Shown: positions 1 to 21,171 of the stretch, piece by piece
Numbering within the stretch: position 1 is the stretch's first letter
How the letters are laid out: each line of letters begins with the position of its first letter
Assembly (NCBI RefSeq): GCF_003334355.1
Contig: NZ_QOWP01000047.1
Reading direction: 5' to 3' (one strand)
Source: Escherichia coli
Lineage (GTDB): Bacteria; Pseudomonadota; Gammaproteobacteria; Enterobacterales; Enterobacteriaceae
Length of the DNA stretch: 21,171 bases
Notes under the pieces: generated by a model
What the model saw: only the letters and a program-made list of their open reading frames with translations
Database searches by the model: none
Told to the model about the DNA's origin: nothing
Made by a program: the position numbers and the translations under genes

Positions 1-75
1 GGTCGTTAGCTCAGTTGGTAGAGCAGTTGACTTTTAATCAATTGGTCGCAGGTTCGAATCCTGCACGACCCACCA
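1..75 (+). tRNA. lysZ: tRNA-Lys (anticodon UUU), 5' end cut by window edge (first G missing)
   Basis: Identical to the complete tRNA copy at 208-283 minus its first base; anticodon TTT at 33-35; ends in CCA at 73-75. The paralogue name is by position (penultimate gene of the lysT-valT-lysW-valZ-lysY-lysZ-lysQ operon) and is less certain than the tRNA identity. Confidence 0.9.
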
Positions 76-156
76 ATTTAAAGGTGGTTACTGGTAGAGA
101 ACGTGAAGGATAACGTTGCGTTAGCAACGGCCCGAAGGGCGAGACGAAGTCCAGTC

Positions 157-174
157 ATCCTGCACGACCCACCA
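157..174 (+). repeat. Orphan copy of the tRNA-Lys 3' end (ATCCTGCACGACCCACCA) inside the inter-tRNA spacer
   Basis: 18 nt identical to the last 18 nt of both flanking tRNA-Lys genes, including the encoded CCA, with no upstream tRNA body. Confidence 0.8.
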
Positions 175-207
175 TCCTGAATGATTAAAGCAGCATAATC
201 CCGCAAG

Positions 208-283
208 GGGTCGTTAGCTCAGTTGGTAGAGCAGTTGACTTTTAATCAATTGGTCGCAGGTTCGAATCCTGCACGACCCACCA
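208..283 (+). tRNA. lysQ: tRNA-Lys (anticodon UUU), complete 76 nt
   Basis: GGGTCGTTAGCTCAGTTGGTAGAGCAGTTGACTTTTAATCAATTGGTCGCAGGTTCGAATCCTGCACGACCCACCA: cloverleaf with D-loop AGTTGGTAGA, anticodon loop CTTTTAA, T-loop GGTTCGAATCC, encoded CCA. Last tRNA before nadA. Confidence 0.93.
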
Positions 284-287
284 ATGT

Positions 288-314
288 AAAAAAGCGCCCT
301 AAAGGCGCTTTTTT
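288..314 (+). terminator. Intrinsic terminator of the tRNA operon
   Basis: Stem GCGCC (294-298) / GGCGC (304-308) with loop CTAAA, followed by TTTTTT (309-314), directly after the last tRNA. Confidence 0.8.
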
Positions 315-470
315 GCTATTCAGGCATCTCTCAATTTCAATTCTTGACCCTGATGACATACTCCGCGCTTGCTGCGTAAACAACTTTACGTCGGAGGAAT
401 AAGACGCAAAGTGTGGCATTCGGCATCTCATACGTAATTCGAGTGACTTTTCCCCACCATTCGACTATCT

Positions 471-488
471 TGTTTAGCATATAAAACA
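471..488. promoter_or_regulatory. Candidate NadR operator (TGTTTA-N6-AAAACA) in the nadA promoter region
   Basis: TGTTTAGCATATAAAACA lies about 75 bp upstream of the nadA ATG. It resembles the NadR box TGTTTA-N6-TAAACA as I recall it (5 of 6 in the right half-site); nadA-pnuC is the classical NadR-repressed operon. Confidence 0.55.
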
Positions 489-560
489 AATTACACCGAT
501 AACAGCGAATATTACGCTAATGTCGGTTTTAACGTTAAGCCTGTAAAACGAGATGGTAAG

Positions 561-1604
561 ATGAGCGTAATGTTTGATCCAGACACGGCGATTTATCCTT
601 TCCCCCCGAAGCCGACGCCGTTAAGCATTGATGAAAAAGCGTATTGCCGCGAGAAGATAAAACGTCTGCTAAAAGAACGTAATGCGGTGATGGTTGCCCA
701 CTACTATACCGATCCCGAAATTCAACAACTGGCAGAAGAAACCGGTGGCTGTATTTCTGATTCTCTGGAAATGGCGCGCTTCGGTGCAAAGCATCCCGCT
801 TCTACTTTGTTAGTCGCTGGGGTGAGATTTATGGGAGAAACCGCCAAAATTCTCAGTCCGGAAAAAACAATTCTGATGCCGACACTTCAGGCTGAATGTT
901 CACTGGATCTCGGCTGCCCTGTTGAAGAATTTAACGCATTTTGCGATGCCCATCCCGATCGTACTGCCGTCGTCTACGCCAACACTTCTGCTGCGGTAAA
1001 AGCGCGCGCAGATTGGGTGGTAACTTCAAGCATTGCCGTCGAACTTATTGATCATCTTGATAGTTTGGGTGAAAAAATCATCTGGGCACCCGACAAACAT
1101 CTGGGGCGTTACGTGCAAAAACAGACGGGTGGAGACATTCTATGCTGGCAGGGTGCCTGTATTGTGCATGATGAATTTAAGACTCAGGCGTTAACCCGCT
1201 TGCAAGAAGAATACCCGGATGCTGCCATACTGGTGCATCCAGAATCACCACAAGCTATTGTCGATATGGCGGATGCGGTCGGTTCCACCAGTCAACTGAT
1301 CGCTGCTGCGAAAACATTGCCACATCAGAGGCTTATTGTGGCAACCGATCGGGGTATTTTCTACAAAATGCAGCAGGCGGTGCCAGATAAAGAGTTACTG
1401 GAAGCACCAACCGCAGGTGAGGGTGCAACCTGCCGCAGCTGCGCGCATTGTCCGTGGATGGCCATGAATGGCCTTCAGGCCATCGCAGAGGCATTAGAAC
1501 AGGAAGGAAGCAATCACGAGGTTCATGTTGATGAAAGGCTGCGAGAGAGGGCGCTGGTGCCGCTCAATCGTATGCTGGATTTTGCGGCTACACTACGTGG
1601 ATAA
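561..1604 (+). CDS. nadA: Quinolinate synthase A
   Basis: 347 aa ORF; translation recognised as E. coli NadA, full length, with the C-terminal CxxC Fe-S motif (CRSCAHC). Confidence 0.96.
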
Positions 1605-1641
1605 CGAATAATAAGGCGTAACGTTACGCTTTGGGGGAAAG

Positions 1642-2361
1642 ATGGATTTTTTTAGTGTGCAGAATATCCTGGTACATATACCAATAGGGGCAGGCGGTTA
1701 TGATCTCTCATGGATCGAAGCGGTAGGCACGATCGCCGGGTTGCTGTGTATTGGCCTTGCCAGTCTGGAGAAGATCAGCAACTACTTCTTTGGCCTGATC
1801 AACGTCACCTTGTTTGGCATTATTTTCTTTCAGATTCAGCTGTATGCCAGCCTGCTATTACAGGTGTTTTTCTTTGCCGCGAATATTTACGGTTGGTATG
1901 CGTGGTCGCGACAAACCAGTCAGAACGAGGCGGAGTTGAAAATTCGCTGGTTGCCATTGCCGAAGGCACTCAGCTGGTTGGCGGTTTGCGTTGTTTCGAT
2001 TGGTCTGATGACGGTATTTATCAATCCGGTGTTTGCATTTTTGACCCGCGTGGCAGTCATGATCATGCAAGCATTAGGATTACAGGTTGTGATGCCTGAA
2101 CTGCAACCGGACGCTTTCCCGTTCTGGGATTCATGCATGATGGTGTTATCTATCGTGGCAATGATTCTGATGACGCGTAAGTATGTGGAAAACTGGCTGT
2201 TGTGGGTGATTATTAACGTGATTAGCGTCGTTATTTTTGCACTTCAGGGCGTTTACGCCATGTCTCTGGAGTACATCATCCTGACCTTTATTGCGCTCAA
2301 CGGCAGCCGGATGTGGATCAACAGCGCACGTGAAAGAGGCTCACGCGCGCTGTCCCATTAA
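1642..2361 (+). CDS. pnuC: Nicotinamide riboside transporter PnuC
   Basis: 239 aa hydrophobic multi-helix ORF recognised as E. coli PnuC; GGGGGA ribosome-binding site 6 nt upstream; 37 bp downstream of nadA, consistent with a nadA-pnuC operon. Confidence 0.95.
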
Positions 2362-3299
2362 TGGTGATGATGTGAATGGCCAGACACCCCTTCATTCAGG
2401 TGGCAGTCTGGCCCATGACAAGGTTGATATTCCATCTGAATGGTGGCGTGCTCAATCTGATAGTGATCCATCAGGTAGTGTTGGATCTGATCCAACAAGG
2501 CATCGTGATCGTGTGGCGGGATCACCTGCACATGCAACGTCATCACCGGCTTCTCGCCTACCATCCATACATGTACATGGTGCACATTGCGGACTTCCGG
2601 GATTTCCCGGCACATACGACGCTTCAGTTCAGCGATATCCAGCGATACCGGTGCACCTTCAAGTAATTCATTCACGCTATCTTTCAACAGTCGCCACGCG
2701 CTACGCAGAACCAGAAGCGACACCAGTATCGAGAGAATGGGGTCAGCAGGTGTCCAGCCAGTCCAGATAATAATCAACGCGGCAATAATAGCCCCAACCG
2801 AACCCAGCAGGTCCCCGAGCACATGCAGTGCCGCTGCTCGTACGTTGAGGTTTTTCTCTTCGCTGCCGTGATGAAGTAACCAGAAAGAAAGTATATTTGC
2901 CAGCAACCCAGCCACGGCAATTGCCATCATCATGCCGCCCTCGACCGGACGCGGCGTGCGGAAGCGTTCTATCGCCTCCCAGACAATCAAAATGGTAATT
3001 ACCACGAGGGCTATGGCATTCACAAACGCCGCGAGCGTGGTCAGTCTTAGCCAACCGAAAGTGTGGCGAATGGTGGGAGGACGACGTGAAAATTGCACGG
3101 CGAGTAGGGCGAAAAGCAGGGCGGCAGTATCGGTCAACATATGACCCGCATCGGCCAGCAATGCCAGAGAACCAGAAAGAAAACCACCAACGACTTCTAC
3201 CAGCATAAACCCGGCAGTCACGCCGAAAGCATACAACAAGCGACGAGCATTATTATCTTCTGGCAGGTGTGAGGACGTGTGTGAGTGTGAGTGCGCCAT
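2358..3299 (-). CDS. zitB: Zn(II)/H+ antiporter of the cation diffusion facilitator family, ZitB
   Basis: 313 aa ORF with His-rich N terminus ([11 protein letters not shown]) and C terminus (HSHHHH) and CDF-type transmembrane core; recognised as ZitB (YbgR). AGGGA ribosome-binding site upstream of the ATG at 3299. The 3' end overlaps the pnuC stop by 4 nt. Confidence 0.95.
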
Positions 3300-3360
3300 G
3301 ACGAGTCATCCCTTAATTATTCTCACTTAACTTTATGACATCATACTGCTTTTAGAAGTG

Positions 3361-3391
3361 AAAAATTAAAAGGGAGAGACTCCGCTCTCCC
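3361..3391 (-). terminator. Intrinsic terminator downstream of ybgS
   Basis: Stem GGGAGAG (3372-3378) / CTCTCCC (3385-3391); on the minus strand the hairpin is followed by a U-rich tract (complement of AAAAATTAAAA at 3361-3371). Confidence 0.7.
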
Positions 3392-3412
3392 ATTATTGGC
3401 TATTTTGCAGGG

Positions 3413-3793
3413 TTACTGCGTGGTACCGTCGGTTTTGGTATCGACATCATTATTGATGCCATCACCGGTTTGTACCTTTTTATTGATATCCGGACAGCGA
3501 CCATCTTTGCACATGGTGTTCTTGTGCTCTTCATCTTTGGTCATTCCGTCATTGTTCATTGAAGAACCATCCGAATGCAGCATTGTGCCGCCAGAACCGG
3601 TATTTACCCCGTTATTGTCGACGTTATTTGGCGCGACATTTTCACGGGCGTCAGGGGCTACCTGGCCCGCATCAGCTGCGGCGTTTGCCTGGCCGTTATT
3701 AGTTTGCGCTCCGCTATCGGCAGCCAGTGCGGCACCGCTGGCAAGGCTTAGAGTGGCAGTCAGAAATAATGTGGCCAGTTTTGTCATTTTCAT
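3413..3793 (-). CDS. ybgS: Uncharacterised secreted Asn/Asp/Gly-rich protein YbgS
   Basis: 126 aa ORF with a good ribosome-binding site (AACAGGAGCATCCT-ATG) and a signal-peptide-like N terminus ([26 protein letters not shown]); the mature part is low-complexity, rich in N/D/G/T. Recognised as E. coli YbgS. Confidence 0.9.
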
Positions 3794-4020
3794 AGGATGC
3801 TCCTGTTATGGTCGTTATGTCGGATAACCTCTTCCAACAGTGCATTTGCAGGTGAATATAAGGCATTGGTTTAAGATTTCAGCCAGGTTATGAAACGCAG
3901 CAGAGAATCTTGAAATAATTAACAAACAAAGGAGTTACAGTTAGAAATTGTAGGAGAGATCTCGTTTTTCGCGACAATCTGGCGTTTTTCTTGCTAATTC
4001 CAGGATTAATCCGTTCATAG

Positions 4021-4038
4021 TGTAAAACCCCGTTTACA
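4021..4038. promoter_or_regulatory. TyrR box (TGTAAA-N6-TTTACA) in the aroG promoter
   Basis: TGTAAAACCCCGTTTACA is a perfect match to the TyrR box consensus, about 70 bp upstream of the aroG ATG; aroG is a known TyrR-regulon member. Confidence 0.8.
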
Positions 4039-4108
4039 CATTCTGACGGAAGATATAGATTGGAAGTATTGCATTCACTAAGATAAGTATGGCAACACTG
4101 GAACAGAC

Positions 4109-5161
4109 ATGAATTATCAGAACGACGATTTACGCATCAAAGAAATCAAAGAGTTACTTCCTCCTGTCGCATTGCTGGAAAAATTCCCCGCTACTGAAAA
4201 TGCCGCGAATACGGTTGCCCATGCCCGAAAAGCGATCCATAAGATCCTGAAAGGTAATGATGATCGCCTGTTGGTTGTGATTGGCCCATGCTCAATTCAT
4301 GATCCTGTCGCGGCAAAAGAGTATGCCACTCGCTTGCTGGCGCTGCGTGAAGAGCTGAAAGATGAGCTGGAAATCGTAATGCGCGTCTATTTTGAAAAGC
4401 CGCGTACCACGGTGGGCTGGAAAGGGCTGATTAACGATCCGCATATGGATAATAGCTTCCAGATCAACGACGGTCTGCGTATAGCCCGTAAATTGCTGCT
4501 TGATATTAACGACAGCGGTCTGCCAGCGGCAGGTGAGTTTCTCGATATGATCACCCCACAATATCTCGCTGACCTGATGAGCTGGGGCGCAATTGGCGCA
4601 CGTACCACCGAATCGCAGGTGCACCGCGAACTGGCATCAGGGCTTTCTTGTCCGGTCGGCTTCAAAAATGGCACCGACGGTACGATTAAAGTGGCTATCG
4701 ATGCCATTAATGCCGCCGGTGCGCCGCACTGCTTCCTGTCCGTAACGAAATGGGGGCATTCGGCGATTGTGAATACCAGCGGTAACGGCGATTGCCATAT
4801 CATTCTGCGCGGCGGTAAAGAGCCTAACTACAGCGCGAAGCACGTTGCTGAAGTGAAAGAAGGGCTGAACAAAGCAGGCCTGCCAGCACAGGTGATGATC
4901 GATTTCAGCCATGCTAACTCGTCCAAACAATTCAAAAAGCAGATGGATGTTTGTGCTGACGTTTGCCAGCAGATTGCCGGTGGCGAAAAGGCCATTATTG
5001 GCGTGATGGTGGAAAGCCATCTGGTGGAAGGCAATCAGAGCCTCGAGAGCGGGGAGCCGCTGGCCTACGGTAAGAGCATCACCGATGCCTGCATCGGCTG
5101 GGAAGATACCGATGCTCTGTTACGTCAACTGGCGAATGCAGTAAAAGCGCGTCGCGGGTAA
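4109..5161 (+). CDS. aroG: 3-deoxy-D-arabino-heptulosonate-7-phosphate synthase, Phe-sensitive
   Basis: 350 aa ORF recognised as E. coli AroG (MNYQNDDLRIKEIKELLPP...), full length. Confidence 0.96.
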   Translation: MNYQNDDLRIKEIKELLPPVALLEKFPATENAANTVAHARKAIHKILKGNDDRLLVVIGPCSIHDPVAAKEYATRLLALREELKDELEIVMRVYFEKPRTTVGWKGLINDPHMDNSFQINDGLRIARKLLLDINDSGLPAAGEFLDMITPQYLADLMSWGAIGARTTESQVHRELASGLSCPVGFKNGTDGTIKVAIDAINAAGAPHCFLSVTKWGHSAIVNTSGNGDCHIILRGGKEPNYSAKHVAEVKEGLNKAGLPAQVMIDFSHANSSKQFKKQMDVCADVCQQIAGGEKAIIGVMVESHLVEGNQSLESGEPLAYGKSITDACIGWEDTDALLRQLANAVKARRG

Positions 5162-5169
5162 GGTTTAAT

Positions 5170-5246
5170 TGTCGGATGCGCCGTCAGAGTGGCGTATCCG
5201 ATGAATCACCACAGGCCTGATAAGTCGCGCAGCGTCGCATCAGGCA
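5170..5246. repeat. Two REP (palindromic unit) elements in opposite orientation, BIME-like
   Basis: TCGGATGCGCC...GGCGTATCCGA (about 5172-5202) and GCCTGATAAGTCGCGCAGCGTCGCATCAGGC (about 5213-5246) match the E. coli REP consensus families (GCCGGATGCGGCG... / GCCTGATGCGACGC...) and form imperfect palindromes. Confidence 0.75.
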
Positions 5247-5265
5247 ATGTGCTCCATTGTTAGCA

Positions 5266-5305
5266 ACAAAAAAGCCGACTCACTTGCAGTCGGCTTTCTC
5301 ATTTT
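5266..5305. terminator. Bidirectional intrinsic terminator between convergent aroG and gpmA
   Basis: Stem AGCCGACT (5273-5280) / AGTCGGCT (5288-5295) with loop CACTTGC, flanked by an A-run on the left and a T-rich tract on the right, so it is followed by U-runs on both strands. Confidence 0.8.
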
Positions 5306-5318
5306 AAACGAATGACGT

Positions 5319-6071
5319 TTACTTCGCTTTACCCTGGTTTGCAACCGCCGCTGCTTTCGCTGCGATCTCGTCAGCATTACCCAGATAATAGCGTTTCAGC
5401 GGTTTGAAATTCTCGTCGAACTCATACACCAGCGGCACGCCAGTCGGGATATTAAGCTCAAGAATCTCTTCTTCGCTCATGTTATCAAGATATTTCACCA
5501 GCGCACGTAAAGAGTTACCGTGTGCAGCGATGATCACGCGCTCACCGCTCTTCATACGCGGCAGAATAGTTTCATTCCAGTAAGGGATCACGCGGTCAAT
5601 GGTCAGCGCCAGGCTTTCCGTCAGCGGCAGTTCTTTCTCGCTCAGTTTCGCGTAACGCGGATCGTGACCCGGATAACGCTCATCATCTTTAGTCAGTTCC
5701 GGCGGAGTCACTGCAAAACCACGACGCCACTGTTTCACCTGCTCGTCGCCATACTTTTCAGCAGTTTCCGCTTTGTTCAGACCCTGCAACGCACCGTAGT
5801 GACGTTCGTTCAGTTTCCAGGATTTCTCAACGGGCAGCCATGCCTGATCCAGTTCGTCCAGCACATTCCACAGGGTATGGATAGCGCGTTTCAGCACAGA
5901 AGTGTAAGCAAAGTCAAAGCTGTAACCTTCCTCTTTCAGCAGCTTACCTGCTGCTTTTGCTTCGCTTACGCCTTTCTCAGACAGATCCACGTCGTACCAA
6001 CCGGTGAAACGGTTTTCTTTGTTCCACTGACTTTCGCCATGACGAACCAGAACCAGCTTAGTTACAGCCAT
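5319..6071 (-). CDS. gpmA: 2,3-bisphosphoglycerate-dependent phosphoglycerate mutase
   Basis: Translation recognised as GpmA ([25 protein letters not shown]...), 250 aa. The ORF-track entry (5319..6086) extends 5 codons to an upstream TTG; the ATG at 6071 is preceded by a GAGGAG ribosome-binding site and matches the known N terminus. Confidence 0.94.
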
Positions 6072-6095
6072 ATACTTACTCCTCAAATCATCTTT

Positions 6096-6117
6096 TAATG
6101 ATAATAATTCTCATTAT
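6096..6117. promoter_or_regulatory. Fur-box-like AT-rich hexamer array in the gpmA promoter
   Basis: TAATGATAATAATTCTCATTAT lies about 25-45 bp upstream of the gpmA ATG and resembles the Fur consensus GATAATGATAATCATTATC; gpmA is, as I recall, a reported Fur target. Confidence 0.5.
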
Positions 6118-6247
6118 ATTGCCGCGACGAAGCAACAGCAATGCTTACGCATAACCATAGCGAAAATAGTGGCGCAGTGTAAGGTTGTTGTGAATATTGA
6201 GTTGCAAATATGTCGGTGTTTGCTGGTGATTTGAACAATATGAGATA

Positions 6248-6268
6248 AAGCCCTCATGACGAGGGCTT
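6248..6268 (-). terminator. Probable terminator hairpin downstream of galM (end of the gal operon)
   Basis: Stem AAGCCCTC (6248-6255) / GAGGGCTT (6261-6268), loop ATGAC, immediately after the galM stop at 6273; the downstream U-tract on the minus strand is only moderate. Confidence 0.45.
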
Positions 6269-6272
6269 AACA

Positions 6273-7313
6273 TTACTCAGCAATAAACTGATATTCCGTC
6301 AGGCTGGAATACTCTTCGCCAGGACGCAGGAAGCAGTCCGGTTGCGGCCATTCAGGGTGGTTCGGGCTGTCCGGTAGAAACTCGCTTTCCAGAGCCAGCC
6401 CTTGCCAGTCGGCGTAAGGTTCGGTTCCCCGCGACGGTGTGCCGCCGAGGAAGTTGCCGGAGTAGAATTGCAGAGCCGGAGCGGTGGTGTAGACCTTCAG
6501 CTGCAATTTTTCATCTGCTGACCAGACATGCGCCGCCACTTTCTTGCCATCGCCTTTGGCCTGTAACAAGAATGCGTGATCGTAACCTTTCACTTTGCGC
6601 TGATCGTCGTCGGCAAGAAACTCACTGGCGATGATTTTGGCGCTGCGGAAATCAAAAGACGTTCCGGCGACAGATTTCAGGCCGTCGTGCGGAATGCCGC
6701 CTTCATCAACCGGCAGATATTCGTCCGCCAGAATCTGCAACTTGTGATTGCGCACGTCAGACTGCTCGCCGTCAAGATTGAAATAGACGTGATTAGTCAT
6801 ATTCACCGGGCAAGGTTTATCAACTGTGGCGCGATAAGTAATGGAGATACGGTTATCGTCGGTCAGACGATATTGCACCGTCGCGCCGAGATTACCCGGG
6901 AAGCCCTGATCACCATCATCTGAACTCAGGGCAAACAGCACCTGACGATCGTTCTGGTTCACAATCTGCCAGCGACGTTTGTCGAACCCTTCCGGCCCGC
7001 CGTGCAGCTGGTTAACGCCCTGACTTGGCGAAAGCGTCACGGTTTCACCGTCAAAGGTATAACGGCTATTGGCGATACGGTTGGCATAACGACCAATAGA
7101 GGCCCCCAGAAACGCGGCCTGATCCTGATAGCATTCCGGGCTGGCACAGCCGAGCAGCGCCTCGCGGACGCTGCCATCGGAAAGCGGAATACGGGCGGAA
7201 AGTAAAGTCGCACCCCAGTCCATCAGCGTGACTACCATCCCTGCGTTGTTACGCAAAGTTAACAGTCGGTACGGCTGACCATCGGGTGCCAGTGCGGGAG
7301 TTTCGTTCAGCAC
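6273..7313 (-). CDS. galM: Aldose 1-epimerase (galactose mutarotase)
   Basis: 346 aa ORF recognised as GalM; its start overlaps the galK 3' end by 7 nt. Confidence 0.95.
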
Positions 7314-8455
7314 TGTCCTGCTCCTTGTGATGGTTTACAAACGTAAAAAGTCTCTTTAATACCTGTTTTTGCTTCATATTGTTCAGCGACAGCTTGCTGT
7401 ACGGCAGGCACCAGCTCTTCCGGGATCAGCGCGACGATACAGCCGCCAAATCCGCCGCCGGTCATGCGTACGCCACCTTTGTCGCCAATCACAGCTTTGA
7501 CGATTTCTACCAGAGTGTCAATTTGCGGCACGGTGATTTCGAAATCATCGCGCATAGAGGCATGAGACTCCGCCATCAACTCGCCCATACGTTTCAGGTC
7601 GCCTTGCTCCAGCGCGCTGGCAGCTTCAACGGTGCGGGCGTTTTCAGTCAGTATATGACGCACGCGTTTTGCCACGATCGGGTCCAGTTCATGCGCAACA
7701 GCGTTGAACTCTTCAATGGTGACATCACGCAGGGCTGGCTGCTGGAAGAAACGCGCACCGGTTTCGCACTGTTCACGACGGGTGTTGTATTCGCTGCCAA
7801 CCAGGGTACGTTTGAAGTTACTGTTGATGATGACGACAGCCACACCTTTGGGCATGGAAACTGCTTTGGTCCCCAGTGAGCGGCAATCGATCAGCAAGGC
7901 ATGATCTTTCTTGCCGAGCGCGGAAATTAGCTGATCCATGATCCCGCAGTTACAGCCTACAAACTGGTTTTCTGCTTCCTGACCGTTAAGCGCGATTTGT
8001 GCGCCGTCCAGCGGCAGATGATAAAGCTGCTGCAATACGGTTCCGACCGCGACTTCCAGTGAAGCGGAAGAACTTAACCCGGCACCCTGCGGCACATTGC
8101 CGCTGATCACCATGTCCACGCCGCCGAAGCTGTTGTTACGCAGTTGCAGATGTTTCACCACGCCACGAACGTAGTTAGCCCATTGATAGTTTTCATGTGC
8201 GACAATGGGCGCATCGAGGGAAAACTCGTCGAGCTGATTTTCATAATCGGCTGCCATCACGCGAACTTTACGGTCATCGCGTGGTGCACAACTGATCACG
8301 GTTTGATAATCAATCGCGCAGGGCAGAACGAAACCGTCGTTGTAGTCGGTGTGTTCACCAATCAAATTCACGCGGCCAGGCGCCTGAATGGTGTGAGTGG
8401 CAGGGTAGCCAAATGCGTTGGCAAACAGAGATTGTGTTTTTTCTTTCAGACTCAT
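7307..8455 (-). CDS. galK: Galactokinase
   Basis: 382 aa ORF recognised as GalK, full length, with the GHMP kinase motif ([11 protein letters not shown]); GGAG ribosome-binding site upstream. Confidence 0.96.
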
Positions 8456-8458
8456 TTC

Positions 8459-9505
8459 TTACACTCCGGATTCGCGAAAATGGATATCGCTGACTGCGCG
8501 CAAACGCTCTGCTGCCTGTTCTGCGGTCAGGTCTCGCTGGGTCTCTGCCAGCATTTCATAACCAACCATAAATTTACGTACGGTGGCGGAGCGCAGCAGA
8601 GGCGGATAAAAGTGCGCGTGCAGCTGCCAGTGTTGATTCTCTTCGCCATTAAATGGCGCGCCGTGCCAGCCCATAGAGTAGGGGAAGGAGCACTGGAAGA
8701 GGTTGTCATAACGACTGGTCAGCTTTTTCAACGCCAGCGCCAGATCGCTGCGCTGGGCGTCGGTCAAATCGGTGATCCGTAAAACGTGGGCTTTGGGCAG
8801 CAGTAGCGTTTCGAACGGCCAGGCAGCCCAGTAAGGCACGACGGCTAACCAGTGTTCGGTTTCGACAACGGTACGGCTACCGTCTGCCAGCTCGCGCTGA
8901 ACATAATCCACCAGCATTGGTGATTTCTGTTCGGCAAAATATTCTTTTTGCAGGCGGTCTTCGCGCTCAGCTTCGTTAGGCAGGAAGCTATTTGCCCAAA
9001 TCTGACCGTGCGGATGCGGGTTAGAGCAGCCCATCGCCGCGCCTTTGTTTTCAAAAACCTGCACCCATGGGTACGTTTTCCCCAGTTCTGCGGTTTGCTC
9101 CTGCCAGGTTTTGACGATTTCCGTCAATGCTGCAACGCTGAGCTCTGGCAGCGTTTTACTGTGATCCGGTGAAAAGCAGATCACCCGGCTGGTGCCGCGC
9201 GCGCTCTGGCAACGCATCAGCGGATCGTGACTTTCTGGCGCATCTGGCGTGTCAGACATCAAAGCCGCAAAGTCATTAGTGAAAACGTAAGTCCCGGTGT
9301 AATCGGGGTTTTTATCGCCTGTCACCCGCACATTACCTGCGCAGAGGAAGCAATCTGGATCGTGCGCAGGTAACACCTGTTTGGCTGGCGTTTCCTGCGC
9401 CCCCTGCCAGGGGCGCTTAGCGCGGTGCGGTGAAACCAGAATCCATTGCCCGGTGAGCGGGTTGTAGCGGCGATGTGGATGATCAACGGGATTAAATTGC
9501 GTCAT
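8459..9505 (-). CDS. galT: Galactose-1-phosphate uridylyltransferase
   Basis: 348 aa ORF recognised as GalT, including the HPH active-site motif ([11 protein letters not shown]); AAGGAA ribosome-binding site; 3 bp from galK. Confidence 0.96.
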
Positions 9506-9514
9506 GGTCGTTCC

Positions 9515-10531
9515 TTAATCGGGATATCCCTGTGGATGGCGTGACTGCCAGTGCCAGGTGTCCTGCGCCATTTCATCGAGTGTGCGCGTTACGCGCCAGT
9601 TCAGTTCACGGTCGGCTTTGCTGGCGTCCGCCCAGTAGGCCGGAAGGTCGCCCTCGCGACGCGGTGCAAAATGATAATTAACCGGTTTGCCGCAGGCTTT
9701 GCTGAAGGCATTAACCACGTCCAGCACGCTGTTGCCTACGCCAGCGCCGAGGTTGTAGATGTGTACGCCTGGCTTGTTCGCCAGTTTTTCCATCGCCACG
9801 ACGTGACCGTCCGCCAGATCCATTACGTGGATGTAATCGCGTACGCCAGTACCATCTTCGGTCGGATAATCGTTACCAAAAATCGCCAGCGAGTCGCGAC
9901 GGCCTACAGCAACCTGGGCGATGTATGGCATCAGGTTATTCGGAATGCCTTGCGGATCTTCGCCCATATCGCCCGACGGATGCGCGCCAACCGGGTTGAA
10001 GTAGCGCAGCAGGGCAATGCTCCAGTCCGGCTGGGCTTTTTGCAGATCGGTGAGGATCTGTTCCACCATCAGCTTGCTTTTGCCGTAAGGGCTTTGCGGT
10101 GTGCCGGTCGGGAAGCTTTCAACGTATGGAATTTTGGGCTGATCGCCATAAACGGTGGCGGAGGAGCTAAAAATAAAGTTTTTGACGTTAGCGGCGCGCA
10201 TGGCGCTAATCAGGCGCAGAGTGCCGTTGACATTGTTGTCGTAATATTCCAGCGGTTTTTGTACCGATTCGCCCACGGCTTTCAGCCCGGCGAAGTGGAT
10301 CACGGTGTCGATAGCGTGATCGTGCAGGATCTCGGTCATCAACGCTTCGTTACGAATATCGCCTTCAACAAACGTTGGATGTTTGCCGCCTAAACGCTCG
10401 ATAACAGGCAGTACGCTGCGCTTACTGTTACAGAGGTTATCAAGAATGATGACATCATGACCGTTTTGCAGTAATTGCACACAGGTATGACTTCCAATGT
10501 AACCGCTACCACCGGTAACCAGAACTCTCAT
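9515..10531 (-). CDS. galE: UDP-glucose 4-epimerase
   Basis: 338 aa, MRVLVTGGSGYIGSHTCVQLL... (Rossmann GxxGxxG motif). The ORF-track entry (to 10573) extends 14 codons into the gal promoter; the ATG at 10531 follows a GGAG ribosome-binding site and matches known GalE. Confidence 0.95.
   Translation of the reverse strand: MRVLVTGGSGYIGSHTCVQLLQNGHDVIILDNLCNSKRSVLPVIERLGGKHPTFVEGDIRNEALMTEILHDHAIDTVIHFAGLKAVGESVQKPLEYYDNNVNGTLRLISAMRAANVKNFIFSSSATVYGDQPKIPYVESFPTGTPQSPYGKSKLMVEQILTDLQKAQPDWSIALLRYFNPVGAHPSGDMGEDPQGIPNNLMPYIAQVAVGRRDSLAIFGNDYPTEDGTGVRDYIHVMDLADGHVVAMEKLANKPGVHIYNLGAGVGNSVLDVVNAFSKACGKPVNYHFAPRREGDLPAYWADASKADRELNWRVTRTLDEMAQDTWHWQSRHPQGYPD
10497..10512. promoter_or_regulatory. 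gal internal operator OI (GalR/GalS site) inside the 5' end of galE
   Basis: The minus strand reads GTGGTAGCGGTTACAT, matching the known OI sequence and the GalR operator consensus GTGnAAnCGnTTnCAC; located about 20-35 bp inside the galE coding sequence. Confidence 0.8.
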
Positions 10532-10555
10532 AATTCGCTCCATTAGGCTTATGGT

Positions 10556-10608
10556 ATGAAATAACCATAGCATAACAAAGATGCGAAAAGTGTGACATGG
10601 AATAAATT
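10556..10608 (-). promoter_or_regulatory. gal P1/P2 overlapping promoters with CRP site
   Basis: The minus strand reads ...AATTTATTCCATGTCACACTTTTCGCATCTTTGTTATGCTATGGTTATTTCATACC..., the classical gal promoter sequence with TGTGA-containing CRP site (about 10587-10608) and overlapping -10 elements (TATGCTATGGTTAT). Confidence 0.85.
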
Positions 10609-10609
10609 A

Positions 10610-10625
10610 GTGGAATCGTTTACAC
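10610..10625. promoter_or_regulatory. gal external operator OE (GalR/GalS site)
   Basis: The minus strand reads GTGTAAACGATTCCAC, matching the known OE sequence and the GalR operator consensus. Confidence 0.85.
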
Positions 10626-10702
10626 AAGAATTTAGCCGTTTTTTATGCGCGATTAAGTGATTATAAAACAGAGGGTTTATGAATGATTGCGCTTTTTATC
10701 TG

Positions 10703-10774
10703 AAAAAAAGACGCGGTTTAATGCCTGCATGCGTCGAACCGTTGGCCGGAGAGGGCGCTTAGGCCGCCTCCGGC
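10703..10774 (-). terminator. Probable modF terminator region (two stem-loops; the distal one is followed by a U7 tract)
   Basis: GC-rich hairpin GCCGGAG...CTCCGGC (10745-10774) directly after the modF stop, then a second hairpin GACGC...GCGTC followed by TTTTTTT on the minus strand (complement of the A-run at 10703-10709). Confidence 0.45.
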
Positions 10775-10792
10775 AAGGTCAGCACTACCGAC

Positions 10793-12265
10793 TCAATATA
10801 TTTTTGTCAGCACATAGCGATAGAGTCCACCGTCCGGCACGAACTCAAGGCGATGGGTAATACAGGCAGGCGCATCTTCAGCGTGGTGCGAAACAAACAA
10901 CAATTGCGTTTCACCTTCGCTAATCAGCACATCAACAAAACGGCGGATAAGCTGGCGATTGAGCGGATCAAGCCCCTGTAGTGGTTCATCGAGAATAAGC
11001 AACGTCGGATGTTTCACCAGTGCGCGGACGATCAGCGCCAGACGCTGCTGTCCCCAGGAAAGACTATGGAACGGAGCGTCAGCCGTGCGTTTATCAATGC
11101 CGAGAATATCCAGCCACTGCTGCACCAGTTTTTGCTGGCGATCCGAAACGGCCTGATAAATGCCAATCGAATCAAAATAGCCAGAAAGAATCACATTACG
11201 CACGGTAGTGCTGACCCGGTAATCCAGATGCAAACTACTGCTGACGTAACCGATATGCTTTTTGATATCCCAGATGGTTTCGCCGCTGCCGCGACGTCGG
11301 CCGAAAAGCGTCAAATCGTTGCTGTAACCTTGCGGATGATCGCCAGTAATCAGGCTTAATAACGTCGATTTTCCCGCGCCATTTGGCCCGACAATTTGCC
11401 AGTGTTCGCCTGGATTCACCTGCCAGCTAAGGTTATTAAGAATGGGGCGATCATTATAAGAAACCACGCCATTGTTCAGCACAATGCGCGATTCGTTGGC
11501 GGGTAAGGCGTGACGTGCTGAAGGTTCATCCGGCTCCGGCAGTTGCACACCTTCAAGCTGTTCACTATGCGCAAGTTGCGCGACGAGTGCTTGCTGGAGC
11601 AGTTCCTCTTTAGCGCCAGTTTCCGCTAACGTACAATCCGCCAGCACGCCAGCAAACTGGACAAATTCCGGGATCTCATCGAAGCGATTGAGCACCAGTA
11701 CCAAAGTAATACCGGACTGATGTAACGAGGCGAGTCGCTCAGCCAGCTGCTGACGTGAGGCAACATCCAGGCCATCGAACGGCTCATCAAGAATCAACAA
11801 GTCAGGCTCCGACATCAGCGCCTGACACAGCAGGGTTTTTCGCGTCTCGCCAGTGGAAAGGTATTTAAAGCGTCGGTCGAGGAGGGCGGTAATACCGAAC
11901 TGCTGCGCCAGTTGCATGCAACGCGGTGCATCCTTTACTTCATCCTGAATAATCTCAGCCGTAGTGCGTCCGGTGTCATCTTCGCCAGGGCCGAGCATAT
12001 CGGTGTTATTCCGTTGCCATTCGTCGCTGACGAGCTTTTGCAATTGCTCGAAGGAGAGACGAGTGATGTGGGAAAACTGGCTTTGCCGTTCACCTTTCAA
12101 AAGCGGAAGTTCCCCCGCCAGCGCGCGGGCCAGCGCCGACTTTCCACTTCCATTCGAACCGACAAACGCCCAACTATCACCCGCGTTTAACGTTAGCTGA
12201 GGCAATTGCAGCGTTTTTGTGTCGCTAAGACGAAACGTGCCTTGCAAAATTTGCAACGATGACAT
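10793..12265 (-). CDS. modF: ABC-type ATPase ModF (two nucleotide-binding domains, molybdate-related)
   Basis: Two Walker A motifs (GSNGSGKS, GPNGAGKS) and two ABC signature/Walker B regions; recognised as ModF, 490 aa starting MSSLQ. The ORF track starts 4 codons earlier (12277); neither start has a strong ribosome-binding site, so the start is chosen by agreement with the known protein. Confidence 0.9.
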   Translation of the reverse strand: MSSLQILQGTFRLSDTKTLQLPQLTLNAGDSWAFVGSNGSGKSALARALAGELPLLKGERQSQFSHITRLSFEQLQKLVSDEWQRNNTDMLGPGEDDTGRTTAEIIQDEVKDAPRCMQLAQQFGITALLDRRFKYLSTGETRKTLLCQALMSEPDLLILDEPFDGLDVASRQQLAERLASLHQSGITLVLVLNRFDEIPEFVQFAGVLADCTLAETGAKEELLQQALVAQLAHSEQLEGVQLPEPDEPSARHALPANESRIVLNNGVVSYNDRPILNNLSWQVNPGEHWQIVGPNGAGKSTLLSLITGDHPQGYSNDLTLFGRRRGSGETIWDIKKHIGYVSSSLHLDYRVSTTVRNVILSGYFDSIGIYQAVSDRQQKLVQQWLDILGIDKRTADAPFHSLSWGQQRLALIVRALVKHPTLLILDEPLQGLDPLNRQLIRRFVDVLISEGETQLLFVSHHAEDAPACITHRLEFVPDGGLYRYVLTKIY

Positions 12266-12332
12266 TTTATATCCCATTTTGTGCAGCGATTACTGACAGG
12301 GATACGTGTTTCATAACAAATTGTCAACACGC

Positions 12333-13121
12333 TTAGCACAGCGTGGCGATAATCACGCTGTCGGCATTAAAGTAGGCCGTGACATTCTGCCCTTGCTGAA
12401 GAGAAGTCGCTTCATTTACCGGCACTGTGGCGCACAGTGTTTGCCCGTCGGGTAGCGCCATTAATACTTCGCACTGCTCTGCGCCGCGCTCAATATGACT
12501 AATAATACCCGGTAATTGGTTGTCGGCGTTTTGTGCGACCGCTTCGTCCTGAGTAATGCCTACCCACGGCGCTTTTAGCAATATCAACACTTCTTTGCCT
12601 TCATCCAGCCCCAGACGTGCGCCGCTTTGTGCGGTAATTGCGACTTTCAGGCGTGTTTTTCCGTCAGCCAGTAAGACATCAACATGCTGTTGAACGTCAT
12701 CATGATCGCGGGCGGTGATGGTACCGAACCACTGGTTACGGGCGCTGGTTTGCAGTGAAAAACGTGAGATCGCGGCCAGCAGGCTGTTCAGCGGCAGGGC
12801 GTCATCGTCACTTAACACATCAAAGGCTTTTTGCTGGATTTGCGCCAGTAAGTCATAGAGCTGAATCAGTCGCTGACCATAGCGGGTCAGTACTGCGCCT
12901 CCGCCACCTTTACCGCCTGTTGCGCGCTCAACCAGAATATGCTCGCTTAACTGATTCATCTCGTTAATGGCATCCCAGGCGCTTTTATAGCTGATACCGG
13001 CATCTTTCGCTCCCTGGCTAATGGAACCGGAAAGCGCAATGTGTTTTAGTAGCGAAATGCGGCGCGGGTCGGCGAATAATTTTTGTTGGAGCTTAAGGGT
13101 GAGAAGGATTTCGGCCTGCAT
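12333..13121 (-). CDS. modE: Molybdate-responsive transcriptional regulator ModE
   Basis: 262 aa ORF recognised as ModE (N-terminal HTH, C-terminal Mop domains); upstream of modF in the same orientation (modEF operon). Confidence 0.95.
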   Translation of the reverse strand: MQAEILLTLKLQQKLFADPRRISLLKHIALSGSISQGAKDAGISYKSAWDAINEMNQLSEHILVERATGGKGGGGAVLTRYGQRLIQLYDLLAQIQQKAFDVLSDDDALPLNSLLAAISRFSLQTSARNQWFGTITARDHDDVQQHVDVLLADGKTRLKVAITAQSGARLGLDEGKEVLILLKAPWVGITQDEAVAQNADNQLPGIISHIERGAEQCEVLMALPDGQTLCATVPVNEATSLQQGQNVTAYFNADSVIIATLC

Positions 13122-13231
13122 AACAATGTCCTGGCAAAAGTCTTATTGTGACGGAAAACGAACGCCACGCAAAGCTGACCGCACAAAAGGGGAGTGCTTT
13201 TCTGTGCTTAGCGGTTAGAATAGTCTCATGA

Positions 13232-13399
<168 letters not shown>

Positions 13400-13406
13400 T
13401 TCCCTG

Positions 13407-13437
13407 AATGCCCGCTTAGTCGGGCATTTTCTTTTTC
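13407..13437 (+). terminator. Intrinsic terminator of acrZ
   Basis: Stem AATGCCCG (13407-13414) / CGGGCATT (13421-13428), loop CTTAGT, followed by TTTTCTTTTT. Confidence 0.8.
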
Positions 13438-13521
13438 TCAACTTCCTGCTTTTCCTGCCGATATTTTTTCTTATCTACCTCACAAAGGTTAGCAATAACT
13501 GCTGGGAAAATTCCGAGTTAG

Positions 13522-13545
13522 TCGTTATATTGTCGCCTACATAAC
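13522..13545. promoter_or_regulatory. ModE operator at the modA promoter
   Basis: CGTTATATTGTCGCCTACATAACG has inverted-repeat arms CGTTAT / ATAACG about 20 bp upstream of the modA ATG; it matches the known ModE-molybdate binding site of modABC. Confidence 0.8.
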
Positions 13546-13565
13546 GTTACATTAAGGGGTTACCA

Positions 13566-14339
13566 ATGGCTCGTAAATGGTTGAACTTGTTTGCCGGGGC
13601 GGCACTCTCTTTCGCTGTTGCTGGCAATGCACTGGCAGATGAAGGGAAAATCACGGTGTTCGCCGCCGCATCACTGACTAACGCAATGCAGGACATTGCT
13701 ACGCAGTTTAAAAAAGAGAAAGGCGTGGATGTGGTTTCTTCTTTCGCTTCGTCATCTACTCTCGCCCGTCAGATTGAAGCGGGTGCGCCTGCGGATCTGT
13801 TTATTTCTGCCGATCAGAAATGGATGGATTATGCGGTTGATAAAAAAGCGATCGATACAGCTACGCGTCAGACACTGCTCGGCAATAGCCTGGTCGTTGT
13901 AGCACCGAAAGCCAGCGTGCAGAAAGATTTCACCATCGACAGCAAAACCAACTGGACTTCACTGCTGAATGGCGGTCGCCTGGCGGTTGGCGATCCGGAA
14001 CATGTTCCCGCTGGCATTTATGCAAAAGAAGCACTGCAAAAACTGGGCGCATGGGATACGCTCTCTCCGAAACTGGCCCCAGCGGAAGATGTTCGTGGGG
14101 CGCTGGCGCTGGTCGAACGTAACGAAGCGCCTCTGGGCATTGTCTACGGTTCTGACGCAGTTGCCAGCAAAGGGGTAAAAGTGGTTGCCACCTTCCCGGA
14201 AGATTCACATAAAAAAGTGGAATATCCGGTTGCTGTTGTGGAAGGGCATAACAATGCGACAGTGAAAGCATTTTATGATTATCTGAAGGGACCGCAGGCA
14301 GCGGAAATCTTTAAACGTTACGGATTTACAATCAAGTAA
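13566..14339 (+). CDS. modA: Molybdate ABC transporter periplasmic binding protein
   Basis: 257 aa ORF with signal peptide (MARKWLNLFAGAALSFAVAGNALA/DEG); recognised as ModA; AAGGGG ribosome-binding site. Confidence 0.96.
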   Translation: MARKWLNLFAGAALSFAVAGNALADEGKITVFAAASLTNAMQDIATQFKKEKGVDVVSSFASSSTLARQIEAGAPADLFISADQKWMDYAVDKKAIDTATRQTLLGNSLVVVAPKASVQKDFTIDSKTNWTSLLNGGRLAVGDPEHVPAGIYAKEALQKLGAWDTLSPKLAPAEDVRGALALVERNEAPLGIVYGSDAVASKGVKVVATFPEDSHKKVEYPVAVVEGHNNATVKAFYDYLKGPQAAEIFKRYGFTIK

Positions 14340-15028
14340 TGATACTGACCGATCCAGAATGGCAGGCAGTTTTATTAAGCCTGAAAGTTTCTTCCCTGGC
14401 TGTGCTGTTTAGCCTGCCGTTTGGGATCTTTTTTGCCTGGTTACTGGTGCGTTGCACGTTTCCGGGCAAAGCTCTGCTCGACAGCGTACTGCATCTACCG
14501 CTGGTGTTACCGCCCGTGGTCGTCGGTTACTTATTATTAGTTTCGATGGGACGGCGCGGATTTATCGGTGAACGTCTGTATGACTGGTTTGGTATTACCT
14601 TCGCCTTTAGCTGGCGCGGCGCGGTTCTCGCTGCCGCCGTCATGTCGTTTCCGCTGATGGTGCGGGCAATTCGTCTGGCGCTGGAAGGGGTTGATGTCAA
14701 ACTGGAACAGGCCGCAAGAACACTGGGGGCCGGGCGCTGGCGCGTTTTCTTTACTATCACGTTACCGCTGACCTTACCGGGAATTATTGTTGGTACGGTA
14801 CTGGCTTTTGCTCGTTCTCTCGGTGAGTTTGGTGCAACCATCACCTTTGTGTCGAACATTCCTGGTGAAACGCGAACCATTCCTTCTGCCATGTATACCC
14901 TGATCCAGACCCCCGGCGGGGAAAGTGGAGCGGCGAGACTGTGCATTATTTCTATTGCGCTGGCGATGATCTCCCTGTTGATTTCAGAATGGCTGGCCAG
15001 AATCAGCCGTGAACGGGCGGGGCGCTAA
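14339..15028 (+). CDS. modB: Molybdate ABC transporter permease
   Basis: 229 aa ORF; its ATG overlaps the modA stop (TAATG); recognised as ModB (ABC permease with EAA loop region). Confidence 0.96.
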
Positions 15029-15030
15029 TC

Positions 15031-16089
15031 ATGCTGGAACTGAATTTTTCCCAGACGTTGGGCAACCATTGCCTGACTATTAATGAAACGCTGCCCGCCA
15101 ATGGCATCACTGCTATCTTTGGCGTCTCCGGTGCCGGAAAAACTTCGCTGATTAACGCCATCAGTGGACTGACGCGCCCGCAAAAAGGGCGGATTGTCCT
15201 CAATGGGCGGGTACTAAATGATGCCGAAAAAGGTATCTGCCTGACGCCGGAAAAGCGTCGCGTTGGCTATGTTTTTCAGGATGCGCGGCTGTTCCCGCAT
15301 TACAAAGTGCGTGGCAATCTGCGCTACGGCATGTCGAAAAGTATGGTCGATCAGTTCGATAAGCTGGTGGCGCTTTTAGGCATTGAACCGTTGCTTGACC
15401 GTTTACCAGGCAGCCTGTCCGGAGGCGAAAAACAGCGCGTGGCGATTGGTCGGGCTTTGCTGACAGCACCGGAATTGCTGTTGCTGGATGAACCGCTGGC
15501 GTCACTGGATATTCCGCGTAAACGCGAACTGTTGCCTTATCTGCAACGGCTGACACGGGAAATCAACATTCCGATGTTGTATGTCAGCCATTCGCTGGAT
15601 GAGATCCTCCATCTGGCAGACAGAGTGATGGTACTGGAAAACGGTCAGGTGAAAGCCTTTGGCGCGCTGGAGGAAGTGTGGGGCAGTAGCGTGATGAATC
15701 CGTGGCTGCCGAAAGAGCAACAAAGTAGCATTCTGAAAGTGACGGTGCTTGAGCATCATCCGCATTACGCGATGACCGCGCTGGCGCTGGGCGATCAGCA
15801 TTTGTGGGTCAATAAGCTGGACGAACCGCTGCAAGCTGCGCTACGTATCCGCATTCAGGCTTCCGATGTTTCTCTGGTTTTACAACCGCCGCAGCAAACC
15901 AGCATTCGTAACGTATTGCGGGCAAAAGTTGTTAATAGTTATGACGACAACGGCCAGGTGGAAGTGGAACTGGAAGTCGGCGGTAAAACGCTGTGGGCGC
16001 GTATCAGCCCGTGGGCCAGGGATGAACTGGCGATCAAACCAGGCCTGTGGCTGTACGCGCAAATTAAAAGTGTGTCGATAACCGCCTGA
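15031..16089 (+). CDS. modC: Molybdate ABC transporter ATP-binding protein
   Basis: 352 aa ORF with Walker A (GVSGAGKTS), ABC signature (LSGGEKQRV), Walker B (LLLLDEP) and a C-terminal Mop/TOBE-type domain; recognised as ModC. Confidence 0.96.
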
Positions 16090-16908
16090 TTAAATCAGGT
16101 GGCTATAAATGAATTGGGCAATGCTGTCGGTGGTGTTATCACCAATCACAATGTTGGCGCGCGCTTTTACCGCGTCATCGGCGTTGCCCATCGCCACGCC
16201 TGTACCAGCGGCTTCCAGCATACTGATATCATTAAAGTTATCGCCGAATGCCACGACGTTTTCCATCGACCAACCTTGCGCCTCAACCCATTTCGTCAAA
16301 CGTTTACCTTTGCTGTTGCCGCCGCGTGCAATATCAACCTGATCGTGCCAGGACCATTCACACTCCAGTCCCAGTTCATGTTCGACATGCTTACCAAAAT
16401 GCTGCAATTGCGGCAGGTCATCGTGCGTCAGGGCGAACTTCCATACGGCGTTAACTTGTTGCGCCGTTTCAGCCAGAGAAGCGACTTGTGTGAAAGTCGG
16501 ACGCTGTTCCGGCGGCAGGGTTTGCGCCCAGTTAGATGTGCGAATGACATGCCCGGTCGGGTGCTCATAGACCATTGCATCATCGACATACATCAGACCG
16601 TGAATGTGGTGTTCATTCAGCATCTCAATGAGTTGCAGGGCTTTAATAACGGGCATTGGGTCCGCTTCCAGCACGGTTTTTGCATGATAATCATACAAAT
16701 AGGTGCCATTACAGCAAATAGCAGGTGTATCCAGCGCCAGCGCCTGATAAAAAGGATGAATAGCGACGTGATGGCGACCTGTGACGATGATTAATTGATA
16801 GCCTGCTTCGCGAGCGCGGGCCAGGGCTTCTATCGATGAAGGAAGCAGGGTCTTTTTCGGGGTCAATAAGGTGCCGTCTAAGTCGAGAGCAATCACGCGT
16901 GTGGTCAT
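16090..16908 (-). CDS. ybhA: HAD-superfamily (Cof-type) sugar-phosphate / pyridoxal-phosphate phosphatase
   Basis: 272 aa starting MTTRVIALDLDGTLL (HAD motif I DxDGT). The ORF track extends 34 codons upstream (17010); the trimmed start matches known YbhA. Confidence 0.92.
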   Translation of the reverse strand: MTTRVIALDLDGTLLTPKKTLLPSSIEALARAREAGYQLIIVTGRHHVAIHPFYQALALDTPAICCNGTYLYDYHAKTVLEADPMPVIKALQLIEMLNEHHIHGLMYVDDAMVYEHPTGHVIRTSNWAQTLPPEQRPTFTQVASLAETAQQVNAVWKFALTHDDLPQLQHFGKHVEHELGLECEWSWHDQVDIARGGNSKGKRLTKWVEAQGWSMENVVAFGDNFNDISMLEAAGTGVAMGNADDAVKARANIVIGDNTTDSIAQFIYSHLI

Positions 16909-17026
16909 GGCGTATTCCAGATTAAGGTTAAGAATTTTCGTCTGCGCGAATGGTACACCGATACCACTATCGGACAAAATTCTGCGTTTTAATTCAGCAT
17001 TCACCGCCAAAAGCGACTAATTTTAG

Positions 17027-18058
<1,032 letters not shown>

Positions 18059-18070
18059 CCGCTGATTTAC

Positions 18071-18094
18071 CCGGCGCAGTCTCTCCTGCGCCGG
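18071..18094. terminator. GC-rich stem-loop between convergent pgl and ybhD (possible shared terminator)
   Basis: CCGGCGCAG (18071-18079) / CTGCGCCGG (18086-18094) form a 9-bp stem with loop TCTCTC; no strong U-tract on either side, so it may be rho-dependent or only a stabilising hairpin. Confidence 0.4.
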
Positions 18095-18098
18095 TGTA

Positions 18099-19052
18099 TT
18101 AACCTATCTCCTGTAACGCGTGTCTCTGGCGTTCGACGATATTGGTCCACAAATTGTCTTTATCGTCAGTCCATAAATTAATCAGCAAGGCAAAAAAGCG
18201 TTCTGCTGCTGGAGAAAGTACGGCATCTTTACGGCGAATTATTCCCAATGTTCGACGTATAACGGGTTCCACCAATGGGATACCAATAATCGAAGAATAG
18301 GGCGCATGAGGCATTGCCAGGCCAGGAAGCGCCGAAATCCCCAGTCCCGCCTCCACCAGTCCTAATGACGTCGAAAGATGACGCACTTCGTAAAACCAGT
18401 CCAGCTTCCAGGGCTTGTCGGCCAGCTGTTGTTCTATCAACAGTCGGTTGCCGCTGGAGGAGCGTACGCCAATCATTTTGTAACCCACTAACTCCTGCCA
18501 TTCTACAAGCTGCTTTTTGGCCAATGGATGGTCACGCCGACAGGCCAGCACGAACGGCTCGTTGACCAGTGGGGTAAAATCAATGGATGAATTTGTGACG
18601 TTGTTCATGTTTATGCCAAAGTCTGATTCGTTACACAGCACCGATTCCATGCAATTATTCGTGCCTTGTTCCAGAATCCGCACTTTAATATTGGGATACA
18701 GCTCATTAAATTTACCGATTGCCAGCGGTAAAAAATAAAATACTGCGGTCGGAATACACGCTAACGTCACCATACCACGATGATAAGCATTCATATCACG
18801 AATATTAAAAAGCGTTTCATCGAATTTCTTTATTAATTCCCGCGCCTCCGGGAGCAACCTTTTTCCTGCTTTTGTTAACGTAACCTTGCGAGTTGTACGC
18901 TCAAATAGTTGAATATGTAAATCTTCCTCCATCTTTTTTATTCTTCGCGTTAATGCAGGTTGCGTAATATTGAGTAATTTAGCGGCATTGTTAAACGAAC
19001 TGGACTCTGCCAGTATGACAAATGCCTTCATACTTGATAATTCATGCTTCAT
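18099..19052 (-). CDS. ybhD: LysR-family transcriptional regulator (uncharacterised)
   Basis: 317 aa starting MKHELSSMKAFVILAESSSFNNAAKLLNITQPALTRRIKKME (LysR HTH); GGAG ribosome-binding site upstream of the ATG at 19052. The ORF track extends 21 codons further (19115) with no support. Confidence 0.9.
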   Translation of the reverse strand: MKHELSSMKAFVILAESSSFNNAAKLLNITQPALTRRIKKMEEDLHIQLFERTTRKVTLTKAGKRLLPEARELIKKFDETLFNIRDMNAYHRGMVTLACIPTAVFYFLPLAIGKFNELYPNIKVRILEQGTNNCMESVLCNESDFGINMNNVTNSSIDFTPLVNEPFVLACRRDHPLAKKQLVEWQELVGYKMIGVRSSSGNRLLIEQQLADKPWKLDWFYEVRHLSTSLGLVEAGLGISALPGLAMPHAPYSSIIGIPLVEPVIRRTLGIIRRKDAVLSPAAERFFALLINLWTDDKDNLWTNIVERQRHALQEIG

Positions 19053-19235
19053 TATTACTCCGGAAAATGGAAGCGACGATTTTGGGTGGCTGGCCGTTAA
19101 AAATTTTAACTGCATTTAGCCAACTTAAATTAATGAAAAAATGTTATTAATCGTTGAGCTAAAGTCATTAGAGATGCTTTGCCCTTAATGTAACCATATC
19201 GCAATAAGTTATGTTTTTAAATTGAGGGCATTATT

Positions 19236-20288
19236 ATGAAAAAAATACCCTGCGTGATGATGCGAGGTGGAACCTCGAGGGGCGCGTTCCTGTTAGCGGA
19301 ACATTTACCCGAAGATCAAACGCAGCGCGATAAAATATTGATGGCAATTATGGGTTCCGGTAACGATCTGGAAATTGACGGTATTGGCGGCGGTAATCCA
19401 CTGACCAGTAAAGTCGCCATTATTAGCCGTTCCAGCGATCCGCGTGCTGATGTCGATTATCTGTTTGCGCAGGTAATCGTTCATGAGCAACGTGTCGATA
19501 CCACGCCTAACTGCGGCAATATGCTGTCTGGTGTTGGGGCATTCGCCATTGAAAATGGTTTGATTGCAGCGACTTCGCCAGTTACTCGCGTACGTATCCG
19601 CAACGTCAATACGGGTACGTTCATCGAAGCTGATGTGCAAACGCCAAATGGTGTTGTCGAGTACGAGGGTAGCGCCAGAATTGACGGCGTACCGGGTACT
19701 GCCGCACCGGTTGCGCTCACTTTCCTGAATGCCGCTGGAACCAAAACCGGAAAAGTTTTCCCGACTGATAATCAGATTGATTATTTTGACGATGTCCCGG
19801 TGACCTGTATCGATATGGCGATGCCAGTCGTCATTATTCCGGCTGAATATCTGGGAAAAACAGGTTATGAATTACCGGCGGAACTGGATGCCGACAAAGC
19901 ATTATTAGCCCGCATTGAATCTATCCGTCTACAAGCGGGTAAAGCAATGGGCTTAGGTGATGTCAGTAATATGGTTATCCCTAAACCTGTGCTTATTTCT
20001 CCAGCGCAGAAAGGCGGGGCAATTAATGTGCGTTATTTTATGCCGCATTCTTGCCATCGCGCGCTGGCGATAACCGGTGCTATTGCTATTTCCAGTAGTT
20101 GTGCATTGGAAGGCACCGTCACCCGACAAATCGTCCTTTCTGTAGGATACGGCAATATCAATATTGAACACCCCAGTGGTGCGCTCGACGTTCATTTAAG
20201 TAATGAAGGTCAGGATGCCACGACGTTACGCGCATCTGTTATTCGGACGACCAGAAAAATATTTTCCGGTGAAGTTTATCTTCCCTGA
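19236..20288 (+). CDS. ybhH: PrpF / methylaconitate-isomerase-like putative isomerase (diaminopimelate-epimerase fold)
   Basis: 350 aa ORF; GAGGG ribosome-binding site; contains a TPNCGNM motif reminiscent of the catalytic Cys region of the PrpF/DapF-like fold; recognised as E. coli YbhH. Confidence 0.9.
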   Translation: MKKIPCVMMRGGTSRGAFLLAEHLPEDQTQRDKILMAIMGSGNDLEIDGIGGGNPLTSKVAIISRSSDPRADVDYLFAQVIVHEQRVDTTPNCGNMLSGVGAFAIENGLIAATSPVTRVRIRNVNTGTFIEADVQTPNGVVEYEGSARIDGVPGTAAPVALTFLNAAGTKTGKVFPTDNQIDYFDDVPVTCIDMAMPVVIIPAEYLGKTGYELPAELDADKALLARIESIRLQAGKAMGLGDVSNMVIPKPVLISPAQKGGAINVRYFMPHSCHRALAITGAIAISSSCALEGTVTRQIVLSVGYGNINIEHPSGALDVHLSNEGQDATTLRASVIRTTRKIFSGEVYLP

Positions 20289-20327
20289 AAAAATTCGTTG
20301 TCAGGATAAGGACAATCAATAAAGGAC

Positions 20328-20348
20328 TTCTGTATGAGTCATACAGAA
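20328..20348. promoter_or_regulatory. 21-bp perfect palindrome between ybhH and ybhI
   Basis: TTCTGTATGA-G-TCATACAGAA; the two 10-nt arms are exact reverse complements; 16 bp upstream of the ybhI ATG. Confidence 0.5.
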
Positions 20349-20363
20349 AGAACAGGATTTTAA

Positions 20364-21098
20364 ATGAATAAGAAATCGTTATGGAAGCTAATTCTGATAT
20401 TAGCGATCCCATGTATTATTGGCTTTATGCCAGCTCCGGCAGGATTAAGCGAACTGGCGTGGGTGCTTTTTGGTATTTACCTGGCGGCCATTGTGGGGCT
20501 GGTTATCAAGCCTTTCCCGGAACCTGTCGTACTGTTAATTGCCGTTGCTGCCTCAATGGTGGTGGTCGGTAACTTATCCGACGGTGCGTTTAAAACCACC
20601 GCCGTATTAAGCGGTTACTCTTCAGGTACCACCTGGCTGGTGTTCTCGGCGTTTACCTTAAGCGCCGCATTTGTGACCACCGGTTTAGGTAAACGTATTG
20701 CCTATCTGCTGATTGGTAAAATCGGTAACACCACGCTGGGTCTGGGTTACGTTACGGTATTCCTCGATCTGGTACTGGCTCCGGCAACACCGTCTAACAC
20801 CGCGCGTGCGGGCGGCATTGTGTTACCGATCATCAACAGCGTGGCGGTGGCTTTGGGGTCCGAACCGGAAAAAAGTCCGCGTCGTGTCGGACATTACCTG
20901 ATGATGTCCATTTACATGGTCACCAAAACCACCAGCTATATGTTCTTTACCGCAATGGCGGGGAACATTCTGGCGCTGAAAATGATCAACGACATTCTGC
21001 ACCTGCAAATTAGCTGGGGTGGATGGGCGCTGGCAGCCGGATTGCCGGGCATCATTATGCTGCTGGTCACCCCGCTGGTGATTTACACCATGTACTGA
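20364..21098 (+). pseudogene. ybhI: DASS-family (divalent anion:Na+ symporter-type) transporter YbhI, N-terminal 244 codons only, interrupted by an IS10 insertion
   Basis: The hydrophobic multi-helix translation is recognised as the N-terminal half of YbhI (about 477 aa in reference K-12 as I recall). The reading frame ends ...VIYTMY-TGA, where the TGA is supplied by the first bases of the IS10 terminus (CTGATGAATCCCC). Confidence 0.85.
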
Positions 21099-21171
21099 TG
21101 AATCCCCTAATGATTTTTATCAAAATCATTAAGTTAAGGTAGATACACATCTTGTCATATGATCAAATGGT
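21095..21171 (+). mobile_element. Terminus (outside end) of IS10 / Tn10-type insertion sequence, partial, running off the window
   Basis: CTGATGAATCCCCTAATGATTTTTATCAAAATCATTAAGTTAAGGTAGATACACATCTTGTCATATGATCAAATGG is recognised as the IS10 terminal inverted repeat and adjacent transposase-promoter region, including an IHF-like site (TATCAAAATCATTA) and the Dam GATC site at 21161-21164. The transposase ATG would lie about 30 bp past the window end. Confidence 0.8.

Follow-up and report, generated by a model that had tools for sequence, protein, structure and literature searches.

The window analysed here is a 21,171-nt stretch of an Escherichia coli genome (contig NZ_QOWP01000047.1 of assembly GCF_003334355.1), identical to E. 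coli strain 720632, and it opens inside the lysT operon of tRNA genes. All features of the window described below lie on the plus strand. The first, lysZ, is a tRNA-Lys(UUU) gene at positions 1-75; its first base is missing at the window edge, it gives a 5'-truncated match of 71.1 bits to the Rfam tRNA model, it is annotated as tRNA-Lys in the identical strain, and it corresponds to K-12 lysZ. A spacer of 132 nt (76-207) separates it from lysQ (208-283), a complete tRNA-Lys(UUU) gene found by ARAGORN and scoring 79.2 bits against the same model. An operon terminator hairpin with a T run, read from the sequence, follows at 289-314, and nadA lies downstream of it. The operon neighbours are tolB-pal-cpoB on one flank and nadA-pnuC-zitB on the other, with seven tRNA genes between them. 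Strong Rfam matches (142-154 bits) to the CpoB/ybgF intercistronic thermometer fall at the pal-cpoB junction upstream of the tRNA operon (718-856 in the extract from strain 405, L002; 1041-1179 in that from IHE3034, L003); they are unrelated to the repeat discussed here and are expected as a normal part of the locus.

Our starting point was the 18-mer ATCCTGCACGACCCACCA, read directly at 157-174 within the spacer. A pattern search of the window returned exactly three plus-strand copies, at 58-75, 157-174 and 266-283, and no further copy with up to two mismatches, while 100 dinucleotide shuffles gave a chance expectation of 0.00. The first and third copies are the 3' ends of both tRNA-Lys genes as delimited by ARAGORN and the Rfam tRNA model. 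The middle one corresponds to tRNA-Lys positions 59-76, that is, the 3' strand of the T-arm, the 3' strand of the acceptor stem, the discriminator base and CCA, and the identity ends at 18 nt: the base before ATCC is A in the tRNA but C in the spacer copy. Searches of 76-207 for a tRNA body with ARAGORN and the Rfam tRNA model were negative. The earlier note that drew attention to this spacer had described an exact copy of just this composition with no tRNA body upstream, and our readings agree with it on each of these points. Its term "orphan", however, does not hold, as the 18-mer forms the 3' end of a 99-nt element that can be recognised at 76-174. Probes or primers directed at the tRNA-Lys 3' end will also match the spacer copies.

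The 18-mer is almost certainly the terminal repeat of a tRNA-linked repeat (TLR), the family represented in Rfam as RtT (RF00391). The Rfam model matches window positions 7-174 with 56.7 bits, against a gathering score of 45. The 3' two-thirds of the alignment (approximately 107-174) has high posterior probability and is the convincing part, with the hairpin CGUUGC/GCAACG, GCCCGAAGGGCGAG and the end that resembles a tRNA, whereas in the 5' third the 5' helix strand of the model is drawn from the body of lysZ across a 43-nt insertion and is partly artefactual. Because this 5' third is borrowed from lysZ, we take the actual element to be a short form of 99 nt, which begins at position 76, the base after the lysZ CCA, and ends at 174, with lysQ 33 nt further downstream; its structure was for the same reason re-derived from RNAfold and an alignment of 24 sequences. 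The element is identical at 98 of 99 positions to the TLR that follows lysZ in K-12 (781445-781543), in the same spacer, the sole difference being C for G at window position 152. This C breaks the GAGTC junction consensus of the family. The NCBI pipeline gives the element no RtT annotation in the window strain.

According to the summary by Stenum et al. (2021; PMC8144298), the first TLRs to be noticed were those at tyrT (Egan and Landy, 1978), and Rudd's 1999 catalogue for K-12 lists 22 copies, distributed over ten loci that have one to five each. [quoted passage not shown] The five K-12 units of the lysT operon agree with the figure of "one to five TLRs per locus". Like the K-12 TLRs, the window element stands in a tRNA operon directly after a tRNA gene, ends in 18 nt identical to that tRNA, carries the core CGTTGC..GCAACG-GCCCGAAGGGCGAG and the closing helix, and scores above the gathering threshold; it differs from the RtT prototype of tyrT in being a short form without model positions roughly 24-60 (the GAGAA/TTCGA hairpin region). 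The 178-bp repeats of tyrT-tyrV, which include rtT RNA (rttR, b4425), share the family and the core with the Lys element and likewise end in a copy of the host tRNA, the 19-nt 3' end of tRNA-Tyr, with a complementary 5' strand GGGGAAGGAT, but their host is tRNA-Tyr and they are of the long form. They follow tyrV as three tandem units that overlap the small tpr ORF, and their released RNA measures 171 nt. Since the 18-mer is the end of a catalogued TLR, what the earlier note had found is the defining feature of a known element. Both the element and the 18-mer are already known, as a K-12 repeat family with a decades-old catalogue and an Rfam entry. The note had itself allowed that the copy might prove to be part of a longer repeated spacer unit, and so it is, the unit being the TLR described in 1978 and 1999.

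RNAfold gives the element (76-174) a structure of -34.3 kcal/mol (z -3.3), in which the last A is the sole unpaired base of the 18-mer. The 18-mer supplies the 3' strand and the CCA end of a closing helix whose 5' strand, CGTGAAGGAT at 102-111 (CGUGAAGGAU as RNA), is complementary to 157-166 at 9 of 10 positions, the exception being an A.G mismatch. This mismatch is kept by all 16 Lys short-form copies aligned, and at its position the K-12 copy after lysW has T, which gives a U.G pair instead. An outer helix is predicted between GGTGG at 83-87 and CCACC at 169-173; GGTGG is present in the types found after lysT and lysZ and absent from the type found after lysW and lysY. Inside the closing helix lie three small hairpins. 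The first, CGTTGC-GTTA-GCAACG (114-129), belongs to the conserved core. The second, GCCC-GAA-GGGC (130-140), is the most conserved core motif, and in long-form elements Rfam pairs it with an upstream UUCG segment instead. The third, GAC-GAA-GTC (143-151), is small and variable.

When 24 distinct elements of the short form, taken from Lys and Arg(ACG) operons, are aligned, 94.7% of the cells are paired, compared with at most 48% when the partners are slid, and the closing helix shows compensatory changes (U-A to G-C). The hairpin at 114-129 is paired in 97.9% of alignment cells, and the family as a whole has 14 distinct stems for it. For the third hairpin there are 38 sequence variants, which form 18 distinct stems, with five pair types at one position of the 24-element alignment; its mean stem is 3.39 bp, against 1.79 bp in shuffles, and the top mean among 2000 shuffles was 2.21 bp. 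Such upkeep of stems through many sequences indicates, on comparative grounds, selection on a folded single strand, most simply RNA.

Comparison with other E. coli strains places the borders of the element precisely. The 99-nt module at 76-174 sits inserted between the CCA end of lysZ and its usual trailer: in strain IHE3034, lysZ ends in ...ACCCACCA, followed directly by TCCTGAATGATTAAAGCAGCATAATCCCGCAAG and then lysQ, and the sequence beginning TCCTGAATG that adjoins its CCA is the window sequence after position 174, so that the trailer/leader spacer at 175-207 adjoins the lysZ CCA directly in element-free strains. The lysT operon holds five copies in K-12 MG1655, four in strain 405, three in the window strain and none in IHE3034. 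In K-12 there is one unit after each of the five Lys genes of the operon (1131-1230, 1420-1517, 1724-1821, 1946-2044 and 2190-2309 of the K-12 extract, L125). The long Lys spacers of related strains all score as RtT, and no RtT match was obtained in the IHE3034 operon, where the spacers are short (35, 48 and 33 nt). Subtracting one kind of spacer from the other leaves exactly one unit of about 99 nt that ends in the 18-mer, and each gain or loss among the four E. coli genomes is bounded exactly by the tRNA-end repeat. Two subtypes can be told apart, one at the sites after lysW and lysY, the other after lysT and lysZ. Orthologues of the copy after lysT, with the same trailer, occur in Citrobacter, Pluralibacter and Phytobacter, so IHE3034 lost this copy secondarily, through a precise deletion. 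The filled lysZ-lysQ junction occurs in at most 1990 of 5426 complete E. coli genomes, which is an upper bound; the corresponding BLAST count of empty junctions is unusable, the pieces on either side of the element merging into one place.

The earlier note had proposed comparing the spacers of the whole operon and of relatives for conservation of the fragment. It does recur in several spacers, but by no means in every one, with zero to five copies per strain. IHE3034 and other element-free strains are viable pathogens, so the element is dispensable. Private changes also occur within 18-mers, namely ATCTTGC and CCTACCA in strain 405 (L002, 2660-2662 and 2443-2447) and GAGCCACCA after lysY in strain 720632 (L001, ~2440), and these point changes in individual copies mean that constraint on the repeat is not absolute. 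The identity between copies often continues a few bases past CCA, and once for 36 bases. After lysQ, K-12 and strain 405 carry a fifth, long-form element flanked by a 54-nt direct repeat, so that two identical terminators stand with the element between them, whereas the window strain has one terminator and no element there (~284-320). The 54-nt repeat consists of the 18-nt tRNA end and the whole operon terminator (L002, 2784-2959; L125, 2154-2345). The lysW-valZ spacer, for which PMC4176162 quotes 150 nt in K-12, measures 51 nt in the window strain because the element is absent (L125, 1420-1568, against L001, 2148-2198), and the sizes of K-12 processing intermediates will differ from those in other strains.

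The same arrangement recurs well beyond this operon. A scan of species-representative genomes with a 19-nt core returned at least 120 stretches. Among the matches listed, a gene for tRNA-Tyr(GTA), Lys(TTT), Arg(ACG), Arg(CCG) or Pro(TGG) precedes the core by 50-125 nt, and 5S rRNA also occurs upstream of it; the core is conserved over several orders of Gammaproteobacteria and five host RNAs, the taxa that bear it being Enterobacterales together with Gilliamella, Marinobacterium and others. Every element among these matches closes with the 3'-terminal sequence of the RNA that hosts it, starting in the T loop at (A)ATCC, and 67 of 80 sampled elements among them are identical to the upstream tRNA end at 18 of 18 positions. 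At three loci where the host tRNA has a lineage-specific substitution in the acceptor 3' strand (host ends Tyr ...CCCCCGCCACCA and Lys ...CACGCCCCACCA), all four elements present copy it. At a fixed position upstream of the core stands a 5' strand complementary to the element's own copy, GGGGAAGGAT for Tyr, CGTGAAGGAT for Lys and CAGGGAGGAT for Arg(ACG); Arg(CCG) elements have CTGGAGGG and Pro elements AGAGGAT at the same position. Tyr and Arg(ACG) strands pair with their cognate copies at 9-9.4 of 10 positions; for Lys the figure is 8.5 of 10 when one element without an extractable 5' strand is counted, while cross-type combinations of Tyr, Lys and Arg(ACG) pair at 6.5-8.4 of 10. Tandem arrays with periods of about 156-178 bp occur at tyrT, in Klebsiella and in Pantoea.

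The long forms have further regularities. Just before the core they carry the 5' strand of the host T-stem and TTCGA, and just after it host positions 59-76, so that the last ~28 nt of the host appear split by the core at T-loop position 58/59; GAGAA and the T-stem 3' strand stand upstream as an inverted partner. Examples are L004 (2067-2198, minus strand), L025 (~300-480), L057, L027, L063 and L078. A similar split is seen in 5S-linked copies, which read GAGAGTAGGA, core, AACTGCCAGGCAT, with GGCAGTTC.CTACTC upstream; these elements end in the 5S 3' end AACTGCCAGGCAT, and the identity runs 7-9 nt into the trailer (CAAATTAA). Some of them lie between 5S rRNA and a tRNA-Thr(GGT) or tRNA-Asp(GTC) gene (5S-linked loci: L012, L065, L067, L068, L085, L093, L112 and L119).

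Many matches to the 19-nt core outside Enterobacterales (Alcanivorax, Arsukibacterium, actinomycetes and metagenome-assembled genomes) were excluded on their flanks as other repeats or chance. Alcanivorax sp. 24 (L030-L044) has more than 20 copies of a different repeat, in which the 19-nt motif is followed by CCGCCATGGACGGCGGTCATAAAAAA and no tRNA gene adjoins; similar units occur in Pectobacterium, Brenneria and Pseudomonas (further loci: L059, L081, L082, L100), and this is probably an unrelated REP-like family with a common GC-rich hairpin motif. An apparent plasmid copy (NZ_CP098226.1, annotated as a 50-kb plasmid) was likewise rejected: it is a frameshift-ridden chromosomal gltX-valU-valX-valY-lysV region, with the look of a contig that is of poor quality or misassigned, not of a mobile tRNA operon.

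What the 18-mer might do is best considered at the level of the transcript. The lysT operon yields one precursor of ~1.1 kb that includes the spacers. RNase P cleaves this precursor at the 5' ends of the tRNAs, and exonucleases then remove the long trailers; the spacers are described only as such trailers, removed by RNase II and PNPase (PMC4176162). As part of this transcript, the module would fold by pairing of the 18-mer with 102-111 and of 169-173 with 83-87 into a compact structure holding the three small hairpins. The closing helix would reuse the T-stem and acceptor 3' strand of the tRNA and end in ACCCACCA followed by the original trailer, and in this way the element would recreate the tRNA's own junction between mature 3' end (CCA) and trailer. 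Enzymes that process tRNA ends would then treat its 3' end as that of a tRNA, with an endonuclease cut in the trailer or RNase P cleavage at the next tRNA, followed by trimming by 3' exonucleases up to the helix-adjacent CCA. The outcome would be a discrete, structured by-product with a protected 3' end, while the maturation of lysZ and lysQ would proceed unharmed. We give about even chances to the 18-mer acting as a processing determinant in this manner.

Among the readings offered by the earlier note, a context for 3' processing fits best and is the best supported by outside evidence, which comes from the 5S-linked TLRs. RrB RNA has its 5' end 3 nt after the 5S end and its 3' end 3 nt after the repeated copy, both of which its authors attributed to an RNase E site specified by the repeated sequence and structure; the 5S-linked TLRs are alone in tying the repeat to RNA end formation experimentally (PMC8144298). 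RrA, RrB and RrF share with the Lys element the core motif and a terminal repeat of the host RNA 3' end, but they have a 5S host, lie between two terminators and contain GGA motifs, and in vitro they bind CsrA and Hfq. In the published record, release of a discrete RNA is described for tyrT rtT and RrB only, and none turned up for the Lys spacers. Searching Term-seq tables (supplements of PMC7815308) at the K-12 positions of all five elements gave no 3' ends, in files that may be truncated or stripped of tRNA loci.

At the DNA level, the direct repeat of the tRNA end would let the unit be precisely deleted, tandemly duplicated or exchanged between alleles, and recombination of this kind would account for the zero to five copies per operon observed among E. 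coli strains. Taken together, the TLR identity, the RNA-processing mechanism and this turnover of the DNA unit form the account that we moderately favour as a whole.

A neutral or selfish repeated DNA would need no RNA role at all: homology to the tRNA would allow copying, conversion and deletion through recombination or slippage, and the 18-mer would matter only as recombination homology. Much of the distribution is what such a repeat would give, including the 0-5 copies with precise junctions in one operon, the tandem arrays, the identity that extends beyond CCA (at one site through the entire terminator) and copies that follow host tRNA variants as gene conversion would make them do, and tRNA-linked TLRs have no known function (PMC8144298). 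Identity past CCA fits duplication at the DNA level at least as well as selection on RNA, and strains without copies as well as point changes in the 18-mer count against a necessary function. Yet the hairpins at 114-129 and 143-151 and the closing helix are kept through many sequences, indicating selection on a folded strand, and the core persists over several gammaproteobacterial orders and five host RNAs among the matches listed. We consider a purely neutral repeat unlikely.

Alternatively, the excised spacer RNA could act in trans as an sRNA or sponge that binds protein or sRNAs, with the tRNA-like end serving only to stabilise it, on the model of the 5S-linked RrA/B/F RNAs (Hfq, CsrA) or of the 3'ETS-leuZ sponge. 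The conserved fold, the in vitro binding of Hfq and CsrA by RrA/B/F (PMC8144298) and the appearance of RtT-family RNAs on Actinobacillus Northern blots (PMC4986893) all speak for a stable and interacting RNA. The Lys element also resembles 3'ETS-leuZ and other functional tRNA spacer RNAs in being a spacer of a polycistronic tRNA transcript that could survive processing; 3'ETS-leuZ, however, has no tRNA-end repeat, and for the Lys element, unlike 3'ETS-leuZ, we found no evidence of sRNA pairing or Hfq binding. Moreover, the 19 tRNA-linked TLRs all score below 0.01 in a predictor of CsrA binding, and the originally claimed role of rtT RNA in the stringent response has been retracted (both PMC8144298), while the element is dispensable in many strains. 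A trans-acting function for the Lys element appears quite improbable.

Processing could also be affected from the 5' side, if the closing helix and ACCA mimicked the acceptor/T-arm minihelix recognised by RNase P, and a cut at the 5' base of the helix shortened the upstream trailer. Processing of the lysT operon does depend on RNase P (PMC4176162), and Arg(ACG) elements form a 13-bp helix of GCACCAGGGAGGAT with ATCCTCCCGGATGC that leaves exactly ACCA single-stranded. The Lys helix of the window, on the other hand, stops 8 nt before the 3' end, or else GGUGG sequesters the CCA; Tyr elements leave 6 nt, the T-loop is absent, and PMC4176162 mentions no RNase P site within the spacers. A stacked helix of ~12 bp followed by single-stranded NCCA is thus found only in the Arg(ACG) relatives and not in the window copy, and we regard such a punctuation signal as very improbable here.

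The insert might instead be the remnant of a Lys or Val tRNA gene, left by the tandem duplications that built the operon, with its 3' end alone intact. Positions 83-100 weakly resemble the acceptor and D region of tRNA-Lys (TGGTAGAG; local alignment p = 0.026-0.04), and the T-stem 5' strand and TTCGA before the core of long forms could be taken in the same sense. Against this, ARAGORN and the tRNA model are negative in 76-207, the similarity is not significant for five other copies (Lys or Arg), and the central 45 nt are the family core common to unrelated host RNAs. The likeness of TGGTAGAG/GGTGGTTA to the 5' half of tRNA-Lys, being marginal and confined to this copy, was set aside as unsupported, and a decayed tRNA is a highly improbable origin. 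The earlier note's idea of a tandem-duplication scar survives to the extent that the repeat makes the unit prone to duplication and deletion; the insert itself is very unlikely to be a decayed Lys or Val tRNA and consists of a conserved core.

Finally, an attL/attR remnant of a phage or island that used tRNA-Lys, the att-core footprint raised in the earlier note, would likewise have a tRNA 3' segment directly repeated on both sides of an insertion that some strains carry and others precisely lack, but it is effectively refuted by an insert of just 81 nt made up entirely of a conserved enterobacterial non-coding fold, by five copies in one operon, by relatives behind Tyr, Arg and Pro tRNAs and 5S rRNA, each with its host's own end, and by the lack of any integrase, recombinase or foreign gene among the annotated neighbours of the operon and its flanks (cpoB, tRNA genes and nadA). 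The interpretation of the earlier note as a whole is partly supported: the longer repeated unit and the processing context hold, and the att core fails.

As the rediscovery of a catalogued feature, the 18-mer has little importance as a finding, and it is the function and origin of the family that carry the remaining interest. TLRs could be actively maintained mimics of the "top half" of stable RNAs, a speculative reading to which we assign a low probability; a core of ~45-65 nt may be re-fitted, in its 5' strand and its 3' end, to each host RNA that it follows. Such re-fitting would proceed by templated copying (conversion by the host gene, or an RNA-templated or copy-back event), and the RNA would order or buffer 3'-end processing in multi-copy stable-RNA operons. 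The pattern alone fits both active templating and slow selection combined with ordinary recombination. The host-specific ends, the compensating changes in the closing helix and in two hairpins, and the copy number of zero to five together speak for selection on the folded RNA and for a rapid turnover of the DNA unit. With its natural zero-copy and five-copy alleles, the lysT operon offers a convenient system in which to test the role of TLRs.

Follow-up and report, generated by a model that had tools for sequence, protein, structure and literature searches.

A probable NadR operator spans the transcription start site of nadA-pnuC in Escherichia coli

Introduction

That NadR represses nadA-pnuC through boxes in the promoter has stood in the textbooks for both Salmonella and E. 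coli since the 1990s, and nadA-pnuC is already listed by comparative genomics as the core of the NadR regulon. NAD-bound NadR binds the consensus TGTTTA-N6-TAAACA in the promoters of de novo and salvage genes, and only the enterobacterial NadR carries a DNA-binding helix-turn-helix (HTH) domain (PMC2330245, PMC2330246). The operators of Salmonella enterica and E. coli that make up the described set lie at nadA-pnuC, nadB and pncB (Penfound & Foster 1999; Gerasimova & Gelfand 2005, as these works are cited in PMC2330245 and PMC2330246). The genes nadA and pnuC form an operon (PMC5343134, PMC12421817). At the nadA-pnuC promoter of Salmonella, electrophoretic mobility shifts are specific, ChIP-qPCR shows enrichment of NadR, and deletion of nadR derepresses nadA-pnuC 8- to 10-fold; the same 2025 study describes NadR binding to this promoter that depends on NAD, ATP and c-di-GMP (PMC12421817).

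Here we analysed a 21,171-nt stretch of E. coli DNA, referred to as the window, that contains the nadA-pnuC locus. A sequence-only reading of this DNA had proposed a NadR-type operator at positions 471-488. We find that this site is very probably the operator through which NadR controls the nadA-pnuC promoter, and that it runs from the last base of the -10 hexamer across the mapped transcription start.

Results

Organization of the nadA-pnuC locus

The local gene order is tRNA-Lys (lysQ), a terminator, a 277-nt spacer, nadA and pnuC, with zitB beyond them on the opposite strand. Across 290-620 the window is 100% identical to several complete E. coli genomes, among them ATCC 8739, and this segment matches all 5,426 complete genomes of the species. 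The first regulated gene, nadA, encodes quinolinate synthase and occupies 561-1604 on the plus strand. It is followed on the same strand by pnuC (1642-2361), which encodes a nicotinamide riboside transporter and is co-transcribed with nadA; a terminator scan found no plus-strand terminator in the 37-nt gap between the two genes. Within that gap, 1616-1629 is a perfect 14-bp palindrome, GCGTAACGTTACGC, which the terminator scan scored as weakly terminator-like on the minus strand only.

Upstream, lysQ (208-283) is the only complete tRNA reported by ARAGORN. Directly after it, we read from the sequence the intrinsic terminator of the upstream lysT-family tRNA operon (288-314, plus strand), composed of AAAAAAGCGCC-CTAAA-GGCGCTTTTTT, which isolates nadA from tRNA read-through. 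A simple terminator scan left 288-314 unflagged because A/T pairs probably extend the stem into the T-run. At the edge of the window, Rfam marks a 5'-truncated tRNA at 1-72 and, in the spacer between the two tRNA-Lys genes, an RtT RNA at 7-174 on the plus strand (56.7 bits; gathering score 45).

The spacer is variable among E. coli strains. Between ~330 and 432 it exists as two strongly diverged haplotypes, one found in the window, MS21199 and SCU-485 and the other in K-12 and CFE299, the last of which has an additional 28-nt deletion. K-12 also carries an extra 156 nt between lysQ and nadA (654-809 of the extracted K-12 locus). This insert ends in a duplicated tRNA 3' end plus terminator and is missing from the window, where the insertion point falls at ~284. 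From ~433 onwards the window and K-12 are identical. Since position 433 corresponds to -46 relative to the nadA start, the point at which identity resumes marks the upstream edge of the nadA promoter.

The candidate operator and its relatives

The site at 471-488 is an 18-base near-palindrome, TGTTTAGCATATAAAACA. Its left half, TGTTTA, matches the NadR consensus at 6/6 positions and its right half, AAAACA, matches TAAACA at 5/6, for a total of 11 of the 12 specified positions. The sequence-only reading had reported this fit and had placed the box upstream of nadA; direct reading and a scan of both strands confirm the first point, and the second is borne out by ATCC 8739, in whose identical sequence the open reading frame at 561-1604 carries the annotation quinolinate synthase NadA. 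Agreement with the perfect palindrome TGTTTAGTATACTAAACA extends to 15 of 18 positions.

On either strand of the whole window, 471-488 is the sole match with at most one mismatch. Boxes of this quality averaged 0.05 in dinucleotide shuffles, with one or more present in 5 of 100 shuffles, and base composition gives an expectation of 0.042 per window and ~5e-4 for the 277-nt lysQ-nadA spacer. Judged within the window alone, the match is thus of borderline significance (p ~0.05), suggestive rather than decisive; its placement and its conservation across genera, described below, put it far beyond chance. Looser matches with up to three mismatches are uninformative because the window holds 11 where 8 are expected. 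Full-text searches of the literature with the exact 18-mer in either orientation, and with the nadB box, returned no paper.

We aligned the site with the nadA, nadB and pncB sites of K-12. K-12 MG1655 carries the same 18-mer 90 nt before the nadA ATG. The nadB box, TGTTTAGTAAATTAAACA, fits the consensus at 12/12 positions and lies 7 nt before the ATG, with a second box bearing two mismatches 74 bp upstream, centre to centre (723-740 and 797-814 of the extracted nadB locus). The pncB box, CGTTTAGTACAATAAACA, fits at 11/12 and lies 30-47 nt before the ATG. Together with the Proteus niaP site, these sequences agree beyond the 12 specified positions, such that the full 18-mer approximates a perfect palindrome. 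We found no box in the ~1.3 kb upstream of K-12 nadR.

At E. coli nadA the box is single, without a second one upstream. In Pectobacterium and Rahnella, the main nadA box is accompanied by a weaker one 72-74 bp upstream. A spacing of roughly seven helical turns thus recurs, which hints that NadR multimers may bind cooperatively or loop the DNA.

The repressor itself is encoded outside the window. The K-12 annotation describes nadR as encoding a DNA-binding repressor and NMN adenylyltransferase, and within the first 228 residues of the protein an HTH_3 domain (residues 7-59, E = 2.1e-9) is followed by a nucleotidyltransferase (cytidylyltransferase-like) domain. The 5' region of nadR was found in 5,425 of the 5,426 complete E. 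coli genomes. A literature search for NadR ChIP-exo studies found none.

Promoter and transcription start site

From conservation and the position of the start site, we infer a sigma-70 promoter of the form GTGACT-16 nt-TATCTT. The putative -35 hexamer, GTGACT (444-449, plus strand), matches TTGACA at 4/6 positions and lies 16 nt upstream of the putative -10 hexamer; relative to the mapped start it occupies -35 to -30. The -10 hexamer, TATCTT (466-471, plus strand), matches TATAAT at 4/6 positions and has the A at position 2 and the T at position 6. A consensus promoter scan reported no sigma-70 promoter between 250 and 700 because the GTGACT/TATCTT pair, at 8/12, falls under the scan's cut-off of 9/12.

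The start of nadA-pnuC transcription comes from a single dataset, Cappable-seq of MG1655 grown in minimal medium (PMC4782308, supplementary file 1). Among the plus-strand rows listed there, position 781,226 of U00096.2 has a relative read score of 136.3 and an enrichment of 4.29, and neighbouring start sites among those listed score 1.6 and 3.8. To convert U00096.2 to NC_000913.3 coordinates we used an offset of +777, checked on 38 neighbouring start sites by trying offsets from 770 to 784. Only at +777 did 33/38 sites fall on purines and 23/38 show a pyrimidine-purine (YR) step. After conversion, the nadA start is NC_000913.3 782,003, which is position 479 of the window: an A preceded by a C, 8 nt past the -10 hexamer and within the interval of 477-479 predicted from promoter anatomy.

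With the start at 479, the box at 471-488 spans -8 to +10, and T471 is shared: it closes the -10 hexamer and opens the NadR box. An alternative -10 element inside the box, TATAAA (480-485), was rejected since the mapped start lies upstream of it.

The Cappable-seq data also contain a second plus-strand start, at U00096.2 782,348 (score 30.6). It corresponds to window position 1601, which is still inside nadA, in its final codons, and 41 nt short of the pnuC ATG; a -10-like TACACT lies ahead of it at 1589-1594. No NadR-like box was found near this start at up to three mismatches, and pnuC may therefore have NadR-independent basal transcription besides read-through from nadA.

Conservation within and beyond E. 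coli

We compared five diverged E. coli alleles, alongside E. albertii, and the box is identical in every one of the E. coli alleles. Substitutions among these alleles fall on both of its flanks, in the spacer between the -35 and -10 hexamers and in the leader.

A scan with the NadA protein, using one genome per species, yielded 80 nadA loci, 24 from Enterobacterales and 56 from other gammaproteobacteria. The Enterobacterales loci include Citrobacter, Enterobacter, Erwinia, Pantoea, Pectobacterium, Brenneria, Serratia, Yersinia, Rahnella, Photorhabdus, Providencia, Arsenophonus and E. albertii. All 24 have a NadR box 81-95 nt before the nadA ATG, with at most one mismatch in 20 and two mismatches in the remaining 4. 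In contrast, none of the 56 other loci (from Vibrio, Shewanella, Aeromonas, Acinetobacter, Pseudoalteromonas and others) has a box with at most one mismatch, and two-mismatch boxes occur in 5 of them at scattered positions. This contrast gives a Fisher p of ~3e-15, uncorrected for phylogeny among loci that are not phylogenetically independent. The split between presence and absence of the box follows the published distribution of the NadR DNA-binding domain.

Per-column information across 25 Enterobacterales genera revealed an island of near-complete conservation at 466-489 together with the GAC at 445-447; conservation elsewhere is at noise level and collapses from 491. Within the -35 hexamer, G445 and A446 are conserved in 25/25 genera and C447 in 23/25, with flanks at noise level, as is the 16-nt spacer between the hexamers. 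The -10 columns hold T466 in 24/25, A467 in 25/25, T468 in 25/25, T470 in 24/25 and T471 in 25/25, a nearly invariant TATyTT. Box positions 1-6, 9-11 and 14-17 are invariant in 25/25 genera, with G7 in 23/25, A13 in 21/25 and A18 in 21/25. The central N6 is not free, as its ATA is invariant across the 25 genera. The apparent mismatch to the consensus, A at box position 13, is the conserved state of nadA operators in 21 of the 25.

Because the conserved block takes in the -10 hexamer and the start, promoter function, as opposed to binding of a repressor, could account for part of its conservation. Taken to its limit, this would make 466-489 only a core promoter, discriminator and initially transcribed sequence, its resemblance to a NadR box incidental and NadR acting elsewhere or indirectly. 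The departure of position 13 from the palindrome in 21/25 genera fits with such an account, as something besides perfect dyad symmetry shapes the sequence. We nevertheless regard this account as improbable. The conservation is dyad-shaped, with invariant TGTTT and AAACA set 8 bp apart, and core promoters need no such dyad; the invariant AAAC at +6 to +9 has no known promoter role. The same dyad recurs at nadB and pncB, whose promoters are unrelated, and it is missing ahead of nadA in lineages whose NadR is described as having no HTH domain. Nor do the looser box scan and per-column conservation across the 25 genera offer another conserved palindrome within 430-560 as a candidate site for NadR.

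Binding by some other transcription factor specific to Enterobacterales is very improbable, given that the dyad fits a NadR consensus derived from footprints and comparative genomics and co-occurs at the genetically defined NadR regulon genes nadA-pnuC, nadB and pncB. Our preferred reading of 471-488 therefore stays that of a NadR operator embedded in the nadA-pnuC promoter.

The nadA leader

Transcription from 479 produces an 82-nt leader (479-560, plus strand) in which a hairpin (495-527) with UUUU directly after it precedes a conserved block at 532-553. Counted with its U-run, the hairpin extends over 495-531; it pairs CCGAUAA with UUGUCGG around an inner AGCG/CGCU stem (-13 kcal/mol, z = -3.9). 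Folding each sequence separately, we found differently sequenced hairpins in the equivalent position in E. albertii, Citrobacter, Enterobacter sp. Ag1 and Erwinia psidii; the hairpin is a feature of the Escherichia/Citrobacter clade and is not order-wide. A consensus RNA fold of the leader across genera returned no structure because the variable region does not align. As a 5' stem the hairpin could stabilise the mRNA, or it could attenuate transcription weakly. It is present only in some clades, and we rejected it as part of the operator mechanism.

The block at 532-553, GTTAAG(N7-8)AAAACGAGA, lies just 5' of the nadA ATG and is common to genera from Escherichia through Erwinia and Pantoea. 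It is longer than a ribosome-binding site alone would require. Neither leader element is necessary for the NadR model.

A gathering-threshold Rfam scan of the whole window returned two tRNAs and the RtT RNA, all within 1-280, and no family, NAD+ riboswitch families included, matched the nadA leader. That the box is a chance match or acts as RNA structure in the leader is hardly credible: with 0.05 matches expected in the window alone a single match is not overwhelming, but conservation across 25 genera rules out chance, and with transcription starting mid-dyad at 479 the left arm lies outside the transcript, so the palindrome cannot form an RNA hairpin.

Discussion

We conclude that 471-488 is, with high probability, the operator for NadR control of the sigma-70 nadA-pnuC promoter in E. 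coli. The proposal of a NadR-type operator at nadA draws support from the consensus match, the boxes at nadB and pncB, conservation in 24/24 Enterobacterales loci against 0/56 others, and the overlap with the start site. Its companion claim, NAD-dependent repression of nadA-pnuC, is likewise supported, with the binding and derepression evidence coming from Salmonella (PMC12421817). We infer that these Salmonella binding data carry over to the E. coli site, which is of identical type.

The position of the box suggests how repression might be exerted. When NAD is plentiful, the N-terminal Cro/C1-type helix-turn-helix domains of NAD-bound NadR would engage the half-sites TGTTT and AAACA. On a dyad centred at +1/+2, the protein would cover the start site and the DNA that must melt. 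RNA polymerase would then probably fail to form a productive open complex, and nadA-pnuC would be repressed by what we take to be steric promoter occlusion. When NAD is low, ATP-bound NadR (or c-di-GMP-bound NadR, following the 2025 Salmonella study) would leave the operator and allow the operon to be transcribed.

A further idea concerns the strength of the site. The nadA operator, with its conserved A13 and its fusion to the -10 hexamer and the start, might be deliberately sub-optimal, so that nadA would be derepressed at a different NAD level from nadB and pncB and the regulon would respond as a graded hierarchy; in Escherichia and Citrobacter, the leader hairpin and U-run (495-531) could add a second, NadR-independent layer. 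We consider this proposal speculative and rather unlikely.

The site is already known and, as a NadR box, ordinary. What our analysis adds is its anatomy in exact form: an operator that runs from the last -10 base over the transcription start, from -8 to +10, and in which both the N6 centre and the mismatch to the consensus are conserved. The site can serve as a clean positive control for motif-based operator calling and has little import beyond annotation.

Among systems with similar names or functions, the 'NadR/nadA' pair of Neisseria consists of a MarR-type regulator and an adhesin gene and has only the names in common with the locus described here. The operators of NiaR (YrxA), NrtR and NadQ and the nadA-motif NAD+ riboswitch of Acidobacteria follow the same logic as NadR, namely feedback repression of de novo NAD genes including nadA, but they involve unrelated proteins, motifs and lineages (PMC2330245, PMC2330246, PMC5343134). 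The riboswitch, moreover, acts at the RNA level, unlike the window's leader, which has no Rfam match. Much closer is the niaP site of Proteus mirabilis, TGTTTAGTATACTAAACA (PMC2330245), whose half-sites and informative centre, G-Y-A-T-A-Y, are shared with the window site. Upstream of niaP, a niacin transporter gene, the 18-bp palindrome is perfect, in contrast to the imperfect nadA version with its fusion to the -10 hexamer. Closest of all are the NadR operators of nadA-pnuC, nadB and pncB in Salmonella enterica and E. coli. A single box is present at E. coli nadA, against two at E. coli nadB, and the right half of the window site reads AAAACA instead of the consensus TAAACA; nothing essential differs. 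As an 18-bp inverted repeat in the promoter of an NAD biosynthesis operon, conserved only together with an HTH-bearing NadR, the site at 471-488 is best placed as the nadA member of this set.

Follow-up and report, generated by a model that had tools for sequence, protein, structure and literature searches.

A palindrome between nadA and pnuC in Escherichia coli as a possible allele of an older inverted repeat that may form a weak stem-loop at the pnuC Shine-Dalgarno sequence

The 14-bp perfect palindrome between nadA and pnuC of Escherichia coli may be the form taken in K-12-type strains by a short inverted repeat of older origin, which would form a small stem-loop in the read-through mRNA at the pnuC Shine-Dalgarno (SD) sequence, with a weak effect. 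This is our leading reading of the comparative sequence evidence, held tentatively, and a neutral relic without function ranks closely behind it. Most probably it either tunes expression weakly after transcription or has no role; the repeat is at most a minor fine-tuning element.

We analyzed a 21,171-nt stretch of E. coli DNA (contig NZ_QOWP01000047.1; hereafter, the window), which covers the tRNA-Lys / nadA / pnuC / zitB region. ORFs and RefSeq annotation agree on nadA at 561-1604 and pnuC at 1642-2361, with a 37-nt gap between them (Table 1). The 14-mer in this gap equals its own reverse complement, and the identical sequence lies at 783,140-783,153 in MG1655. It ends 3 nt short of the G-run of the pnuC SD, with TTT intervening. 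The initial annotation was correct in its description of the site: the two genes, the gap, the ribosome-binding site, and the self-complementarity all agree with the sequence, the ORFs, and the RefSeq annotation. A literal sequence search of the literature found no paper containing the 14-mer.

Table 1. Features of the nadA-pnuC junction, with coordinates in the window
Feature	Position	Strand	Remarks
14-bp perfect palindrome GCGTAACGTTACGC	1616-1629	+	RNA form: 5-bp stem GCGUA/UACGC with 4-nt loop ACGU
Extended stem-loop UAAGGCGUA-ACGU-UACGCUUUG	1612-1633	+	9 pairs including G-U; fold prediction
Conserved 5' arm GCGU	1616-1619	+	Aligned to the Ala-stop codons GCG TAA of Buttiauxella-type long NadA
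Conserved 3' arm ACGC	1626-1629	+	Ends 3 nt ahead of the SD G-run; from the 29-taxon table
UUU, proposed terminator tail	1630-1632	+	Predicted to pair with A1613, A1614, and G1615
nadA stop codon UAA	1602-1604	+	ORF and annotation
A/U-rich single-stranded linker, nadA stop to stem	1605-1611	+	Evolves faster than the rest of the gap; variable at 4 of 7 positions in Escherichia
pnuC Shine-Dalgarno G-run GGGGG	1633-1637	+	Invariant within Escherichia; first G alone touched by the extended stem (U-G)
pnuC start codon AUG	1642-1644	+	ORF and annotation

Several other features lie near the junction. Directly 5' of the stem, positions 1606-1614 (AAUAAUAAG) form an (ARN)3-like A-rich tract of the type bound by the Hfq distal face; the searchable literature yielded no sRNA or Hfq link for E. 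coli pnuC. Downstream, pnuC (+) runs toward zitB (-), and the two genes share their last 4 nt (2358-2361), so that a terminator would have no intergenic space. An imperfect inverted repeat at 471-488 (TGTTTAGCATATAAAACA), some 75 nt ahead of the nadA start, resembles a NadR box (consensus TGTTTA-N6-TAAACA). The palindrome itself is, by eye, unlike this TGTTTA-type repeat, and a NadR box identity was rejected for it. An Rfam search of window positions 1-4000 (E ≤ 1) returned nothing at the site and left 300-4000 empty; upstream of that interval, the matches were tRNA, RtT, and chance ones alone. The RtT RNA (RF00391; 56.7 bits, above the gathering score) spans 7-174, in the spacer between two tRNA-Lys copies. 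A REP/BIME identity was likewise rejected: the 31-mer around the palindrome occurs at a median of one place per genome (4,343 genomes), and the window holds no other copy with fewer than three mismatches.

The palindrome as such is not above chance. Two perfect palindromes of at least 14 bp occur in the window, compared with 1.5 on average across 500 dinucleotide shuffles, of which 382 (76%) held at least one. The other one, TGATTTCGAAATCA at 7534-7547, lies inside a 382-aa ORF on the - strand (7307-8455) that is galK-sized. The corresponding RNA hairpin is, by fold prediction, mildly above chance. Its core of 5 bp with a 4-nt loop and three G-C pairs has a predicted energy of -4.2 kcal/mol (z = -2.2), and the extended 9-pair stem reaches -8.9 kcal/mol (z = -3.0; 3 of 200 shuffles equally good). 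In a test for stems that abut the SD, E. coli gave p = 0.003. Within a 135-nt context, core pair probabilities are 0.88-1.00, and the predicted probability of stem formation is near 1 in both E. coli alleles described below. In the same context, the SD has a mean unpaired probability of 0.46 in both alleles, and of 0.53-0.63 once the 5' arm is scrambled. The E. coli SD is not sequestered, as G1633 alone is paired, in a U-G pair. These values do not fit a translational-coupling hairpin in E. coli.

The nadA-pnuC locus is present in all 5,426 complete E. coli genomes, which carry two main forms of the palindrome. The exact 31-mer around it occurs in 4,343 genomes (80%), while GCGTCACATTACGC replaces the 14-mer in another 1,037 (19%; B2/ST131 type). 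The two alleles differ by A1620C and G1623A, which together remove the inner pair and the central CG and keep both GCGU/ACGC and the outer AAG/UUU pairs. The perfect symmetry is therefore an allele and not a fixed feature: in the K-12-type allele, an extra inner pair (A1620-U1625) and the loop ACGU happen to make the DNA symmetric. The initial annotation had stressed this 14-bp symmetry, which is incidental, given that a 4-nt loop cannot pair and that 19% of genomes are asymmetric. In our leading reading, the perfect symmetry itself is without a role. Among Escherichia genomes, variation affects 11 of the 37 gap positions: eight of the 13 in the flanks and loop, and two of the 16 in the arms, where one change still allows a G-U pair, with none in the 3' arm or the SD. 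This avoidance of the arms by substitutions has a hypergeometric P of 0.048, or 0.006 if the SD is included.

To look beyond Escherichia, we extracted the nadA-pnuC gap from each of 80 enterobacterial loci returned by a PnuC-based scan. GCGU...ACGC lies directly 5' of the pnuC SD in 29 enterobacterial taxa, comprising Escherichia, Klebsiella, Kosakonia, Silvania, Superficieibacter, Intestinirhabdus, Buttiauxella, some Citrobacter, and several further lineages. Across these 29 taxa, the arms are conserved while the loop and flanks vary, and the arms are separated by 4, 6, 9, 10, or 11 nt. Each of the four core pairs is kept in 27 to 29 taxa and is thus near-invariant. The 3' arm reads ACGC in 27 of the 29; the exceptions are AUGC in B. 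warmboldiae, a compensated G-C to A-U change, and ACGU in Buttiauxella sp. B2, which gives a G-U pair. E. albertii has an uncompensated A-C mismatch. The fifth pair is looser, with A-U in 12 taxa, U-A in 2 (K. grimontii and K. michiganensis), and a mismatch in 13. Two Kosakonia species have GNRA-type loops (GCAA and GUAA). Together, the variable spacing, the G-U pairs, and the GNRA-type loops fit an RNA stem-loop better than a protein operator. Silvania carries a 14-mer identical to that of K-12-type E. coli. The AAG/UUU extension is confined to Escherichia, and other genera read TCT, TCA, or TGT at the tract.

Two observations from the same loci stand apart. In Intestinirhabdus alba (L041), the 14-mer is the same as the E. 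coli B2 allele; no ORF of at least 250 codons ends upstream of pnuC there (upstream of 2501), and nadA may be disrupted. Two Buttiauxella loci (L042 and L052) have 103-104 nt before pnuC, about 80 nt more than sister species, and this longer gap contains an 8-bp inverted repeat, GCTGCATC...GATGCAGC, which may be an inserted element or a separate hairpin.

Statistical support for pairing was assessed in two ways. In a 14-taxon MAFFT alignment (A2), 92.9% of cells were paired, versus 12-60% when the partner column was slid. Covariation in A2 amounted to one double-sided change and one G-U, and 59 of 500 shuffles reached the observed score; with so few independent events, the covariation evidence is statistically weak. 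We also asked, in 23 genus-level groups, how often a stem has its 3' arm abutting the SD when the upstream part alone is shuffled. This SD-anchored test replaced whole-segment MFE z-scores (mean only -0.70), which were too noisy for such short sequences. It gave p ≤ 0.1 in 7 of the 23 groups (binomial 0.006, Fisher 0.08), although inheritance of the stem makes the groups non-independent. Its anchor rule missed two Kosakonia stems, where the SD reads GAGG, and those two zeros are artifacts. Altogether, the arms appear to be mildly constrained, as judged from these comparisons. About half of the genus groups are without an SD-abutting stem, among them Salmonella, Enterobacter, Kluyvera, Lelliottia, Pluralibacter, Trabulsiella, Leclercia, and Erwinia. 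The operon is NadR-regulated in Salmonella despite the missing stem, so the element is dispensable. Other complementary pairs occupy the same place in Raoultella (CGCA/UGCG) and in B. noackiae (AAGG/CCUU).

The repeat appears to be older than the present end of E. coli nadA. The NadA C-terminus comes in two lengths (compared at L036, L053, L060, L074, L081, L065, L078, and L083, and at E. coli window positions 1590-1641): a short form ending in TLR plus G, A, T, or P, and a long form ending in ELRRxIKGNA or KLKVKGNA. E. coli NadA ends in TLRG, and ELRRxIKGNA is found in Buttiauxella, two further lineages, Pantoea, and Erwinia. Since the Erwiniaceae outgroups have the long form, the short NadA is probably the derived one. 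In alignment, the closing codons of long NadA run collinearly with the E. coli spacer, and E. coli GCGTAA falls on their GCG TAA (Ala-stop). Where a long NadA occurs together with the stem (in Buttiauxella and the two further lineages), the nadA-pnuC gap is 22-23 nt, the 5' arm contains the stop codon, and the 3' arm adjoins the SD. From this limited sample, we infer that the inverted repeat remained in place when nadA became shorter.

This arrangement in the Buttiauxella-type genomes is like that of known coupling hairpins, as is that of the Citrobacter freundii group, where GAGC in the last nadA codons pairs with GCUC running into the SD. E. coli is unlike them, with its stop codon 8 nt 5' of the extended stem and its SD not sequestered. 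Because the conserved relation is that of the stem to the SD and not to the stop codon, coupling through ribosome melting is unlikely as the shared role.

Published data bear on transcription across the junction. The curated Term-seq tables of Adams et al. 2021 (PMC7815308) cover MG1655 in LB at two densities and in M63. Nearby 3' ends in these tables are at 781652 (lysQ) and 784891 (ybgS), and there is no nadA or pnuC 3' end, a result of low power given that the end of the operon is itself unmapped. This argues against a strong 3' end at the site. The TERMITe and SMRT-Cappable-seq supplements gave no match for the site among the entries listed, and the LTEE supplements gave no gene-name match. 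In a nadR mutant of Salmonella, which is without the stem, nadA and pnuC mRNAs are both up 8-10 fold (PMC12421817), and both genes are also up-regulated in nadR mutants of E. coli B (PMC9645810). This co-induction implies read-through from nadA into pnuC.

With these results, the alternative functions proposed for the site can be weighed. The initial annotation suggested a partial terminator or attenuator. In an intrinsic terminator of this kind, some RNA polymerases would stop at the UUU to give a nadA-only transcript and less pnuC mRNA. As in intrinsic terminators, the E. coli stem-loop is followed directly by U residues, and the A-rich upstream and U-containing downstream flanks resemble a weak bidirectional terminator, which a simple scan calls on the - strand. 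The + strand, however, was not called in the consensus promoter/terminator scan, and only three U follow the stem (UUUGGGGG) before GGGGG, against a criterion of about five or more U in 8 nt. In Escherichia, these U are moreover predicted to pair with the upstream AAG as part of the stem, so the -8.9 kcal/mol is reached only by using them in pairing; the core alone has 5 bp with three G-C. By comparison, a real terminator in the window, at 286-318 after the tRNA operon, has -19.1 kcal/mol and six U. The Term-seq tables list no 3' end at 783,13x-783,16x in any of the three conditions, at the low power noted above, and nadA and pnuC are co-induced in nadR mutants. No genus other than Escherichia has the U tract, which rules out termination as the conserved function, and we consider even a partial terminator in E. 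coli improbable. A DNA operator for a dimeric factor, such as the LacI/GalR-family RbsR, whether as a roadblock or through control of a pnuC promoter within the operon, is less probable still. The 14-mer is a perfect palindrome with a central AACGTT, and it agrees with GCGAAACGTTTCGC, the presumed RbsR operator, in 12 of its 14 positions; the two mismatches are symmetrically placed. GCGAAACGTTTCGC is located in the rbsD leader and, like the palindrome, just before an SD; in addition, AATAAT (1607-1612) has 5 of 6 positions of the -10 consensus. Yet about 15 matches of at least 12/14 to any given 14-mer are expected by chance per E. coli genome, and the half-site has T at position 4 in place of the A of the LacI-family consensus. 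Unlike in LacI/GalR-family operators, neither the center nor the spacing of the E. coli site is conserved: the central CG is lost (center CA) in the 1,037 genomes with the second allele and in most other genera, and the arm spacing ranges from 4 to 11 nt. The G-U variants preserve RNA pairing and not DNA symmetry, no promoter-like site was called in window positions 300-2600, and the summaries of RbsR SELEX results, which give about five RbsR peaks, do not mention nadA or pnuC. It would thus be surprising if the palindrome were a working LacI-family operator, for example for RbsR, in the 80% of E. coli that carry it. If it were, nicotinamide riboside uptake would be tied to ribose/nucleoside status by the blocking of transcription into pnuC, and the B2 lineage would be without such control. 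In a milder variant of such an allele effect, PnuC output would differ measurably between the two E. coli alleles, owing to a stem of nine pairs in K-12 and of eight in B2.

The stronger rival is the absence of any function. The repeat would then be what remains, in decay, of the former nadA 3' end and SD-adjacent sequence, its symmetry in most E. coli the chance outcome of two substitutions, and the apparent conservation of its arms a product of shared descent and of constraint on the pnuC RBS alone. We regard this as a serious possibility, though one that we do not quite favor. It is consistent with the chance expectation for palindromes of such length, the coexistence of two alleles in E. 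coli, the loss of the stem in about half the genera, the non-significant covariation, and the negligible predicted effect on SD accessibility. In addition, Enterobacter asburiae (L056) keeps ACGC next to the SD without a matching 5' arm, which suggests that this arm may be kept for another reason. On the other hand, the 5' arm GCGU is non-coding in the short-NadA genera, yet it is invariant in Escherichia, Klebsiella, Kosakonia, Silvania, Superficieibacter, and Intestinirhabdus, while neighboring gap positions are scrambled. Substitutions within Escherichia avoid the arms, and several lineages (the Citrobacter freundii group, Raoultella, and B. noackiae) carry another complementary pair in that position. 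The RNA-level junction element that the initial annotation also proposed is thus compatible with the conserved GCGU/ACGC arms and the pattern of substitutions, and it is the terminator part of that proposal that falls away.

Under the stem-loop reading, the inverted repeat would fold in the nadA-pnuC mRNA, with its 3' arm ending a few nucleotides before the pnuC SD. In Escherichia, the stem has gained the outer AAG/UUU pairs. Transcription probably reads through the stem, and any effect would be small and would come after transcription. Folded RNA where the pnuC RBS begins could slightly lower 30S access, and the stem could also delimit the nadA and pnuC segments for attacking nucleases. By either route, expression of the membrane transporter would be trimmed relative to NadA.

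Intercistronic stem-loops are known to tune discoordinate expression within operons, as with the REP hairpins between malE and malF and the structure at the 3' end of iscR in iscRSUA. The E. coli stem is like these in its location in the spacer of co-transcribed genes, in probably being read through, and in its possible function as a nuclease barrier or in shaping the RBS. It differs from them in being single-copy and far weaker (-4 to -9 kcal/mol), in a sequence unrelated to REP, and in its absence from Salmonella and Enterobacter.

The finding matters little. A short perfect palindrome is to be expected by chance in a 21-kb window, and what looked like a TTT tail belongs to the stem. The evolutionary history is mildly instructive, in that a repeat that once straddled a stop codon seems to have survived the shortening of the gene. 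Should the stem indeed adjust PnuC relative to NadA, it would be a further small intercistronic hairpin that sets the stoichiometry of an enzyme and a transporter, here in a NadR-controlled operon, and it could bear on the engineering of nicotinamide riboside/NMN uptake.

Follow-up and report, generated by a model that had tools for sequence, protein, structure and literature searches.

The convergent genes pnuC and zitB of Escherichia coli end in one common stop tetramer, and the last codons of each gene encode a conserved hairpin that most likely caps the mRNA end of its convergent partner. The stretch of E. coli DNA that was analysed, here called the window, comprises 21,171 nucleotides (GCF_003334355.1, NZ_QOWP01000047.1), and the junction that it contains was compared with those of other Enterobacteriaceae. 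There is no intergenic DNA between the two genes, and therefore the element that forms the 3' end of each mRNA would have to be written in the last codons of the other gene. The two hairpins are best read as protective or 3'-end-defining stem-loops of a Rho-type (or collision-type) termination. The positions of the relevant features are collected in Table 1.

Table 1. Features of the pnuC/zitB junction and its surroundings (positions in the window)
Feature	Position	Strand	Basis
nadA CDS, gene upstream of pnuC	561..1604	+	ORF; RefSeq, quinolinate synthase NadA
pnuC CDS, 239 aa, stop TAA at 2359-2361	1642..2361	+	ORF, RefSeq annotation, homologues
Candidate Rho-loading region in the zitB read-through RNA (antisense to pnuC), C>G	2160..2237	-	Base composition
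Hairpin A (pnuC tail), arms 2320-2334 and 2340-2354, loop 2335-2339	2320..2354	-	Inverted repeat, fold, pair counts
Tetramer TTAA common to both stop codons	2358..2361	.	Read directly from the sequence
zitB CDS, 313 aa, stop = reverse complement of TTA at 2358-2360	2358..3299	-	ORF, RefSeq, homology
Hairpin B (zitB tail), outer arms 2378-2385 and 2406-2413, inner pairs 2387-2391 with 2398-2403	2378..2413	+	Inverted repeat, fold, covariation
Candidate Rho-loading region in the pnuC read-through RNA (antisense to zitB), C>G	2482..2700	+	Base composition
Terminator-like hairpin and T-run of ybgS, upstream of zitB; upstream boundary of the zitB transcription unit	3372..3391	-	Terminator scan

The shared stop tetramer and its conservation

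The window contains the nadA-pnuC / zitB-ybgS / aroG region of E. coli, in which nadA and pnuC constitute what we take to be a single operon. According to the initial annotation, pnuC ends on the plus strand and zitB on the minus strand with 4 bp in common, and both the coordinates and the gene identities are borne out by the open reading frames and by RefSeq. The lengths of PnuC and ZitB equal those of the RefSeq proteins. PnuC matches the solved structure 4QTN and has same-length homologues across the Enterobacteriaceae, those among the matches listed in the protein search being close relatives from this family. The homology of ZitB to ZnT8 and other CDF transporters extends up to residue 301 and includes the PDC motif. 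The possibility of mis-annotated stops is ruled out by the conserved lengths and C-termini of both proteins. An identical 4-bp overlap is present in the PGAP annotation of the two records that were inspected, one from a K-12 derivative and one from a divergent strain, and a 401-bp segment spanning the junction is found at an identity of at least 95% in 5,425 of 5,426 complete E. coli genomes.

A scan for PnuC with one genome per species yielded 80 enterobacterial loci, which together with three E. coli copies make up a survey of 83 junctions. In every one of these loci, zitB lies tail-to-tail with pnuC. At 71 loci the stops have a spacing of -4, with the tetramer being TTAA in 44, TTAG in 10, CTAG in 9 and CTAA in 8 cases. 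The other spacings are 0 (nine loci, namely the Buttiauxella group and a few others), -7 (two loci) and +3 (one locus), and an intergenic spacer of more than 3 bp occurs in none of the 83. The overlap is conserved in orthologous gene pairs, and it is neither an annotation artefact nor a quirk of one strain.

The four YTAR variants are one transition apart, and both stops are kept in each of them. Any substitution in the central TA destroys both stop codons and only the outer Y and R are free to change, which is exactly the variation that is observed. We infer that this double-stop lock is sufficient by itself to freeze the spacing at -4, even if the overlap had no regulatory function.

Overlaps of this kind have been described before. 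Lillo and Krakauer (2007; PMC2174442) counted 58 convergent overlaps in E. coli, among which the 4-bp YTAR type is the modal class. They pointed out that the terminators of convergently overlapping genes must be located within the coding sequence of the partner, and both genes have predicted terminators in two of the E. coli convergent overlaps. As in this class, pnuC and zitB are two real coding sequences on opposite strands with both stops in one YTAR tetramer. Unlike the predicted Rho-independent terminators of that study, the hairpins of pnuC/zitB have no U-tract, so that they would not be among these. What is added here to the published class is the family-wide conservation, the covariation and the strand bias at this particular pair. 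In other respects, pnuC/zitB is an ordinary, ancient tail-to-tail pair, belonging to a class of overlaps that is common and already catalogued.

Two hairpins instead of an intergenic terminator

In a simple terminator scan of positions 1400 to 3600, no intrinsic terminator consisting of a hairpin and a T-run was found at the junction, and a scan of the same interval for promoter-like sites gave none. A search of positions 1 to 4200 against Rfam with a permissive E-value returned no family at the junction; the only matches, tRNAs and an RtT element, are at the start of the window. There are, however, two strong inverted repeats, one on each side of the junction and each inside the coding sequence of the partner gene. 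Both have the GC-rich stem-loop of an intrinsic terminator and neither has its U-tract of about 7 to 8 nt: just 3' of the stem, hairpin A is followed by UGAUCCAC and hairpin B by CAUGACAAGG. The first description of the locus had stated that there is no intergenic terminator. This is right in so far as no canonical hairpin with U-tract was found and there is no intergenic DNA at all, but the implied absence of any 3'-end definition does not agree with the presence of conserved GC-rich hairpins directly downstream of each stop, in the coding sequence of the partner. This suggests that the locus has evolved to define or limit 3' ends and not to let transcription run freely.

Hairpin A is part of the last 14 codons of pnuC and starts 4 nt after the zitB stop on the minus strand, on which its 15-bp stem has a folding energy of -25.3 kcal/mol (z -5.8). 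The fold is weaker on the plus strand (-19.8 kcal/mol). Hairpin B is part of the last 19 codons of zitB and starts 17 nt after the pnuC stop on the plus strand, with a folding energy on this strand of -21.8 kcal/mol (z -3.0). Both hairpins are in-frame coding sequence that is conserved with the genes, by which a REP element or another mobile repeat is ruled out.

One E. coli genome differs at this locus. Strain Z1002 (NZ_CP021202.1) is the sole genome of 5,425 with a junction coverage below 80%. About 95 nt of the 3' end of its pnuC (window positions around 2246-2340) are replaced by unrelated sequence, with loss of the left arm of hairpin A, and the gene, which misses its C-terminus, carries a pseudogene annotation. 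The strain retains the TTAA junction, hairpin B and zitB in intact form.

Pairing and covariation in the stems

RNAalifold provided little information for either hairpin. For hairpin B it returned no consensus structure because the alignment columns are gappy, and for hairpin A it returned only an invariant core of eight pairs with a covariation term of -0.36. Therefore, explicit counting of base pairs with controls was relied upon. For hairpin B, 12 pairs were counted on a structure-blind MAFFT alignment, with shuffled alignments and slid pairing partners as controls. Pairing is present in 76.6% of the cells. Covariation scores 0.247 in the observed alignment versus 0.138 ± 0.009 in the shuffled ones, with none of the 500 shuffles reaching the observed value, and the slid-partner controls remain between 0.03 and 0.09 (maximum 0.087). 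Cells in which both partners have changed number 77, where 38.6 are expected (again 0 of 500 shuffles). The pairs that covary are 2379/2412, 2382/2409 and 2385/2406, all of which join two wobble (third codon) positions. The third position pairs with the third position in this hairpin because the sum of the paired coordinates is divisible by three in the zitB frame. Such a wobble-wobble register allows compensatory changes to be synonymous on both arms.

It was also observed that both stems, and not only that of hairpin B, are in this one-in-three register, in which third codon positions are paired with each other. Since the chance of this occurring for both is about 1 in 9, the observation is only suggestive.

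For hairpin A, 85.6% of the cells are paired on the minus strand and 75.6% on the plus strand. Covariation on the plus strand is not above that of the shuffles, and on the minus strand it is marginal (0.123 versus 0.111, reached by 6 of 500 shuffles). The hairpin is mostly invariant, and its GCGC repeat still pairs in 58 to 63% of the cells when the partner is slid by two columns. On the basis of these comparisons, the structural evidence is good for hairpin B as the putative 3' stem-loop of the nadA-pnuC mRNA, and weaker for hairpin A as the putative 3' stem-loop of the zitB mRNA.

The counts bear on the explanation that the junction has no function at the RNA level, with the overlap being a neutral, frozen accident and the hairpins by-products of the encoded amino acids: the palindrome-like SARERGSRA tail of PnuC in one case, the GPDC motif and His-rich tail of ZitB in the other. 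The scarcity of covariation in hairpin A is in line with such an origin, as is the fact that the right arm of hairpin B contains the codons for G-P-D in the PDC motif, a segment that can be aligned even with human ZnT8. However, the left arm of hairpin B is located in the non-conserved His-rich tail of ZitB, and the compensatory wobble-wobble changes in this hairpin are well above both the shuffled and the slid controls. Furthermore, where the ZitB tail has diverged, as in two loci labelled Pantoea (L063 and L081) and in the Buttiauxella group, a different strong hairpin occupies the same site after the pnuC stop. Examples are CAGCGCAGCA/TGCTGCGCTG in L081, and GAGCATGGCC/GGTCATGCTC in the Buttiauxella group. 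The presence of different hairpins in different tails counts against a by-product of the protein sequence.

Folding across the family and strand of action

The mean minimum free energy (MFE) of 45-nt segments was determined over 81 distinct enterobacterial junctions, up to 360 nt to either side. Only two deep minima exist in this range; with the pnuC end as reference, their centres are at -25 and +35, in a background of -4 to -13 kcal/mol. At -25 the mean MFE is -21.0 on the minus strand and -18.2 on the plus strand, and at +35 the order is reversed, with -21.5 on the plus strand and -19.8 on the minus strand. The hairpin zones contain the most stable segment of the whole two-gene region of about 1.6 kb in 56 (minus strand) and 60 (plus strand) of the 81 species, these junction sequences being phylogenetically related, and the median fraction of distant segments that are equally stable is 0.

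Sequences resampled with synonymous codons, by which the protein is kept, are 6 to 7 kcal/mol less stable than the native ones (mean z about -1.7). This effect is consistent across species and modest in each individual case. An origin of the hairpins as amino-acid by-products draws some support from the resampled tails, which still fold, hairpin A at about -14.5 and hairpin B at about -22 kcal/mol, somewhat more strongly than the background of the 45-nt segments given above, although the segment lengths differ. On the other hand, it does not account for the consistently higher stability of the native sequences over their synonymous variants, nor for the location of the region's most stable fold in the hairpin zones in about 70% of the species.

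The strand on which each hairpin acts can be approached through G·U pairs. A G·U pair is tolerated in RNA, while the same DNA pair read from the opposite strand gives an A·C mismatch. In hairpin A, the plus-strand reading contains 167 A·C cells, which are G·U on the minus strand, versus 45 cells that are G·U on the plus strand. In hairpin B there are 77 cells with G·U on the plus strand versus 23 with A·C. The same asymmetry is apparent when independent origins are counted by Fitch parsimony on a neighbour-joining tree of the flanking coding sequence: 42 origins of G·U on the minus strand versus 20 on the plus strand for hairpin A, and 43 of G·U on the plus strand versus 18 of A·C for hairpin B (35 versus 9 in its outer stem). 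The two hairpins are only about 25 nt apart, yet their biases are opposite.

By reasoning, both biases run against what deamination of the coding strand of the host gene would be expected to produce, and a replication bias would push both hairpins in the same direction, unlike the opposite biases that are observed. Part of the asymmetry could stem from constraints on codons or amino acids. A DNA cruciform or a palindrome for protein binding would not yield opposite, strand-specific G·U biases, and is ruled out. The simplest reading of these sequence comparisons is that each hairpin has been selected in the RNA in which it is located 3' of a stop, which would be the zitB mRNA for hairpin A and the nadA-pnuC mRNA for hairpin B. 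The opposite biases are also difficult to explain for hairpins devoid of any RNA function, and taken with the compensatory changes and the stability of the native sequences, they make an accidental origin quite unlikely.

A possible route to the 3' ends

Steady-state 3' ends that depend on Rho have been characterized in E. coli by Dar and Sorek (2018; PMC6061677). These ends consist of stable stem-loops that lack a U-tract and are followed by sequence with more C than G. Termination itself is diffuse and occurs further downstream, after which PNPase and RNase II trim the RNA back to the protective stem-loop. The junction described here resembles these ends: the stem-loops of pnuC and zitB are stable, are located just after the gene, lack a U-rich tail and have a mild excess of C over G downstream, a feature that is a weak indicator of rut sites. 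The plus-strand RNA of the downstream candidate region has 31 to 33% C and 18 to 26% G (in 78-nt segments), and the minus-strand RNA from 2237 to 2160 has 28% C and 10% G. A difference is that the cases in PMC6061677 are mostly in 3' untranslated or intergenic regions, some of them being REP elements, whereas the stem-loops of pnuC and zitB are predicted and are contained in the last codons of the partner.

If pnuC and zitB work in the same manner, RNA polymerase would run past the stop codon into untranslated antisense sequence. Rho would then release the polymerase at the stretches with more C than G, 100 to 350 nt downstream, possibly aided by inefficient pausing induced by the hairpin. Subsequently, 3'-to-5' exonucleases would shorten the RNA as far as the hairpin, which would then shield the mRNA. 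Complementarity between the mature transcripts would be restricted to about 100 nt (approximately 2315-2418), and the antisense overlap would be limited accordingly. The sequence comparisons show the overlap, the hairpins and their conservation across the family, the covariation of hairpin B and the strand-specific G·U bias; we infer that Rho is involved, that trimming takes place and where the actual 3' ends are located. A Rho-type termination followed by trimming back to embedded protective hairpins has about an even chance of being the correct account.

Published maps of transcript ends contain little on this junction. In the Term-seq and Rho-region tables of Adams et al. (PMC7815308), pnuC is absent and the interval from 783,600 to 784,199 is empty, which is probably due to low expression, and the SMRT-Cappable-seq supplements mention neither pnuC nor zitB.

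A different mode of 3'-end formation has to be weighed here, and it concerns the convergent arrangement itself. Overlapping bidirectional terminators of convergent gene pairs were reportedly described by Ju et al. in 2019. In the model of Wang et al. (2022; bioRxiv 10.1101/2022.10.23.513370), such terminators require an RNA stem-loop in the overlapping region, they neither resemble intrinsic terminators nor depend on Rho, and their efficiency is tied to the frequency of initiation, with ynaJ-uspE as an example pair; the preprint contains no data on pnuC/zitB. At pnuC/zitB, the hairpins would pause the converging polymerases at defined positions, and head-on and then trailing collisions would release them, a process that would be independent of Rho and would need transcription of both genes. 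The convergent orientation, the presence of two hairpins within about 55 nt of the shared stops, in a region that both transcripts would share, and the lack of the U-tracts of intrinsic terminators all fit this model; as in the published terminators, the hairpins do not look like efficient intrinsic ones. However, the published model has one hairpin element, located in an intergenic overlap, whereas pnuC/zitB has two separate hairpins about 25 nt apart that flank the overlapping stops without any intergenic DNA. Moreover, the opposite G·U biases are more readily explained by two elements that each act on one strand than by a single bidirectional one, and both genes appear to be weakly expressed, judging from the lack of called Term-seq ends, so that collisions should be rare. 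The low expression and the two strand-specific hairpins count somewhat against collision-driven release, which we regard as unlikely, and over which Rho-type release with trimming is preferred.

Antisense overlap and the question of coupling

The initial annotation had also proposed that transcription of each gene must enter the antisense strand of the other. For at least a short distance this is correct, as the coding sequences overlap, and the pair is listed as a convergent excludon on the basis of RNA-seq (PMC12288877). The further proposal was that the two functions, uptake of an NAD precursor and zinc efflux, might be coupled in this way. As a regulatory excludon, nadA-pnuC and zitB would be mutually antagonistic through antisense read-through or formation of an RNA duplex, either by transcriptional interference or by RNase III cleavage of the complementary 3' ends, and NAD-precursor uptake would be tied to zinc efflux.

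Several observations are compatible with this idea. Overlapping coding sequences force transcripts to overlap, and pnuC-zitB is among the 165 convergent excludons of MG1655 that ExcludonFinder called in at least 50% of 58 samples from their RNA-seq coverage (PMC12288877). Expression of zitB is reported to be inducible by zinc (Grass 2001, as cited in PMC4424684), and provided that the 3' ends are located at the hairpins, about 100 nt of the two mRNAs would be perfectly complementary. However, for overlapping coding sequences the RNA-seq criterion is satisfied almost by definition. The pair is listed by its RNA-seq coverage, while a functional excludon is characterized by mutually exclusive expression and RNase III processing. 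In the literature searched, in which two full-text papers name both genes, neither a functional test nor a physiological link between the pnuC and zitB pathways was found. Furthermore, conserved hairpins right after the stops point to selection for short 3' ends and not for long antisense read-through, what appears to be low promoter activity would make polymerase collisions infrequent, and the double-stop lock alone explains the conservation of the junction. A regulatory excludon is therefore very unlikely, and a coupling of NAD-precursor uptake to zinc efflux is speculation.

A related and more elaborate proposal is that the junction is an interlocked 3'-end module, in which the C-terminal codons of each gene double as the stem-loop of the neighbour in a wobble-wobble register and in which zitB and nadA-pnuC are coupled post-transcriptionally. 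To this proposal, too, we attach very little probability. If it were true, the genes could not be separated or rearranged without harm to both mRNAs, which would help to explain the synteny across the family, and the complementary and doubly structured ends of about 100 nt would let the level of one mRNA affect the decay of the other.

Neighbouring features

Several other features of the window were recorded. The predicted terminator of ybgS, read from 3391 to 3372, coincides with a Term-seq 3' end, the only one near the junction; this end is at 784890(-), 67 nt upstream of the zitB ORF (PMC7815308, supplementary file 3). Given this distance between the ybgS terminator and the zitB start, the promoter of zitB must be located within or just after the ybgS terminator (3300-3412). 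Read-through from ybgS into zitB is possible.

A second tight convergent junction (16080-16100) is formed by modC, ending at 16089, and ybhA, ending at 16090, with a gap of 0 bp. The modC stop is TGA at 16087-16089, and that of ybhA is the reverse complement of TTA at 16090-16092. These two stops form the exact centre of a palindrome, CCGCCTGATT-A-AATCAGGTGG, and a 66-nt segment of the junction folds on both strands, with -15.8 kcal/mol (z -2.4) and -14.3 kcal/mol (z -3.5). The modC-ybhA pair is also in the ExcludonFinder list (PMC12288877).

Within E. coli, PnuC also exists in length variants of 248, 234 and 232 aa, in which an internal LPLPKALSW-type repeat (window positions around 1940-1975) is duplicated or deleted. 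These variants are internal repeat indels, and an explanation by C-terminal changes is ruled out. They suggest the presence of a slippage-prone direct repeat inside pnuC. Finally, the region upstream of nadA (1-281) has two tRNA genes, tRNA-Lys in RefSeq, and an RtT repeat element (Rfam RF00391, 56.7 bits).

Significance

Much of what characterizes this junction is already known: the overlap is present in the RefSeq annotation of E. coli, its class is the most frequent one among convergent overlaps, and the pair has been catalogued as an excludon. Likewise, pnuC/zitB belongs to known kinds of arrangement, namely YTAR overlaps, terminators located in the coding sequence of the partner, and protective stem-loops of the Rho type. 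The added value is modest and consists of an evolutionarily supported answer to the question of how two genes manage with no room for a terminator: the 3'-end stem-loops are placed in the coding sequence of the partner. These stem-loops seem to be kept by compensatory wobble-wobble changes, and the tolerance of G·U pairs seems to tune each of them to the strand in which a stop precedes it.

There are also consequences for the handling of such genes. Silent or C-terminal edits, tags and deletions in pnuC or zitB can change the 3' end of the neighbouring mRNA, and His-tagging or knockout of either gene takes away the hairpin of the other. Furthermore, a missing predicted terminator is not to be equated with unrestricted antisense read-through. 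The pnuC/zitB junction is a tractable pair for distinguishing termination by Rho with subsequent trimming from collision-driven termination at overlapping genes.

Follow-up and report, generated by a model that had tools for sequence, protein, structure and literature searches.

YbgS of Escherichia coli, an abundant and disordered periplasmic stress protein with conserved motifs that may act as a hydrophilin-like protectant

Among the described systems closest to the E. coli protein YbgS, the metal sponges of the SilE/PcoE type are, like YbgS, disordered periplasmic proteins of ~100-120 residues with conserved Met and His residues. Hydrophilins are recognized by their composition, with a Gly content above 6% and a mean hydrophilicity above 1 (Garay-Arroyo et al. 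2000, cited in PMC5437024), and top-down mass spectrometry (MS) of colonies has detected YbgS together with YciG, YmdF, and YjbJ (PMC5594050). The MXKDX proteins are periplasmic Met-rich hypochlorite scavengers, homologous to MsrX of Azospira, and in Brucella the gene of an MXKDX protein is found beside msrQP (bcrXQP) (PMC8315932). In NCBIfam, these proteins are represented by TIGR02953, "pentapeptide MXKDX repeat protein", with a curated membership cut-off of 41 bits. The processing and regulation of ybgS have already been published; the gene nevertheless stands among the unexplained "y-genes" of E. coli, though it is a core gene under strong selection.

The window that we analyzed is a stretch of 21,171 nucleotides of E. 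coli DNA, and it carries ybgS (b0753, WP_000784351.1) on its minus strand at 3413..3793, with an ATG start, 126 codons, and a TAA stop, as defined from the list of open reading frames, Pfam, and the RefSeq annotation. The encoded protein is identical to the RefSeq entry and matches the Pfam family PF13985 "YbgS-like protein" over its full length (model 1-124/124, E=8.6e-62, 207 bits); the Pfam scan of the E. coli protein returned no other family. UniProt P0AAV6, which is b0753 of E. coli K-12 and a member of PF13985, has the same chromosomal position as the gene in the window, and the name ybgS proposed by the first-pass annotation agrees with both the Pfam match and RefSeq. The neighbors in the window are zitB (2358..3299, minus strand) and aroG (4109..5161, plus strand, divergent from ybgS), and the gene order in strain ER1709 is nadA, pnuC, zitB, ybgS, aroG, gpmA, galM, which bears out the place between zitB and aroG that the same annotation had given. 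A 651-bp region containing ybgS is 100% identical at the DNA level to many E. coli chromosomes, and the gene was found in all 5426 of 5426 complete E. coli genomes. We therefore regard its identity with the catalogued ybgS, a core gene of the E. coli chromosome, and its anatomy as described here as near certain. Seven matches to "plasmid" copies were rejected, the records being chromosome-sized (0.28-4.9 Mb) and filed as plasmids. A 143-aa antisense frame at 3396..3827 (plus strand), open in only 16% of the orthologues, was discarded as an artefact and not a gene, and an Rfam scan of both strands from 3000 to 4400 gave nothing meaningful (MicX, at 17 bits against a gathering score of 75).

The first 24 residues of YbgS (3722..3793, minus strand) have the layout of a Sec signal peptide, with a basic n-region, a hydrophobic core (GRAVY +1.15), and an A-L-A cleavage site, and they contain no lipobox. 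The mature protein, devoid of the 24-residue signal peptide, was detected by top-down MS in two independent studies, both of which inferred a Cys71-Cys76 disulfide (mature numbering) from MS/MS (PMC8629258; PMC5594050). In precursor numbering, this bond closes the loop C95-K-D-G-R-C100 (3494..3511, minus strand), whose feature assignment draws on the MS/MS result and on the invariance of its residues. The monoisotopic mass of the mature protein calculated from the window, with the disulfide and one deamidation, is 10457.57 Da, compared with the 10457.58 Da reported, and the measured mass fits cleavage after residue 24 only, while the neighboring sites do not fit. YbgS leaves the cytoplasm through the Sec pathway, with signal peptidase I cleaving the precursor after Ala24. 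The signal peptide recognized in the first-pass annotation is thus upheld by the sequence layout, by the cleavage seen in top-down MS, and by the mass. In overnight colonies, YbgS is a prominent species together with HdeA, HdeB, and YahO (PMC8629258; PMC5594050), and in outer-membrane vesicles of a tolA strain it is enriched among the periplasmic cargo, together with OsmY.

The composition of the mature protein is strongly biased. Its 102 residues include N 14.7%, D 12.7%, G 12.7%, A 9.8%, and T 9.8%, so that Asn, Asp, and Gly together make up 40% of the chain, and it has no Phe, Trp, or Tyr. It is hydrophilic and acidic (GRAVY -1.15, net charge -8, pI 4.4, 16 Asp plus Glu) and contains 2 His, 4 Met, and 2 Cys, both of the latter in CKDGRC. 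A charge-hydropathy plot places the mature protein on the disordered side. The AlphaFold2 model built from our alignment of 88 sequences, which is shallow in diversity, has a mean pLDDT of 51.3, a pTM of 0.12, and zero residues at or above 70, and a profile search of PDB sequences gave no match at E<=1. These predictions agree in describing YbgS as intrinsically disordered apart from the six-residue disulfide loop. The earlier description of a biased, probably disordered mature part rich in N, D, G, and T therefore fits the composition, the charge-hydropathy plot, and the pLDDT of 51, and no fold or family speaks against it, as no PDB relative was found and YbgS is the only Pfam family matched.

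Expression data from several studies place ybgS within the general stress response. In O157:H7, its expression is 82-fold RpoS-dependent, and it has been assigned to the Crl regulon. It belongs to a set of genes that osmotic shock induces and whose expression is lower in an HU double mutant. It has also been described as a hub gene up-regulated across several stresses, acrylic acid induces it 5.4-fold, and its Klebsiella homologue was reported as differentially expressed in a study of the OmpR regulon. The RpoS-dependent transcription of ybgS goes up in stationary phase as well as under stress, osmotic stress included, and overnight colonies contain the protein in abundance. The first-pass annotation had named a lack of cleavage and a lack of expression as the findings that would speak against a secreted protein; the MS detection and the RpoS-dependent expression provide evidence of both cleavage and expression. 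A different kind of evidence comes from Salmonella adapting to an IncHI2 plasmid, in which ybgS was mutated repeatedly and its deletion improved the competitive fitness of plasmid carriers; that study puts ybgS among antioxidant genes.

Our best guess for the function, held tentatively and with somewhat less than even confidence, is that YbgS is a periplasmic, hydrophilin-like stress protectant. This reading draws on the composition and predicted disorder of the mature chain, its osmotic and RpoS-dependent induction, and its abundance. The mature protein would be a highly hydrated, polyanionic, and disordered chain that helps the envelope to tolerate water loss and the stresses of stationary phase. 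Rather than a folded active site, it would use its conserved short motifs, the N-terminal APNNVDN block and the stapled module HKNxMCKDG[RK]CPD, to make contact with ions or with client and partner molecules. Compared with the hydrophilin thresholds, mature YbgS has 12.7% Gly, and its mean hydrophilicity is 1.15 for the mature chain and 0.71 for the precursor, so that the outcome depends on the chain considered. These thresholds are compositional and do not prove a mechanism, and the literature examined contains no report of a protective activity of YbgS or of a deletion phenotype under osmotic or desiccation stress. The gain in fitness upon ybgS deletion in Salmonella counts against this reading, as it shows a cost and not a benefit. 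The very strong conservation of the motifs and of the disulfide loop also fits specific binding better than a generic "shield".

This conservation is distributed along the protein in blocks. After the signal peptide, a conserved N-terminal block comprises residues 25-64 (3602..3721, minus strand), in which N37 and P55 are invariant and N64 is nearly so among the 88 sequences, with a dN/dS of 0.06. It is followed by a variable linker rich in Gly, Ser, Thr, and Asn (residues 65-82; 3548..3601, minus strand), which includes a GTMLH motif and is delimited by the length variation of the orthologues, ranging from 13 to 56 residues through in-frame indels. The conserved C-terminal module (residues 83-107; 3473..3547, minus strand) has a period-5, MxKDx-like organization and is defined by its dN/dS of 0.028, by column conservation, and by matches to MXKDX profiles; its family consensus is GM[TS]KDE[IV]HKNxMCKDG[RK]CPDxNKKV. 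Within this module, C95, D97, G98, and C100 of the loop C-K-D-G-[RK]-C are invariant in 88/88 sequences, in line with the two C-terminal cysteines in CKDGRC pointed out by the first-pass annotation, and the HKN motif is nearly so (H90 in 85/88, K91 in 87/88, and N92 in 85/88). M84 is conserved in 83/88 sequences and M94 in 76/88, the latter being replaced by Gln in 9/88. The C-terminal tail (residues 108-126; 3416..3472, minus strand) ends in TKTDGT[TS]Q, has a dN/dS of 0.045, and was delimited with the help of column conservation, its residues K120, D122, G123, T124, and Q126 being at least 90% conserved among the 88 sequences. Over 327 pairs, the Nei-Gojobori dN/dS was 0.066 overall and 0.028 in the C-terminal module, values that are approximate with dS near saturation. 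The codon comparisons thus point to strong purifying selection on ybgS (dN/dS about 0.07), which together with the invariant residues speaks for a real function, and the alignment indicates that the protein is not merely a low-complexity chain and that conserved blocks flank a variable linker; both results are new here. Accordingly, the label "low-complexity" from the first-pass annotation stands as far as the biased composition is concerned, while the notion of a merely low-complexity protein is contradicted by the conserved motifs and the C-terminal dN/dS of 0.03.

The family appears to have a narrow distribution. Only 61 YbgS clusters, many of them fragments, came out of an exhaustive HMMER search that covered 1.84 billion representative proteins, and 163 relatives were found when 100,044 species were scanned with one genome each; 80 loci were kept. 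All of these belong to Enterobacteriaceae or close relatives, except for one record labelled Chryseobacterium that looks mislabelled, and PF13985 is matched by all 88 aligned relatives. On these searches, the YbgS family is confined to Enterobacteriaceae and close relatives, which is new here. The order gpmA, aroG, ybgS, zitB, pnuC is found in 79 of the 80 loci, the exception lying at a contig end, and ybgS is divergent from aroG in 80/80 genome loci as well as in five divergent metagenomic or genomic loci. In three of these five divergent lineages zitB is not beside ybgS, being absent or replaced, while the other two keep it. In the loci compared, the adjacency to aroG is invariant and that to zitB is not, which is a further new result. 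Directly after ybgS, two divergent lineages carry genes for a LuxR-type response regulator and a hybrid sensor kinase with a periplasmic domain of the solute-binding type.

These patterns bear on a second explanation, which we regard as rather unlikely, namely that YbgS is a disordered protein that uses short linear motifs to bind one specific partner in the periplasm or membrane; possible partners would be enzymes, sensor domains, or envelope polymers. YbgS would then act as a regulator, inhibitor, or adaptor, with the CKDG[RK]C turn and the APNNVDN block as its recognition epitopes, a role to which we give the same low likelihood. Such binding is favored by conservation concentrated in short blocks joined by a linker that is free to vary from 13 to 56 residues, by the four loop residues C95, D97, G98, and C100 kept in every one of the 88 sequences, and by the module dN/dS of 0.03, and the response regulator and hybrid sensor kinase directly after ybgS in two divergent lineages offer a further hint. 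However, YbgS has no known partner, E. coli and most genera lack the two-component genes at this place, and the abundance of the protein in colonies suits a bulk role better than that of a stoichiometric regulator.

The transcription unit of ybgS could be delimited more firmly at its end than at its beginning. An intrinsic terminator, found by scanning, lies at 3362..3391 (minus strand), 21 nt past the stop codon, and consists of a 7-bp G+C-rich stem with a 6-nt loop (GGGAGAG-CGGAGT-CTCTCCC) followed by the T-run TTTTAATTTT; of 81 orthologous loci, 77 have an equivalent hairpin and T-run, their loops differing in sequence. ybgS is monocistronic, the conserved terminator standing between it and the zitB gene that follows downstream on the minus strand. 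Since aroG is divergent, the promoter of ybgS must lie in the 315-bp spacer between the two genes. A consensus scan gave, as its best match, a candidate sigma-70-like site, CTGAAA-16-TATATT (3855..3882, minus strand; 9/12 matches), which we rejected as an established promoter, its -10 element not being conserved between genera, and a sigma-S promoter could not be placed from sequence alone. Thus, the suggestion of the first-pass annotation that the gene has its own promoter and terminator holds for the terminator, kept in 77/81 loci, while the promoter is required by the divergent aroG and was not located. The Shine-Dalgarno sequence AGGAG (3800..3804, minus strand) is placed 6 nt before the ATG, within an ACAGGAG that is invariant in 15 genera. 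It is part of a conserved 48-nt leader, TGCACTGTTGGAAGAGGTTATCCGACATAACGACCATAACAGGAGCAT (3797..3844, minus strand), that was recognized in the 15-genus alignment, in which several further upstream blocks are also conserved beyond the leader. The leader may form a weak hairpin involving the Shine-Dalgarno sequence; in the fold obtained with RNAalifold and RNAfold, TGCACTGT pairs with ACAGGAGCA, which holds the Shine-Dalgarno sequence (-12.3 kcal/mol, z -1.9), and RNAalifold found almost no covariation across the 15 genera. We regard this hairpin as a possible, weak lead only.

A third explanation, which we judge unlikely and which takes up the metal binder named as one option in the first-pass annotation, is that YbgS is a periplasmic buffer of cations or metals, functionally linked to the zinc exporter ZitB encoded beside it. 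Hard cations would be bound by Asp and Asn, and Zn or Cu by the conserved Met and His. Its acidic nature, with 16 Asp plus Glu, the conservation of M84, H90, and M94 in 83, 85, and 76 of 88 sequences, respectively, and the ybgS-zitB order in 79/80 loci from named genomes are compatible with this idea. However, the whole block is collinear in all these close relatives, which makes the synteny little informative, and divergent lineages lose or replace zitB while ybgS stays by aroG; the adjacency of ybgS and zitB is therefore better understood as the collinearity of close relatives than as an obligatory link. The conserved terminator between the two genes also weighs against a functional connection, as does the disulfide that joins both cysteines in vivo, owing to which they are not free thiolate ligands. 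The protein has only 2 His and 4 Met and no PROSITE pattern for an EF-hand, families such as ZraP and CopL match only weakly (E>0.1) and only in the signal peptide region, and what is known of ybgS regulation involves RpoS and osmotic stress but no metals. The metal-binder idea and a link to zitB are thereby weakened.

A further line of evidence concerns the likeness of the C-terminal module to the MXKDX repeat proteins. The E. coli protein matches TIGR02953 with E=0.098 and 12.6 bits, below the cut-off. In ten orthologues, which scored 12-18 bits, this model was the top NCBIfam match in 8/10, with 14.6-18.4 bits and always at residues ~75-104, and the best score in the family was that of a divergent member, P0141 (E=2.8e-6, 27.2 bits), likewise below 41. 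TIGR02953 is the sole recurring non-trivial NCBIfam match of the family; weak matches to Asr, Spy, CpxP, ZraP, PsiF, and CycA were rejected, as all of them cover the signal peptide region. The C-terminal half of YbgS can be read in period 5 from MLHSD (GSS) on, with about 3-4 degenerate units. All 4 Met of the mature protein fall at position 1 of these units, 3 of them with Asp at +3 (P=0.006, from shuffles), and most family members have Ile, Val, or Met at position 89. For a direct comparison, we fetched MXKDX proteins with a synthetic probe and aligned 17; six were verified (63-91 bits), four of which are in the alignment. With hhalign, a comparison of the whole YbgS and MXKDX alignments was uninformative, with only the signal peptides aligned, while that of the mature parts matched a segment of YbgS with SMSKDAMSKDAMAKDAMSKDG over 21 columns (52% identity, P ~3e-4, probability 31-42%). 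An HMM of the mature MXKDX regions gave a median of 20.4 bits for the YbgS family and 18.7 bits for the E. coli protein, compared with -0.1 +/- 2.5 bits for composition-preserving shuffles of E. coli YbgS (maximum 15.3 in 2000). On these profile comparisons, the resemblance between YbgS and the MXKDX proteins, which is new here, depends on residue order and is reproducible but short.

By score, repeat number, Met content, and gene neighborhood, YbgS falls outside the MXKDX family, while its small size and signal peptide fit. Met makes up 3.9% of mature YbgS and ~20% of true members, whose arrays have 8-12 units, and no msrPQ or ECF sigma gene was found near ybgS, the neighbors being zitB, pnuC, aroG, and gpmA. 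A fourth explanation, which we hold to be quite unlikely, is that YbgS is a reduced relative of the MrpX/MsrX type whose Met residues are sacrificially oxidized by hypochlorite or other oxidants and recycled by MsrP. It draws on the Met register (P=0.006), on TIGR02953 as the top match in 8/10 orthologues with P0141 at E=2.8e-6, on the hhalign match of the mature parts, and on the HMM scores, with a family median of ~20 bits compared with -0.1 +/- 2.5 for shuffles, as well as on the description of MXKDX proteins as hypochlorite scavengers (PMC8315932) and on the grouping of ybgS with antioxidant genes in the Salmonella study. However, the family scores of 12-27 bits are far under the 41-bit cut-off, and the hhalign probability is just 31-42%. 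The low Met content would also give each YbgS molecule a small scavenging capacity, M94 is Gln in 9/88 sequences, the msrPQ and ECF sigma genes are missing from the vicinity, the MXKDX proteins have no Cys loop, and short repeats can arise by convergence. The link to the MXKDX proteins is thus a hypothesis, with common ancestry or convergence as its source, and we doubt that it reflects function. It is similarly improbable that the C-terminal module is a shortened, disulfide-stapled descendant of MXKDX methionine-repeat peptides. In that case, YbgS would either correspond in enterobacteria to the periplasmic oxidant sinks of the MrpX type or be a client dedicated to MsrP, and an abundant, RpoS-controlled orphan would be tied to periplasmic methionine redox cycling.

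The legacy annotation of YbgS as a homeobox-like, DNA-binding regulator has practically no chance of being right, its one support being the inherited name "putative homeobox protein", which is refuted by the export of the protein, with its signal peptide removed and its acidic, disordered chain located in the periplasm or vesicles, and by the absence of a homeodomain or any other non-YbgS Pfam domain (E<=0.001) from all 88 family members. This label, whose rejection is new here, persists in UniRef names and misled a proteomics paper published in 2025.

In stationary-phase colonies, YbgS reaches amounts that allow its peak to be used as a MALDI biomarker. A periplasmic protein that is disordered, acidic, and controlled by RpoS could plausibly contribute to the tolerance of the envelope to osmotic, oxidative, or starvation stress, and only few disordered proteins of the periplasm have been given a defined role. 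In practical terms, our analysis has modest value: it bears out the reading of the first-pass annotation, removes a misleading homeobox or DNA-binding label, and finds the link to zitB to be weak. It also leaves three testable hypotheses, each with its motifs, for YbgS as a hydrophilin, as a partner-binding protein, or as an MXKDX-like methionine sink.

Set against the known systems, YbgS shares different features with each of them. The small proteins Asr, HdeA/HdeB, Spy, CpxP, and OsmY are, like YbgS, exported by Sec and induced by stress, but the similarity is found only at the level of the signal peptide; Asr is basic and HdeA/B, Spy, CpxP, and OsmY are folded, whereas YbgS is acidic and disordered. 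Compared with SilE/PcoE, YbgS has far fewer Met/His motifs, does not belong to a metal-resistance operon, and is not metal-regulated as far as is known. The MXKDX proteins MrpX/MsrX of Azospira suillum and BcrX of Brucella are also small periplasmic proteins with a signal peptide, and YbgS has the M-x-K-D-x period-5 register in common with them over a stretch of 21 residues; unlike them, it has a Cys-x4-Cys staple, a large N-terminal part rich in Asn, Asp, and Gly, and no link to msrPQ. With the hydrophilins and LEA-like proteins, represented in E. coli by YciG and YjbJ, it shares a high Gly content, disorder, RpoS dependence, osmotic induction, and, as far as the mature chain is concerned, a very high hydrophilicity. 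YbgS differs from these proteins in being periplasmic, in carrying a disulfide loop, in reaching the hydrophilin thresholds only as the mature chain, and in having no sequence homology to hydrophilins of the KGG-repeat or CsbD type.

UniRef entries for the Citrobacter homologues of YbgS are still named "Homeobox protein", and a paper from 2025 treats YbgS as a DNA-binding hub protein because of this inherited name. We rejected the homeobox identity, since a Pfam search of 88 family members detected no homeodomain in YbgS or its relatives. Asn-Gly and Asp-Gly dipeptides, the classical hot spots for deamidation and isomerisation, occur seven times in all in the mature protein (window 3416..3721). 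In top-down mass spectrometry, YbgS has shown a shift of +1 Da, consistent with one deamidation (PMC5594050).

The linker between the conserved N-terminal block and the C-terminal module is enlarged by in-frame Thr/Gly/Ser repeats at four of the orthologous ybgS loci (L060 from Pseudenterobacter timonensis, L053, L025, and L063), while the conserved blocks on either side are unchanged; one such expansion contains TGTSATGTTGTTG in its repeats and brings YbgS to a total of 164 aa. Divergent YbgS proteins include P0141 and P0132, from metagenomic and MAG sequences (loci L082 and L089), and the homologue P0178 (locus L088) has neither cysteine. None of these three loci has zitB downstream of ybgS; its place is taken at L082 and L089 by genes for a response regulator of the LuxR type and for a hybrid sensor kinase (approximately 1030-1070 aa), and at L088 pnuC follows ybgS directly.

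Two further loci are unusual. L014, on a contig labelled Chryseobacterium sp. 18061 (CACSKA010000002.1), has the gpmA-aroG-ybgS-zitB-pnuC order typical of Enterobacteriaceae, with 92% identity to E. coli for AroG and 90% for PnuC, which probably means that this assembly bears a wrong label or contains contaminating DNA. In Citrobacter amalonaticus AUH_CA_2023_1 (L043), a frameshift past the Cys loop leaves a 111-aa product whose C terminus is aberrant, and shifts also appear in the zitB and pnuC matches from tblastn; this ybgS would be either a pseudogene or the product of an assembly indel error.

Directly 5' of the ybgS start codon, a leader of 48 nt (window 3797..3844, minus strand) is kept across about 15 genera, and its ACAGGAG is invariant in the alignment. 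Within this leader, which contains two GGA motifs, TGCACTGT can base-pair with the Shine-Dalgarno region (MFE of -12.3 kcal/mol, z of -1.9), with almost no covariation in the pairing. These features may point to control of ybgS at the level of translation. A 143-aa ORF with a TTG start (window 3396..3827, plus strand) is antisense to the entire ybgS; we rejected it as a gene and regard it as a chance ORF, because no more than 16% of orthologues keep this frame open.

Conservation is also found in the aroG-ybgS spacer, where the block CTACAATTTCTAACTGTAA (window 3935..3953, minus strand) lies approximately 150 nt 5' of ybgS, hardly varies between genera and is followed by the conserved blocks CAAGATTC, CTGACnTAA, and GGAATCTTTnACCA. 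These blocks may bind regulators or include the actual promoter. Upstream of aroG, a promoter scan chose TTTACA-17-TAGATT at window 4021..4061 (plus strand), and the TGTAAA-N6-TTTACA at this position resembles the TyrR box that overlaps the -35 element in the promoter of aroG.

Follow-up and report, generated by a model that had tools for sequence, protein, structure and literature searches.

TyrR recognizes the palindromic consensus TGTAAA-N6-TTTACA; boxes with at least 10 matches are classed as strong, and binding depends on a G and a C separated by 14 bp (PMC4374768). In Escherichia coli K-12, the aroG operator, aroGo (Baseggio, Davies and Davidson 1990, J Bacteriol 172:2547; TyrR regulon reviews), is described in PMC4374768, on the authority of the 1990 work, as a single perfect strong box lying over the -35 region, with repression by Phe and Trp. 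Secondary sources agree on Phe, which PMC4174253 names as a co-repressor for aroG, but they differ on the second effector: it is Trp in PMC4374768 and Tyr in PMC5791370, where the genomic SELEX targets of TyrR include aroG and Phe- and Tyr-mediated repression of this gene is mentioned. The strong box of E. coli tyrP resembles that of aroG in that it also lies over the -35 region and represses through TyrR occupancy (PMC4374768). However, tyrP carries an adjacent second box and combines Tyr-dependent repression by a TyrR hexamer with Phe-dependent activation, whereas aroG has one box. Cooperative binding of the hexamer, driven by Tyr and ATP, is used at promoters with several boxes (PMC4374768); at aroF and tyrP, the hexamer bridges strong and weak boxes. 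In Enterobacter cloacae UW5, the strong box of ipdC/akr follows the same TGTAAA-N6-TTTACA pattern and responds to the same regulator (PMC4374768); however, it lies some three helical turns ahead of the -35, where it serves as a class I activator site, whereas the aroG box represses. Finally, the homologous regulators (PhhR/TyrR) of Pseudomonas, Vibrio and Shewanella use similar palindromic boxes. Their regulons differ, as they comprise mainly catabolic genes and vary widely in content (PMC5343134, PMC1173090); aroG itself is predicted to belong to the TyrR regulon of the Vibrionales (PMC5343134).

Here we analysed a 21,171-base stretch of E. coli DNA, referred to as the window, in which a candidate TyrR box lies at positions 4021-4038. 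This box is the same object as aroGo, and no difference between the two was found. To our knowledge, the aroG box is the only perfect TyrR box described. We assign positions 4021-4038, with a probability of about 0.95, to the aroG operator: one strong TyrR box, with the -35 element of a sigma-70 promoter as its right half-site, that mediates repression by Phe and Trp. The analysis found no evidence that contradicts this assignment.

The TyrR box and the aroG promoter

The features on which the analysis rests are the following (positions are those of the window).

4021-4038, no strand assigned: strong TyrR box, arms TGTAAA and TTTACA around the spacer ACCCCG, 12 of 12 consensus positions matched, -47 to -30 relative to the aroG start
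4033..4038, plus strand: aroG -35 hexamer TTTACA, found in a promoter scan; it is the right arm of the TyrR box and spans -35 to -30
4056..4061, plus strand: aroG -10 hexamer TAGATT, found in the same scan, after a 17-bp spacer; -12 to -7
4068, plus strand: aroG transcription start, an A, from Cappable-seq; +1
4068..4108, plus strand: aroG 5' untranslated leader, 41 nt
4109..5161, plus strand: aroG coding sequence, the regulated gene, encoding a Phe-sensitive DAHP synthase of 350 amino acids

The identity of the regulated gene is well established: the protein scores 739.5 bits against the NCBIfam equivalog NF006723 (cut-off 568), and RefSeq names the gene on identical DNA aroG. The gene order is nadA, pnuC, zitB, ybgS, aroG, gpmA and galM, with zitB and ybgS on the minus strand. 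At its left end, the window opens inside a tRNA cluster (1-283), with a truncated tRNA at 1-72 and a tRNA-Lys(UUU) at 208-283; an Rfam RtT match at 7-174 (56.7 bits, gathering score 45) overlaps the tRNA at 1-72.

The sequence-only reading had described the aroG regulatory region as intact, and this description proved correct. Between 3776 and 4176 (401 bases), the window does not differ from positions 785,300-785,700 of MG1655 NC_000913.3; window positions are obtained by subtracting 781,524 from the NC_000913.3 coordinates, so that the aroG ATG at 4109 corresponds to 785,633. Of the 5426 complete E. coli genomes searched, every one contains a segment of 337 bases around the box, many of them at 100% identity, and 5369 contain the 30-mer at 4015-4044 that includes the box, which leaves 57 without the exact 30-mer. 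In the GTDB representative of E. coli (locus L002, ~1413-1430), the spacer reads ACGCCG versus ACCCCG in the window, and both arms are kept.

The letters at 4021-4038, TGTAAAACCCCGTTTACA, form the exact TGTAAA-N6-TTTACA palindrome that had been claimed there. All 12 arm positions agree with the consensus, where at least 10 of 12 define a strong box, and the essential pair, G4022 and C4037, is separated by 14 bases, as the definition of a strong box requires. When both strands of the window were searched, the exact pattern matched at this position only, and it did not occur in any of 100 dinucleotide-preserving shuffles of the window. Allowing up to three mismatches to the TyrR consensus gave seven matches where 8.65 were expected, and the other six all carry three mismatches. 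Since no other match in the window has fewer than three mismatches and the overall count stands at chance level, 4021-4038 is the sole credible box in the window. By the same token, a second, weak partner box with fewer than three mismatches was not found in the window, and the best other match over the 300 bp that precede the aroG box has four mismatches.

The inverted repeat is perfect over one more base on each side (GTGTAAA at 4020-4026, TTTACAC at 4033-4039). With its perfect 7-nt arms and 6-nt loop, it might be thought to act as a nucleic-acid structure, such as a hairpin, a cruciform or a terminator, rather than as a protein-binding site. However, the predicted stem has little stability (-4.2 kcal/mol for DNA, z = -1.87), 8 of 200 shuffled sequences fold as well, and a search of the region for a terminator-like site returned none. 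Moreover, transcription starts downstream of the repeat, which is hence absent from the aroG mRNA, and the arms of the repeat are fixed among species, with neither co-variation nor compensatory changes, which points to sequence-specific recognition. A structural role thus has next to no probability, and we return to the box as a protein-binding site.

Seen from the coding sequence, the box had been placed some 70 bp ahead of the aroG start; the distance from the end of the box to the ATG at 4109 is exactly 70 nt, so that this figure holds for the start codon. The position that matters, however, is that of the box relative to the transcription start, -47 to -30. The promoter scan returned TTTACA, 17 bp and TAGATT as the sole sigma-70-like site that both adjoins aroG and faces it. 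Start-site data are available in U00096.2 coordinates, and the shift from U00096.2 to U00096.3 at the aroG locus, which we take to be +777, agrees with a sigma-54 ChIP-seq peak that it brings to within ~20 bp of a motif at 3979-3996 (see below). Cappable-seq detected a plus-strand start at U00096.2 position 784,815 with a score of 1902.5, far over its neighbours (PMC4782308, supplementary file 1). After the shift, this position corresponds to A4068, in exact agreement with the -10 hexamer, which also speaks for the shift; A4068 is located 7 nt past that hexamer, is the sole purine in 4067-4070 and is the sole strong plus-strand start in the spacer between ybgS and aroG. Promoter mapping could have put the box far from the start of aroG transcription; instead, these public single-base data fix its geometry, with the right arm of the box serving as the -35 hexamer.

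Two weak plus-strand starts were also recorded in the ybgS-aroG spacer, at 3808 (U00096.2 position 784,555, score 5.6) and 3950 (784,697, score 1.6); neither fits a promoter-like site at 3890-3919. TTGGAA at 4060-4065 was considered as an alternative -35 for aroG and was rejected, as it failed the promoter scan and has no start site in its support.

Conservation of the box and of the promoter beneath it

The conservation of the box was surveyed in 80 species-level aroG loci from the Enterobacterales. Both arms are perfect, and at the same position in the promoter, in 54 of the 80 loci, where the distance from box to ATG is usually 70 nt (range 66-76, with one locus at 58). In these 54 loci, the -10 sequence TAGATT and the 17-bp spacing are unchanged throughout (54/54). 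When the distinct upstream sequences that bear the box were compared (55, the window included), the central six bases took 29 forms and the flanks drifted, and the ATTGC at the aroG start site was at least 90% conserved. The arms are under purifying selection and the spacer is free to vary, as is expected of a strong box. The sequence of the box, its uniqueness in the window, its position in the promoter and this pattern of conservation are all directly observed.

Because a survey anchored on the box selects for the box, the loci were also aligned on the promoter, using the pattern TTTACA-N16-18-TAnRTT. This pattern is present in 75 of the 80 loci, including loci without the left arm. Among these 75, the left arm is matched at six of six positions in 54 loci, at five of six in one (Chimaeribacter) and at four or fewer in 20. 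The 54 loci with a perfect left arm cover more than 20 genera of Enterobacteriaceae, plus Rahnella; the 20 loci that keep the promoter and miss the left arm belong to Serratia, Yersinia, Pantoea, Erwinia, Mixta, Hafnia and Proteus (L039, L046, L051-L053, L056, L059, L060, L063, L064, L066, L069, L071, L072, L074, L076, L077 and L079-L081). In the latter, TTTACA-N17-TAnATT lies ~70-100 nt before the aroG ATG, with a spacing of 16 bp in one Pantoea (L081), and many of them have nnnnAAAGnnGATTTACA in place of TGTAAA. Outside the Enterobacteriaceae and Rahnella, the full TyrR box is essentially absent, and the promoter is older.

These data bear directly on the view that the palindrome is only a promoter by-product, with TTTACA being just a good -35 and TGTAAA having arisen by chance, without a regulatory role. 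Indeed, the right arm is kept as a -35 in Serratia, Yersinia, Pantoea, Erwinia, Hafnia and Proteus in the absence of the left arm, so that the promoter alone explains part of the conservation of the box. However, it would leave unexplained why 54 loci from more than 20 genera have a perfect left arm while the spacer takes its 29 forms and the flanks drift. An exact match is also not expected by chance, as judged from the shuffled windows, and an operator function is assigned to the site in the literature, as reported in PMC4374768. Given the conservation pattern, and as far as sequence comparison can decide, the by-product view appears effectively refuted and keeps hardly any probability. Fixed arms, a free spacer and an all-or-none left arm argue instead for a protein-recognition site superimposed on an older promoter, in line with the assignment to the aroG operator.

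The promoter pattern is missing from five loci, in Dickeya, Pectobacterium, Brenneria, one Serratia and one Yersinia. Four loci, those of Dickeya (L042), Pectobacterium (L068), Brenneria (L075) and Serratia marcescens (L067), have a different aroG upstream region with no TyrR box, and they share a block at ~1380-1500 of the form TTGAC(A/T)TAT(A/C)AT...CT(G/T)CAATATG. In Dickeya, the pnuC-zitB synteny is preserved despite this different upstream region. Dickeya alone also carries a Phe-rich upstream open reading frame of 29 codons (MNDDVFIFSFFTPGRQ...), the end of which overlaps the aroG ATG. We considered this frame as a conserved leader and rejected it, as the relatives aligned with Dickeya do not share it; a search of the promoter-less loci with Rfam for a Phe-type leader or attenuator gave no match.

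A sigma-54 motif upstream of the box

A second sequence element that faces aroG lies ~25 bp upstream of the TyrR box.

3979-3996, plus strand: sigma-54 -24/-12 motif (GG-N10-GC), CTGGCGTTTTTCTTGCTA

Exactly this sequence, CTGGCGTTTTTCTTGCTA, appears among the low-stringency ChIP-seq sites of Bonocora et al. 2015 (PMC4591121, S2), where it is assigned to aroG; the peak is given at 784,715, with a fold above threshold of 4, in the class 'outside a gene, sense orientation'. A genomic SELEX study of the RpoN holoenzyme also reports a peak in the ybgS/aroG spacer, and TyrR belongs to the sigma-54 activator family (PMC1173090), of which it is a degenerate representative. The neighbouring gene ybgS (3413-3793, minus strand) is listed in the sigma-54 RNA-seq table of the same ChIP-seq study (PMC4591121, S4), with a log2 change of ~-1.4 as tabulated.

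The box might accordingly serve mainly another purpose, either the control of ybgS, which is transcribed divergently from a start codon at 3793, or work together with the sigma-54 site 25 bp upstream, which is bound both in the low-stringency ChIP-seq list and in genomic SELEX and which would suit a regulator of the enhancer-binding-protein family. Nothing speaks for the first of these options: 228 bp separate the box from the ybgS start codon, and ~140 bp from the sole promoter-like site that faces ybgS. As for the second, only the E. coli representative among the 80 species has the motif, which is thus missing from the 79 others, 53 of which have the TyrR box, and chance alone would yield 0.78 matches per window to the loose sigma-54 pattern. 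No Cappable-seq start was found near ~4006, where a sigma-54 transcript would be expected to begin, and the box would sit downstream of such a start, whereas sigma-54 activators normally bind upstream. The chance that the box is there mainly for such another role is therefore very slight.

A functional link between motif and box can also be imagined, in which a parked sigma-54 polymerase would modulate the access of TyrR or of the sigma-70 polymerase to the aroG promoter, or in which the pair would be a relic or an emerging aroG promoter of E. coli that depends on sigma-54 and TyrR; this link seems to us to have a slight chance. Despite the binding data, the sigma-54 motif is unlikely to be a working part of aroG control: it is not conserved, it has no start site and its geometry is unfavourable.

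Proposed repression mechanism and origin of the operator

The sequence-only reading had named the box as the expected Phe/Trp-dependent TyrR repression site. This agrees with its 12 of 12 consensus matches and its place on the mapped aroG promoter, the effectors being those given in PMC4374768, as far as that source reports them. TyrR binding at the aroG box and its dependence on Phe and Trp are taken from the literature.

A repression mechanism may be proposed on this basis. A TyrR dimer on the box would cover -47 to -30 and would thereby occupy the -35 and the DNA just upstream, the docking place of sigma region 4 and of the alpha C-terminal domains. TyrR and RNA polymerase would thus compete for the promoter, and aroG would be transcribed less when Phe or Trp loads TyrR. 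The position of the box suggests such steric occlusion rather than for a block after polymerase binding, although repression acts after polymerase binding at some TyrR targets (PMC4374768) and may possibly do so at aroG. As no partner box was found within 300 bp, the hexamer driven by Tyr and ATP would have no second site to bridge at aroG. This would also fit with a repression that is ascribed for the most part to Phe and Trp, through the TyrR dimer; we infer that TyrR acts here in a dimer-only mode, with the modest repression of the dimer type.

The aroG operator of the window is in its wild-type K-12 form, and it was already known. Having been mapped in the reference strain in 1990, it is a textbook case and carries little weight as a discovery. 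What the analysis does confirm is that the aroG control region of the window is that of an intact wild type. E. coli strains engineered for the overproduction of aromatic compounds routinely have the aroG operator removed or bypassed, by deletion of tyrR or by promoter swaps (PMC4174253).

The near-confinement of the box to the Enterobacteriaceae and Rahnella implies that the left arm was either gained there or lost elsewhere. An evolutionary scenario may thus be suggested: the operator may have been built in an ancestor of the Enterobacteriaceae by the addition of TGT to an existing AAA...TTTACA -35 region. This is a milder proposal than a link between the sigma-54 motif and TyrR, and a more likely one, and it is only modestly new. 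If true, it would indicate when aroG was recruited into the TyrR regulon. The distribution of the box thus bears on when aroG joined this regulon, a question that was posed and left open in PMC1173090.

Follow-up and report, generated by a model that had tools for sequence, protein, structure and literature searches.

In E. coli, REPs are imperfect palindromes of 30-40 nt with a GTAG foot (PMC3333891). Within BIMEs they typically lie in inverse orientation, tail-to-tail; BIME-1 joins a z1 and a y unit through a long L linker bearing an IHF site, and BIME-2 joins a z2 and a y unit through a short S linker and is usually found in tandem (PMC3333891). Gyrase is stated to favour REPs of the y type and stem positions that are non-complementary (Topo-seq; PMC6379681), and insertion of IS1397 is specific to REPs (PMC1525189). 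Translation is reported to be lowered when a REP lies less than 16 nt from a stop codon (Liang, Rudd and Deutscher 2015, cited in PMC12306157). REP-containing transcripts are reported to be stabilised upon ATP depletion, and fluoride upregulates aroG, with which the EcoCyc element REP70 is listed (PMC10100675).

We analysed a 21,171-nt stretch of E. coli DNA (hereafter the window) in which the original prediction, made from the sequence, had placed a REP/BIME cluster and a bidirectional terminator between aroG and gpmA. This spacer is, with high probability, the known REP70 locus together with a terminator shared by the two genes. The locus is ordinary and already documented, and its importance beyond correct annotation is small. 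It offers a worked example of a shared bidirectional terminator, of REPs in the 3'UTR of one gene, and of REP decay by loss of the GTAG and CTAC feet.

The aroG-gpmA spacer and its terminator

The window is 99.6% identical to K-12 MG1655, aligning to 781.4-802.6 kb, and in this region the MG1655 coordinate is the window coordinate plus 781,524. The aroG-gpmA spacer is 100% identical to that of K-12, and the 301 bases around the locus match MG1655 and many other strains at 100%. The gap between the convergent stop codons measures 157 nt. An inverted-repeat scan found three hairpins within it, all at the coordinates first noted, and when the spacer was folded against dinucleotide shuffles the z scores were -5.8 and -5.7 for the two strands, with none of 200 shuffles equalling it. 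The features of the spacer are listed below in window coordinates.

5159-5161, plus strand: aroG stop codon TAA (ORF 4109-5161; aroG annotation in MG1655 and W3110)
5166-5167, minus strand: minor 'alternative primary' gpmA 3' end (TRS 786688-786697, peak 786690/1; PMC10687069)
5169-5204, plus strand: REP1, a degenerate y-like REP in the GCC..GATG-first orientation (core 5172-5201; inverted repeat, fold and REP model)
5177-5179, no strand assigned: gyrase cleavage sites in the REP1 5' arm, at the G.T position (Topo-seq with ciprofloxacin and oxolinic acid)
5205-5210, no strand assigned: tail-to-tail linker between REP1 and REP2 (sequence compared with canonical BIME-2 copies)
5211-5247, minus strand: REP2, a z2-type REP (EcoCyc REP70; 34-bp BIME-2 list entry; head match, REP model and published list)
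5264-5266, minus strand: primary gpmA mRNA 3' end (TRS 786785-786796, peak 786788/786790)
5265-5305, no strand assigned: bidirectional intrinsic terminator (A6 5265-5270; stem 5271-5280/5288-5297; loop 5281-5287; T-rich tract 5295-5305)
5300-5302, plus strand: aroG mRNA 3' end (Term-seq 786824; TRS 786820-786829, peak 786824-6)
5319-5321, minus strand: gpmA stop codon (ORF list; MG1655 and W3110 annotation)

Both REP units are extragenic, and all parts of the element lie between the aroG and gpmA stop codons, in agreement with the extragenic position at a convergent junction that had been proposed. The RefSeq feature tables of MG1655 and W3110 hold no REP features in the aroG-gpmA stretch. An Rfam gathering scan of the window returned nothing inside the spacer, a result that is uninformative for or against REPs; its only matches in the window were two tRNAs and an RtT element at 1-280. 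The window itself is not K-12: close to its start (1-320), in the tRNA-Lys/RtT repeat area, there is a difference of about 156 nt, and its last ~77 nt (21095-21171) are unaligned to MG1655.

The hairpin nearest gpmA resembles described bidirectional intrinsic terminators in its succession of A-tract, GC hairpin and U-tract, in having ends mapped on both strands and in its overlapping transcripts, and nothing in it is notably different. The stem (10 nt, 100% in the inverted-repeat scan) is perfect, and folded alone the terminator reaches -14.4 kcal/mol on the plus strand and -21 kcal/mol on the minus strand. AAAAAA (5265-5270) precedes the hairpin and TTTCTCATTTT (5295-5305) comes after it, so that each strand reads the hairpin and then a U-rich tract. 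On the aroG side the U-tract is interrupted (UUUCUCAUUUU), and termination in the aroG direction may therefore be weaker. A consensus terminator scan flagged the plus strand only; the minus-strand terminator was presumably missed because an extension of the stem absorbs the U6 run, as it does in the minus-strand fold.

Published 3' ends were available for both strands. Term-seq (PMC7815308 supplement) placed a plus-strand 3' end at 786,824 (window 5300), and the TRS set (PMC10687069 supplement) assigned 786,820-786,829 to 'Primary aroG', with a 3'UTR of 141 nt, and 786,785-786,796 to 'Primary gpmA', with a 3'UTR of 56 nt that holds no REP. The same supplement draws the terminator hairpin described here. 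Across the hairpin, the 3' ends of the aroG and gpmA mRNAs overlap by ~37 nt. The aroG 3'UTR takes in both REPs, and the main gpmA mRNA contains neither. It is very likely that the hairpin at 5271-5297 acts as an intrinsic terminator in both directions, and the symmetric terminator with U-tracts on both strands that had been predicted is borne out. The accompanying suggestion that the element may stabilise the 3' ends of both mRNAs needs refining for gpmA, since the main transcript ends at the terminator before reaching the REPs and at most read-through RNA could be affected. On the minus strand, the minor gpmA end at 5166-5167 lies 5-6 nt beyond the REP1 hairpin, and the supplement of PMC10687069 draws the REP1 hairpin. 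We infer that this end represents read-through RNA that was terminated or trimmed at REP1. A literature search for a small RNA in the aroG 3'UTR gave only a GcvB paper, which does not appear relevant.

REP2 and REP1

Half-site consensus searches for REPs were weakly informative against shuffles, and a covariance model was therefore built instead. The source was 400 kb of W3110, which yielded 77 REP units corresponding to 39 distinct strings; 37 strings were kept and two 41-mers, which re-matched shorter units only, were dropped. All three types (y, z1, z2) were represented in the training set, each unit having an intact head and a CTAC tail. The model was built on the aligned units with the canonical stem, and the window was scanned with filters off. 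In 200 kb of a control genome every match above 13.9 bits was a catalogued REP, and the top non-REP match scored 13.8 bits, a chance level of once per 100 kb; several catalogued REP-like entries of the curated BIME list reached only 10-11 bits by the same model.

REP2 is an unambiguous z2-type REP. Its head, GCCTGATGCGACGCTG, matches on the minus strand at 16 of 16 positions, the inverted-repeat arms (5215-5228/5232-5245) extend over 14 nt at 79%, and the unit folds at about -16 kcal/mol on either strand. The covariance model scored it (5213-5245, minus strand) at 35 bits, with E=4e-7 in the window. The BIME table of the Topo-seq paper (PMC6379681) contains the entry 'BIMEs2 788280-788314, 34 bp'. 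The reference used there is W3110 plus a 1122-bp cassette (4,647,454 versus 4,646,332 bp), and W3110 is offset from MG1655 by +422 at this place; the listed interval falls at window 5212-5246, and its sequence is exactly CAGGCCTGATAAGTCGCGCAGCGTCGCATCAGGCA, which is REP2. The coordinate offset was checked on nine other entries of the list, all of which land exactly on REP sequences.

When compared with described E. coli REPs (y, z1, z2; REP70), REP2 shares the z2 consensus, the G.T and C/T stem mismatches, the extragenic position, a place in the BIME list and its use as an IS1397 target. It differs in its foot, which reads ACAG in place of GTAG in the window and in the K-12 allele, and in one broken stem pair of the same allele. 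Among five other E. coli alleles sampled, the foot is GTAG in three and ATAG and GGAG in the remaining two, and the GTAG foot is intact in E. albertii. In the alleles with GTAG (these three and that of E. albertii) the stem is intact and the score is 56 bits. Strain Z1323HEC0016 (NZ_CP148382.1) carries IS1397 in the REP2 loop with a 3-bp GCA target duplication; the insertion occupies 1070-2490 of sequence L005 and corresponds to window 5229-5231. A full-length match at the locus is missing in 10 of 5426 genomes, and these ten may carry insertions similar to IS1397.

REP1 has inverted-repeat arms at 5172-5182/5191-5201 (11 nt, 91%). In RNA of the plus strand it forms a 15-bp hairpin whose onset is 7-10 nt after the aroG stop codon. 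Folded alone, it reaches -23 kcal/mol on the plus strand (z -6.1) versus -15.6 kcal/mol on the minus strand; the aroG-sense hairpin contains four G.U pairs, which work only in the sense of the aroG mRNA. Likeness to E. coli REPs is found in its y head, its stem geometry and its G.T mismatch: the head, GTCGGATGCGCCG, agrees with the y head at 11 of 13 positions, and GTCGGATGCGGCG occurs in the genome as a y variant in its own right. It differs in having lost part of the 3' arm consensus and in lacking the CTAC tail, where it reads CCGATGAAT, not CCGGCCTAC, in all sequences sampled. The covariance model ranked REP1 (5172-5201, plus strand) as the third-best match at 13.9 bits, with E=0.063 in the window; when the search was confined to the 157-nt spacer, E was 4.6e-4. 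REP1 is at the edge of noise genome-wide, and significant given a true REP 6 nt away in inverse orientation. The orthologue of REP1 in E. albertii (20.2 bits) still has the canonical CTTATC together with the two canonical stem mismatches, which argues that REP1 is a decayed y REP.

The two oppositely oriented REP units of the original prediction were thus recovered by the model scan that it had proposed, REP2 clearly and REP1 as a degenerate, borderline y-like unit. Comparison with published catalogues, also proposed there, agreed in part: REP70 (PMC10100675) and the 34-bp BIME entry account for REP2, and the BIME list of PMC6379681 does not include REP1, its aroG-gpmA entry covering REP2 only. 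As a by-product, a commonly used BIME list omits REP1 although gyrase cuts there.

Comparison with BIMEs, gyrase cleavage and IHF

REP1 (plus strand, y-like) and REP2 (minus strand, z2) lie in inverse orientation, tail-to-tail. The pair resembles BIME-2 in this inverted arrangement and perhaps in its modest gyrase cleavage at the stem mismatch of the y-like unit. It differs in that it is single-copy and not tandem, and in its linker, which measures ~6 nt versus the 12-14 nt S motif found between CTAC and GTAG in canonical BIME-2 examples of the same genome, whose units are 81-86 bp long. The gyrase signals are also weak, and the listed 34-bp entry has none. The pair is a degenerate, minimal BIME-2-like element and not a textbook BIME; because there is no canonical S linker and no tandem amplification, the name BIME applies only loosely. 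Of the predicted 'REP/BIME cluster', the inverse y-like/z2 pair stands, and the term is loose in view of the ~6-nt linker and the single copy.

Gyrase cleavage at the locus has been mapped. For ciprofloxacin, the Topo-seq study (PMC6379681) gives trusted cleavage sites at 788,245-788,247; those for oxolinic acid are at 788,245 and 788,318. The sites at 788,245-7 correspond to window 5177-5179, in GGA[TGC]GCC, and the oxolinic acid site at 788,318 corresponds to 5250; the number within the listed 34-bp BIME interval is zero. The signals are modest (N3E 6.6-13.6 versus more than 100 at strong sites). The cleavage position in REP1 agrees with the reported preference of gyrase for y-type units and stem mismatches; the signals could also reflect supercoiling at a convergent junction, a place that draws gyrase in any case, and not recognition of a REP. 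The gyrase sites 786732 and 786767 were considered as BIME sites and rejected, as they fall in ybgS after the offsets of W3110 Mu SGS (+1122, +422) are applied.

For IHF, the consensus WATCAANNNNTTR has no match in the spacer, its sole match in the window being at 4144. The spacer contains no BIME-1 L linker, and the locus is missing from the BIME-1 list. Since neither the IHF consensus nor an L linker is present, IHF binding at the spacer is unsupported and not expected. The predicted binding of gyrase or IHF therefore retains some support for gyrase, from the Topo-seq sites in REP1, and none for IHF, REP2 being z2 and not z1. Overall, the original prediction was right about the identity of the element and loosely right about its function.

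Distribution of the locus and readings of its function

All 5426 complete E. coli genomes carry the locus, and E. albertii has both REP units (56.2 and 20.2 bits) in the full E. coli arrangement. The junction was surveyed across species by a degenerate-pattern scan with one genome per species. Among 120 aroG loci, a convergent gpmA was found within 700 nt in 31. In about 20 of the 31 the spacer was 41-72 nt long and held nothing but an A-tract, a hairpin and a T-tract, with hairpin sequences unrelated to that of E. coli; these terminator-only spacers were seen in Enterobacter, Citrobacter sp. FP75, Phytobacter, Cedecea, Pantoea, Erwinia, Morganella and others. The bidirectional design is shared by the aroG-gpmA junctions of Enterobacter, Citrobacter, Pantoea, Yersinia and others, with differing hairpin sequences. 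A single REP at the same place was observed in Citrobacter werkmanii (L021 1468-1499, 28 bits) and Kosakonia cowanii (L110 8473-8504, 24.7 bits), located between aroG and the terminator and oriented like REP2; these REPs either descend from an old insertion that most lineages have since lost, or the spot has been targeted repeatedly.

In a seven-sequence alignment, the variable columns numbered 9 of 30 and 11 of 37 in the two REPs, 6 of 22 in the aroG 3' end and 7 of 41 in the terminator, whose stem was invariant. The REP columns are about as variable as the aroG 3' end, which argues against strong selection on the REPs. From these comparisons, on a small sample, the terminator design is widespread and the REPs are a later, lineage-specific and weakly constrained addition to the aroG 3'UTR. 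Between REP2 and the terminator A-tract, at window 5264/5265, the sequences are also polymorphic for a 7-nt indel (AACGACA / GACGAAA); the window, K-12 and APEC37 lack these 7 nt, which other lineages of E. coli and E. albertii carry.

For the REP70 locus with its shared terminator we propose the following course. The RayT/TnpA-REP system would have brought in the REPs as mobile palindromes, which would now be decaying (GTAG to ACAG, CTAC lost), so that their present effects would be side effects of being stable hairpins. In the aroG mRNA they would give the 3'UTR two stem-loops able to stall 3'-to-5' exonucleases, and a role of REP1 and REP2 as exonuclease barriers is plausible from the analogy to other REPs. 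Because its hairpin begins 7-10 nt past the stop codon, REP1 may in addition slow the termination of AroG translation. The aroG stop codon ends at 5161 and the hairpin onset is at 5169-5172, within the <16-nt rule; the locus resembles the stop-codon-proximal REPs described in PMC12306157 in this respect, and REP1 could damp AroG translation under that rule. We consider aroG a candidate for translational damping of this kind. For gpmA the REPs would matter only for read-through RNA, which would end at the foot of REP1 just before becoming antisense to aroG, and on the DNA REP1 would be a weak gyrase cleavage site.

A stronger version of this course can be formulated. REP1 would have been remodelled in E. 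coli into a sense-specific hairpin of -23 kcal/mol, 7 nt past the aroG stop codon, that throttles AroG synthesis by stalling ribosomes at termination, which would tie DAHP synthase output to the status of helicase and ATP, and that stops gpmA read-through before it becomes antisense to aroG. The remodelling would consist of a T-to-G change at 5194, which repairs the canonical C/T mismatch, and of the four G.U pairs of the aroG-sense hairpin. We regard this version as unlikely. The opposite position, that the REPs are neutral passengers, that the terminator alone matters and that the read-through end and the gyrase sites are incidental to any stable hairpin at a convergent junction, is a serious possibility that we nevertheless rate somewhat below even. 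The terminator-only spacers of most Enterobacterales sampled fit this position, as do the invariant terminator stem next to REP columns that vary roughly like the aroG 3' end, the decayed REP2 foot in this allele, the lack of gyrase sites in the 34-bp BIME-list entry (REP2) and the tolerance of an IS insertion in REP2 by a natural isolate. It is harder to reconcile with the retention of the REP pair in 5426 E. coli genomes and in E. albertii at an unchanged distance from the stop codon, with the lowered translation reported for REPs less than 16 nt past a stop (PMC12306157), and with the reported stabilisation of REP transcripts upon ATP depletion and the fluoride upregulation of aroG, with REP70 (PMC10100675).

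The descent of REP1 may also be questioned. It could be an independent stop-proximal hairpin of aroG whose likeness to a REP head arose by chance or convergence, which would leave a single REP and no BIME. The missing CTAC tail, the absence of REP1 from the BIME list, a score of 13.9 bits next to 13.8 for the best chance match in 100 kb, and the four G.U pairs that strengthen the hairpin in the aroG sense (-23 versus -15.6 kcal/mol) all speak for such an origin. We consider it decidedly improbable in view of the 11 of 13 head positions shared with y units and the genomic y variant GTCGGATGCGGCG, the E. albertii orthologue with CTTATC, both canonical mismatches and 20.2 bits, the E of 4.6e-4 within the spacer, and the gyrase cut at the mismatch, as reported for y REPs; REP1 also has a bona fide REP 6 nt away, and the two show the inverse, tail-to-tail arrangement typical of BIMEs (PMC3333891). 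Least probable of all, and in our judgement very remote, is that the element is a BIME-1-type IHF-binding site organising local DNA architecture. Some BIMEs do bind IHF, a general statement only (PMC3333891), but BIME-1 needs z1, y and a long L linker, whereas sequence and loop length both mark the second unit of this pair as z2, the linker is ~6 nt, the spacer has no match to WATCAANNNNTTR and the locus is outside the BIME-1 list.

Elsewhere in the window, the REP model matched a REP-like hairpin, GCCGGAGGCGGCCTAAGCGCCCTCTCCGGCCAAC, at 10741-10774 on the minus strand, ~20 nt downstream of the modF stop codon (20.7 bits, E=0.0013). It is missing from the BIME list of PMC6379681 and may be an uncatalogued decayed REP. 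Within the aroG ORF, the Term-seq supplement (PMC7815308) lists internal RNA 3' ends at MG1655 785,746 and 785,904; these are window 4222 and 4380 on the plus strand, 113 and 271 nt into aroG, and may be sites of premature termination or processing.

Follow-up and report, generated by a model that had tools for sequence, protein, structure and literature searches.

Fur and the gpmA Gene

The closest described system is the Fur site of the gpmA (pgm) gene of Escherichia coli K-12. Chen et al. (2007) reported a 27.4-bit Fur site at K-12 coordinate 786853, i.e., 35 nt upstream of the gene start; this site is the joint highest-scoring Fur site of the genome, is embedded in a 31-bp cluster with overlapping weaker sites, and is gel-shifted by 150 nM Fur (PMC2189734). 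According to the account of earlier work given in that paper, the gpmA region had previously been cloned as a fragment able to titrate Fur in vivo (Vassinova and Kozyrev 2000, as cited in PMC2189734). In the ChIP-seq data of Hou et al. (2023), Fur gives a peak upstream of gpmA, with a 14.7-fold enrichment, which is present both with and without added iron (PMC10219339). In the same study, the log2 fold change of gpmA between the fur mutant and the wild type was 2.20 (q = 2.7e-82) and 2.02 in the two media, and a 4.6-fold derepression of the gene is given for the E. coli fur mutant (PMC10219339). The site predicted there, TAATGAGAATTATTATCATT (Table S6), has its centre 35 nt before the ATG, at +2 relative to the transcription start site (TSS), and the p value of the gpmA motif (3.4e-10) is the lowest among the Fur-repressed genes (PMC10219339).

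As for other organisms, gpmA is 5.6-fold up in a fur mutant of Salmonella Typhimurium (PMC3212961), the amount of the GpmA protein rises about 3-fold in Edwardsiella ictaluri under chelator-imposed iron restriction (PMC4500449), and a gpmA mutant of Salmonella is less fit in the presence of dipyridyl (PMC9308263). Fur is not discussed in the TraDIS paper dealing with H2O2 and gpmA, nor in the paper on NOX2 and gpmA in Salmonella.

The Fur operator of gpmA is already known, having been described in 2000 and re-confirmed several times, and its recovery in the present analysis adds no new biology. The link between Fur and gpmA is also recorded in regulatory databases such as RegulonDB/EcoCyc.

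The gpmA Locus

The window, i.e., the whole stretch of DNA that was analysed (21,171 nt), is a segment of the E. coli chromosome containing aroG, gpmA, galMKTE, and the mod genes. The other gal genes and the mod genes are located in its outer parts, and tRNAs are found at its left end. Among its genes are the following:

4109-5161, plus strand: aroG, from the ORF map
5319..6071, minus strand: gpmA coding sequence, 753 nt and 250 aa, with the ATG at 6071..6069 and the stop at 5319; the regulated gene
7313..6273, minus strand: galM, from the ORF map, in which galK and galT are also mapped

In the ORF listing, gpmA starts at a TTG (6086); since the gpmA coding sequence of RefSeq is 753 nt long, the start was taken to be the ATG at 6071 rather than this TTG. 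The 1 kb around the operator matches all the complete E. coli genomes (5426/5426), with an identity of 95-100%; the RefSeq genes lying beneath this match are gpmA and galM, and the gpmA label is carried by the matches that are 100% identical. K-12 coordinate 786853 corresponds to position 6106 of the window, and the site predicted in Table S6 (TAATGAGAATTATTATCATT) is the same sequence as the operator of the window.

GpmA is a cofactor-dependent, metal-independent mutase. The protein encoded in the window reaches 467.8 bits against the NCBIfam equivalog NF010713, whose cutoff is 305, and belongs to this family; through this assignment, it is identified as a 2,3-bisphosphoglycerate-dependent phosphoglycerate mutase.

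Other elements were observed in the window. At positions 1-280, upstream of a presumed nadA ORF, there are two tRNA genes and a match to RtT RNA (56.7 bits), and this stretch resembles a common spacer element of tRNA operons. Directly after the stop codon of galM, on the minus strand, lies a hairpin (6248-6268) whose 8-bp stem (AAGCCCTC / GAGGGCTT) is perfectly paired and whose loop measures 5 nt, with a T-run behind it; it has the appearance of the gal operon terminator, dividing gal transcription from the gpmA promoter. The Rfam search gave no match in or near the gpmA Fur site.

Architecture of the gpmA Promoter

The main TSS of gpmA was determined by Olvera et al. (2009) by 5'RACE and was seen again by pyrosequencing-based TSS mapping (PMC2759082). 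A table of the same paper names Fur as a regulator of gpmAP1 (PMC2759082). The coordinate of this TSS was transferred to the window from the published promoter sequence (...GGCAATATAATGAGAA; PMC2759082), which is identical to that of the window, and the gpmA promoter was placed on the basis of the published 5'RACE TSS and of conservation. The resulting features, in the order in which they occur along the gene strand, are:

6146, minus strand: reported second, weaker start (gpmAP3-P4; PMC2759082), located 75 nt before the ATG; coordinate computed from ATG 6071
6136..6141, minus strand: probable -35 hexamer TTGCTG, 17 bp upstream of the -10, assigned from spacing and conservation
6113..6118, minus strand: -10 hexamer TATAAT of gpmAP1, read directly, which is at the same time the first Fur-box hexamer
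6096..6116, minus strand: Fur operator core, gene strand TAATGAGAATTATTATCATTA, a 10-1-10 dyad with its centre at 6106
6108, minus strand: TSS of gpmAP1, from 5'RACE (PMC2759082); the base is an A located 37 nt before the ATG
6079..6084, minus strand: Shine-Dalgarno GAGGAG of gpmA, read from the sequence; (A/G)GGAG is kept in all the orthologues

The TATAAT hexamer sits 5-10 nt upstream of the mapped TSS and is kept in all the Enterobacterales orthologues examined, including those devoid of a Fur box. The -35 hexamer is conserved across genera in the form ATTGCCG/ATTGCTG, most of the relatives having TTGCCG. The automatic sigma-70 scan detected no promoter on the gpmA strand, since the -35 hexamer TTGCTG fits just 3/6 consensus positions. 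The gpmAP3-P4 start, which is reported without second-method confirmation in PMC2759082, is located upstream of the Fur box and outside it.

The initial annotation of this DNA had placed a Fur-box-like array over the gpmA promoter, and the overlap is borne out by the 5'RACE data, the TSS at 6108 falling inside the box (PMC2759082). The operator spans roughly -10 to +13 with respect to this TSS, its centre (6106) being at +2/+3, and the box thus covers both the TATAAT hexamer (6118..6113) and the start site itself.

Sequence Analysis of the Fur Box

Positions 6096-6117 read TAATGATAATAATTCTCATTAT, in exact agreement with the letters quoted in the initial annotation, and, in the orientation of the gene, the array is situated 25-46 nt before the ATG of gpmA; on the gene strand, the region upstream of gpmA reads ...ATTGCTGTTGCTTCGTCGCGGCAATATAATGAGAATTATTATCATTAAAAGATGATTTGAGGAGTAAGTATATG. 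The resemblance of this array to tandem GATAAT hexamers holds under each of the three formulations of the Fur box that were applied, with matches far beyond chance. At 6100-6118(-), the classical 19-mer consensus GATAATGATAATCATTATC is matched at 16/19 positions, i.e., with three mismatches; this is the sole match in the 21 kb, the number expected by chance per window being 0.03. The 7-1-7 motif TGATAATNATTATCA is matched at 13 of its 14 specified positions (6099-6113, one mismatch; 0.01 expected). Three tandem NATWAT hexamers are found at 6101-6117 with one mismatch and at 6095-6111 with two, with a window expectation of 0.12. The same DNA forms an inverted repeat, whose 10-nt arms (6096-6105 and 6107-6116) are 1 nt apart and 90% (9/10) complementary; a dyad symmetry fitting a dimeric repressor is present, in other words, at 6096-6116.

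A log-odds matrix was then derived from Table S6 of PMC10219339, of which 18 E. coli Fur sites other than that of gpmA were used. With this matrix, the score of 6096-6116 is 26.9 bits as listed and 28.1 bits when the matrix is symmetrised, and the published value is 27.4 bits (PMC2189734); under the same matrix, scores of 14 to 27 bits are obtained for the training sites, their median being about 22. As a null model, 200 first-order Markov simulations of the window were used; the highest maximum across the 200 simulated windows was 18.8 bits, and the mean maximum was about 12-13 bits. In 178 kb of related genomic loci, all the matches of at least 15 bits are gpmA-orthologous sites. The matrix score had been proposed as a check in the initial annotation, together with data on Fur binding or titration, and the latter also agree with a Fur site: they comprise the gel shift and the titration clone (PMC2189734) and the ChIP-seq peak (PMC10219339).

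Part of the Fur match comes free with the promoter, since the first Fur hexamer is mostly -10 consensus. TATAAT gives 5/6 matches to the first GATAAT hexamer, and AT-richness is a general property of core promoters. The whole match might accordingly be regarded as a by-product of an AT-rich -10 followed by an AT-rich initial transcribed region, with no regulatory role. However, the larger part of the matrix score is contributed by bases of the 21-mer that do not belong to the -10 hexamer, among them the right half-site ATTATCATTA; taken as a whole, the site attains 27-28 bits. Moreover, the promoters of Lonsdalea and Izhakiella are conserved and yet score between -4 and 2 bits, having no box, and the published gel shift, ChIP-seq, and fur-mutant data (PMC2189734, PMC10219339, PMC3212961) are at odds with a site devoid of any function. 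We consider this explanation very improbable.

It might also be argued that the palindrome is the operator of a different regulator, for instance Zur, or a target of a nucleoid protein such as H-NS or Fis; the DNA is indeed AT-rich and palindromic, and the operators of Fur-family paralogues are alike. Nevertheless, all three formulations of the Fur box match, and both a gel shift with Fur and a Fur ChIP-seq peak have been published (PMC2189734, PMC10219339), so that an operator of another regulator has hardly any chance of being the correct explanation.

The scan of the remainder of the 21-kb window with the Fur matrix gave best matches of only 9-11 bits (18230, 19132, 8301, and 19763); these were not counted as sites, since their scores are below the maxima of the random windows. 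The strongest intergenic match outside gpmA, at 9-11 bits, is 19132-19152, located in the divergent intergenic region between ybhD and ybhH (19116-19235); its score lies below the random-window level and is by itself not significant. Both genes are higher in the fur mutant, with log2 fold changes (wild type/fur mutant) of -1.43 for ybhD and -2.17 for ybhH (Table S2, PMC10219339), and both are absent from the ChIP peak tables of PMC10219339. The effect of fur on these two genes could be indirect, or could be due to a weak site. A scan for Zur operators with a Zur-box consensus found no match at <=3 mismatches anywhere in the window, and a Zur operator was rejected as a candidate.

Conservation of the Fur Box

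When the 61 bp around the site are considered, about 70% of the E. coli genomes show 1-3 base differences from the window. In the four E. coli variants that were aligned, these changes affect the promoter spacer, the -35 hexamer, and the 5' UTR, and none of them falls in the box; the 32-bp core (6093-6124) is exactly the same in 5416 of the 5426 complete E. coli genomes.

A pattern scan with one genome per species sampled 21 gpmA loci. The 21-mer (27.7 bits) is identical in E. albertii, E. coli, Escherichia sp. MOD1-EC7003, and sp. E1V33, as well as in Salmonella enterica subsp. arizonae and diarizonae and in Citrobacter werkmanii; in E. whittamii (28.8 bits) and Citrobacter sp. On2M (26.2 bits), it is altered at the last base only. 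In the loci of Escherichia, Salmonella, and the two Citrobacter, the 21-mer is thus kept, up to its last base, whereas the DNA farther upstream and the 17-bp spacer vary without constraint; the box is conserved beyond the neighbouring non-coding DNA. A weaker box (16.5 bits) is found in Serratia oryzae. Intestinirhabdus alba has a good box (24.7 bits), with an insertion of ~107 bp between the box and the Shine-Dalgarno.

Other members of the sample have no Fur box. The five Lonsdalea loci (L010, L011, L014, L015, and L017) score from -4.0 to -2.2 bits, and Izhakiella capsodis (L022) scores 2.2 bits; both genera retain TTGCCG-17-TATAAT and the Shine-Dalgarno, the sequence downstream of the -10 being unrelated. 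In Citrobacter sp. JGM124 (L025), only a degraded remnant of the box (6.5 bits) is left. Since the promoters of Lonsdalea and Izhakiella are conserved without the box, the box sequence is dispensable for a functional promoter; the strict conservation of the box in Escherichia, Salmonella, and Citrobacter therefore reflects some other selection, which is most simply that for Fur binding. This distribution, as read from the sequences, suggests a lineage-specific gain or loss of the Fur control of gpmA.

Two further observations concern individual loci. The insertion of I. alba (L019) is GC-rich, and because of it the box lies 144 nt before the ATG and the 5' UTR is longer; it could be a REP-like or another small mobile element. 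A contig of 2705 bp labelled as an 'uncultured Collinsella sp.' MAG (L016) carries the gpmA start and a Fur box identical to that of E. coli (27.7 bits), and it is almost certainly an enterobacterial contig mis-binned into an actinobacterial MAG.

Response of gpmA to Iron

The Fur dependence of gpmA is solid, the gene being bound by Fur and about 4-fold repressed by it in both media (PMC10219339). The Fur control suggested in the initial annotation is supported (log2 fold change of 2.20; PMC10219339), with one qualification as to its dependence on iron. In wild-type NCM3722, gpmA is absent from the list of genes changed between iron added and iron omitted, and the ent, fep, fhu, cir, and suf genes do respond to the omission (Table S1, PMC10219339). 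Since gpmA is missing from this list, and yet is bound and repressed in both media, its release likely needs a harsher starvation. The medium without supplied iron is only mildly limiting, and the iron response of gpmA probably requires harder starvation than the mere omission of iron. The simplest reading is that a very strong operator is occupied under mild limitation and is freed only in harsher starvation.

A different reading of these data is that the site is mainly a Fur 'sink', or a constitutive 4-fold damper of gpmA, which is occupied under physiological iron limitation and does not act as an iron switch. This would be consistent with the presence of the ChIP peak with and without iron and with the near-equal log2 fold changes (2.20 vs 2.02), as well as with the fact that gpmA is not in the wild-type list for the two media, whereas ent, fep, fhu, cir, and suf respond (PMC10219339); the top matrix score of the site in the genome (PMC2189734) points in the same direction. 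On the other hand, the iron-omitted medium is just mildly limiting, and three sets of data speak against this reading: the GpmA protein of Edwardsiella goes up about 3-fold under a chelator (PMC4500449), the Salmonella gpmA mutant loses fitness with dipyridyl (PMC9308263), and the original isolation of the region relied on Fur titration in vivo, as cited in PMC2189734. It is simpler to assume that operators form a graded hierarchy, and a sink or a constitutive damper appears unlikely. In the preferred reading, that of a strong operator released late, the gpmA operator would be among the last ones vacated as iron falls.

The expression data also include other genes of the window. In the wild type, modA, modB, and modC are 1.3-1.7 log2 lower with iron than without (Table S1, PMC10219339). 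The genes concerned (modABC, window 13566-16089) serve molybdate uptake, and their response to iron has no connection with the gpmA site.

Proposed Mechanism and Significance

There is very little doubt that, in the E. coli gpmA promoter, the array at 6096-6117 serves as the Fur operator. The quality of the match in the window, the position of the box relative to the mapped TSS, the fact that Fur binds it both in vitro and in vivo, and the Fur-dependent expression of the gene all establish this assignment, the last three being drawn from the literature. A genuine operator could, in this case, be recognised from the sequence alone, as the initial annotation had done.

According to the mechanism that we propose, iron-loaded Fur dimers bind the dyad TAATGAGAAT-T-ATTATCATTA, centred at 6106. 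Since the operator covers both the -10 and the TSS, bound Fur should block RNA polymerase, either by excluding the sigma-70 holoenzyme from the promoter or by preventing the formation of the open complex. Under severe iron starvation, when Fur is without Fe2+, or upon deletion of fur, the promoter would be freed and the gpmA mRNA would rise about 4- to 5-fold. Since neither a DNase footprint nor an in vitro transcription experiment on the gpmA promoter was found in the literature examined, steric occlusion is a mechanism that we infer. As for transcripts initiated at gpmAP3-P4 (6146), Fur would be bound downstream of the start and would act as a putative roadblock rather than by occlusion.

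The site couples iron status to lower glycolysis, the inactivation of Fur leading to several-fold more of the metal-independent phosphoglycerate mutase. Two physiological reasons might be envisaged. One possibility is that the rise of GpmA, which fits a shift away from iron-rich respiration, would allow more flux through lower glycolysis when the cell scales down the TCA cycle and its iron-rich respiration. The other is a demand linked to siderophore synthesis, in which extra PEP would feed the chorismate needed for enterobactin.

What is mildly new here is limited to a lineage-restricted box lying over a conserved promoter and to a hint that the gpmA operator holds a top rank in the hierarchy of Fur occupancy. 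These two elements might be combined in a single, tentative picture, which we regard as possible though somewhat more doubtful than secure: the operator would stand at the high-affinity extreme of the Fur occupancy hierarchy, with a 'last-resort' release of gpmA at near-total iron depletion, and it would represent a lineage-specific gain over an older, conserved promoter. Among the loci compared, the box occurs in Escherichia, Salmonella, most Citrobacter, and Intestinirhabdus, with a weaker form in Serratia oryzae, the box being absent in Lonsdalea, Izhakiella, and one 'Citrobacter' isolate. If such a lineage-specific gain were true, gpmA would offer a clear-cut natural example of how a central glycolytic enzyme is rewired into a regulon. 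The extreme of the hierarchy and the lineage-specific gain are each a modest extension of what is known of Fur.

Comparison with Known Systems

The Fur site of K-12 gpmA represents the same locus with the same sequence, the published promoter and site being identical to those of the window, and no difference exists within the operator. The classical operators, i.e., those of fhuA, fepA/fes, entC, cirA, fecI, and the sRNA gene ryhB, share with gpmA the three GATAAT-like hexamers or the 7-1-7 arrangement with a dyad; like that of gpmA, the classical iron-uptake operators are located over the -10/TSS and are Fur-repressed. However, the gene regulated here encodes a metal-independent enzyme of central glycolysis and is not involved in iron acquisition. 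Its fold change is modest (4-5 fold, compared to 20-60 fold for ent, fep, and cir), and gpmA remained repressed upon simple iron omission, whereas the classical iron-uptake genes did not.

A link between iron status and carbon or energy metabolism, similar to that of gpmA, is also provided by pfkA in Salmonella, by mdh, mqo, and sdh in E. coli, and by the iron-sparing response mediated by RyhB. In the case of gpmA, the control is direct and is exerted through a consensus-grade operator, whereas the other central-metabolism genes have weak or indirect sites, their ChIP enrichment being about 1.1-2.2 and their motif p values ranging, where listed, from 1e-4 to 1e-6 (PMC10219339).

Follow-up and report, generated by a model that had tools for sequence, protein, structure and literature searches.

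Results

The gal operon and its control region

We analysed a stretch of 21,171 nucleotides of Escherichia coli DNA (contig NZ_QOWP01000047.1 of assembly GCF_003334355.1), called the window in what follows. It carries the galactose operon galETKM, preceded by a control region (10497..10625) in which two GalR operators flank a cAMP-CRP site and the overlapping promoters P1 and P2 (Table 1). The whole gal system lies on the minus strand, which the first-pass annotation had not mentioned, and the operator sequences are quoted as read on that strand, in reverse complement to the strand given. Gene order and coordinates were transferred from the annotation of K-12 MG1655 (NC_000913.3). The RefSeq annotation of a 100%-identical locus, that of isolate RM9088, also lists galE, galT, galK and galM. 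A direct test of the reading frames found all four genes to be full length, with no internal stop, as expected from the first-pass annotation, which had reported four complete genes and no gross lesion in galE or galK. The list of open reading frames also offered a 352-residue galE starting at an in-frame ATG in the promoter region (10573). We rejected it as a mechanical artefact of that list, the true start being at 10531.

Table 1. Features of the gal operon and its control region. Positions are those of the window; numbers with a sign are relative to the P1 start (+1).
Feature	Position	Strand	Sequence	Remarks
OE, external GalR/GalS operator	10610..10625	-	GTGTAAACGATTCCAC	centre 10617.5 (-60.5); exact, single occurrence in the window
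cAMP-CRP site, 22-mer	10588..10609	-	TAATTTATTCCATGTCACACTT	centre -41.5; one good TCACA half-site; identical to MG1655
galP2 extended -10	10569..10577	-	TGTTATGCT	computed position; no variation in the 7-sequence alignment
galP1 extended -10	10564..10572	-	TGCTATGGT	computed position; overlaps the P2 element
P2 start	10562 (-5)	-	A	predicted from sequence identity to MG1655
P1 start	10557 (+1)	-	A	predicted from sequence identity to MG1655
HU region at the loop apex, approximate	10541..10561	-		centre +6.5 (about 10551.5); extent is an approximation; predicted, sequence identical to MG1655
galE Shine-Dalgarno	10538..10541	-	GGAG	
galE start	10529..10531 (+27)	-	ATG	aligns with the MG1655 galE start
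OI, internal GalR operator inside galE	10497..10512	-	GTGGTAGCGGTTACAT	centre 10504.5 (+53.5); exact, single occurrence in the window
galE, UDP-glucose 4-epimerase	9515..10531	-		338 aa; nucleotide and protein sequences identical to MG1655 b0759
galT, galactose-1-phosphate uridylyltransferase	8459..9505	-		348 aa; identical to MG1655 b0758
galK, galactokinase	7307..8455	-		382 aa; identical to MG1655 b0757
galM, galactose-1-epimerase (mutarotase)	6273..7313	-		346 aa; GTG start overlaps the galK end; identical to MG1655 b0756
Hairpin just past the galM stop	6249..6267	-	AGCCCTC-GTCAT-GAGGGCT, then TTTATCT	candidate intrinsic terminator of the operon

Comparison with MG1655 and strain background

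The window was compared base by base with MG1655 (NC_000913.3) by BLAST alignment. Over the aligned span (266..21094) there were 85 differences in 20,829 columns, all of them outside the gal genes and their control region. These differences were clustered, with 30 in the spacer between the tRNA cluster and nadA (104 bp, 329..432), 40 in modF-modE (10703..12993, about 1.7%) and 10 in a segment of about 200 bp in pgl (17743..17938), and the long tracts between the clusters were identical to MG1655. The 9.7-kb block that runs from nadA to 78 bp upstream of OE (968..10702) showed one difference from K-12. Judged by its sequence, the source strain is not K-12. Its closest match was a human isolate, PSS-12 (100.0% identity over 1..21094), and the crow isolate RM9088 was 100% identical to it over the gal segment.

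At the left end of the window, the MG1655 alignment broke and overlapped, 1..319 and 266..21094 being recovered as separate pieces. This suggests that the repeat and spacer layout of the tRNA cluster differs between the two strains. Positions 1-319 lie in the tRNA-Lys/Val cluster, where two tRNAs and an RtT element (Rfam RF00391, 7..174) were the only Rfam matches; when the window was searched with Rfam, no match was found in the gal region.

The last 77 bases of the window (21095-21171) belong to an IS10-family element, of which they form the outer end. The element is inserted in ybhI (20364 onwards), with the junction at 21094/21095. The insertion shortens the ybhI open reading frame to 244 aa. 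In PSJ-23, a Tn10-like tet(B) unit has one IS10 copy to which the 77-base tail was identical (77/77; L005:19265-19341); the tail matched the other IS10 copy of that unit (L005:29747-29671) and the end of an ISVsa5 in CUPF06 (L003:20140-20216) at 73 of 77 positions each. In PSJ-23 and CUPF06, IS10/Tn10 sits in ybhD, whereas the window element is in ybhI, at a site where PSS-12 contains no IS. Only one end of the element lies inside the window, and both a lone IS10 and a full Tn10 are compatible with it.

The patchy divergence (no differences in 968..6266 and 6268..10702, compared with 40 in 10703..12993) and the presence of an IS10-type end in ybhI, about 10.5 kb from galE, could be taken to mean that the strain was constructed by introducing the gal segment of K-12 into a different background, as in a P1 transduction that makes use of a Tn10 or IS10 marker close by. 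However, the DNA by the IS junction is not that of K-12 (differences at 20137 and 20423), and the same mosaic is found in nature, in the human isolate PSS-12, which is devoid of the IS. The gal segment itself occurs unchanged in the wild isolate RM9088, and IS10/Tn10 copies are natural in this neighbourhood in other isolates. We therefore consider a construct to be very unlikely. Phylogroup-A-like strains of E. coli normally show such patchy identity to one another, and because a mosaic of this kind is what homologous recombination among related lineages of the species usually leaves behind, we did not read laboratory construction into it. The divergent patches are probably recombination patches.

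The left edge of the modF-modE patch falls 78 bp upstream of OE, within the modF-galE spacer. The chances seem to us evenly balanced that this edge marks a homologous-recombination boundary, so that the gal operon would move between E. coli lineages together with its control region, as a single unit. If true, this would be an ordinary population-genetic pattern, involving no new mechanism.

Sequence of the gal genes and their surroundings

Between 6268 and 10702, a segment that covers galM, galK, galT, galE and the control region, no difference from MG1655 was found. The identity reaches the edge of the modF-modE patch at one end and the galM stop codon at the other. This bears on the possibility that galE, galT, galK or an operator carries a cryptic laboratory allele, such as a small indel or a point mutation. 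Laboratory strains do carry lesions of this kind, as illustrated by RV308 with an IS2 in its gal leader, but the alignment refutes such an allele here: the four proteins are identical to those of MG1655 and uninterrupted, and galE, galT, galK and galM are free of nonsense, missense and insertion alleles. We regard the idea as having a vanishingly small probability. The first-pass annotation had judged the locus intact at the level of gross structure, and had proposed the comparison with MG1655; its reading is now supported for every base. It had also set the strain apart from many laboratory strains. This contrast holds in that no laboratory gal allele is present, but its relevance is limited, as the background is not K-12.

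The transcription unit differs from that of MG1655 at a single position, 6267, which lies six bases beyond the galM stop codon; the window has A and K-12 has C there (gal sense). The change allows additional pairing at the base of the hairpin stem (Table 1), and folding of the hairpin gave -13.6 kcal/mol in the window compared with -11.7 kcal/mol in MG1655. A generic terminator scan did not call this galM 3' hairpin, though it is visible in the sequence. Both Rho-independent and Rho-dependent termination at the gal end are mentioned in a preprint (bioRxiv 10.1101/2024.10.01.616006).

On the other side of the operon, a T-run in the modF-galE spacer is longer by one T (gal sense) than in MG1655, at 10703 (about -146), and the spacer has substitutions at 10720, 10756 and 10760. 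The number of T residues in this run (10700-10712, minus strand) differs between strains: MG1655 has 6, the window 7 and an ST131 strain 8. Ahead of the run lie GC-rich inverted repeats (GCCGGAG...CTCCGGC, 10740-10770), and it is there that most of the natural variation is concentrated. The T-run and the inverted repeats may represent the terminator region of modF.

Operators and promoters

The GalR operator consensus is GTGNAANCGNTTNCAC, also written GTGNAANC.GNTTNCAC (PMC5110547). OE matched GTGNAANCGNTTNCAC without mismatch, and OI has two mismatches (positions 5 and 16), just as in wild-type K-12. OI extends from the last base of codon 7 to the first base of codon 13 of galE, within Gly-Gly-Ser-Gly-Tyr-Ile. 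Computed from the coordinates, the spacing between the operators is exactly 113 bp, centre to centre. The start of P1 was derived independently from OE (taken at -60.5) and from OI (taken at +53.5), and both gave an A at 10557. The extended -10 elements of P1 and P2 are offset by 5 bp, P2 being the upstream one. HU binding is set by DNA architecture, not by sequence.

These positions agree with the published ones, OE and OI being located at -60.5 and +53.5, with their centres 113 bp (about 11 helical turns) apart, the CRP site at -41.5 and the galE ATG at +27 (PMC4693257), and P1, P2 and the HU site at +1, -5 and +6.5, respectively (PMC5110547). Furthermore, in a genome scan based on information theory, the two strongest gal sites were those at 792028 and 792141 of MG1655, 113 bp apart (PMC5110547), and the alignment of the window with MG1655 showed that they correspond to OI and OE, respectively. 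The first-pass annotation had proposed that both operators, the CRP site and the -10 elements of P1 and P2 were all present, with a canonical spacing of about 113 bp; both operators matched exactly, and all of these elements are identical to those of MG1655.

With up to 3 mismatches, the degenerate consensus gave 13 matches in the window, compared with 10.4 expected by chance, so that weak matches alone are meaningless. As their number was at the chance level, we rejected the 11 matches other than OE and OI as operators. Two of these 11, one in gpmA (6004..6019) and one in galE (9831..9846), correspond to weak sites of the published in-silico scan (PMC5110547); they too are at the chance level here. 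A merely coincidental resemblance of the OE and OI motifs in unrelated DNA can nevertheless be dismissed outright: they have 0 and 2 mismatches, the published spacing and the proper location upstream of and inside galE, an exact 16-mer is expected by chance about 1e-5 times in 21 kb, and the 221-bp region around them (10480..10700) is 100% identical to MG1655 and to many other E. coli.

A generic sigma-70 scan of 10400..10850 did not call any promoter. This was expected because the scan needs a match to the -35 element, while both gal promoters are of the extended -10 type with a poor -35, as described for P1 (PMC3488240). We accordingly did not accept the missing call as evidence against the gal promoters, nor does the scan lend them positive support.

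Conservation among E. coli genomes

The 4.6-kb gal segment had matches in all of the 5426 complete E. coli genomes searched, and at least 80% of it was covered in 5388. The 221-bp control region was found in 5392 of the 5426 genomes, and 3906 showed at least 99% identity; in a sample of 25 rows drawn at even intervals from the ranking, 13 were 100% identical. To this sample belong the five lower-identity versions (98.2–99.5%) that we aligned with the window and MG1655. In this 7-sequence alignment, the 129-bp core from OE to OI contained 3 variable columns, compared with 34 in the 175 bp upstream of OE. One of the three core variants affects position 13 of OE (a degenerate N of the consensus) and the other two are synonymous changes in codons 5 and 6 of galE. 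No variation was observed in the CRP site, the P2 -10 element or OI. The pattern fits purifying selection on the control elements, in a sample that is small and was chosen by ourselves.

In K-12 strain RV308, the match was limited to the first 148 bases of the query, that is, up to about window position 10553 (roughly +5 of P1). The annotation of this strain (NZ_LM995446.1, 754196-760343) places an IS2 between modF and galE (L004:3160-4388).

Discussion

The gal control region is among the most thoroughly characterised in bacteria, and an intact copy is expected in E. coli. The segment 10497..10625 is, on the strength of its sequence, almost certainly the wild-type galETKM regulatory region of E. 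coli, followed by an intact wild-type operon. No feature of the sequence speaks against this reading. The feature is thus already known, an ordinary instance of the textbook gal control region. The worth of the result lies in annotation and quality control, in that the gal locus of this strain carries neither marker nor lesion.

The mechanism that we propose is carried over from the literature on the identical sequence (PMC4693257, PMC5110547, PMC3119520). In the absence of D-galactose, GalR dimers would bind to OE and OI. With HU bound near +6.5 and the DNA supercoiled, the two operator-bound dimers would associate to form a loop of 113 bp (about 11 turns), the 'repressosome', which would constrain P1 and P2 topologically and thereby repress both. 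[quoted passage not shown] At -41.5, cAMP-CRP is predicted to activate P1 and repress P2. D-galactose would free the operators of GalR and of the isorepressor GalS.

All the cis elements that such a mechanism calls for are present in the window sequence, unaltered and correctly spaced. An intact locus is no proof of a Gal+ phenotype, because galR, galS, crp, hupAB, galP/mgl and galU are outside the window. The genes for GalR, GalS, CRP and HU are far from gal in E. coli, and they are to be expected in any strain of this species.

The closest known system is the galETKM control region of K-12 MG1655, with its GalR-HU repressosome; the gal system was characterised in this background. The window has the same operators, the same 113-bp spacing, the same promoter layout and the same position of the ATG, with no difference within the system. 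RV308 shares the locus and its flanks, but there an IS2, probably the classical galOP-308::IS2 allele, separates the promoters from galE, whereas the window is free of this insertion. In the more distant galETK operon of Yersinia pestis, two operators also surround the gal promoter, and the GalR of that species regulates the E. coli region in vitro; its operators are 1 bp closer to each other, only the P1 equivalent is active and repression is independent of HU (PMC3119520). The two-operator arrangement is common to both systems, and the window displays the full E. coli arrangement.

Follow-up and report, generated by a model that had tools for sequence, protein, structure and literature searches.

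The window analyzed here, a stretch of 21,171 nucleotides of Escherichia coli DNA, corresponds to the modABC-ybhA-pgl region of this species. The gene names modC and ybhA are those of the RefSeq annotation beneath the match of a 1-kb stretch around the site under study, and this stretch has a match in 5392 of 5426 complete E. coli genomes. The two genes are convergent, and 0 bases separate the TGA of modC (16087-89, plus strand) from the TAA of ybhA (16092-16090, minus strand). A previous sequence-only reading had drawn attention to a perfect palindrome that contains both of these abutting stops, and in this its description is exact, as judged by the sequence and the ORF coordinates. The 15-mer CCTGATTAAATCAGG occupies 16085-16099 (in the context aaccgCCTGATTAAATCAGGtgg), with arms CCTGATT and AATCAGG and a center at A16092. 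The features of the locus are as follows, in coordinates of the window.

15031 to 16089, plus strand: modC, molybdate ABC transporter ATPase of 352 aa, ending KSVSITA* (from the ORF and the annotation)
15989 to 16089, minus strand: 3'UTR of ybhA, 101 nt, antisense to the last 33 codons of modC and its stop (from TRS, PMC10687069)
16078 to 16106, either strand: extended imperfect inverted repeat or hairpin, ATAACCGCCTGAT-TAA-ATCAGGTGGCTAT (from RNA folding)
16085 to 16099, either strand: perfect 15-bp palindrome, CCTGATT-A-AATCAGG, containing both stop codons (read from the sequence)
16090 to 16908, minus strand: ybhA, Cof-type HAD phosphatase of 272 aa, ending FIYSHLI* (from the ORF and the annotation)
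16090 to 16858, plus strand: RNA antisense to ybhA, with its 3' end at 16858 (from Term-seq, PMC7815308)

Both arms of the palindrome are therefore coding, and the proteins differ in what they ask of them. The Pfam domain TOBE spans residues 290-351 of the 352 residues of ModC, so that the C-terminus of modC is constrained by the protein, and Hydrolase_3 spans residues 6-267 of the 272 residues of YbhA, with the YSHLI tail outside the domain. From these domain limits, the residues encoded by the modC arm are needed for the structure of the protein, and those of the ybhA arm form a short conserved tail.

Anatomy and rarity of the hairpin

Taken alone, the perfect 15-mer is statistically unremarkable in this window, where 14 perfect palindromes were counted at an arm length of 7 bp or more and a spacer of 0-3, compared with 5.3 +/- 2.1 in mononucleotide shuffles; 6 of them have a 1-nt spacer, compared with 1.1 expected from the shuffles. 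As RNA, the 15-mer folds into 6 bp with a 3-nt loop (-5.1 kcal/mol), a 1-nt loop being unable to form. The true element is longer and was missed by the sequence-only reading. It is a 29-nt imperfect dyad, ATAACCGCCTGATTAAATCAGGTGGCTAT, at 16078-16106, whose folded hairpin has a free energy of -14.1 kcal/mol on the plus strand and -14.3 kcal/mol on the minus strand (z -5.6 and -5.2, respectively, relative to shuffles). The plus-strand RNA forms 12 pairs, 9 of them contiguous, with one G.U pair and one 1x1 internal mismatch, and the minus-strand RNA also forms 12 pairs, of which 6 are contiguous. Read on the plus strand, the final codons of modC, ATA ACC GCC, together with its TGA make up the 5' arm, and the final codons of ybhA, TAT AGC CAC CTG ATT, supply the 3' arm as their reverse complement. 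The stop of ybhA, on its own strand, falls in the loop and the first base of the 3' arm. Stalling of ribosomes at the shared hairpin, which had been suggested earlier, seems unlikely given this arrangement, since a ribosome that terminates at a stop codon in the 5' arm or the loop would already have melted the stem.

When a 36-nt fold was slid along the 21-kb window, the hairpin ranked about 23rd among the distinct two-strand hairpins and within the top 0.9% of positions. Some 22 distinct sites in the window are equal or better, and several of these are obvious terminators. Terminator hairpins elsewhere in the window reach -20 to -25 kcal/mol, and the modC/ybhA stem is much weaker. Its center lies 2-3 nt from the junction, a coincidence with a chance of about 3% per site. 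A GC-rich stem-loop, as expected of an intrinsic terminator, is present on both strands (-14 kcal/mol); the two other marks of that class, a U-tract and 3' ends at the stem, are absent. The sequence that follows the stem is AAAUGAAUUGGG on the plus strand and CGACACACUUUU on the minus strand, and neither contains a U-tract. A scan of positions 13000-19500 for consensus promoters and terminators placed no site at the junction, and an Rfam scan of 15000-17300 on both strands gave no match at E <= 1.

The dyad symmetry, along with the fact that perfect palindromes are commoner in the window than in shuffles, could also be read as the mark of an element acting at the level of DNA, either a binding site for a dimeric protein or a cruciform. 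We consider this extremely improbable, as the perfect dyad is confined to Escherichia and is located where two genes end, remote from any promoter, and the scan found no promoter-like site nearby. Arms of 7 bp are too short for extrusion of a stable cruciform. An operator of the FNR or CRP kind was rejected on the basis of its half-site spacing, TGAT-N3-ATCA, which departs from the usual patterns of FNR and CRP.

Conservation of the junction and of the stem

The comparative analysis used one YbhA scan of species-representative genomes, which yielded 80 loci from Enterobacteriaceae, all of at least 75% identity; the listing of homologous proteins was likewise confined to relatives of at least 75% identity. 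A zero-base junction was found at 77 of the 79 loci with both genes present, in about 24 genus-level groups. One of the two exceptions is Kosakonia pseudosacchari, with a highly structured insertion of 108 nt at the junction, and the other is a metagenome-assembled genome in which the spacer is 1 nt long and 2 kb are duplicated or inserted. At one further locus modC is internally deleted and the junction is kept. The abutment of modC and ybhA is apparently as old as the core Enterobacteriaceae. The zero-base spacing probably persists mainly through mutational inertia, because both C-termini are conserved and one phosphodiester bond alone would tolerate an insertion without damage to an ORF.

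The palindrome has fared differently from the gene arrangement. The perfect 15-mer is confined to Escherichia, in which it is unchanged in the window and 6 other loci. It is absent from the other genera because YbhA ends there in LL* and not in LI*, and the junction in those genera reads TTACAGCAGG (in the wider context CCGCCTGA and TTACAGCAGGTGG). A Leu-to-Ile change in Escherichia would have tightened the loop and given rise to the perfect 15-mer. What the other genera have is a shorter stem, CCGCCTG/CAGGTGG, of 7 bp with a 7-nt loop, whose wobble positions have partly drifted. The sequence-only reading had staked its case in part on conservation of the palindrome wherever the gene arrangement is conserved, and this has turned out half against it, in that the perfect palindrome is not conserved outside Escherichia despite the kept arrangement. 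In many genera the stem is broken, for example by the His codon CAT, with dG values between -3 and -7; in Klebsiella it is extended, to -17 to -26 kcal/mol, through changes of amino acids in both of its sides.

Over 74 distinct sequences, the structure of E. coli is paired in 78.6% of cells, compared with 27-49% in slid controls. Covariation gave no convincing compensatory signal, with both-sided changes in 2 of 12 pairs and most of the variation one-sided or pair-breaking. At the level of codons, modC uses GCC for its final Ala in 58 of 60 sequences, and of 24 conserved Ala columns this one varies least. The TGA of modC is kept in 73 of 77 sequences, and the paired Leu codon of ybhA is CTG in 72 of 77. 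Two further positions are ordinary relative to background columns, namely the His wobble position that closes a central G-C pair (CAC in 46, CAT in 16) and the Thr codon, which is ACC in 57 of 71.

The main question then is how much of this structure goes beyond what the two proteins and the codon usage dictate. The last 5 codons of modC and the last 7 of ybhA were recoded synonymously according to each locus's own codon usage and refolded. The E. coli fold is more stable than 99-100% of its synonymous recodings. Across 78 sequences the median p was 0.048 for the plus strand and 0.20 for the minus strand, and 21 of 24 genus-level groups were more stable than their own null median. The control consisted of 26 internal coding windows on both strands (52 in all), for which the mean z was -0.27, with sd 0.40 and a minimum of -1.22. 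The mean z of the junction was -1.70 (plus) and -1.14 (minus) when the stops were randomized and -1.34 and -1.04 when they were fixed, values at the edge of the control range; leaving Escherichia aside, it was -1.17 and -0.84. The excess structure is real but modest, clear in Escherichia (p ~0.01) and at the edge of the controls across the family, and the evidence for selection on the structure of the stem is weak to moderate.

Within E. coli, 5205 genomes carry the 31-mer 16077-16107 without any change, compared with 5388 that match a 61-mer around the junction. A change that extends the stem, C16103T (YbhA S269N), occurs in 17 E. coli genomes, and no E. coli genome was found with G16102A. 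The sampled variants outside the stem are synonymous or flanking. Stem variants in E. coli are too sparse for a population test. A REP or other dispersed palindromic repeat was considered and rejected, since the 31-mer has a median of 1 place per genome and a maximum of 2 in 5207 genomes. Read-through of the modC UGA into an in-frame antisense ORF of 231 aa (16099-16794) was also considered and rejected, as the frame is not conserved and the next stop follows after a median of 63 codons over 77 loci.

Transcript ends around the junction

Published maps of 3' ends in MG1655, whose coordinates equal those of the window plus 781523, bear directly on the function of the stem. The TRS study (Nat Commun 2023, PMC10687069; Supp Data 2-4) places the primary 3' terminus of ybhA at MG1655 797512/797513 on the minus strand. 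This corresponds to window position 15989/90, which is 101 nt inside modC and 89 nt beyond the hairpin, and the published flanking sequence agrees with that of the window. Three tables of that study carry this terminus, a re-analysis of earlier datasets, the authors' own comparison of RNAtag-seq and Term-seq, and an analysis of 3'UTR and CDS expression. The ratio of 3'UTR to CDS coverage of ybhA was about 5, similar to those of acrZ, galM, and pgl (PMC10687069), which argues that most ybhA transcripts pass the hairpin.

On the plus strand, Term-seq (eLife 2021, PMC7815308, Supp file 1) reports one nearby 3' end, at 798381, classed as 'antisense ybhA'. This is position 16858 of the window, which lies 769 nt downstream of the modC stop and about 750 nt downstream of the stem, and it is preceded by a weak hairpin (z ~0) and U5. 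The RNA that ends here is either read-through from modABC or an internal antisense transcript. The tables of this study list neither a 3' end nor a Rho termination region at 7974xx-7979xx, and in the Term-seq and TRS tables together no 3' end lies at the hairpin on either strand (7975xx-7977xx). These methods do detect hairpin-associated ends in this neighborhood, since the 3' ends of acrZ, aroG, and pgl sit right after their own hairpins in the same published tables. The maps were made in molybdate-replete media, in which modABC is repressed, and a plus-strand end at the hairpin could be missed under such conditions. Minor 3' ends or pauses at the hairpin may be compatible with the published maps. 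The supplements of SMRT-Cappable-seq contain no mention of modA, modC, or ybhA, and the literature on the old modABCD/modD annotation gave no usable result.

The bidirectional intrinsic terminator after pgl (18064-18099) is, like the modC/ybhA stem, a GC-containing stem-loop at a convergent junction. Its free energy is -21 to -23 kcal/mol and the pgl transcript ends right there, whereas the modC/ybhA hairpin has -14 kcal/mol, no U-tract, and no mapped end.

With respect to the sequence-only reading, its deduction that each transcript must enter the coding region of the other gene is borne out by the intergenic distance of 0 bp, by the ybhA 3' end inside modC, and by the listing of the pair as an excludon (see below). 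Its proposal that the shared hairpin stalls RNA polymerase finds no support, as there is neither a 3' end nor a Rho region at the hairpin and no U-tract follows it, and the same holds for protection of 3' ends, given that the Term-seq and TRS tables show none at the stem. It had also named the outcome that would speak against it, transcripts ending far beyond the palindrome with no 3'-end enrichment there. This outcome is what the minus strand shows; the evidence for the plus strand is weaker, modABC being repressed in the media used.

The stem could in principle serve as a barrier to 3'-to-5' exonucleases or be a structure related to RNase III. It is a -14 kcal/mol stem located directly 3' of each coding sequence on that gene's own strand, and overlapping transcripts would provide a duplex substrate for RNase III. 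However, trimmed mRNAs would then end just past the stops, and there is no enrichment of 3' ends at the stem in Term-seq or TRS. The stem is also much weaker than the terminators of the window (-20 to -25 kcal/mol) and its conservation is partial, and we regard such a role as very unlikely.

Excludons, collision-type terminators, and a compacted gene boundary

The pair modC-ybhA is among the 165 convergent excludons of MG1655 identified by ExcludonFinder (NAR 2025, PMC12288877, Table 1), and 50% or more of 58 RNA-seq sets show it (PMC12288877). As in other convergent excludons, convergent genes have overlapping transcripts, for which the 101-nt ybhA 3'UTR inside modC is independent support. 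It differs from them in its spacing of 0 nt, compared with a mean of 95 nt for the excludons of E. coli (PMC12288877). With a spacing of 0 nt the overlap of modC and ybhA is unavoidable and need not be regulatory. We therefore class the locus with the convergent excludons and regard its hairpin as a coding-embedded element of putative function; the overlap of the transcripts is already catalogued, and the biology is ordinary.

In mechanism, the hairpin comes nearest to the collision-type bidirectional terminators (Ju, Li and Liu 2019; Wang et al. 2023), of which the one at ynaJ-uspE is an example. Those elements are described there as intergenic, with uniform 3' ends at the element, and the model requires a Rho-independent hairpin, not of the intrinsic kind, at a convergent boundary. 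The modC/ybhA stem is such a two-strand hairpin, non-intrinsic and without evidence of Rho, placed exactly at the boundary of the two genes. Its stability is above the synonymous null in most genera, and some of its synonymous sites are unusually fixed. It could thus be a coding-embedded terminator of this type, which would pause polymerase arriving from either side, localize head-on and trailing collisions, and limit read-through. We consider this unlikely. Unlike the elements described in those accounts, the stem lies within both ORFs, and the mapped ends lie 89 nt (minus) and about 750 nt (plus) beyond it. The majority of ybhA transcripts run past the stem, the published tables give no 3' end at the hairpin for either strand, and the uniform 3' ends that define the class were not seen at modC/ybhA in maps made with modABC repressed. 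Moreover, the stem is broken in many genera (His CAT; dG -3 to -7), and translating ribosomes occupy the 5' arm as far as the stop codon.

A related proposal is that the final codons and stops alone constitute a conserved pause and collision element, which would place head-on polymerase encounters at the boundary of zero intergenic length when modABC is induced. This appears quite unlikely to us. Were it true, molybdate uptake and the expression of a PLP phosphatase would be insulated or coupled across Enterobacteriaceae, and a terminator-like function would be writable into the coding sequence of both strands simultaneously. More generally, a functional hairpin would mean that 29 nt can accommodate two ORFs along with a bidirectional transcription-boundary element, and this would bear on the insulation of very compact convergent gene pairs.

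The reading that we favor, and hold to be fairly probable, is that the junction is the compacted boundary of two conserved convergent genes and not a shared terminator, with the hairpin mostly a by-product. The stops touch, and the codons for the conserved C-termini (ModC SITA* and YbhA Y-x-H-L-L/I*) would happen to be partly complementary, so that a modest hairpin (about -14 kcal/mol in E. coli) is encoded by both strands. RNA polymerase would pass this hairpin from either side. The ybhA mRNA ends about 100 nt within modC, and plus-strand RNA extends about 770 nt into ybhA. The hairpin would result mostly from protein constraint and preferred codons (GCC, ACC, CAC, and CTG), and selection on RNA structure would be at most weak, and strongest in Escherichia. 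The two genes may then be viewed as a convergent unit of overlapping transcripts, and their expression could be coupled through transcriptional interference or through pairing of the antisense RNAs.

For the stem as a terminator or as a stabilizer of RNA there is no evidence. As the evidence stands, modC/ybhA is a tidy case of a known rule, by which the lack of intergenic space leads to overlapping antisense 3' regions. In practical terms, transcripts of the modC/ybhA region actually end within the opposite genes, the Enterobacteriaceae have had the zero-base junction since ancient times, and synonymous edits near either stop touch the 3'UTR of the opposite gene.

Published 3' ends on either side of the junction

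Two published 3' ends flank the abutting stop codons of modC and ybhA. The primary 3' terminus of ybhA was mapped to MG1655 797512/3 on the minus strand, window 15989-15990 (PMC10687069), and falls within modC codons, the sequence being ...GCGCCCACAGCG/UUUUACC (the slash marks the end). Structure ahead of this terminus is weak, and the end may arise either from termination or from processing.

On the plus strand, Term-seq placed a 3' end at MG1655 798381, window 16858, antisense to ybhA (PMC7815308). It lies 50 nt inside the ybhA 5' end, downstream of a weak hairpin followed by UCUUUUU, and it implies a plus-strand RNA that spans nearly all of ybhA. Either the mod promoter or an internal antisense promoter may give rise to this RNA.

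The strongest two-strand hairpin of the window serves as a contrast to the modC/ybhA hairpin:

18064-18099, both strands: hairpin between pgl and its convergent neighbour downstream, -21.3 / -22.8 kcal/mol

The published 3' end of pgl, at 799622-4 (window 18099-18101), coincides with this hairpin (PMC10687069), which is a textbook bidirectional terminator.

The junction in related genomes

Among the Enterobacteriaceae loci of our species-representative genome scan, the following stood out:

L067:3320-3427, Kosakonia pseudosacchari: 108-nt insert precisely between the two stop codons
L033:3317-5396, MAG UBA3516: two copies of the junction, one on each side of an insert of about 2 kb
L080:3280-3500, Pseudescherichia vulneris: junction kept with zero gap

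The Kosakonia insert is bounded by inverted CGGCGG/CCGCCG repeats and contains a GC hairpin; when roughly 30 nt of flanking coding sequence are included at either end, the folding energy is about -67 kcal/mol. It resembles a small REP- or MITE-like insertion, and its presence shows that the modC/ybhA junction can be opened. The UBA3516 insert carries two minus-strand ORFs of 119 aa and 183 aa, and both copies of its junction have a 1-nt spacer, TGA-A-TCA; either a faulty assembly or a genuine insertion could explain this arrangement. At the P. vulneris locus tblastn for modC gave no match, which suggests an internal deletion in this gene; the final modC codons nevertheless directly adjoin the ybhA stop.

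At four Klebsiella loci (L065, L070, L072 and L075), ModC ends in ..SIAA and YbhA in ..R(H/Q)LL. Extra G-C pairs result from the replacements T>A and S/T>R, and the plus-strand stems reach -15.6 to -26.4 kcal/mol. The hairpin thus seems to have been lengthened by amino-acid changes on both sides, but the event is confined to a single clade.

Antisense frame, alleles and palindromes in the window

An open frame lies behind modC:

16099-16794, plus strand: 231-aa ORF with a GTG start, antisense to ybhA and in the modC frame

Only UGA and three codons separate it from modC. It is ruled out as a conserved gene, since the frame past the modC stop stays open for 234 codons here, whereas the median across 77 related loci is 63. 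A 'modD' ORF downstream of modC may have been called in early annotation.

Position 16114 of the window carries a minority synonymous T (Gln CAA), versus CAG in the other aligned E. coli and Escherichia sequences, and of 5388 E. coli genomes just 143 contain the exact 61-mer 16062-16122. Short perfect palindromes number 14 over the whole window versus 5.3 expected, an excess of about 2.6-fold, and include:

8644-8658: perfect palindrome CGCCATTAAATGGCG
12242-12256: perfect palindrome TTGCAAAATTTGCAA

Follow-up and report, generated by a model that had tools for sequence, protein, structure and literature searches.

Which compound do the products of the ybhD/ybhH-ybhI locus of Escherichia coli act on? 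The locus is known but functionally unassigned: the cassette consists of four adjacent K-12 'y' genes (b0768-b0771) that have gone for decades without a substrate, and no assignment of a substrate or an effector was found in the literature searched. We analyzed a stretch of 21,171 nucleotides (the window), in which ybhI is interrupted by an IS10 end. The initial annotation had described a LysR-type gene divergent from genes for a PrpF-family isomerase and a DASS-family transporter. This layout was borne out by the ORFs at 18099-21094, and the coordinates for ybhD, the spacer, ybhH, ybhI, and IS10 all hold. The features are the following:

18099..19052, minus strand: ybhD, LysR-type regulator of 317 aa, intact, V47I relative to K-12 (ORF list; RefSeq ATCC 8739 and K-12).
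19053..19235, no strand: 183-bp control region between the divergent genes, with no difference from K-12.
19129..19151, no strand: candidate YbhD site ATTAAT-N11-ATTAAT (T-N11-A, 6-bp dyad), an inverted repeat that YbhD would bind.
19159..19171, no strand: second conserved box CTAAAGTCATTAG, possibly, given its conservation, the activation-site half of an LTTR operator.
19236..20288, plus strand: ybhH, 1,3-allylic isomerase of the PrpF superfamily, 350 aa, intact (Pfam PF04303, PDB 6OTV).
19410-19412 and 19512-19514, plus strand: the YbhH catalytic pair Lys59 and Cys93 (K66 and C100 of LigU align to K59 and C93).
20328..20348, plus strand: perfect 21-nt palindrome TTCTGTATGA-G-TCATACAGAA within the 75 bp that separate ybhH from ybhI.
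20364..21094, plus strand: 5' half of ybhI (243 of 477 codons), DASS-family carboxylate transporter, truncated, 100% identical to ATCC 8739 up to 21094.
21095..21171, no strand: IS10 outside end, IS10-left sequence variant, of which the window contains 77 nt.

At least 80% of the region is present in one piece in 5321 out of 5426 complete E. coli genomes, so ybhD, ybhH, and ybhI are real genes rather than chance ORFs. YbhD and YbhH differ from their K-12 counterparts by one residue each, and no frameshifts were seen. ybhH and ybhI had been regarded as a two-gene unit, but according to the RefSeq annotation of ATCC 8739 and K-12 the wild type has three genes, ybhH, ybhI, and ybhJ, the last of which encodes an aconitase-family hydratase and lies beyond the IS and outside the window. 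The wild-type neighbors of ybhH are pgl, ybhD, ybhI, ybhJ, and ybhC, and in Klebsiella and Edwardsiella the four-gene set is found together at other chromosomal sites. A scan found no terminator between ybhH and ybhI. The palindrome in this spacer (fold z-score -2.76) would give an intercistronic hairpin that does not qualify as an intrinsic terminator on the plus strand; its CTGTAT/ATACAG arms are kept in C. koseri and are weak in Edwardsiella and Klebsiella.

The minus-strand ORF of ybhD spans 18099-19115, with the RefSeq start at the ATG at 19052. Residues 4-292 of YbhD match 54 NCBIfam LysR models, none of them over its own cut-off, in line with the N-terminal HTH and the substrate-binding domain of LysR-type regulators. 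A T-N11-A site had been expected in the spacer, and the ATTAAT-N11-ATTAAT box is indeed there, its center 96 bp upstream of the ybhH ATG. The window contains no other match, and chance alone would give 0.27. The box reads ATTAAT-N11-ATCAAT in C. koseri and Edwardsiella and is perfect in Dickeya. Within the second box, TAAAGTCATTAG is invariant across E. coli, C. koseri, and Edwardsiella, and GACATTAG is found in Dickeya and E. cloacae. No consensus sigma-70 promoter was detected in 19053-19235 by a simple scan. The proposed control of ybhH by YbhD agrees with a study of 2022, in which deletion of ybhD strongly raised ybhH expression in K-12, altered growth on glycerol plus L-malate, and one ChIP-exo site was reported for YbhD (PMC9068703). 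A review of LTTRs from 2024 gives the YbhD effector as unknown. The best reading is that YbhD acts as a repressor, as shown in K-12, and that it probably does so through the conserved ATTAAT-N11-ATTAAT box. The cassette had been called uncharacterized, which is correct for substrate and effector but not for the whole, since YbhD control has been published and the structure of YbhH has been solved (6OTV).

The module had also been described as inactivated by IS10. This applies to ybhI, which is interrupted, but not to the whole module, as ybhD and ybhH are intact. The truncated ybhI ORF stops at the TGA at 21096-21098 after 244 of 477 codons, and the C-terminal half of YbhI, including the second DASS signature region, is missing in this strain. 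Uptake is the only function clearly lost, while a polar effect of IS10 on ybhJ is possible. The IS10 end (21095-21171) is identical to ISVsa5 (in L001) at 73 of 77 bases and to the left IS10 of Tn10 in strain AR_0089 at all 77, the latter copy flanking the gltS-like gene, tetR(B), and tet(B) of Tn10; as the window ends here, a lone IS10 and a whole Tn10 are indistinguishable from this IS10-left-type end. A partial RNA-OUT match lies on the minus strand at 21140-21171 (E-value 2.5e-4). The ybhI-IS10 junction is absent from all complete E. coli genomes searched.

The interruption of ybhI by IS10 is as such ordinary. Loss under laboratory conditions, as had been suggested, is a conjecture. The IS end is the IS10-left variant that occurs at the edge of Tn10, and other IS insertions in natural isolates affect ybhD and ybhH, with IS10 within ybhD in seven listed genomes and IS1/IS3 within ybhH in two pigeon strains. 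Such recurrent insertions, together with the one in ybhI here, could indicate that the E. coli cassette is a dispensable, mostly silent remnant and that the IS10 insertion is neutral decay. The failure of the promoter scan to find a consensus and of the searched literature to yield a tricarboxylate growth phenotype would fit as well. However, the retention of the region in nearly all complete genomes, the near identity to K-12 without frameshifts, and the joint travel of the four genes to different chromosomal sites all speak against decay, as do the response of ybhH to YbhD (PMC9068703) and a reported 18-fold increase of ybhJ in algal co-culture. We therefore consider a remnant highly improbable.

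YbhH matches Pfam PF04303 (PrpF) over residues 1-350 with an E-value of 1.7e-167, and the crystal structure 6OTV ('Putative isomerase YbhH') has the same sequence except for P301L, which is the difference from K-12. The NCGN motif noted earlier corresponds to N92-C93-G94-N95. In LigU, K66 and C100 lie about 34 residues apart and form the catalytic Lys/Cys pair; the corresponding K59 and C93 of YbhH are invariant among 11 aligned sequences. The DapF-like fold of the PrpF superfamily and the catalytic residues are thus both present, and the likeness to PrpF and methylaconitate isomerase stands at the level of the superfamily, but not for the PrpF type that is the partner of AcnD: YbhH scores 185.9 bits on TIGR02334 (cut-off 440.55), no acnD or prpBC neighbors are present, and YbhJ reaches 63 bits on the AcnD model, the cut-off of which is 1420. 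The AcnD-PrpF pair of the 2-methylcitrate cycle (Shewanella PrpF 2PVZ, 5K87) resembles ybh in combining a PrpF-family isomerase with an aconitase-family enzyme on a tricarboxylate, whereas ybh has a transporter gene and a dedicated LysR gene in place of prpB/prpC.

The model that YbhH does pass is the NCBIfam equivalog NF033377, 4-oxalomesaconate tautomerase, with 514.7 bits against a cut-off of 440, and this name is carried by nearly all named homologue matches. The closest functionally characterized solved structure is LigU (E-value 1e-92). LigU/GalD, a (4E)-oxalomesaconate delta-isomerase (6P3H, 6P3J, 6P3K), passes the same model, shares with YbhH the fold and the 1,3-allylic proton shift by the aligned Lys/Cys pair, and likewise acts on an unsaturated tricarboxylate, which is compatible with the transporters. 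YbhH could accordingly be a 4-oxalomesaconate tautomerase/isomerase in a cassette that scavenges ring-fission tricarboxylates (4-oxalomesaconate, KCH) from gallate or lignin degraders, with YbhJ as the hydratase.

The trans-aconitate reading comes from a comparison with enzymes of measured activity. The characterized trans-aconitate assimilation system is tarR/tarA-tarB of Bacillus velezensis FZB42 (Zheng et al. 2024, ISME J, PMC11495376). In that study, the aconitate isomerase activities of the purified Pseudomonas enzymes AI-7-1 and AI-16-1 were 88-96% of that of TarA in the forward and 107-115% in the reverse direction (Tables S2 and S4), while the canonical PrpF paralogues of the same strains had just 2-4% forward activity (PMC11495376). 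In six P. putida-group genomes, one 359-aa ORF is matched exactly at its two ends by the cloning primers of AI-7-1 and AI-16-1. Over its full length, this ORF (L017:3979-5055) shares 60% identity with YbhH, an identity that is no guarantee of a shared substrate and a link that rests on cloning primers, not on a deposited protein sequence. AI-7-1, AI-16-1, AI-32-1, and AI-41-1 all belong to the clade of YbhH, with 59-64% identity to it, and share its Lys/Cys pair as well as 42 clade-specific residues. These 42 are the alignment columns that are invariant in ten clade members and different in LigU, and they include R120, R122, N123, C191, and C273. YbhH is 61-85% identical to all transporter-linked homologues and 44-48% to LigU, and at the columns that separate the aconitate isomerase type from LigU it sides with the isomerase at 80 and with LigU at 25. 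Within the NF033377 family, YbhH thus belongs by sequence to a clade that holds proven aconitate isomerases. Since the primer-matched ORF itself scores 519.2 bits on NF033377, the name of the model cannot discriminate between the two activities, and '4-oxalomesaconate tautomerase' may be wrong for the YbhH clade. The sole enterobacterial-type protein assayed, Providencia AI-79, whose C-terminus is like that of the E. coli type, had below 1% activity, which would count against aconitate; its clone, however, began at an internal RGGTSK and lacked the first residues (PMC11495376).

The gene context was compared in 11 loci. Constant in all of them are the isomerase gene and an orthologous divergent LysR gene; YbhD shares 51-59% identity with the LysR proteins encoded next to the YbhH homologues of Dickeya, Enterobacter, and Pseudomonas, which suggests, as far as sequence can tell, a common effector. 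The neighboring transporter belongs to one or another of five tricarboxylate/dicarboxylate families (DASS, SDF, CitMHS, MFS, or TctCBA), and an OprD-type porin is often added. Enteric loci add the aconitase-like hydratase gene; those of Dickeya and E. cloacae add an FAH-family gene and citCDEFX(G), with acnB next in Dickeya, and tcuA-tcuB adjoin the locus in P. mosselii. The tricarboxylate theme that had been proposed for the module holds. The loci of the Pseudomonas AI enzymes resemble ybh in their orthologous divergent LysR gene (51-54% identity) and carboxylate transporters downstream, and differ in having other transporter families (SDF-CitMHS), an extra outer-membrane OprD porin, and no ybhJ-like hydratase. 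Just one RraA-like gene was seen, in Dickeya, where it closes a run of iron ABC-transporter genes some 4 kb upstream.

LigU/GalD genes sit among genes for ring-cleavage dioxygenase, hydratase, and aldolase. In contrast, the window, the wild-type E. coli locus, and the 10 homologous loci all lack a gene for a ring-cleavage dioxygenase, one for a hydratase of the LigJ/GalB type, and an aldolase gene within the cluster, and degradation of gallate or protocatechuate via 4,5-cleavage is not known from E. coli. In favor of 4-oxalomesaconate, the TctCBA-type clusters end with a 2-hydroxyacid dehydrogenase gene, which would suit a 2-oxo acid. In view of the missing ring-cleavage genes, the lower identity to LigU (44-45%, against 60% to the aconitate isomerase type), and the score of the primer-matched ORF, a role in 4-oxalomesaconate metabolism seems improbable.

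The best explanation, towards which we lean with guarded confidence, is that a LysR-controlled cassette of wide distribution, with ybhD/ybhH-ybhI(-ybhJ) as its enterobacterial version, takes up an unsaturated tricarboxylate, most probably trans-aconitate or a close analogue, and channels it into citrate/aconitate metabolism. YbhI would import the acid, likely by C4-dicarboxylate exchange, judging from its likeness to exchanger-type DASS proteins. Lys59 and Cys93 of YbhH would then move the double bond to give cis-aconitate, a type of reaction established for the family, with the substrate suggested by the 60% identity to an enzyme of measured activity. YbhJ, an aconitase-type Fe-S hydratase, would hydrate the product; in common with aconitase it has all three Fe-S cysteines as well as the Ser/Arg catalytic set and two substrate arginines. 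YbhD on the ATTAAT-N11-ATTAAT and CATTAG boxes (19129-19171) is predicted to hold ybhH(IJ) low until its effector is present. trans-Aconitate is a classic aconitase inhibitor. The joint proposal that YbhI imports trans-aconitate, perhaps against succinate or malate, that YbhH converts it to cis-aconitate, that YbhJ is a dedicated aconitase tolerant of trans-aconitate, and that YbhD senses the acid is put forward more tentatively, as one that could well be true but that we would not call probable. No report of growth of E. coli on trans-aconitate, or of induction by this acid, was found in the literature searched, and an engineered W3110 accumulates 37 g/L of extracellular trans-aconitate in a paper that mentions no removal of ybh genes (PMC12492653), both of which count against trans-aconitate as the substrate.

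The presence of AcnA and AcnB makes ybhJ unneeded for plain aconitate and hints at a modified substrate. The acid could thus be another carboxylate, i.e., a substituted aconitate (methyl- or homo-), itaconate, mesaconate, or citraconate, or the cassette could serve a malate-linked exchange, with YbhJ carrying out a specific hydration step. PrpF-family enzymes do take several allylic acids, such as methylitaconate (3G7K) and methylaconitate (2PVZ). Wild-type full-length YbhI scores 553.9 bits on TIGR00785 (DASS; cut-off 198.6), among solved structures it is closest to the plant DiT1/DiT2 exchangers and the bacterial DASS chain 6WTW, and it is most like 2-oxoglutarate/malate exchangers. The growth change on glycerol plus L-malate upon ybhD deletion (PMC9068703) would agree with this, although derepression of an exchanger might produce it indirectly. 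That the reported K-12 phenotype concerns L-malate and not aconitate is also a point against trans-aconitate. Against another carboxylate stand the aconitate activity of clade members, linked to YbhH via the primers, the CitMHS and TctCBA transporters and OprD-family porins, which are typical tricarboxylate systems, and the citrate lyase genes co-clustered in two genera. We regard such a substrate as unlikely, but less so than 4-oxalomesaconate.

The trans-aconitate reading finds its closest parallel in the tar system. In both, roughly 170-180 bp separate the LysR gene from an operon transcribed in the opposite direction, the products of this operon are a PrpF-superfamily isomerase and an importer, the shared promoter region contains AT-rich 6-bp palindromes (TTATAA in tar, ATTAAT in ybh), and the product goes, for ybh as proposed, directly into the TCA cycle. 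TarA is about 40% identical to the YbhH orthologues of Shigella and E. albertii, a figure from Table S6 of the paper (PMC11495376). On the other hand, the importer is the MFS protein TarB in tar and the DASS protein YbhI in ybh, and tar lacks a third gene of the aconitase kind. In addition, trans-aconitate triggers activation by TarR, while in K-12 the behavior of YbhD is that of a repressor, a difference that counts against trans-aconitate.

Within E. coli, the DASS transporters TtdT (L-tartrate, with ttdR/ttdA-ttdB) and CitT (citrate) belong to the same group as YbhI, and in ttd, as in ybh, a divergent LysR regulator controls an operon for an Fe-S hydro-lyase and a transporter. The ttd and citT modules differ from ybh in their substrates and enzymes. 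For TtdT and CitT, succinate exchange and anaerobic use have been shown, and by analogy the same may apply to YbhI.

YbhD control of ybhH (2022) and the structure 6OTV were already known; the trans-aconitate function suggested by the sequence comparison is new and narrows the gap to one cheap compound. Grasses, maize, and sugar cane are rich in trans-aconitate, which is therefore plentiful in what herbivores eat. If the function is true, it would add a so far unrecognized carbon-source pathway to the metabolic map of E. coli, supply an effector for YbhD of use in building biosensors, give a reason for the extra aconitase-like enzyme in the cluster, and correct a protein name spread widely over genomes. 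In support of this function, the E. coli-type cluster is present in K. quasipneumoniae, and in the same species group trans-aconitate is used as a sole carbon source by most K. pneumoniae clones (PMC2656620).

The region contains exactly the genes that the initial annotation had named, ybhD, ybhH and ybhI, as judged from the ORF list and the comparison with RefSeq. The features are as follows.

18099-19115, minus strand: ybhD reading frame as given in the ORF list
19052, minus strand: ATG of ybhD (317 aa), the RefSeq start for the identical gene of ATCC 8739 and for K-12
19053-19235: ybhD-ybhH spacer of 183 bp, identical to that of K-12
19236-20288, plus strand: ybhH (350 aa), intact
20364, plus strand: start of ybhI, the reading frame of which is truncated by the IS10 end

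The ybhD start at 19052 is backed by cross-species alignment. An alternative ATG is found at 19115, 63 nt further upstream, which gives a protein of 338 aa, and other species align only from 19052; the longer form, if used, would cover a third of the spacer (19053-19115). In the wild type, ybhJ, encoding an aconitase-family 'hydratase' of 753 aa, comes 182 bp after ybhI and thus beyond the window, and the natural unit thus consists of ybhD and, divergent from it, ybhH-ybhI-ybhJ. Positions 18000-21094 are 100% identical to ATCC 8739, while 14 SNPs in 4.1 kb separate the region from K-12 and result in YbhD V47I and YbhH P301L. Over 21094 bases the window has 40 mismatches to ATCC 8739 (99.8% identity), and the galE-modF spacer carries a run of eight A at about 10702-10709, compared to seven in ATCC 8739. 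Because of these differences the source strain is considered a relative of ATCC 8739 and not ATCC 8739 itself.

In K-12, RefSeq names the genes as putative regulator (ybhD), isomerase (ybhH), tricarboxylate transporter (ybhI) and hydratase (ybhJ), and a crystal structure of YbhH has been deposited (6OTV). Rodionova et al. 2022 (PMC9068703) reported that deletion of ybhD strongly elevates ybhH expression, and described one ChIP-exo site, a claimed input from Nac and altered growth on glycerol plus L-malate. YbhD has been shown to repress ybhH in K-12. The cassette had been described as uncharacterised, with no substrate or inducer assigned. We found no substrate assignment in the literature on ybhH, ybhI, ybhJ and YbhD, and the effector of YbhD is still given as unknown in a LysR review of 2024, but the published ybhH expression, ChIP-exo and structural data make 'uncharacterised' too strong. 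Since the locus was already known and has been studied in part, the finding by itself is unremarkable; the observation was confirmed and its interpretation supported in part. Beyond this, the analysis yields a substrate prediction that is specific and cheap to test, and it points to a likely misnaming in a family model that is widely used for proteins.

The PrpF-like nature of YbhH, the absence of which had been named as a refutation, was borne out by a full-length match to the PrpF superfamily and by the alignment of K59 and C93 with K66 and C100 of the 4-oxalomesaconate isomerase LigU. YbhH fails the model of the AcnD-partner PrpF (186 bits vs a cut-off of 440) and passes NF033377, '4-oxalomesaconate tautomerase' (514.7 bits vs a cut-off of 440), from which its PGAP name follows. 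LigU is the closest characterised relative with a solved structure (E 1e-92), with an overall identity of only 44-45%, and at 42 alignment columns a residue invariant in ten members of the YbhH clade differs in LigU. Of the columns that distinguish the aconitate-isomerase type from LigU, 80 have the isomerase residue in YbhH and 25 the LigU residue.

The aconitate isomerases in question were described by Zheng et al. 2024 (PMC11495376) together with the tarR/tarAB system of Bacillus velezensis, in which trans-aconitate is the inducer. Among the TarA homologues purified from environmental isolates, AI-7-1, AI-16-1, AI-32-1 and AI-41-1 of Pseudomonas had 88-101% of the forward activity of TarA, whereas the second homologues of these strains reached 2-4% (PMC11495376). 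The published cloning primers of the active set encode the N-terminus QRIPCV and the C-termini FRRLAG, AQRLAG and LRRLAG, which are the termini of Pseudomonas proteins of the YbhH clade; in the low-activity set the ends are those of canonical PrpF (AHVPQV ... VPGDSF). When species-representative genomes were scanned at the DNA level for the pattern derived from the primers, 49 Pseudomonas loci were found, and the AI-7-1 and AI-16-1 primers matched exactly at both ends of a single 359-aa ORF in six genomes of the P. putida group. This ORF (3979-5055 of the P. mosselii locus L017) shares 60% identity with YbhH from end to end and lies in a LysR / isomerase / SDF / CitMHS arrangement. Aconitate isomerase activity of clade members is therefore shown in the literature and tied to the clade through the primers, and YbhH, as judged from its sequence, groups with the aconitate isomerases. 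The relation of YbhH to TarA is taken from Table S6 of Zheng et al. 2024 (PMC11495376); for the 4-oxalomesaconate isomerases, the sequence comparison was made with LigU.

The primer-matched ORF scores 519 bits on NF033377 (cut-off 440), so this model does not separate aconitate from 4-oxalomesaconate isomerases, and the model and the PGAP name derived from it probably lump two activities. The family name and the proximity to LigU speak for YbhH being a 4-oxalomesaconate isomerase, and we regard this as unlikely: neither a ring-cleavage dioxygenase nor a LigJ/GalB-type hydratase nor an in-cluster aldolase was present at any locus viewed when the surroundings of homologues 61-85% identical to YbhH were inspected. 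In every one of these loci, a divergent LysR gene stands beside the isomerase gene, and carboxylate transport genes come next.

Genes following the isomerase gene
E. coli, C. koseri, Edwardsiella: DASS transporter, then aconitase-like hydratase
Klebsiella: DASS, CitMHS, then aconitase-like hydratase
Several Pseudomonas: DctA-like SDF, CitMHS, OprD-type porin
Other Pseudomonas: OprD-type porin, TctC-TctB-TctA, 2-hydroxyacid dehydrogenase
Dickeya zeae (L007 11553-16935, same-strand run): MFS, FAH-family gene, citC-citD-citE-citF-citX, followed by acnB
Enterobacter cloacae (L011 9482-15089, same-strand run): MFS, FAH-family gene, citC, citD, citE, citF, citX and citG

The Dickeya and Enterobacter runs suggest a route from an imported acid to citrate lyase. 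The P. mosselii cluster adjoins the tricarballylate genes tcuA-tcuB (L017 261-2874), and together with the LysR, isomerase and transporter genes these make up a small plant-tricarboxylate island. YbhD is 51-59% identical to the LysR proteins of Dickeya, Enterobacter and Pseudomonas, which are orthologous. Since the regulator-isomerase pair is constant while the tricarboxylate transporters are interchangeable, one shared substrate is suggested, which would need isomerisation alone to enter central metabolism.

The tarR/tarAB system has a similar layout: the gene of the LysR regulator TarR is divergent from that of TarA, a PrpF-family aconitate isomerase, with 173 bp between them. The importer of this system, TarB, belongs to the MFS, in contrast to the DASS transporter of the ybh locus. 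The closest solved relatives of YbhI are the chloroplast exchangers DiT1 (2-oxoglutarate/malate) and DiT2 (glutamate/malate) and the bacterial DASS chain 6WTW, the exchanger LaINDY. CitT and TtdT are DASS exchangers of E. coli, and by analogy YbhI may take up the acid in return for a C4-dicarboxylate; such an exchange could explain the malate phenotype of the derepressed strain. An alignment to pig mitochondrial aconitase shows that the IHQ and DSHT motifs are conserved in YbhJ, as are all three Fe-S cysteines (one within CSGGNYE and a pair within CGPC), a pair of substrate arginines in RNFPNR and the catalytic Ser-x-Arg of GSARE.

On this basis, a trans-aconitate-type cassette is the reading that we favor for the ybh locus, by a little over even odds. 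YbhH would act on the substrate of the assayed clade members, YbhI would import the acid and YbhJ would hydrate the isomerised product, with trans- or cis-aconitate as the effector of YbhD. Two observations fit circumstantially. Most K. pneumoniae clones use trans-aconitate (PMC2656620), Ozaenae and CC82 having lost this ability, and the E. coli-type cluster occurs in that group. Further, ybhJ (L064 6004-8265, an E. coli record) was 18-fold up by qRT-PCR in E. coli with Chlamydomonas as nutrient source vs LB (PMC10972114), possibly a sign that an acid from algae or plants induces it. Counted against the proposal are the accumulation of 37 g/L trans-aconitate by a W3110 production strain (PMC12492653), the near inactivity of the Providencia enzyme AI-79, which has an E. 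coli-like C-terminus and was cloned from an internal start (PMC11495376), the apparent redundancy of ybhJ for plain aconitate, and the negative outcome of the literature search for growth of E. coli on trans-aconitate or induction by it. The redundancy of ybhJ and the malate phenotype would suit a cassette for another carboxylate, which we hold to be a real though clearly less probable possibility given the activity of the primer-matched enzymes. The ybh locus is, somewhat more probably than not, one of the cassettes for trans-aconitate assimilation under LysR control, a type of system already known.

The initial annotation had expected a T-N11-A site in the divergent region 19053-19235, and one is present, a perfect ATTAAT-N11-ATTAAT that is the single match in the window vs 0.27 expected by chance.

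19129-19134 and 19146-19151: ATTAAT half-sites, inverted repeat (box 19129-19151)
19159-19171: second conserved box, CTAAAGTCATTAG, eight bases downstream of the ATTAAT box

The two boxes lie 96 bp and 71 bp, respectively, upstream of the ybhH ATG. In C. koseri and Edwardsiella the first reads ATTAAT-N11-ATCAAT, and Dickeya has it in perfect form. The boxes are spaced as the recognition and activation sites of an LTTR should be, and both together are the putative YbhD site. The promoter scan found no consensus sigma-70 promoter in the spacer 19053-19235; a consensus match is often absent from regulated promoters. A scan for TGTGA-N6-TCACA with at most three mismatches gave no CRP site in 19053-19235 and a whole-window count below chance, so the CRP binding at ybhH reported by genomic SELEX cannot be placed on the sequence. 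A sigma-S site has been reported inside ybhD. In the 75-bp ybhH-ybhI spacer there is no plus-strand terminator, which makes co-transcription of ybhH and ybhI plausible. A perfect 21-nt palindrome there, TTCTGTATGA-G-TCATACAGAA at 20328-20348, is terminator-like on the minus strand only; it folds better than shuffles (z = -2.76) and its arms are partly conserved in C. koseri. The palindrome is similar to a LexA box but was rejected as one, as it reads CTG-N11-CAG and not N10.

The sequence switches to an IS10 outside end at 21095, and the truncated ybhI ORF ends at the TGA at 21096-21098. Only residues 1-243 of the 477 of YbhI are left; the entire second half, including the second signature region (FSNSYGG), is lost, so the transporter cannot work. 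The module had been called inactivated by IS10, which holds for ybhI, but ybhD and ybhH are intact. The 77 nt of the element are identical to ISVsa5 (IS10-right type) at 73 of 77 positions and to an IS10 copy of AR_0089 at 77 of 77. The latter borders a gltS-like gene, tetR(B), tet(B) and tetC and is the left end of Tn10, while the window stops inside the element, and a lone IS10 and a whole Tn10 look alike up to 21171. A partial RNA-OUT match at 21140-21171 on the minus strand agrees with the identity and orientation of IS10.

The ybhI::IS10 junction was found in none of 5426 complete E. coli genomes, and the region is kept in one piece at a level of at least 80% in 5321 of them. The best genome matches with full (100%) coverage carry IS10 in ybhD rather than in ybhI. 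Among the matches listed, seven records have the same 4433-bp span, and the one examined, strain CUPF06 (L001 4642-5970), has ISVsa5 in ybhD with a 9-bp duplication, TACACAGCA, of the target site at window positions 18632-18640. The other six, all complete genomes, come from pigs, poultry, urine and river water and are 98.4-99.7% identical to the window. Recurrent IS10 in the repressor gene could be due to an insertion hot spot or to selection for derepression of ybhHIJ. Two strains from pigeons, PT62 and LP5-1, carry IS1/IS3 in ybhH, which is annotated there as two pieces, each a 'PrpF domain-containing protein'; the annotation of the locus includes IS1B, an IS3-family element and ISVsa5, and the disruption is independent of the others. 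Such disruptions might be cited for a silent remnant, and the wide retention of the region and the control of ybhH by YbhD against it; we consider a silent remnant very improbable.

The convergent genes pgl and ybhD are 40 bp apart, and a GC-rich inverted repeat read from the sequence between them, CCGGCGCAG-TCTCTC-CTGCGCCGG at 18071-18094, is probably a terminator hairpin shared by both. Two Rfam matches were dismissed as noise. The Yersinia antisense sRNA Ysr283 (20829-21080, minus strand, within ybhI) reached 32 bits vs a gathering score of 58 and probably reflects coding-sequence similarity to the Yersinia homologue, not an RNA gene, and isrA was under its gathering score and inside a coding sequence. 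At the other end of the window, a tRNA-Lys (UUU) gene is located at 208-283, and a second copy, truncated by the start of the window, occupies 1-82; the two share 98.8% identity.

Follow-up and report, generated by a model that had tools for sequence, protein, structure and literature searches.

The spacer between ybhH and ybhI of Escherichia coli contains a perfect 21-bp palindrome that is real, single-copy and unchanged in nearly all E. coli, and which probably serves to control the ybhI transporter. The palindrome is not the product of chance, and its two arms are shown to be under strong purifying selection. As read from the aligned sequences, the conserved unit is TCTGTAY-N5-RTACAGA, in which arms of 6-7 nt surround a free 5-nt centre. 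This is a selectively maintained and previously undescribed cis-element. It is of a commonplace type, whether operator-like palindrome or hairpin at a ribosome-binding region, and it challenges no existing concept. With regard to how the element works, the reading that is ranked first, and only tentatively favoured, is that of a candidate operator for a homodimeric DNA-binding protein that gates read-through into ybhI. Ranked second is a hairpin that acts within the ybhH-ybhI mRNA.

The window, by which is meant the whole 21,171-nt stretch of DNA analysed, is K-12-like E. coli sequence with 99.9% identity to K-12 strains across positions 19100-21094. Its gene order is nadA, the gal and mod operons, pgl, ybhD on the minus strand and then ybhH and ybhI on the plus strand. 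The ybhD-ybhHIJ cluster, one of the E. coli metabolic clusters that are still to be characterised, codes for a LysR-type repressor, a PrpF-type isomerase, a DASS-family transporter and an aconitase-family hydratase. Homology to K-12 ends at 21094, and positions 21095-21171 are the outside end of an IS10 (ISVsa5-type) element, CTGATGAATCCCCTAATGATTTTTATCAAAATCATTAAG, which interrupts ybhI after codon 244; the source strain therefore has an IS10/Tn10 insertion in ybhI. The features of the ybhH-ybhI region are listed in Table 1, and the RefSeq annotation marks nothing at the palindrome.

Table 1. Features in and around the ybhH-ybhI spacer (positions are those of the window).
Feature	Position	Strand	Description
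ybhH	19236-20288	+	PrpF-family isomerase, annotated as 4-oxalomesaconate tautomerase; upstream cistron
Weak inverted repeat TTGTC-N8-GACAA	20298-20315	+	Predicted hairpin in the part of the spacer that is polymorphic; arms differ between E. coli alleles
Perfect 21-bp palindrome TTCTGTATGA-G-TCATACAGAA (= TTCTGTATGAGTCATACAGAA)	20328-20348	.	Exact 10-nt arms around a central G
Left arm TCTGTAT (consensus TCTGTAY)	20329-20335	.	The 14 outer arm positions are unchanged in 8 Escherichia alleles/species
Mini-ORF MSHTERTGF, 9 codons	20334-20363	+	ATG in the 5' arm; TAA abuts the ybhI ATG; in frame with ybhI
Centre GAGTC (N5 of the consensus)	20336-20340	.	Differs in Escherichia SCPM, E1V33 and MOD1, E. 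albertii and Citrobacter
Right arm ATACAGA (consensus RTACAGA)	20341-20347	.	Conserved; the exception is Citrobacter sp. MGH106 (TACGGA), in which the centre is 1 base shorter
ybhI Shine-Dalgarno CAGGA	20353-20357	+	5 nt after the palindrome; (nearly) invariant in 15 orthologues
ybhI	20364-21094	+	DASS-family anion permease; first 244 codons, followed by the IS10 end at 21095

Inspection of the bases bears out the description in an earlier note, made from the letters of the window, of a perfect palindrome with 10-nt arms and a central G, and the distances given there, 40 from the ybhH stop and 16 from the ybhI start, are correct when counted to the first base. Thus 39 nt lie between the ybhH stop TGA (20286-20288) and the palindrome and 15 nt between the palindrome and the ybhI ATG (20364), so that it occupies the region 16-36 bp upstream of the ybhI start. 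In 300 dinucleotide-preserving shuffles of the window, the mean number of perfect inverted repeats (arms of 10 nt or more, spacer of 0-5 nt) was 0.17, as against the 3 that are present. Besides the palindrome these comprise a terminator at 289 and a repeat within the IS10 end at 21108. The placement of the palindrome within a 75-nt intergenic spacer makes a chance origin still less likely.

The conservation of the element within E. coli is close to complete. A 30-mer comprising the palindrome and the following 9 nt (20328-20357) was found in 5334 of 5426 complete E. coli genomes and is identical in 5315 of these, while the neighbouring upstream 30-mer (20292-20321) is identical in only 3450 genomes, has 2-6 mismatches in about 1560 and is too diverged to give a match in about 290. 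In BLAST searches the palindrome-bearing 30-mer occupied a median of 1 place per genome and a maximum of 2, and the search for further copies, which had been proposed as a route to a regulon, returned no second near-identical copy in any E. coli genome. Four divergent E. coli alleles carry 2-8 substitutions in the 39 nt upstream of the palindrome and none in the palindrome itself. One rearrangement of the locus was noted: in E. coli O157:H7 Z1833 (locus ~1190-2500) an IS1203 element of the IS3 family has inserted precisely where the palindrome begins on its left side, duplicating a TTC target, and splits the palindrome and ybhI off from ybhH.

The same arms are found beyond E. coli. Species-representative genomes were scanned with YbhH, with every close orthologue being returned, and synteny of ybhD-ybhH-ybhI was observed in Escherichia, eight Citrobacter species, Edwardsiella hoshinae, two Klebsiella species and two others. 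The motif CTGTA-N7-TACAG is present at the same position in all six Escherichia loci, in C. youngae and in Citrobacter sp. On2M, and Citrobacter sp. MGH106 has the version CTGTA-N6-TACGG; the motif is not found at the orthologous loci of the C. gillenii group, C. sedlakii, Klebsiella or Edwardsiella. C. youngae and Citrobacter sp. On2M carry both arms in identical form, with the remainder of the spacer being unalignable between Escherichia and Citrobacter, and the arm spacing is constant in 7 of the 8 motif-bearing lineages. When 8 Escherichia alleles or species were compared with K-12 as the reference, the 14 arm positions contained no changed cells out of 112, the 7-nt centre 7 out of 56, the upstream 39 nt 42 out of 312 and the downstream 15 nt 11 out of 120. 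Since the centre varies, arms that are perfect over 10 nt are confined to E. coli and E. whittamii. The earlier note held that an absence of the palindrome from orthologous spacers would count against its proposal; the element is instead near-invariant in E. coli, and its arms are kept in other Escherichia species and in three Citrobacter species. What does not carry over between lineages is the perfect 21-bp form, which is lineage-specific. In Klebsiella grimontii the spacer has a different interrupted palindrome, GTGAA-TACGT-TTCAC, about 45 nt before the ybhI start, and K. michiganensis has a degenerate version of it.

As an operator, the element would be a cis-regulatory interrupted palindrome, TCTGTAY-N5-RTACAGA, that has been extended to a perfect 10-1-10 form in E. 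coli and E. whittamii, and the protein that binds it would be a homodimer other than YbhD or LexA. The site lies inside the ybhH-ybhI transcription unit without a promoter of its own. No sigma-70-like promoter was detected upstream of the palindrome on the plus strand, where the best relaxed matches reach 7 of 12, and an internal ybhI promoter was accordingly rejected. The centre of the palindrome is only 26 bp before the ybhI ATG, which excludes an activator site for ybhI, and with no promoter at the site a bound protein would act as a roadblock or gate on RNA polymerase arriving from ybhH. Such a gate would allow the cell to set the expression of ybhI apart from that of the enzyme gene ybhH. 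The binding of a protein, the identity of that protein and the roadblock mechanism are what we infer from these patterns.

A number of observations favour an operator. One is the pattern of constraint: the palindrome-bearing 30-mer is far more invariant than its upstream neighbour, the arm cells of Escherichia are unchanged while the centre and the segments on either side change, and the arms remain intact across genera in C. youngae and On2M, where the rest of the spacer cannot be aligned. It is the sequence of the arms that is conserved and not merely their pairing, as no compensatory change was seen at any of the 7 consensus pairs, with a covariation term near zero. Only one or two G.U variants occur and shuffle controls are not exceeded, with the qualification that invariant pairs are uninformative on structure either way. 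At position 7 in both arms a T/C switch takes place independently of the partner base, and at the RNA level this gives C.A mismatches in Escherichia MOD1 and On2M. The minimum-free-energy fold of the spacer does not contain the hairpin in C. youngae or On2M, and the arms are nevertheless kept. The spacing of the arms, fixed in 7 of the 8 lineages, is a further point in favour of an operator.

Against an operator, the lack of an upstream plus-strand sigma-70-like promoter means that the element is not in a classical operator position, and neither a second copy nor a related pair of half-sites was found in the ybhD-ybhH promoter region or across the 7-kb loci. A metagenome scan for TTCTGTAY-N5-RTACAGAA gave at least 120 loci, and wherever a listed match corresponds to E. 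coli DNA it is the ybhH-ybhI spacer, so that no second strict E. coli site was seen among them. The 32 distinct other listed loci with 44-60% G+C, when concatenated, gave no megablast match in E. coli. A second strict site in E. coli would be sampled about as often as the first, and hence such a site is probably absent; the chance expectation for strict sites is about 0.02 per 5 Mb. The scan also returned a family of 11 listed loci on metagenome contigs (66-73% G+C), unrelated to E. coli, with longer palindromes of the form ...TCCCnGAA-TTCTGTACAGsCTGTACAGAA-TTCnGGGA..., four copies of which are on one 242-kb contig (Ga0315899_10000020); in appearance this is a palindromic repeat dispersed in the genome of some high-G+C organism or phage. 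In the literature searched, in full text, there is no mention of the palindrome sequence or the motif, no transcription factor with such a motif and, for ybhH, ybhI and ybhD, no data on a cis-element. In ChIP-exo site tables covering about 40 uncharacterised E. coli regulators, neither ybhH nor ybhI is ever given as the nearest gene. Finally, Citrobacter sp. MGH106 has lost one base of the centre and carries an A-to-G change in the right arm, both of which should harm a rigid dimer site and which together preserve a 7-bp RNA stem through a U.G pair, and the hairpin is thermodynamically real in Escherichia mRNAs.

The closest parallels to an operator in this position are the roadblock operators, such as the PurR box in purB, gal OI, lac O2 and the intra-operon CcpA cre. 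These likewise are dimer-type palindromes found downstream of a promoter and within a transcription unit, where a bound protein only blocks elongation or loops to another site. They differ in that their proteins are known and that a second operator at the promoter usually accompanies them; neither a protein nor a partner site was found for the ybhI element. If the element is an operator then it points to a second input into transporter expression. A more specific, and doubtful, candidate version of this idea is that a hitherto unrecognised Escherichia/Citrobacter regulator reads LexA-like half-sites at a non-LexA spacing (CTGT-N9-ACAG) at a single intra-operon operator, and in so doing uncouples YbhI, a tricarboxylate/dicarboxylate-type transporter, from the isomerase YbhH. 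Were this to be the case, the element would be a dedicated roadblock switch with what is apparently a one-site regulon.

The reading placed second, which we regard as possible though by no means secure, is that the element acts as RNA. Here a hairpin of 7-10 bp, depending on the species, would form in the ybhH-ybhI mRNA and end 5 nt before the Shine-Dalgarno sequence, and would thereby, as a possible part of the same reading, set the 5' boundary of the ybhI ribosome-binding region. In this model the stem hides the 5' arm sequence UUCUG(U), which is otherwise able to pair with the Shine-Dalgarno CAGGA, and it may also shield the processed 5' end of ybhI or the 3' end of ybhH from nucleases; the outcome would be a fixed transporter:enzyme ratio. 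The predicted hairpin has 8 pairs in isolation and 9 in its mRNA context, with a 3-nt loop, a dG of -8.4 kcal/mol and a z of -4.1. The earlier suggestion of a stable RNA hairpin is therefore supported by prediction as far as stability is concerned (dG -8.4 kcal/mol), although not in the geometry of full 10-nt arms around a 1-nt loop, which is impossible and gives way to the 3-nt loop.

This stability in isolation is one of several points that speak for the RNA. The hairpin is present, in context, in the centroid structures of all Escherichia sequences, and all 8 motif-bearing orthologues have predicted hairpins of -4.5 to -7.5 kcal/mol. The 7-bp stem of MGH106 survives both the 1-nt loop deletion and the A-to-G change, the latter as a U.G pair, and the innermost pair, G-C in K-12, is U-A in E. 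albertii. A constant 5 nt separates the stem from the Shine-Dalgarno, while the linker sequence varies. When the 3' arm is scrambled in silico, the 5' arm pairs with the Shine-Dalgarno, whose probability of being unpaired drops from 0.44 to 0.12 and is restored, to 0.48, by a compensatory double swap. That the element is inside an operon transcript, with no nearby promoter, also accords with a role in the mRNA. If this is how it functions, it would represent a compact case of within-operon stoichiometry control.

Weighing against the RNA is the fact that the six core pairs are without covariation, even though each could drift via a G.U intermediate, and that pair 7 tolerates C.A mismatches. 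In C. youngae and Citrobacter sp. On2M the arms are kept while the marginal hairpin is left out of the minimum-free-energy fold, and the orthologues of C. gillenii, C. sedlakii, Klebsiella and Edwardsiella manage without the element. Rfam contains no matching family, and a scan of 19000-20700 with the Rfam 15 covariance models gave chance-level matches only, with E-values of at least 0.2 and scores far under the gathering thresholds. No ybhH or ybhI end appears in the Term-seq 3'-end tables consulted, an absence that carries little weight because laboratory conditions keep the operon repressed. Known intercistronic hairpins, including the malE-malF REP, the papB-papA processing site and the iscR-iscS structure, resemble the element in that a stable stem-loop without a U-tract is found between cistrons, with an enzyme gene upstream and a membrane-protein gene downstream. 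The ybhI element is, in contrast, single-copy, non-REP and short in the stem (7-10 bp), it is located at the downstream ribosome-binding region, and its sequence is conserved rather than its pairing. Intercistronic processing was one of the roles proposed earlier for the hairpin; processing of the RNase III type is implausible and an RNase III site was rejected, as at most 9 bp form in comparison to the ~20 bp, or two helical turns, that are required.

An improbable alternative is that the element has no function of its own and that its invariance reflects a general constraint on the ybhI translation-initiation region, or a low local mutation rate, with the palindrome being a historical accident. 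Within E. coli the loop and the linker to the ATG are indeed as invariant as the arms, and several Citrobacter species that retain ybhH and ybhI have lost the element. Between species, however, it is specifically the arms that are kept while the centre, linker and upstream spacer change; the left arm is 29-35 nt upstream of the start codon, beyond the normal ribosome footprint, and the perfect 10-1-10 class (spacer 0-5 nt) carries the low expectation of 0.17 per window given above.

A role as a secondary site for YbhD, the LysR-type repressor from the neighbouring gene, is very unlikely. LysR-type boxes have short arms and a 7-bp gap, a geometry that resembles TGTA-N7-TACA, and the arm and gap geometry of the palindrome is to that extent LysR-box-like. 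Viewed alongside LysR boxes of the T-N11-A and ATAC-N7-GTAT types, the element shares the short half-sites 7 bp apart and a location beside a LysR-regulated operon, and differs in its symmetric register, which is G-N11-C and not T-N11-A, as well as from the YbhD-family box of the divergent promoter region. The gene ybhH is strongly up-regulated in a ybhD deletion (PMC9068703), and Table 6 of the same paper gives two predicted YbhD sites for 'ybhH, ybhI', with no sequences. In ChIP-exo under a single growth condition, glucose M9, there is only one YbhD site and this is at yihQ (PMC8464067 supplement). The YbhD candidate was rejected by phylogenetic footprinting of 70 ybhD-ybhH spacers. The conserved footprint in this divergent spacer consists of ATTAAT-N11-ATTAAT (19129-19151) followed by GTCATTAG (19164-19171), and in Pseudomonas and alphaproteobacterial orthologues of GCAAT-N13-ATTGC plus TGCATTGGA. 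Judged on its conservation in sequence, the footprint is likely to be the YbhD-family operator, for which it is a candidate, and neither the E. coli box nor that of the distant orthologues is like the palindrome. Moreover, C. gillenii, Klebsiella and Edwardsiella retain both ybhD and the box, with the palindrome being absent. The YbhD box aside, the palindrome is the most strongly constrained non-coding sequence of the locus. The ybhD-ybhH spacer also contains a second perfect odd palindrome, GTTAAAA-A-TTTTAAC (19096-19110; T-N11-A type), which is present in K-12 and some other Escherichia, with variants elsewhere in the genus, and not in Citrobacter.

Least credible of all is an identity as a LexA (SOS) box or as a lux box of the LuxR (SdiA) type. 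The half-sites CTGTAT...ATACAG, which are those of LexA and of the lux box, are present at 20330-20346, and without the central G the site would be a good SOS box of 20 bp. The resemblance to the LexA SOS box (TACTGTATATATATACAGTA; core CTGT-N8-ACAG) extends to the palindromic form, the CTGTAT/ATACAG half-sites, the AT-rich variable centre and a length of about 20 bp. The element is, on the other hand, an odd 21-bp palindrome whose spacer, CTGT-N9-ACAG, is 1 base over the core CTGT-N8-ACAG (CTG-N10-CAG) of both families, and this spacing is conserved in 7 lineages. An 8-bp CTGT/ACAG spacer occurs only in Citrobacter sp. MGH106, where it is accompanied by a mismatch in CAG. The element is also away from any promoter and has no known SOS link, and ybhI is not known to belong to the SOS genes.

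Other identities were discarded. A REP/BIME or other dispersed repeat was rejected on account of the single copy in E. coli. The motifs of CRP, NikR (GTATGA-N16-TCATAC) and HexR-like proteins (TGTAAT-N3-ATTACA), which along with those of LexA and the lux box served for comparison, were rejected because they have the wrong spacing or place their matching bases in the non-conserved centre. On the plus strand the element is not a terminator, as the earlier note had concluded, given that its stem contains 3 G-C pairs and that the bases after it are AGAACAGG, with no U-tract. Whether as operator or as hairpin, the palindrome offers a precise 21-bp mutagenesis target for working out the function of the cluster.

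Some minor features overlap or adjoin the palindrome. The mini-ORF of Table 1, which has an AAGGA (20322-20326) 7 nt upstream, is probably incidental. Its ATG is missing in Escherichia MOD1, E. albertii and Citrobacter, the mini-ORF is restricted to the E. coli clade and close relatives, and the peptide exists as the variants MSHTERTGF, MNNTESSGF and MSNTESSGY. It has no entry in one small-ORF ribosome-profiling table. A regulatory uORF or leader peptide was accordingly rejected, since the ATG is not kept, the peptide is variable and the table lacks it. A 57-codon antisense ORF (20239-20412, minus strand) was set aside as it looks like low-complexity noise. In a terminator scan of the minus strand, positions 20349-20327 were flagged as weakly terminator-like with the tail TCCTTTATTG, which has 5 T in 8, and no minus-strand gene ends there. 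The minus strand also contains the -10-like hexamer TAAAAT at 20362-20357, which together with TCCATA at 17 bp scores 8 of 12. It is a weak promoter candidate that is not conserved in Citrobacter, and an antisense RNA from it would start at the right edge of the palindrome and continue through the hairpin and a T-rich tail.
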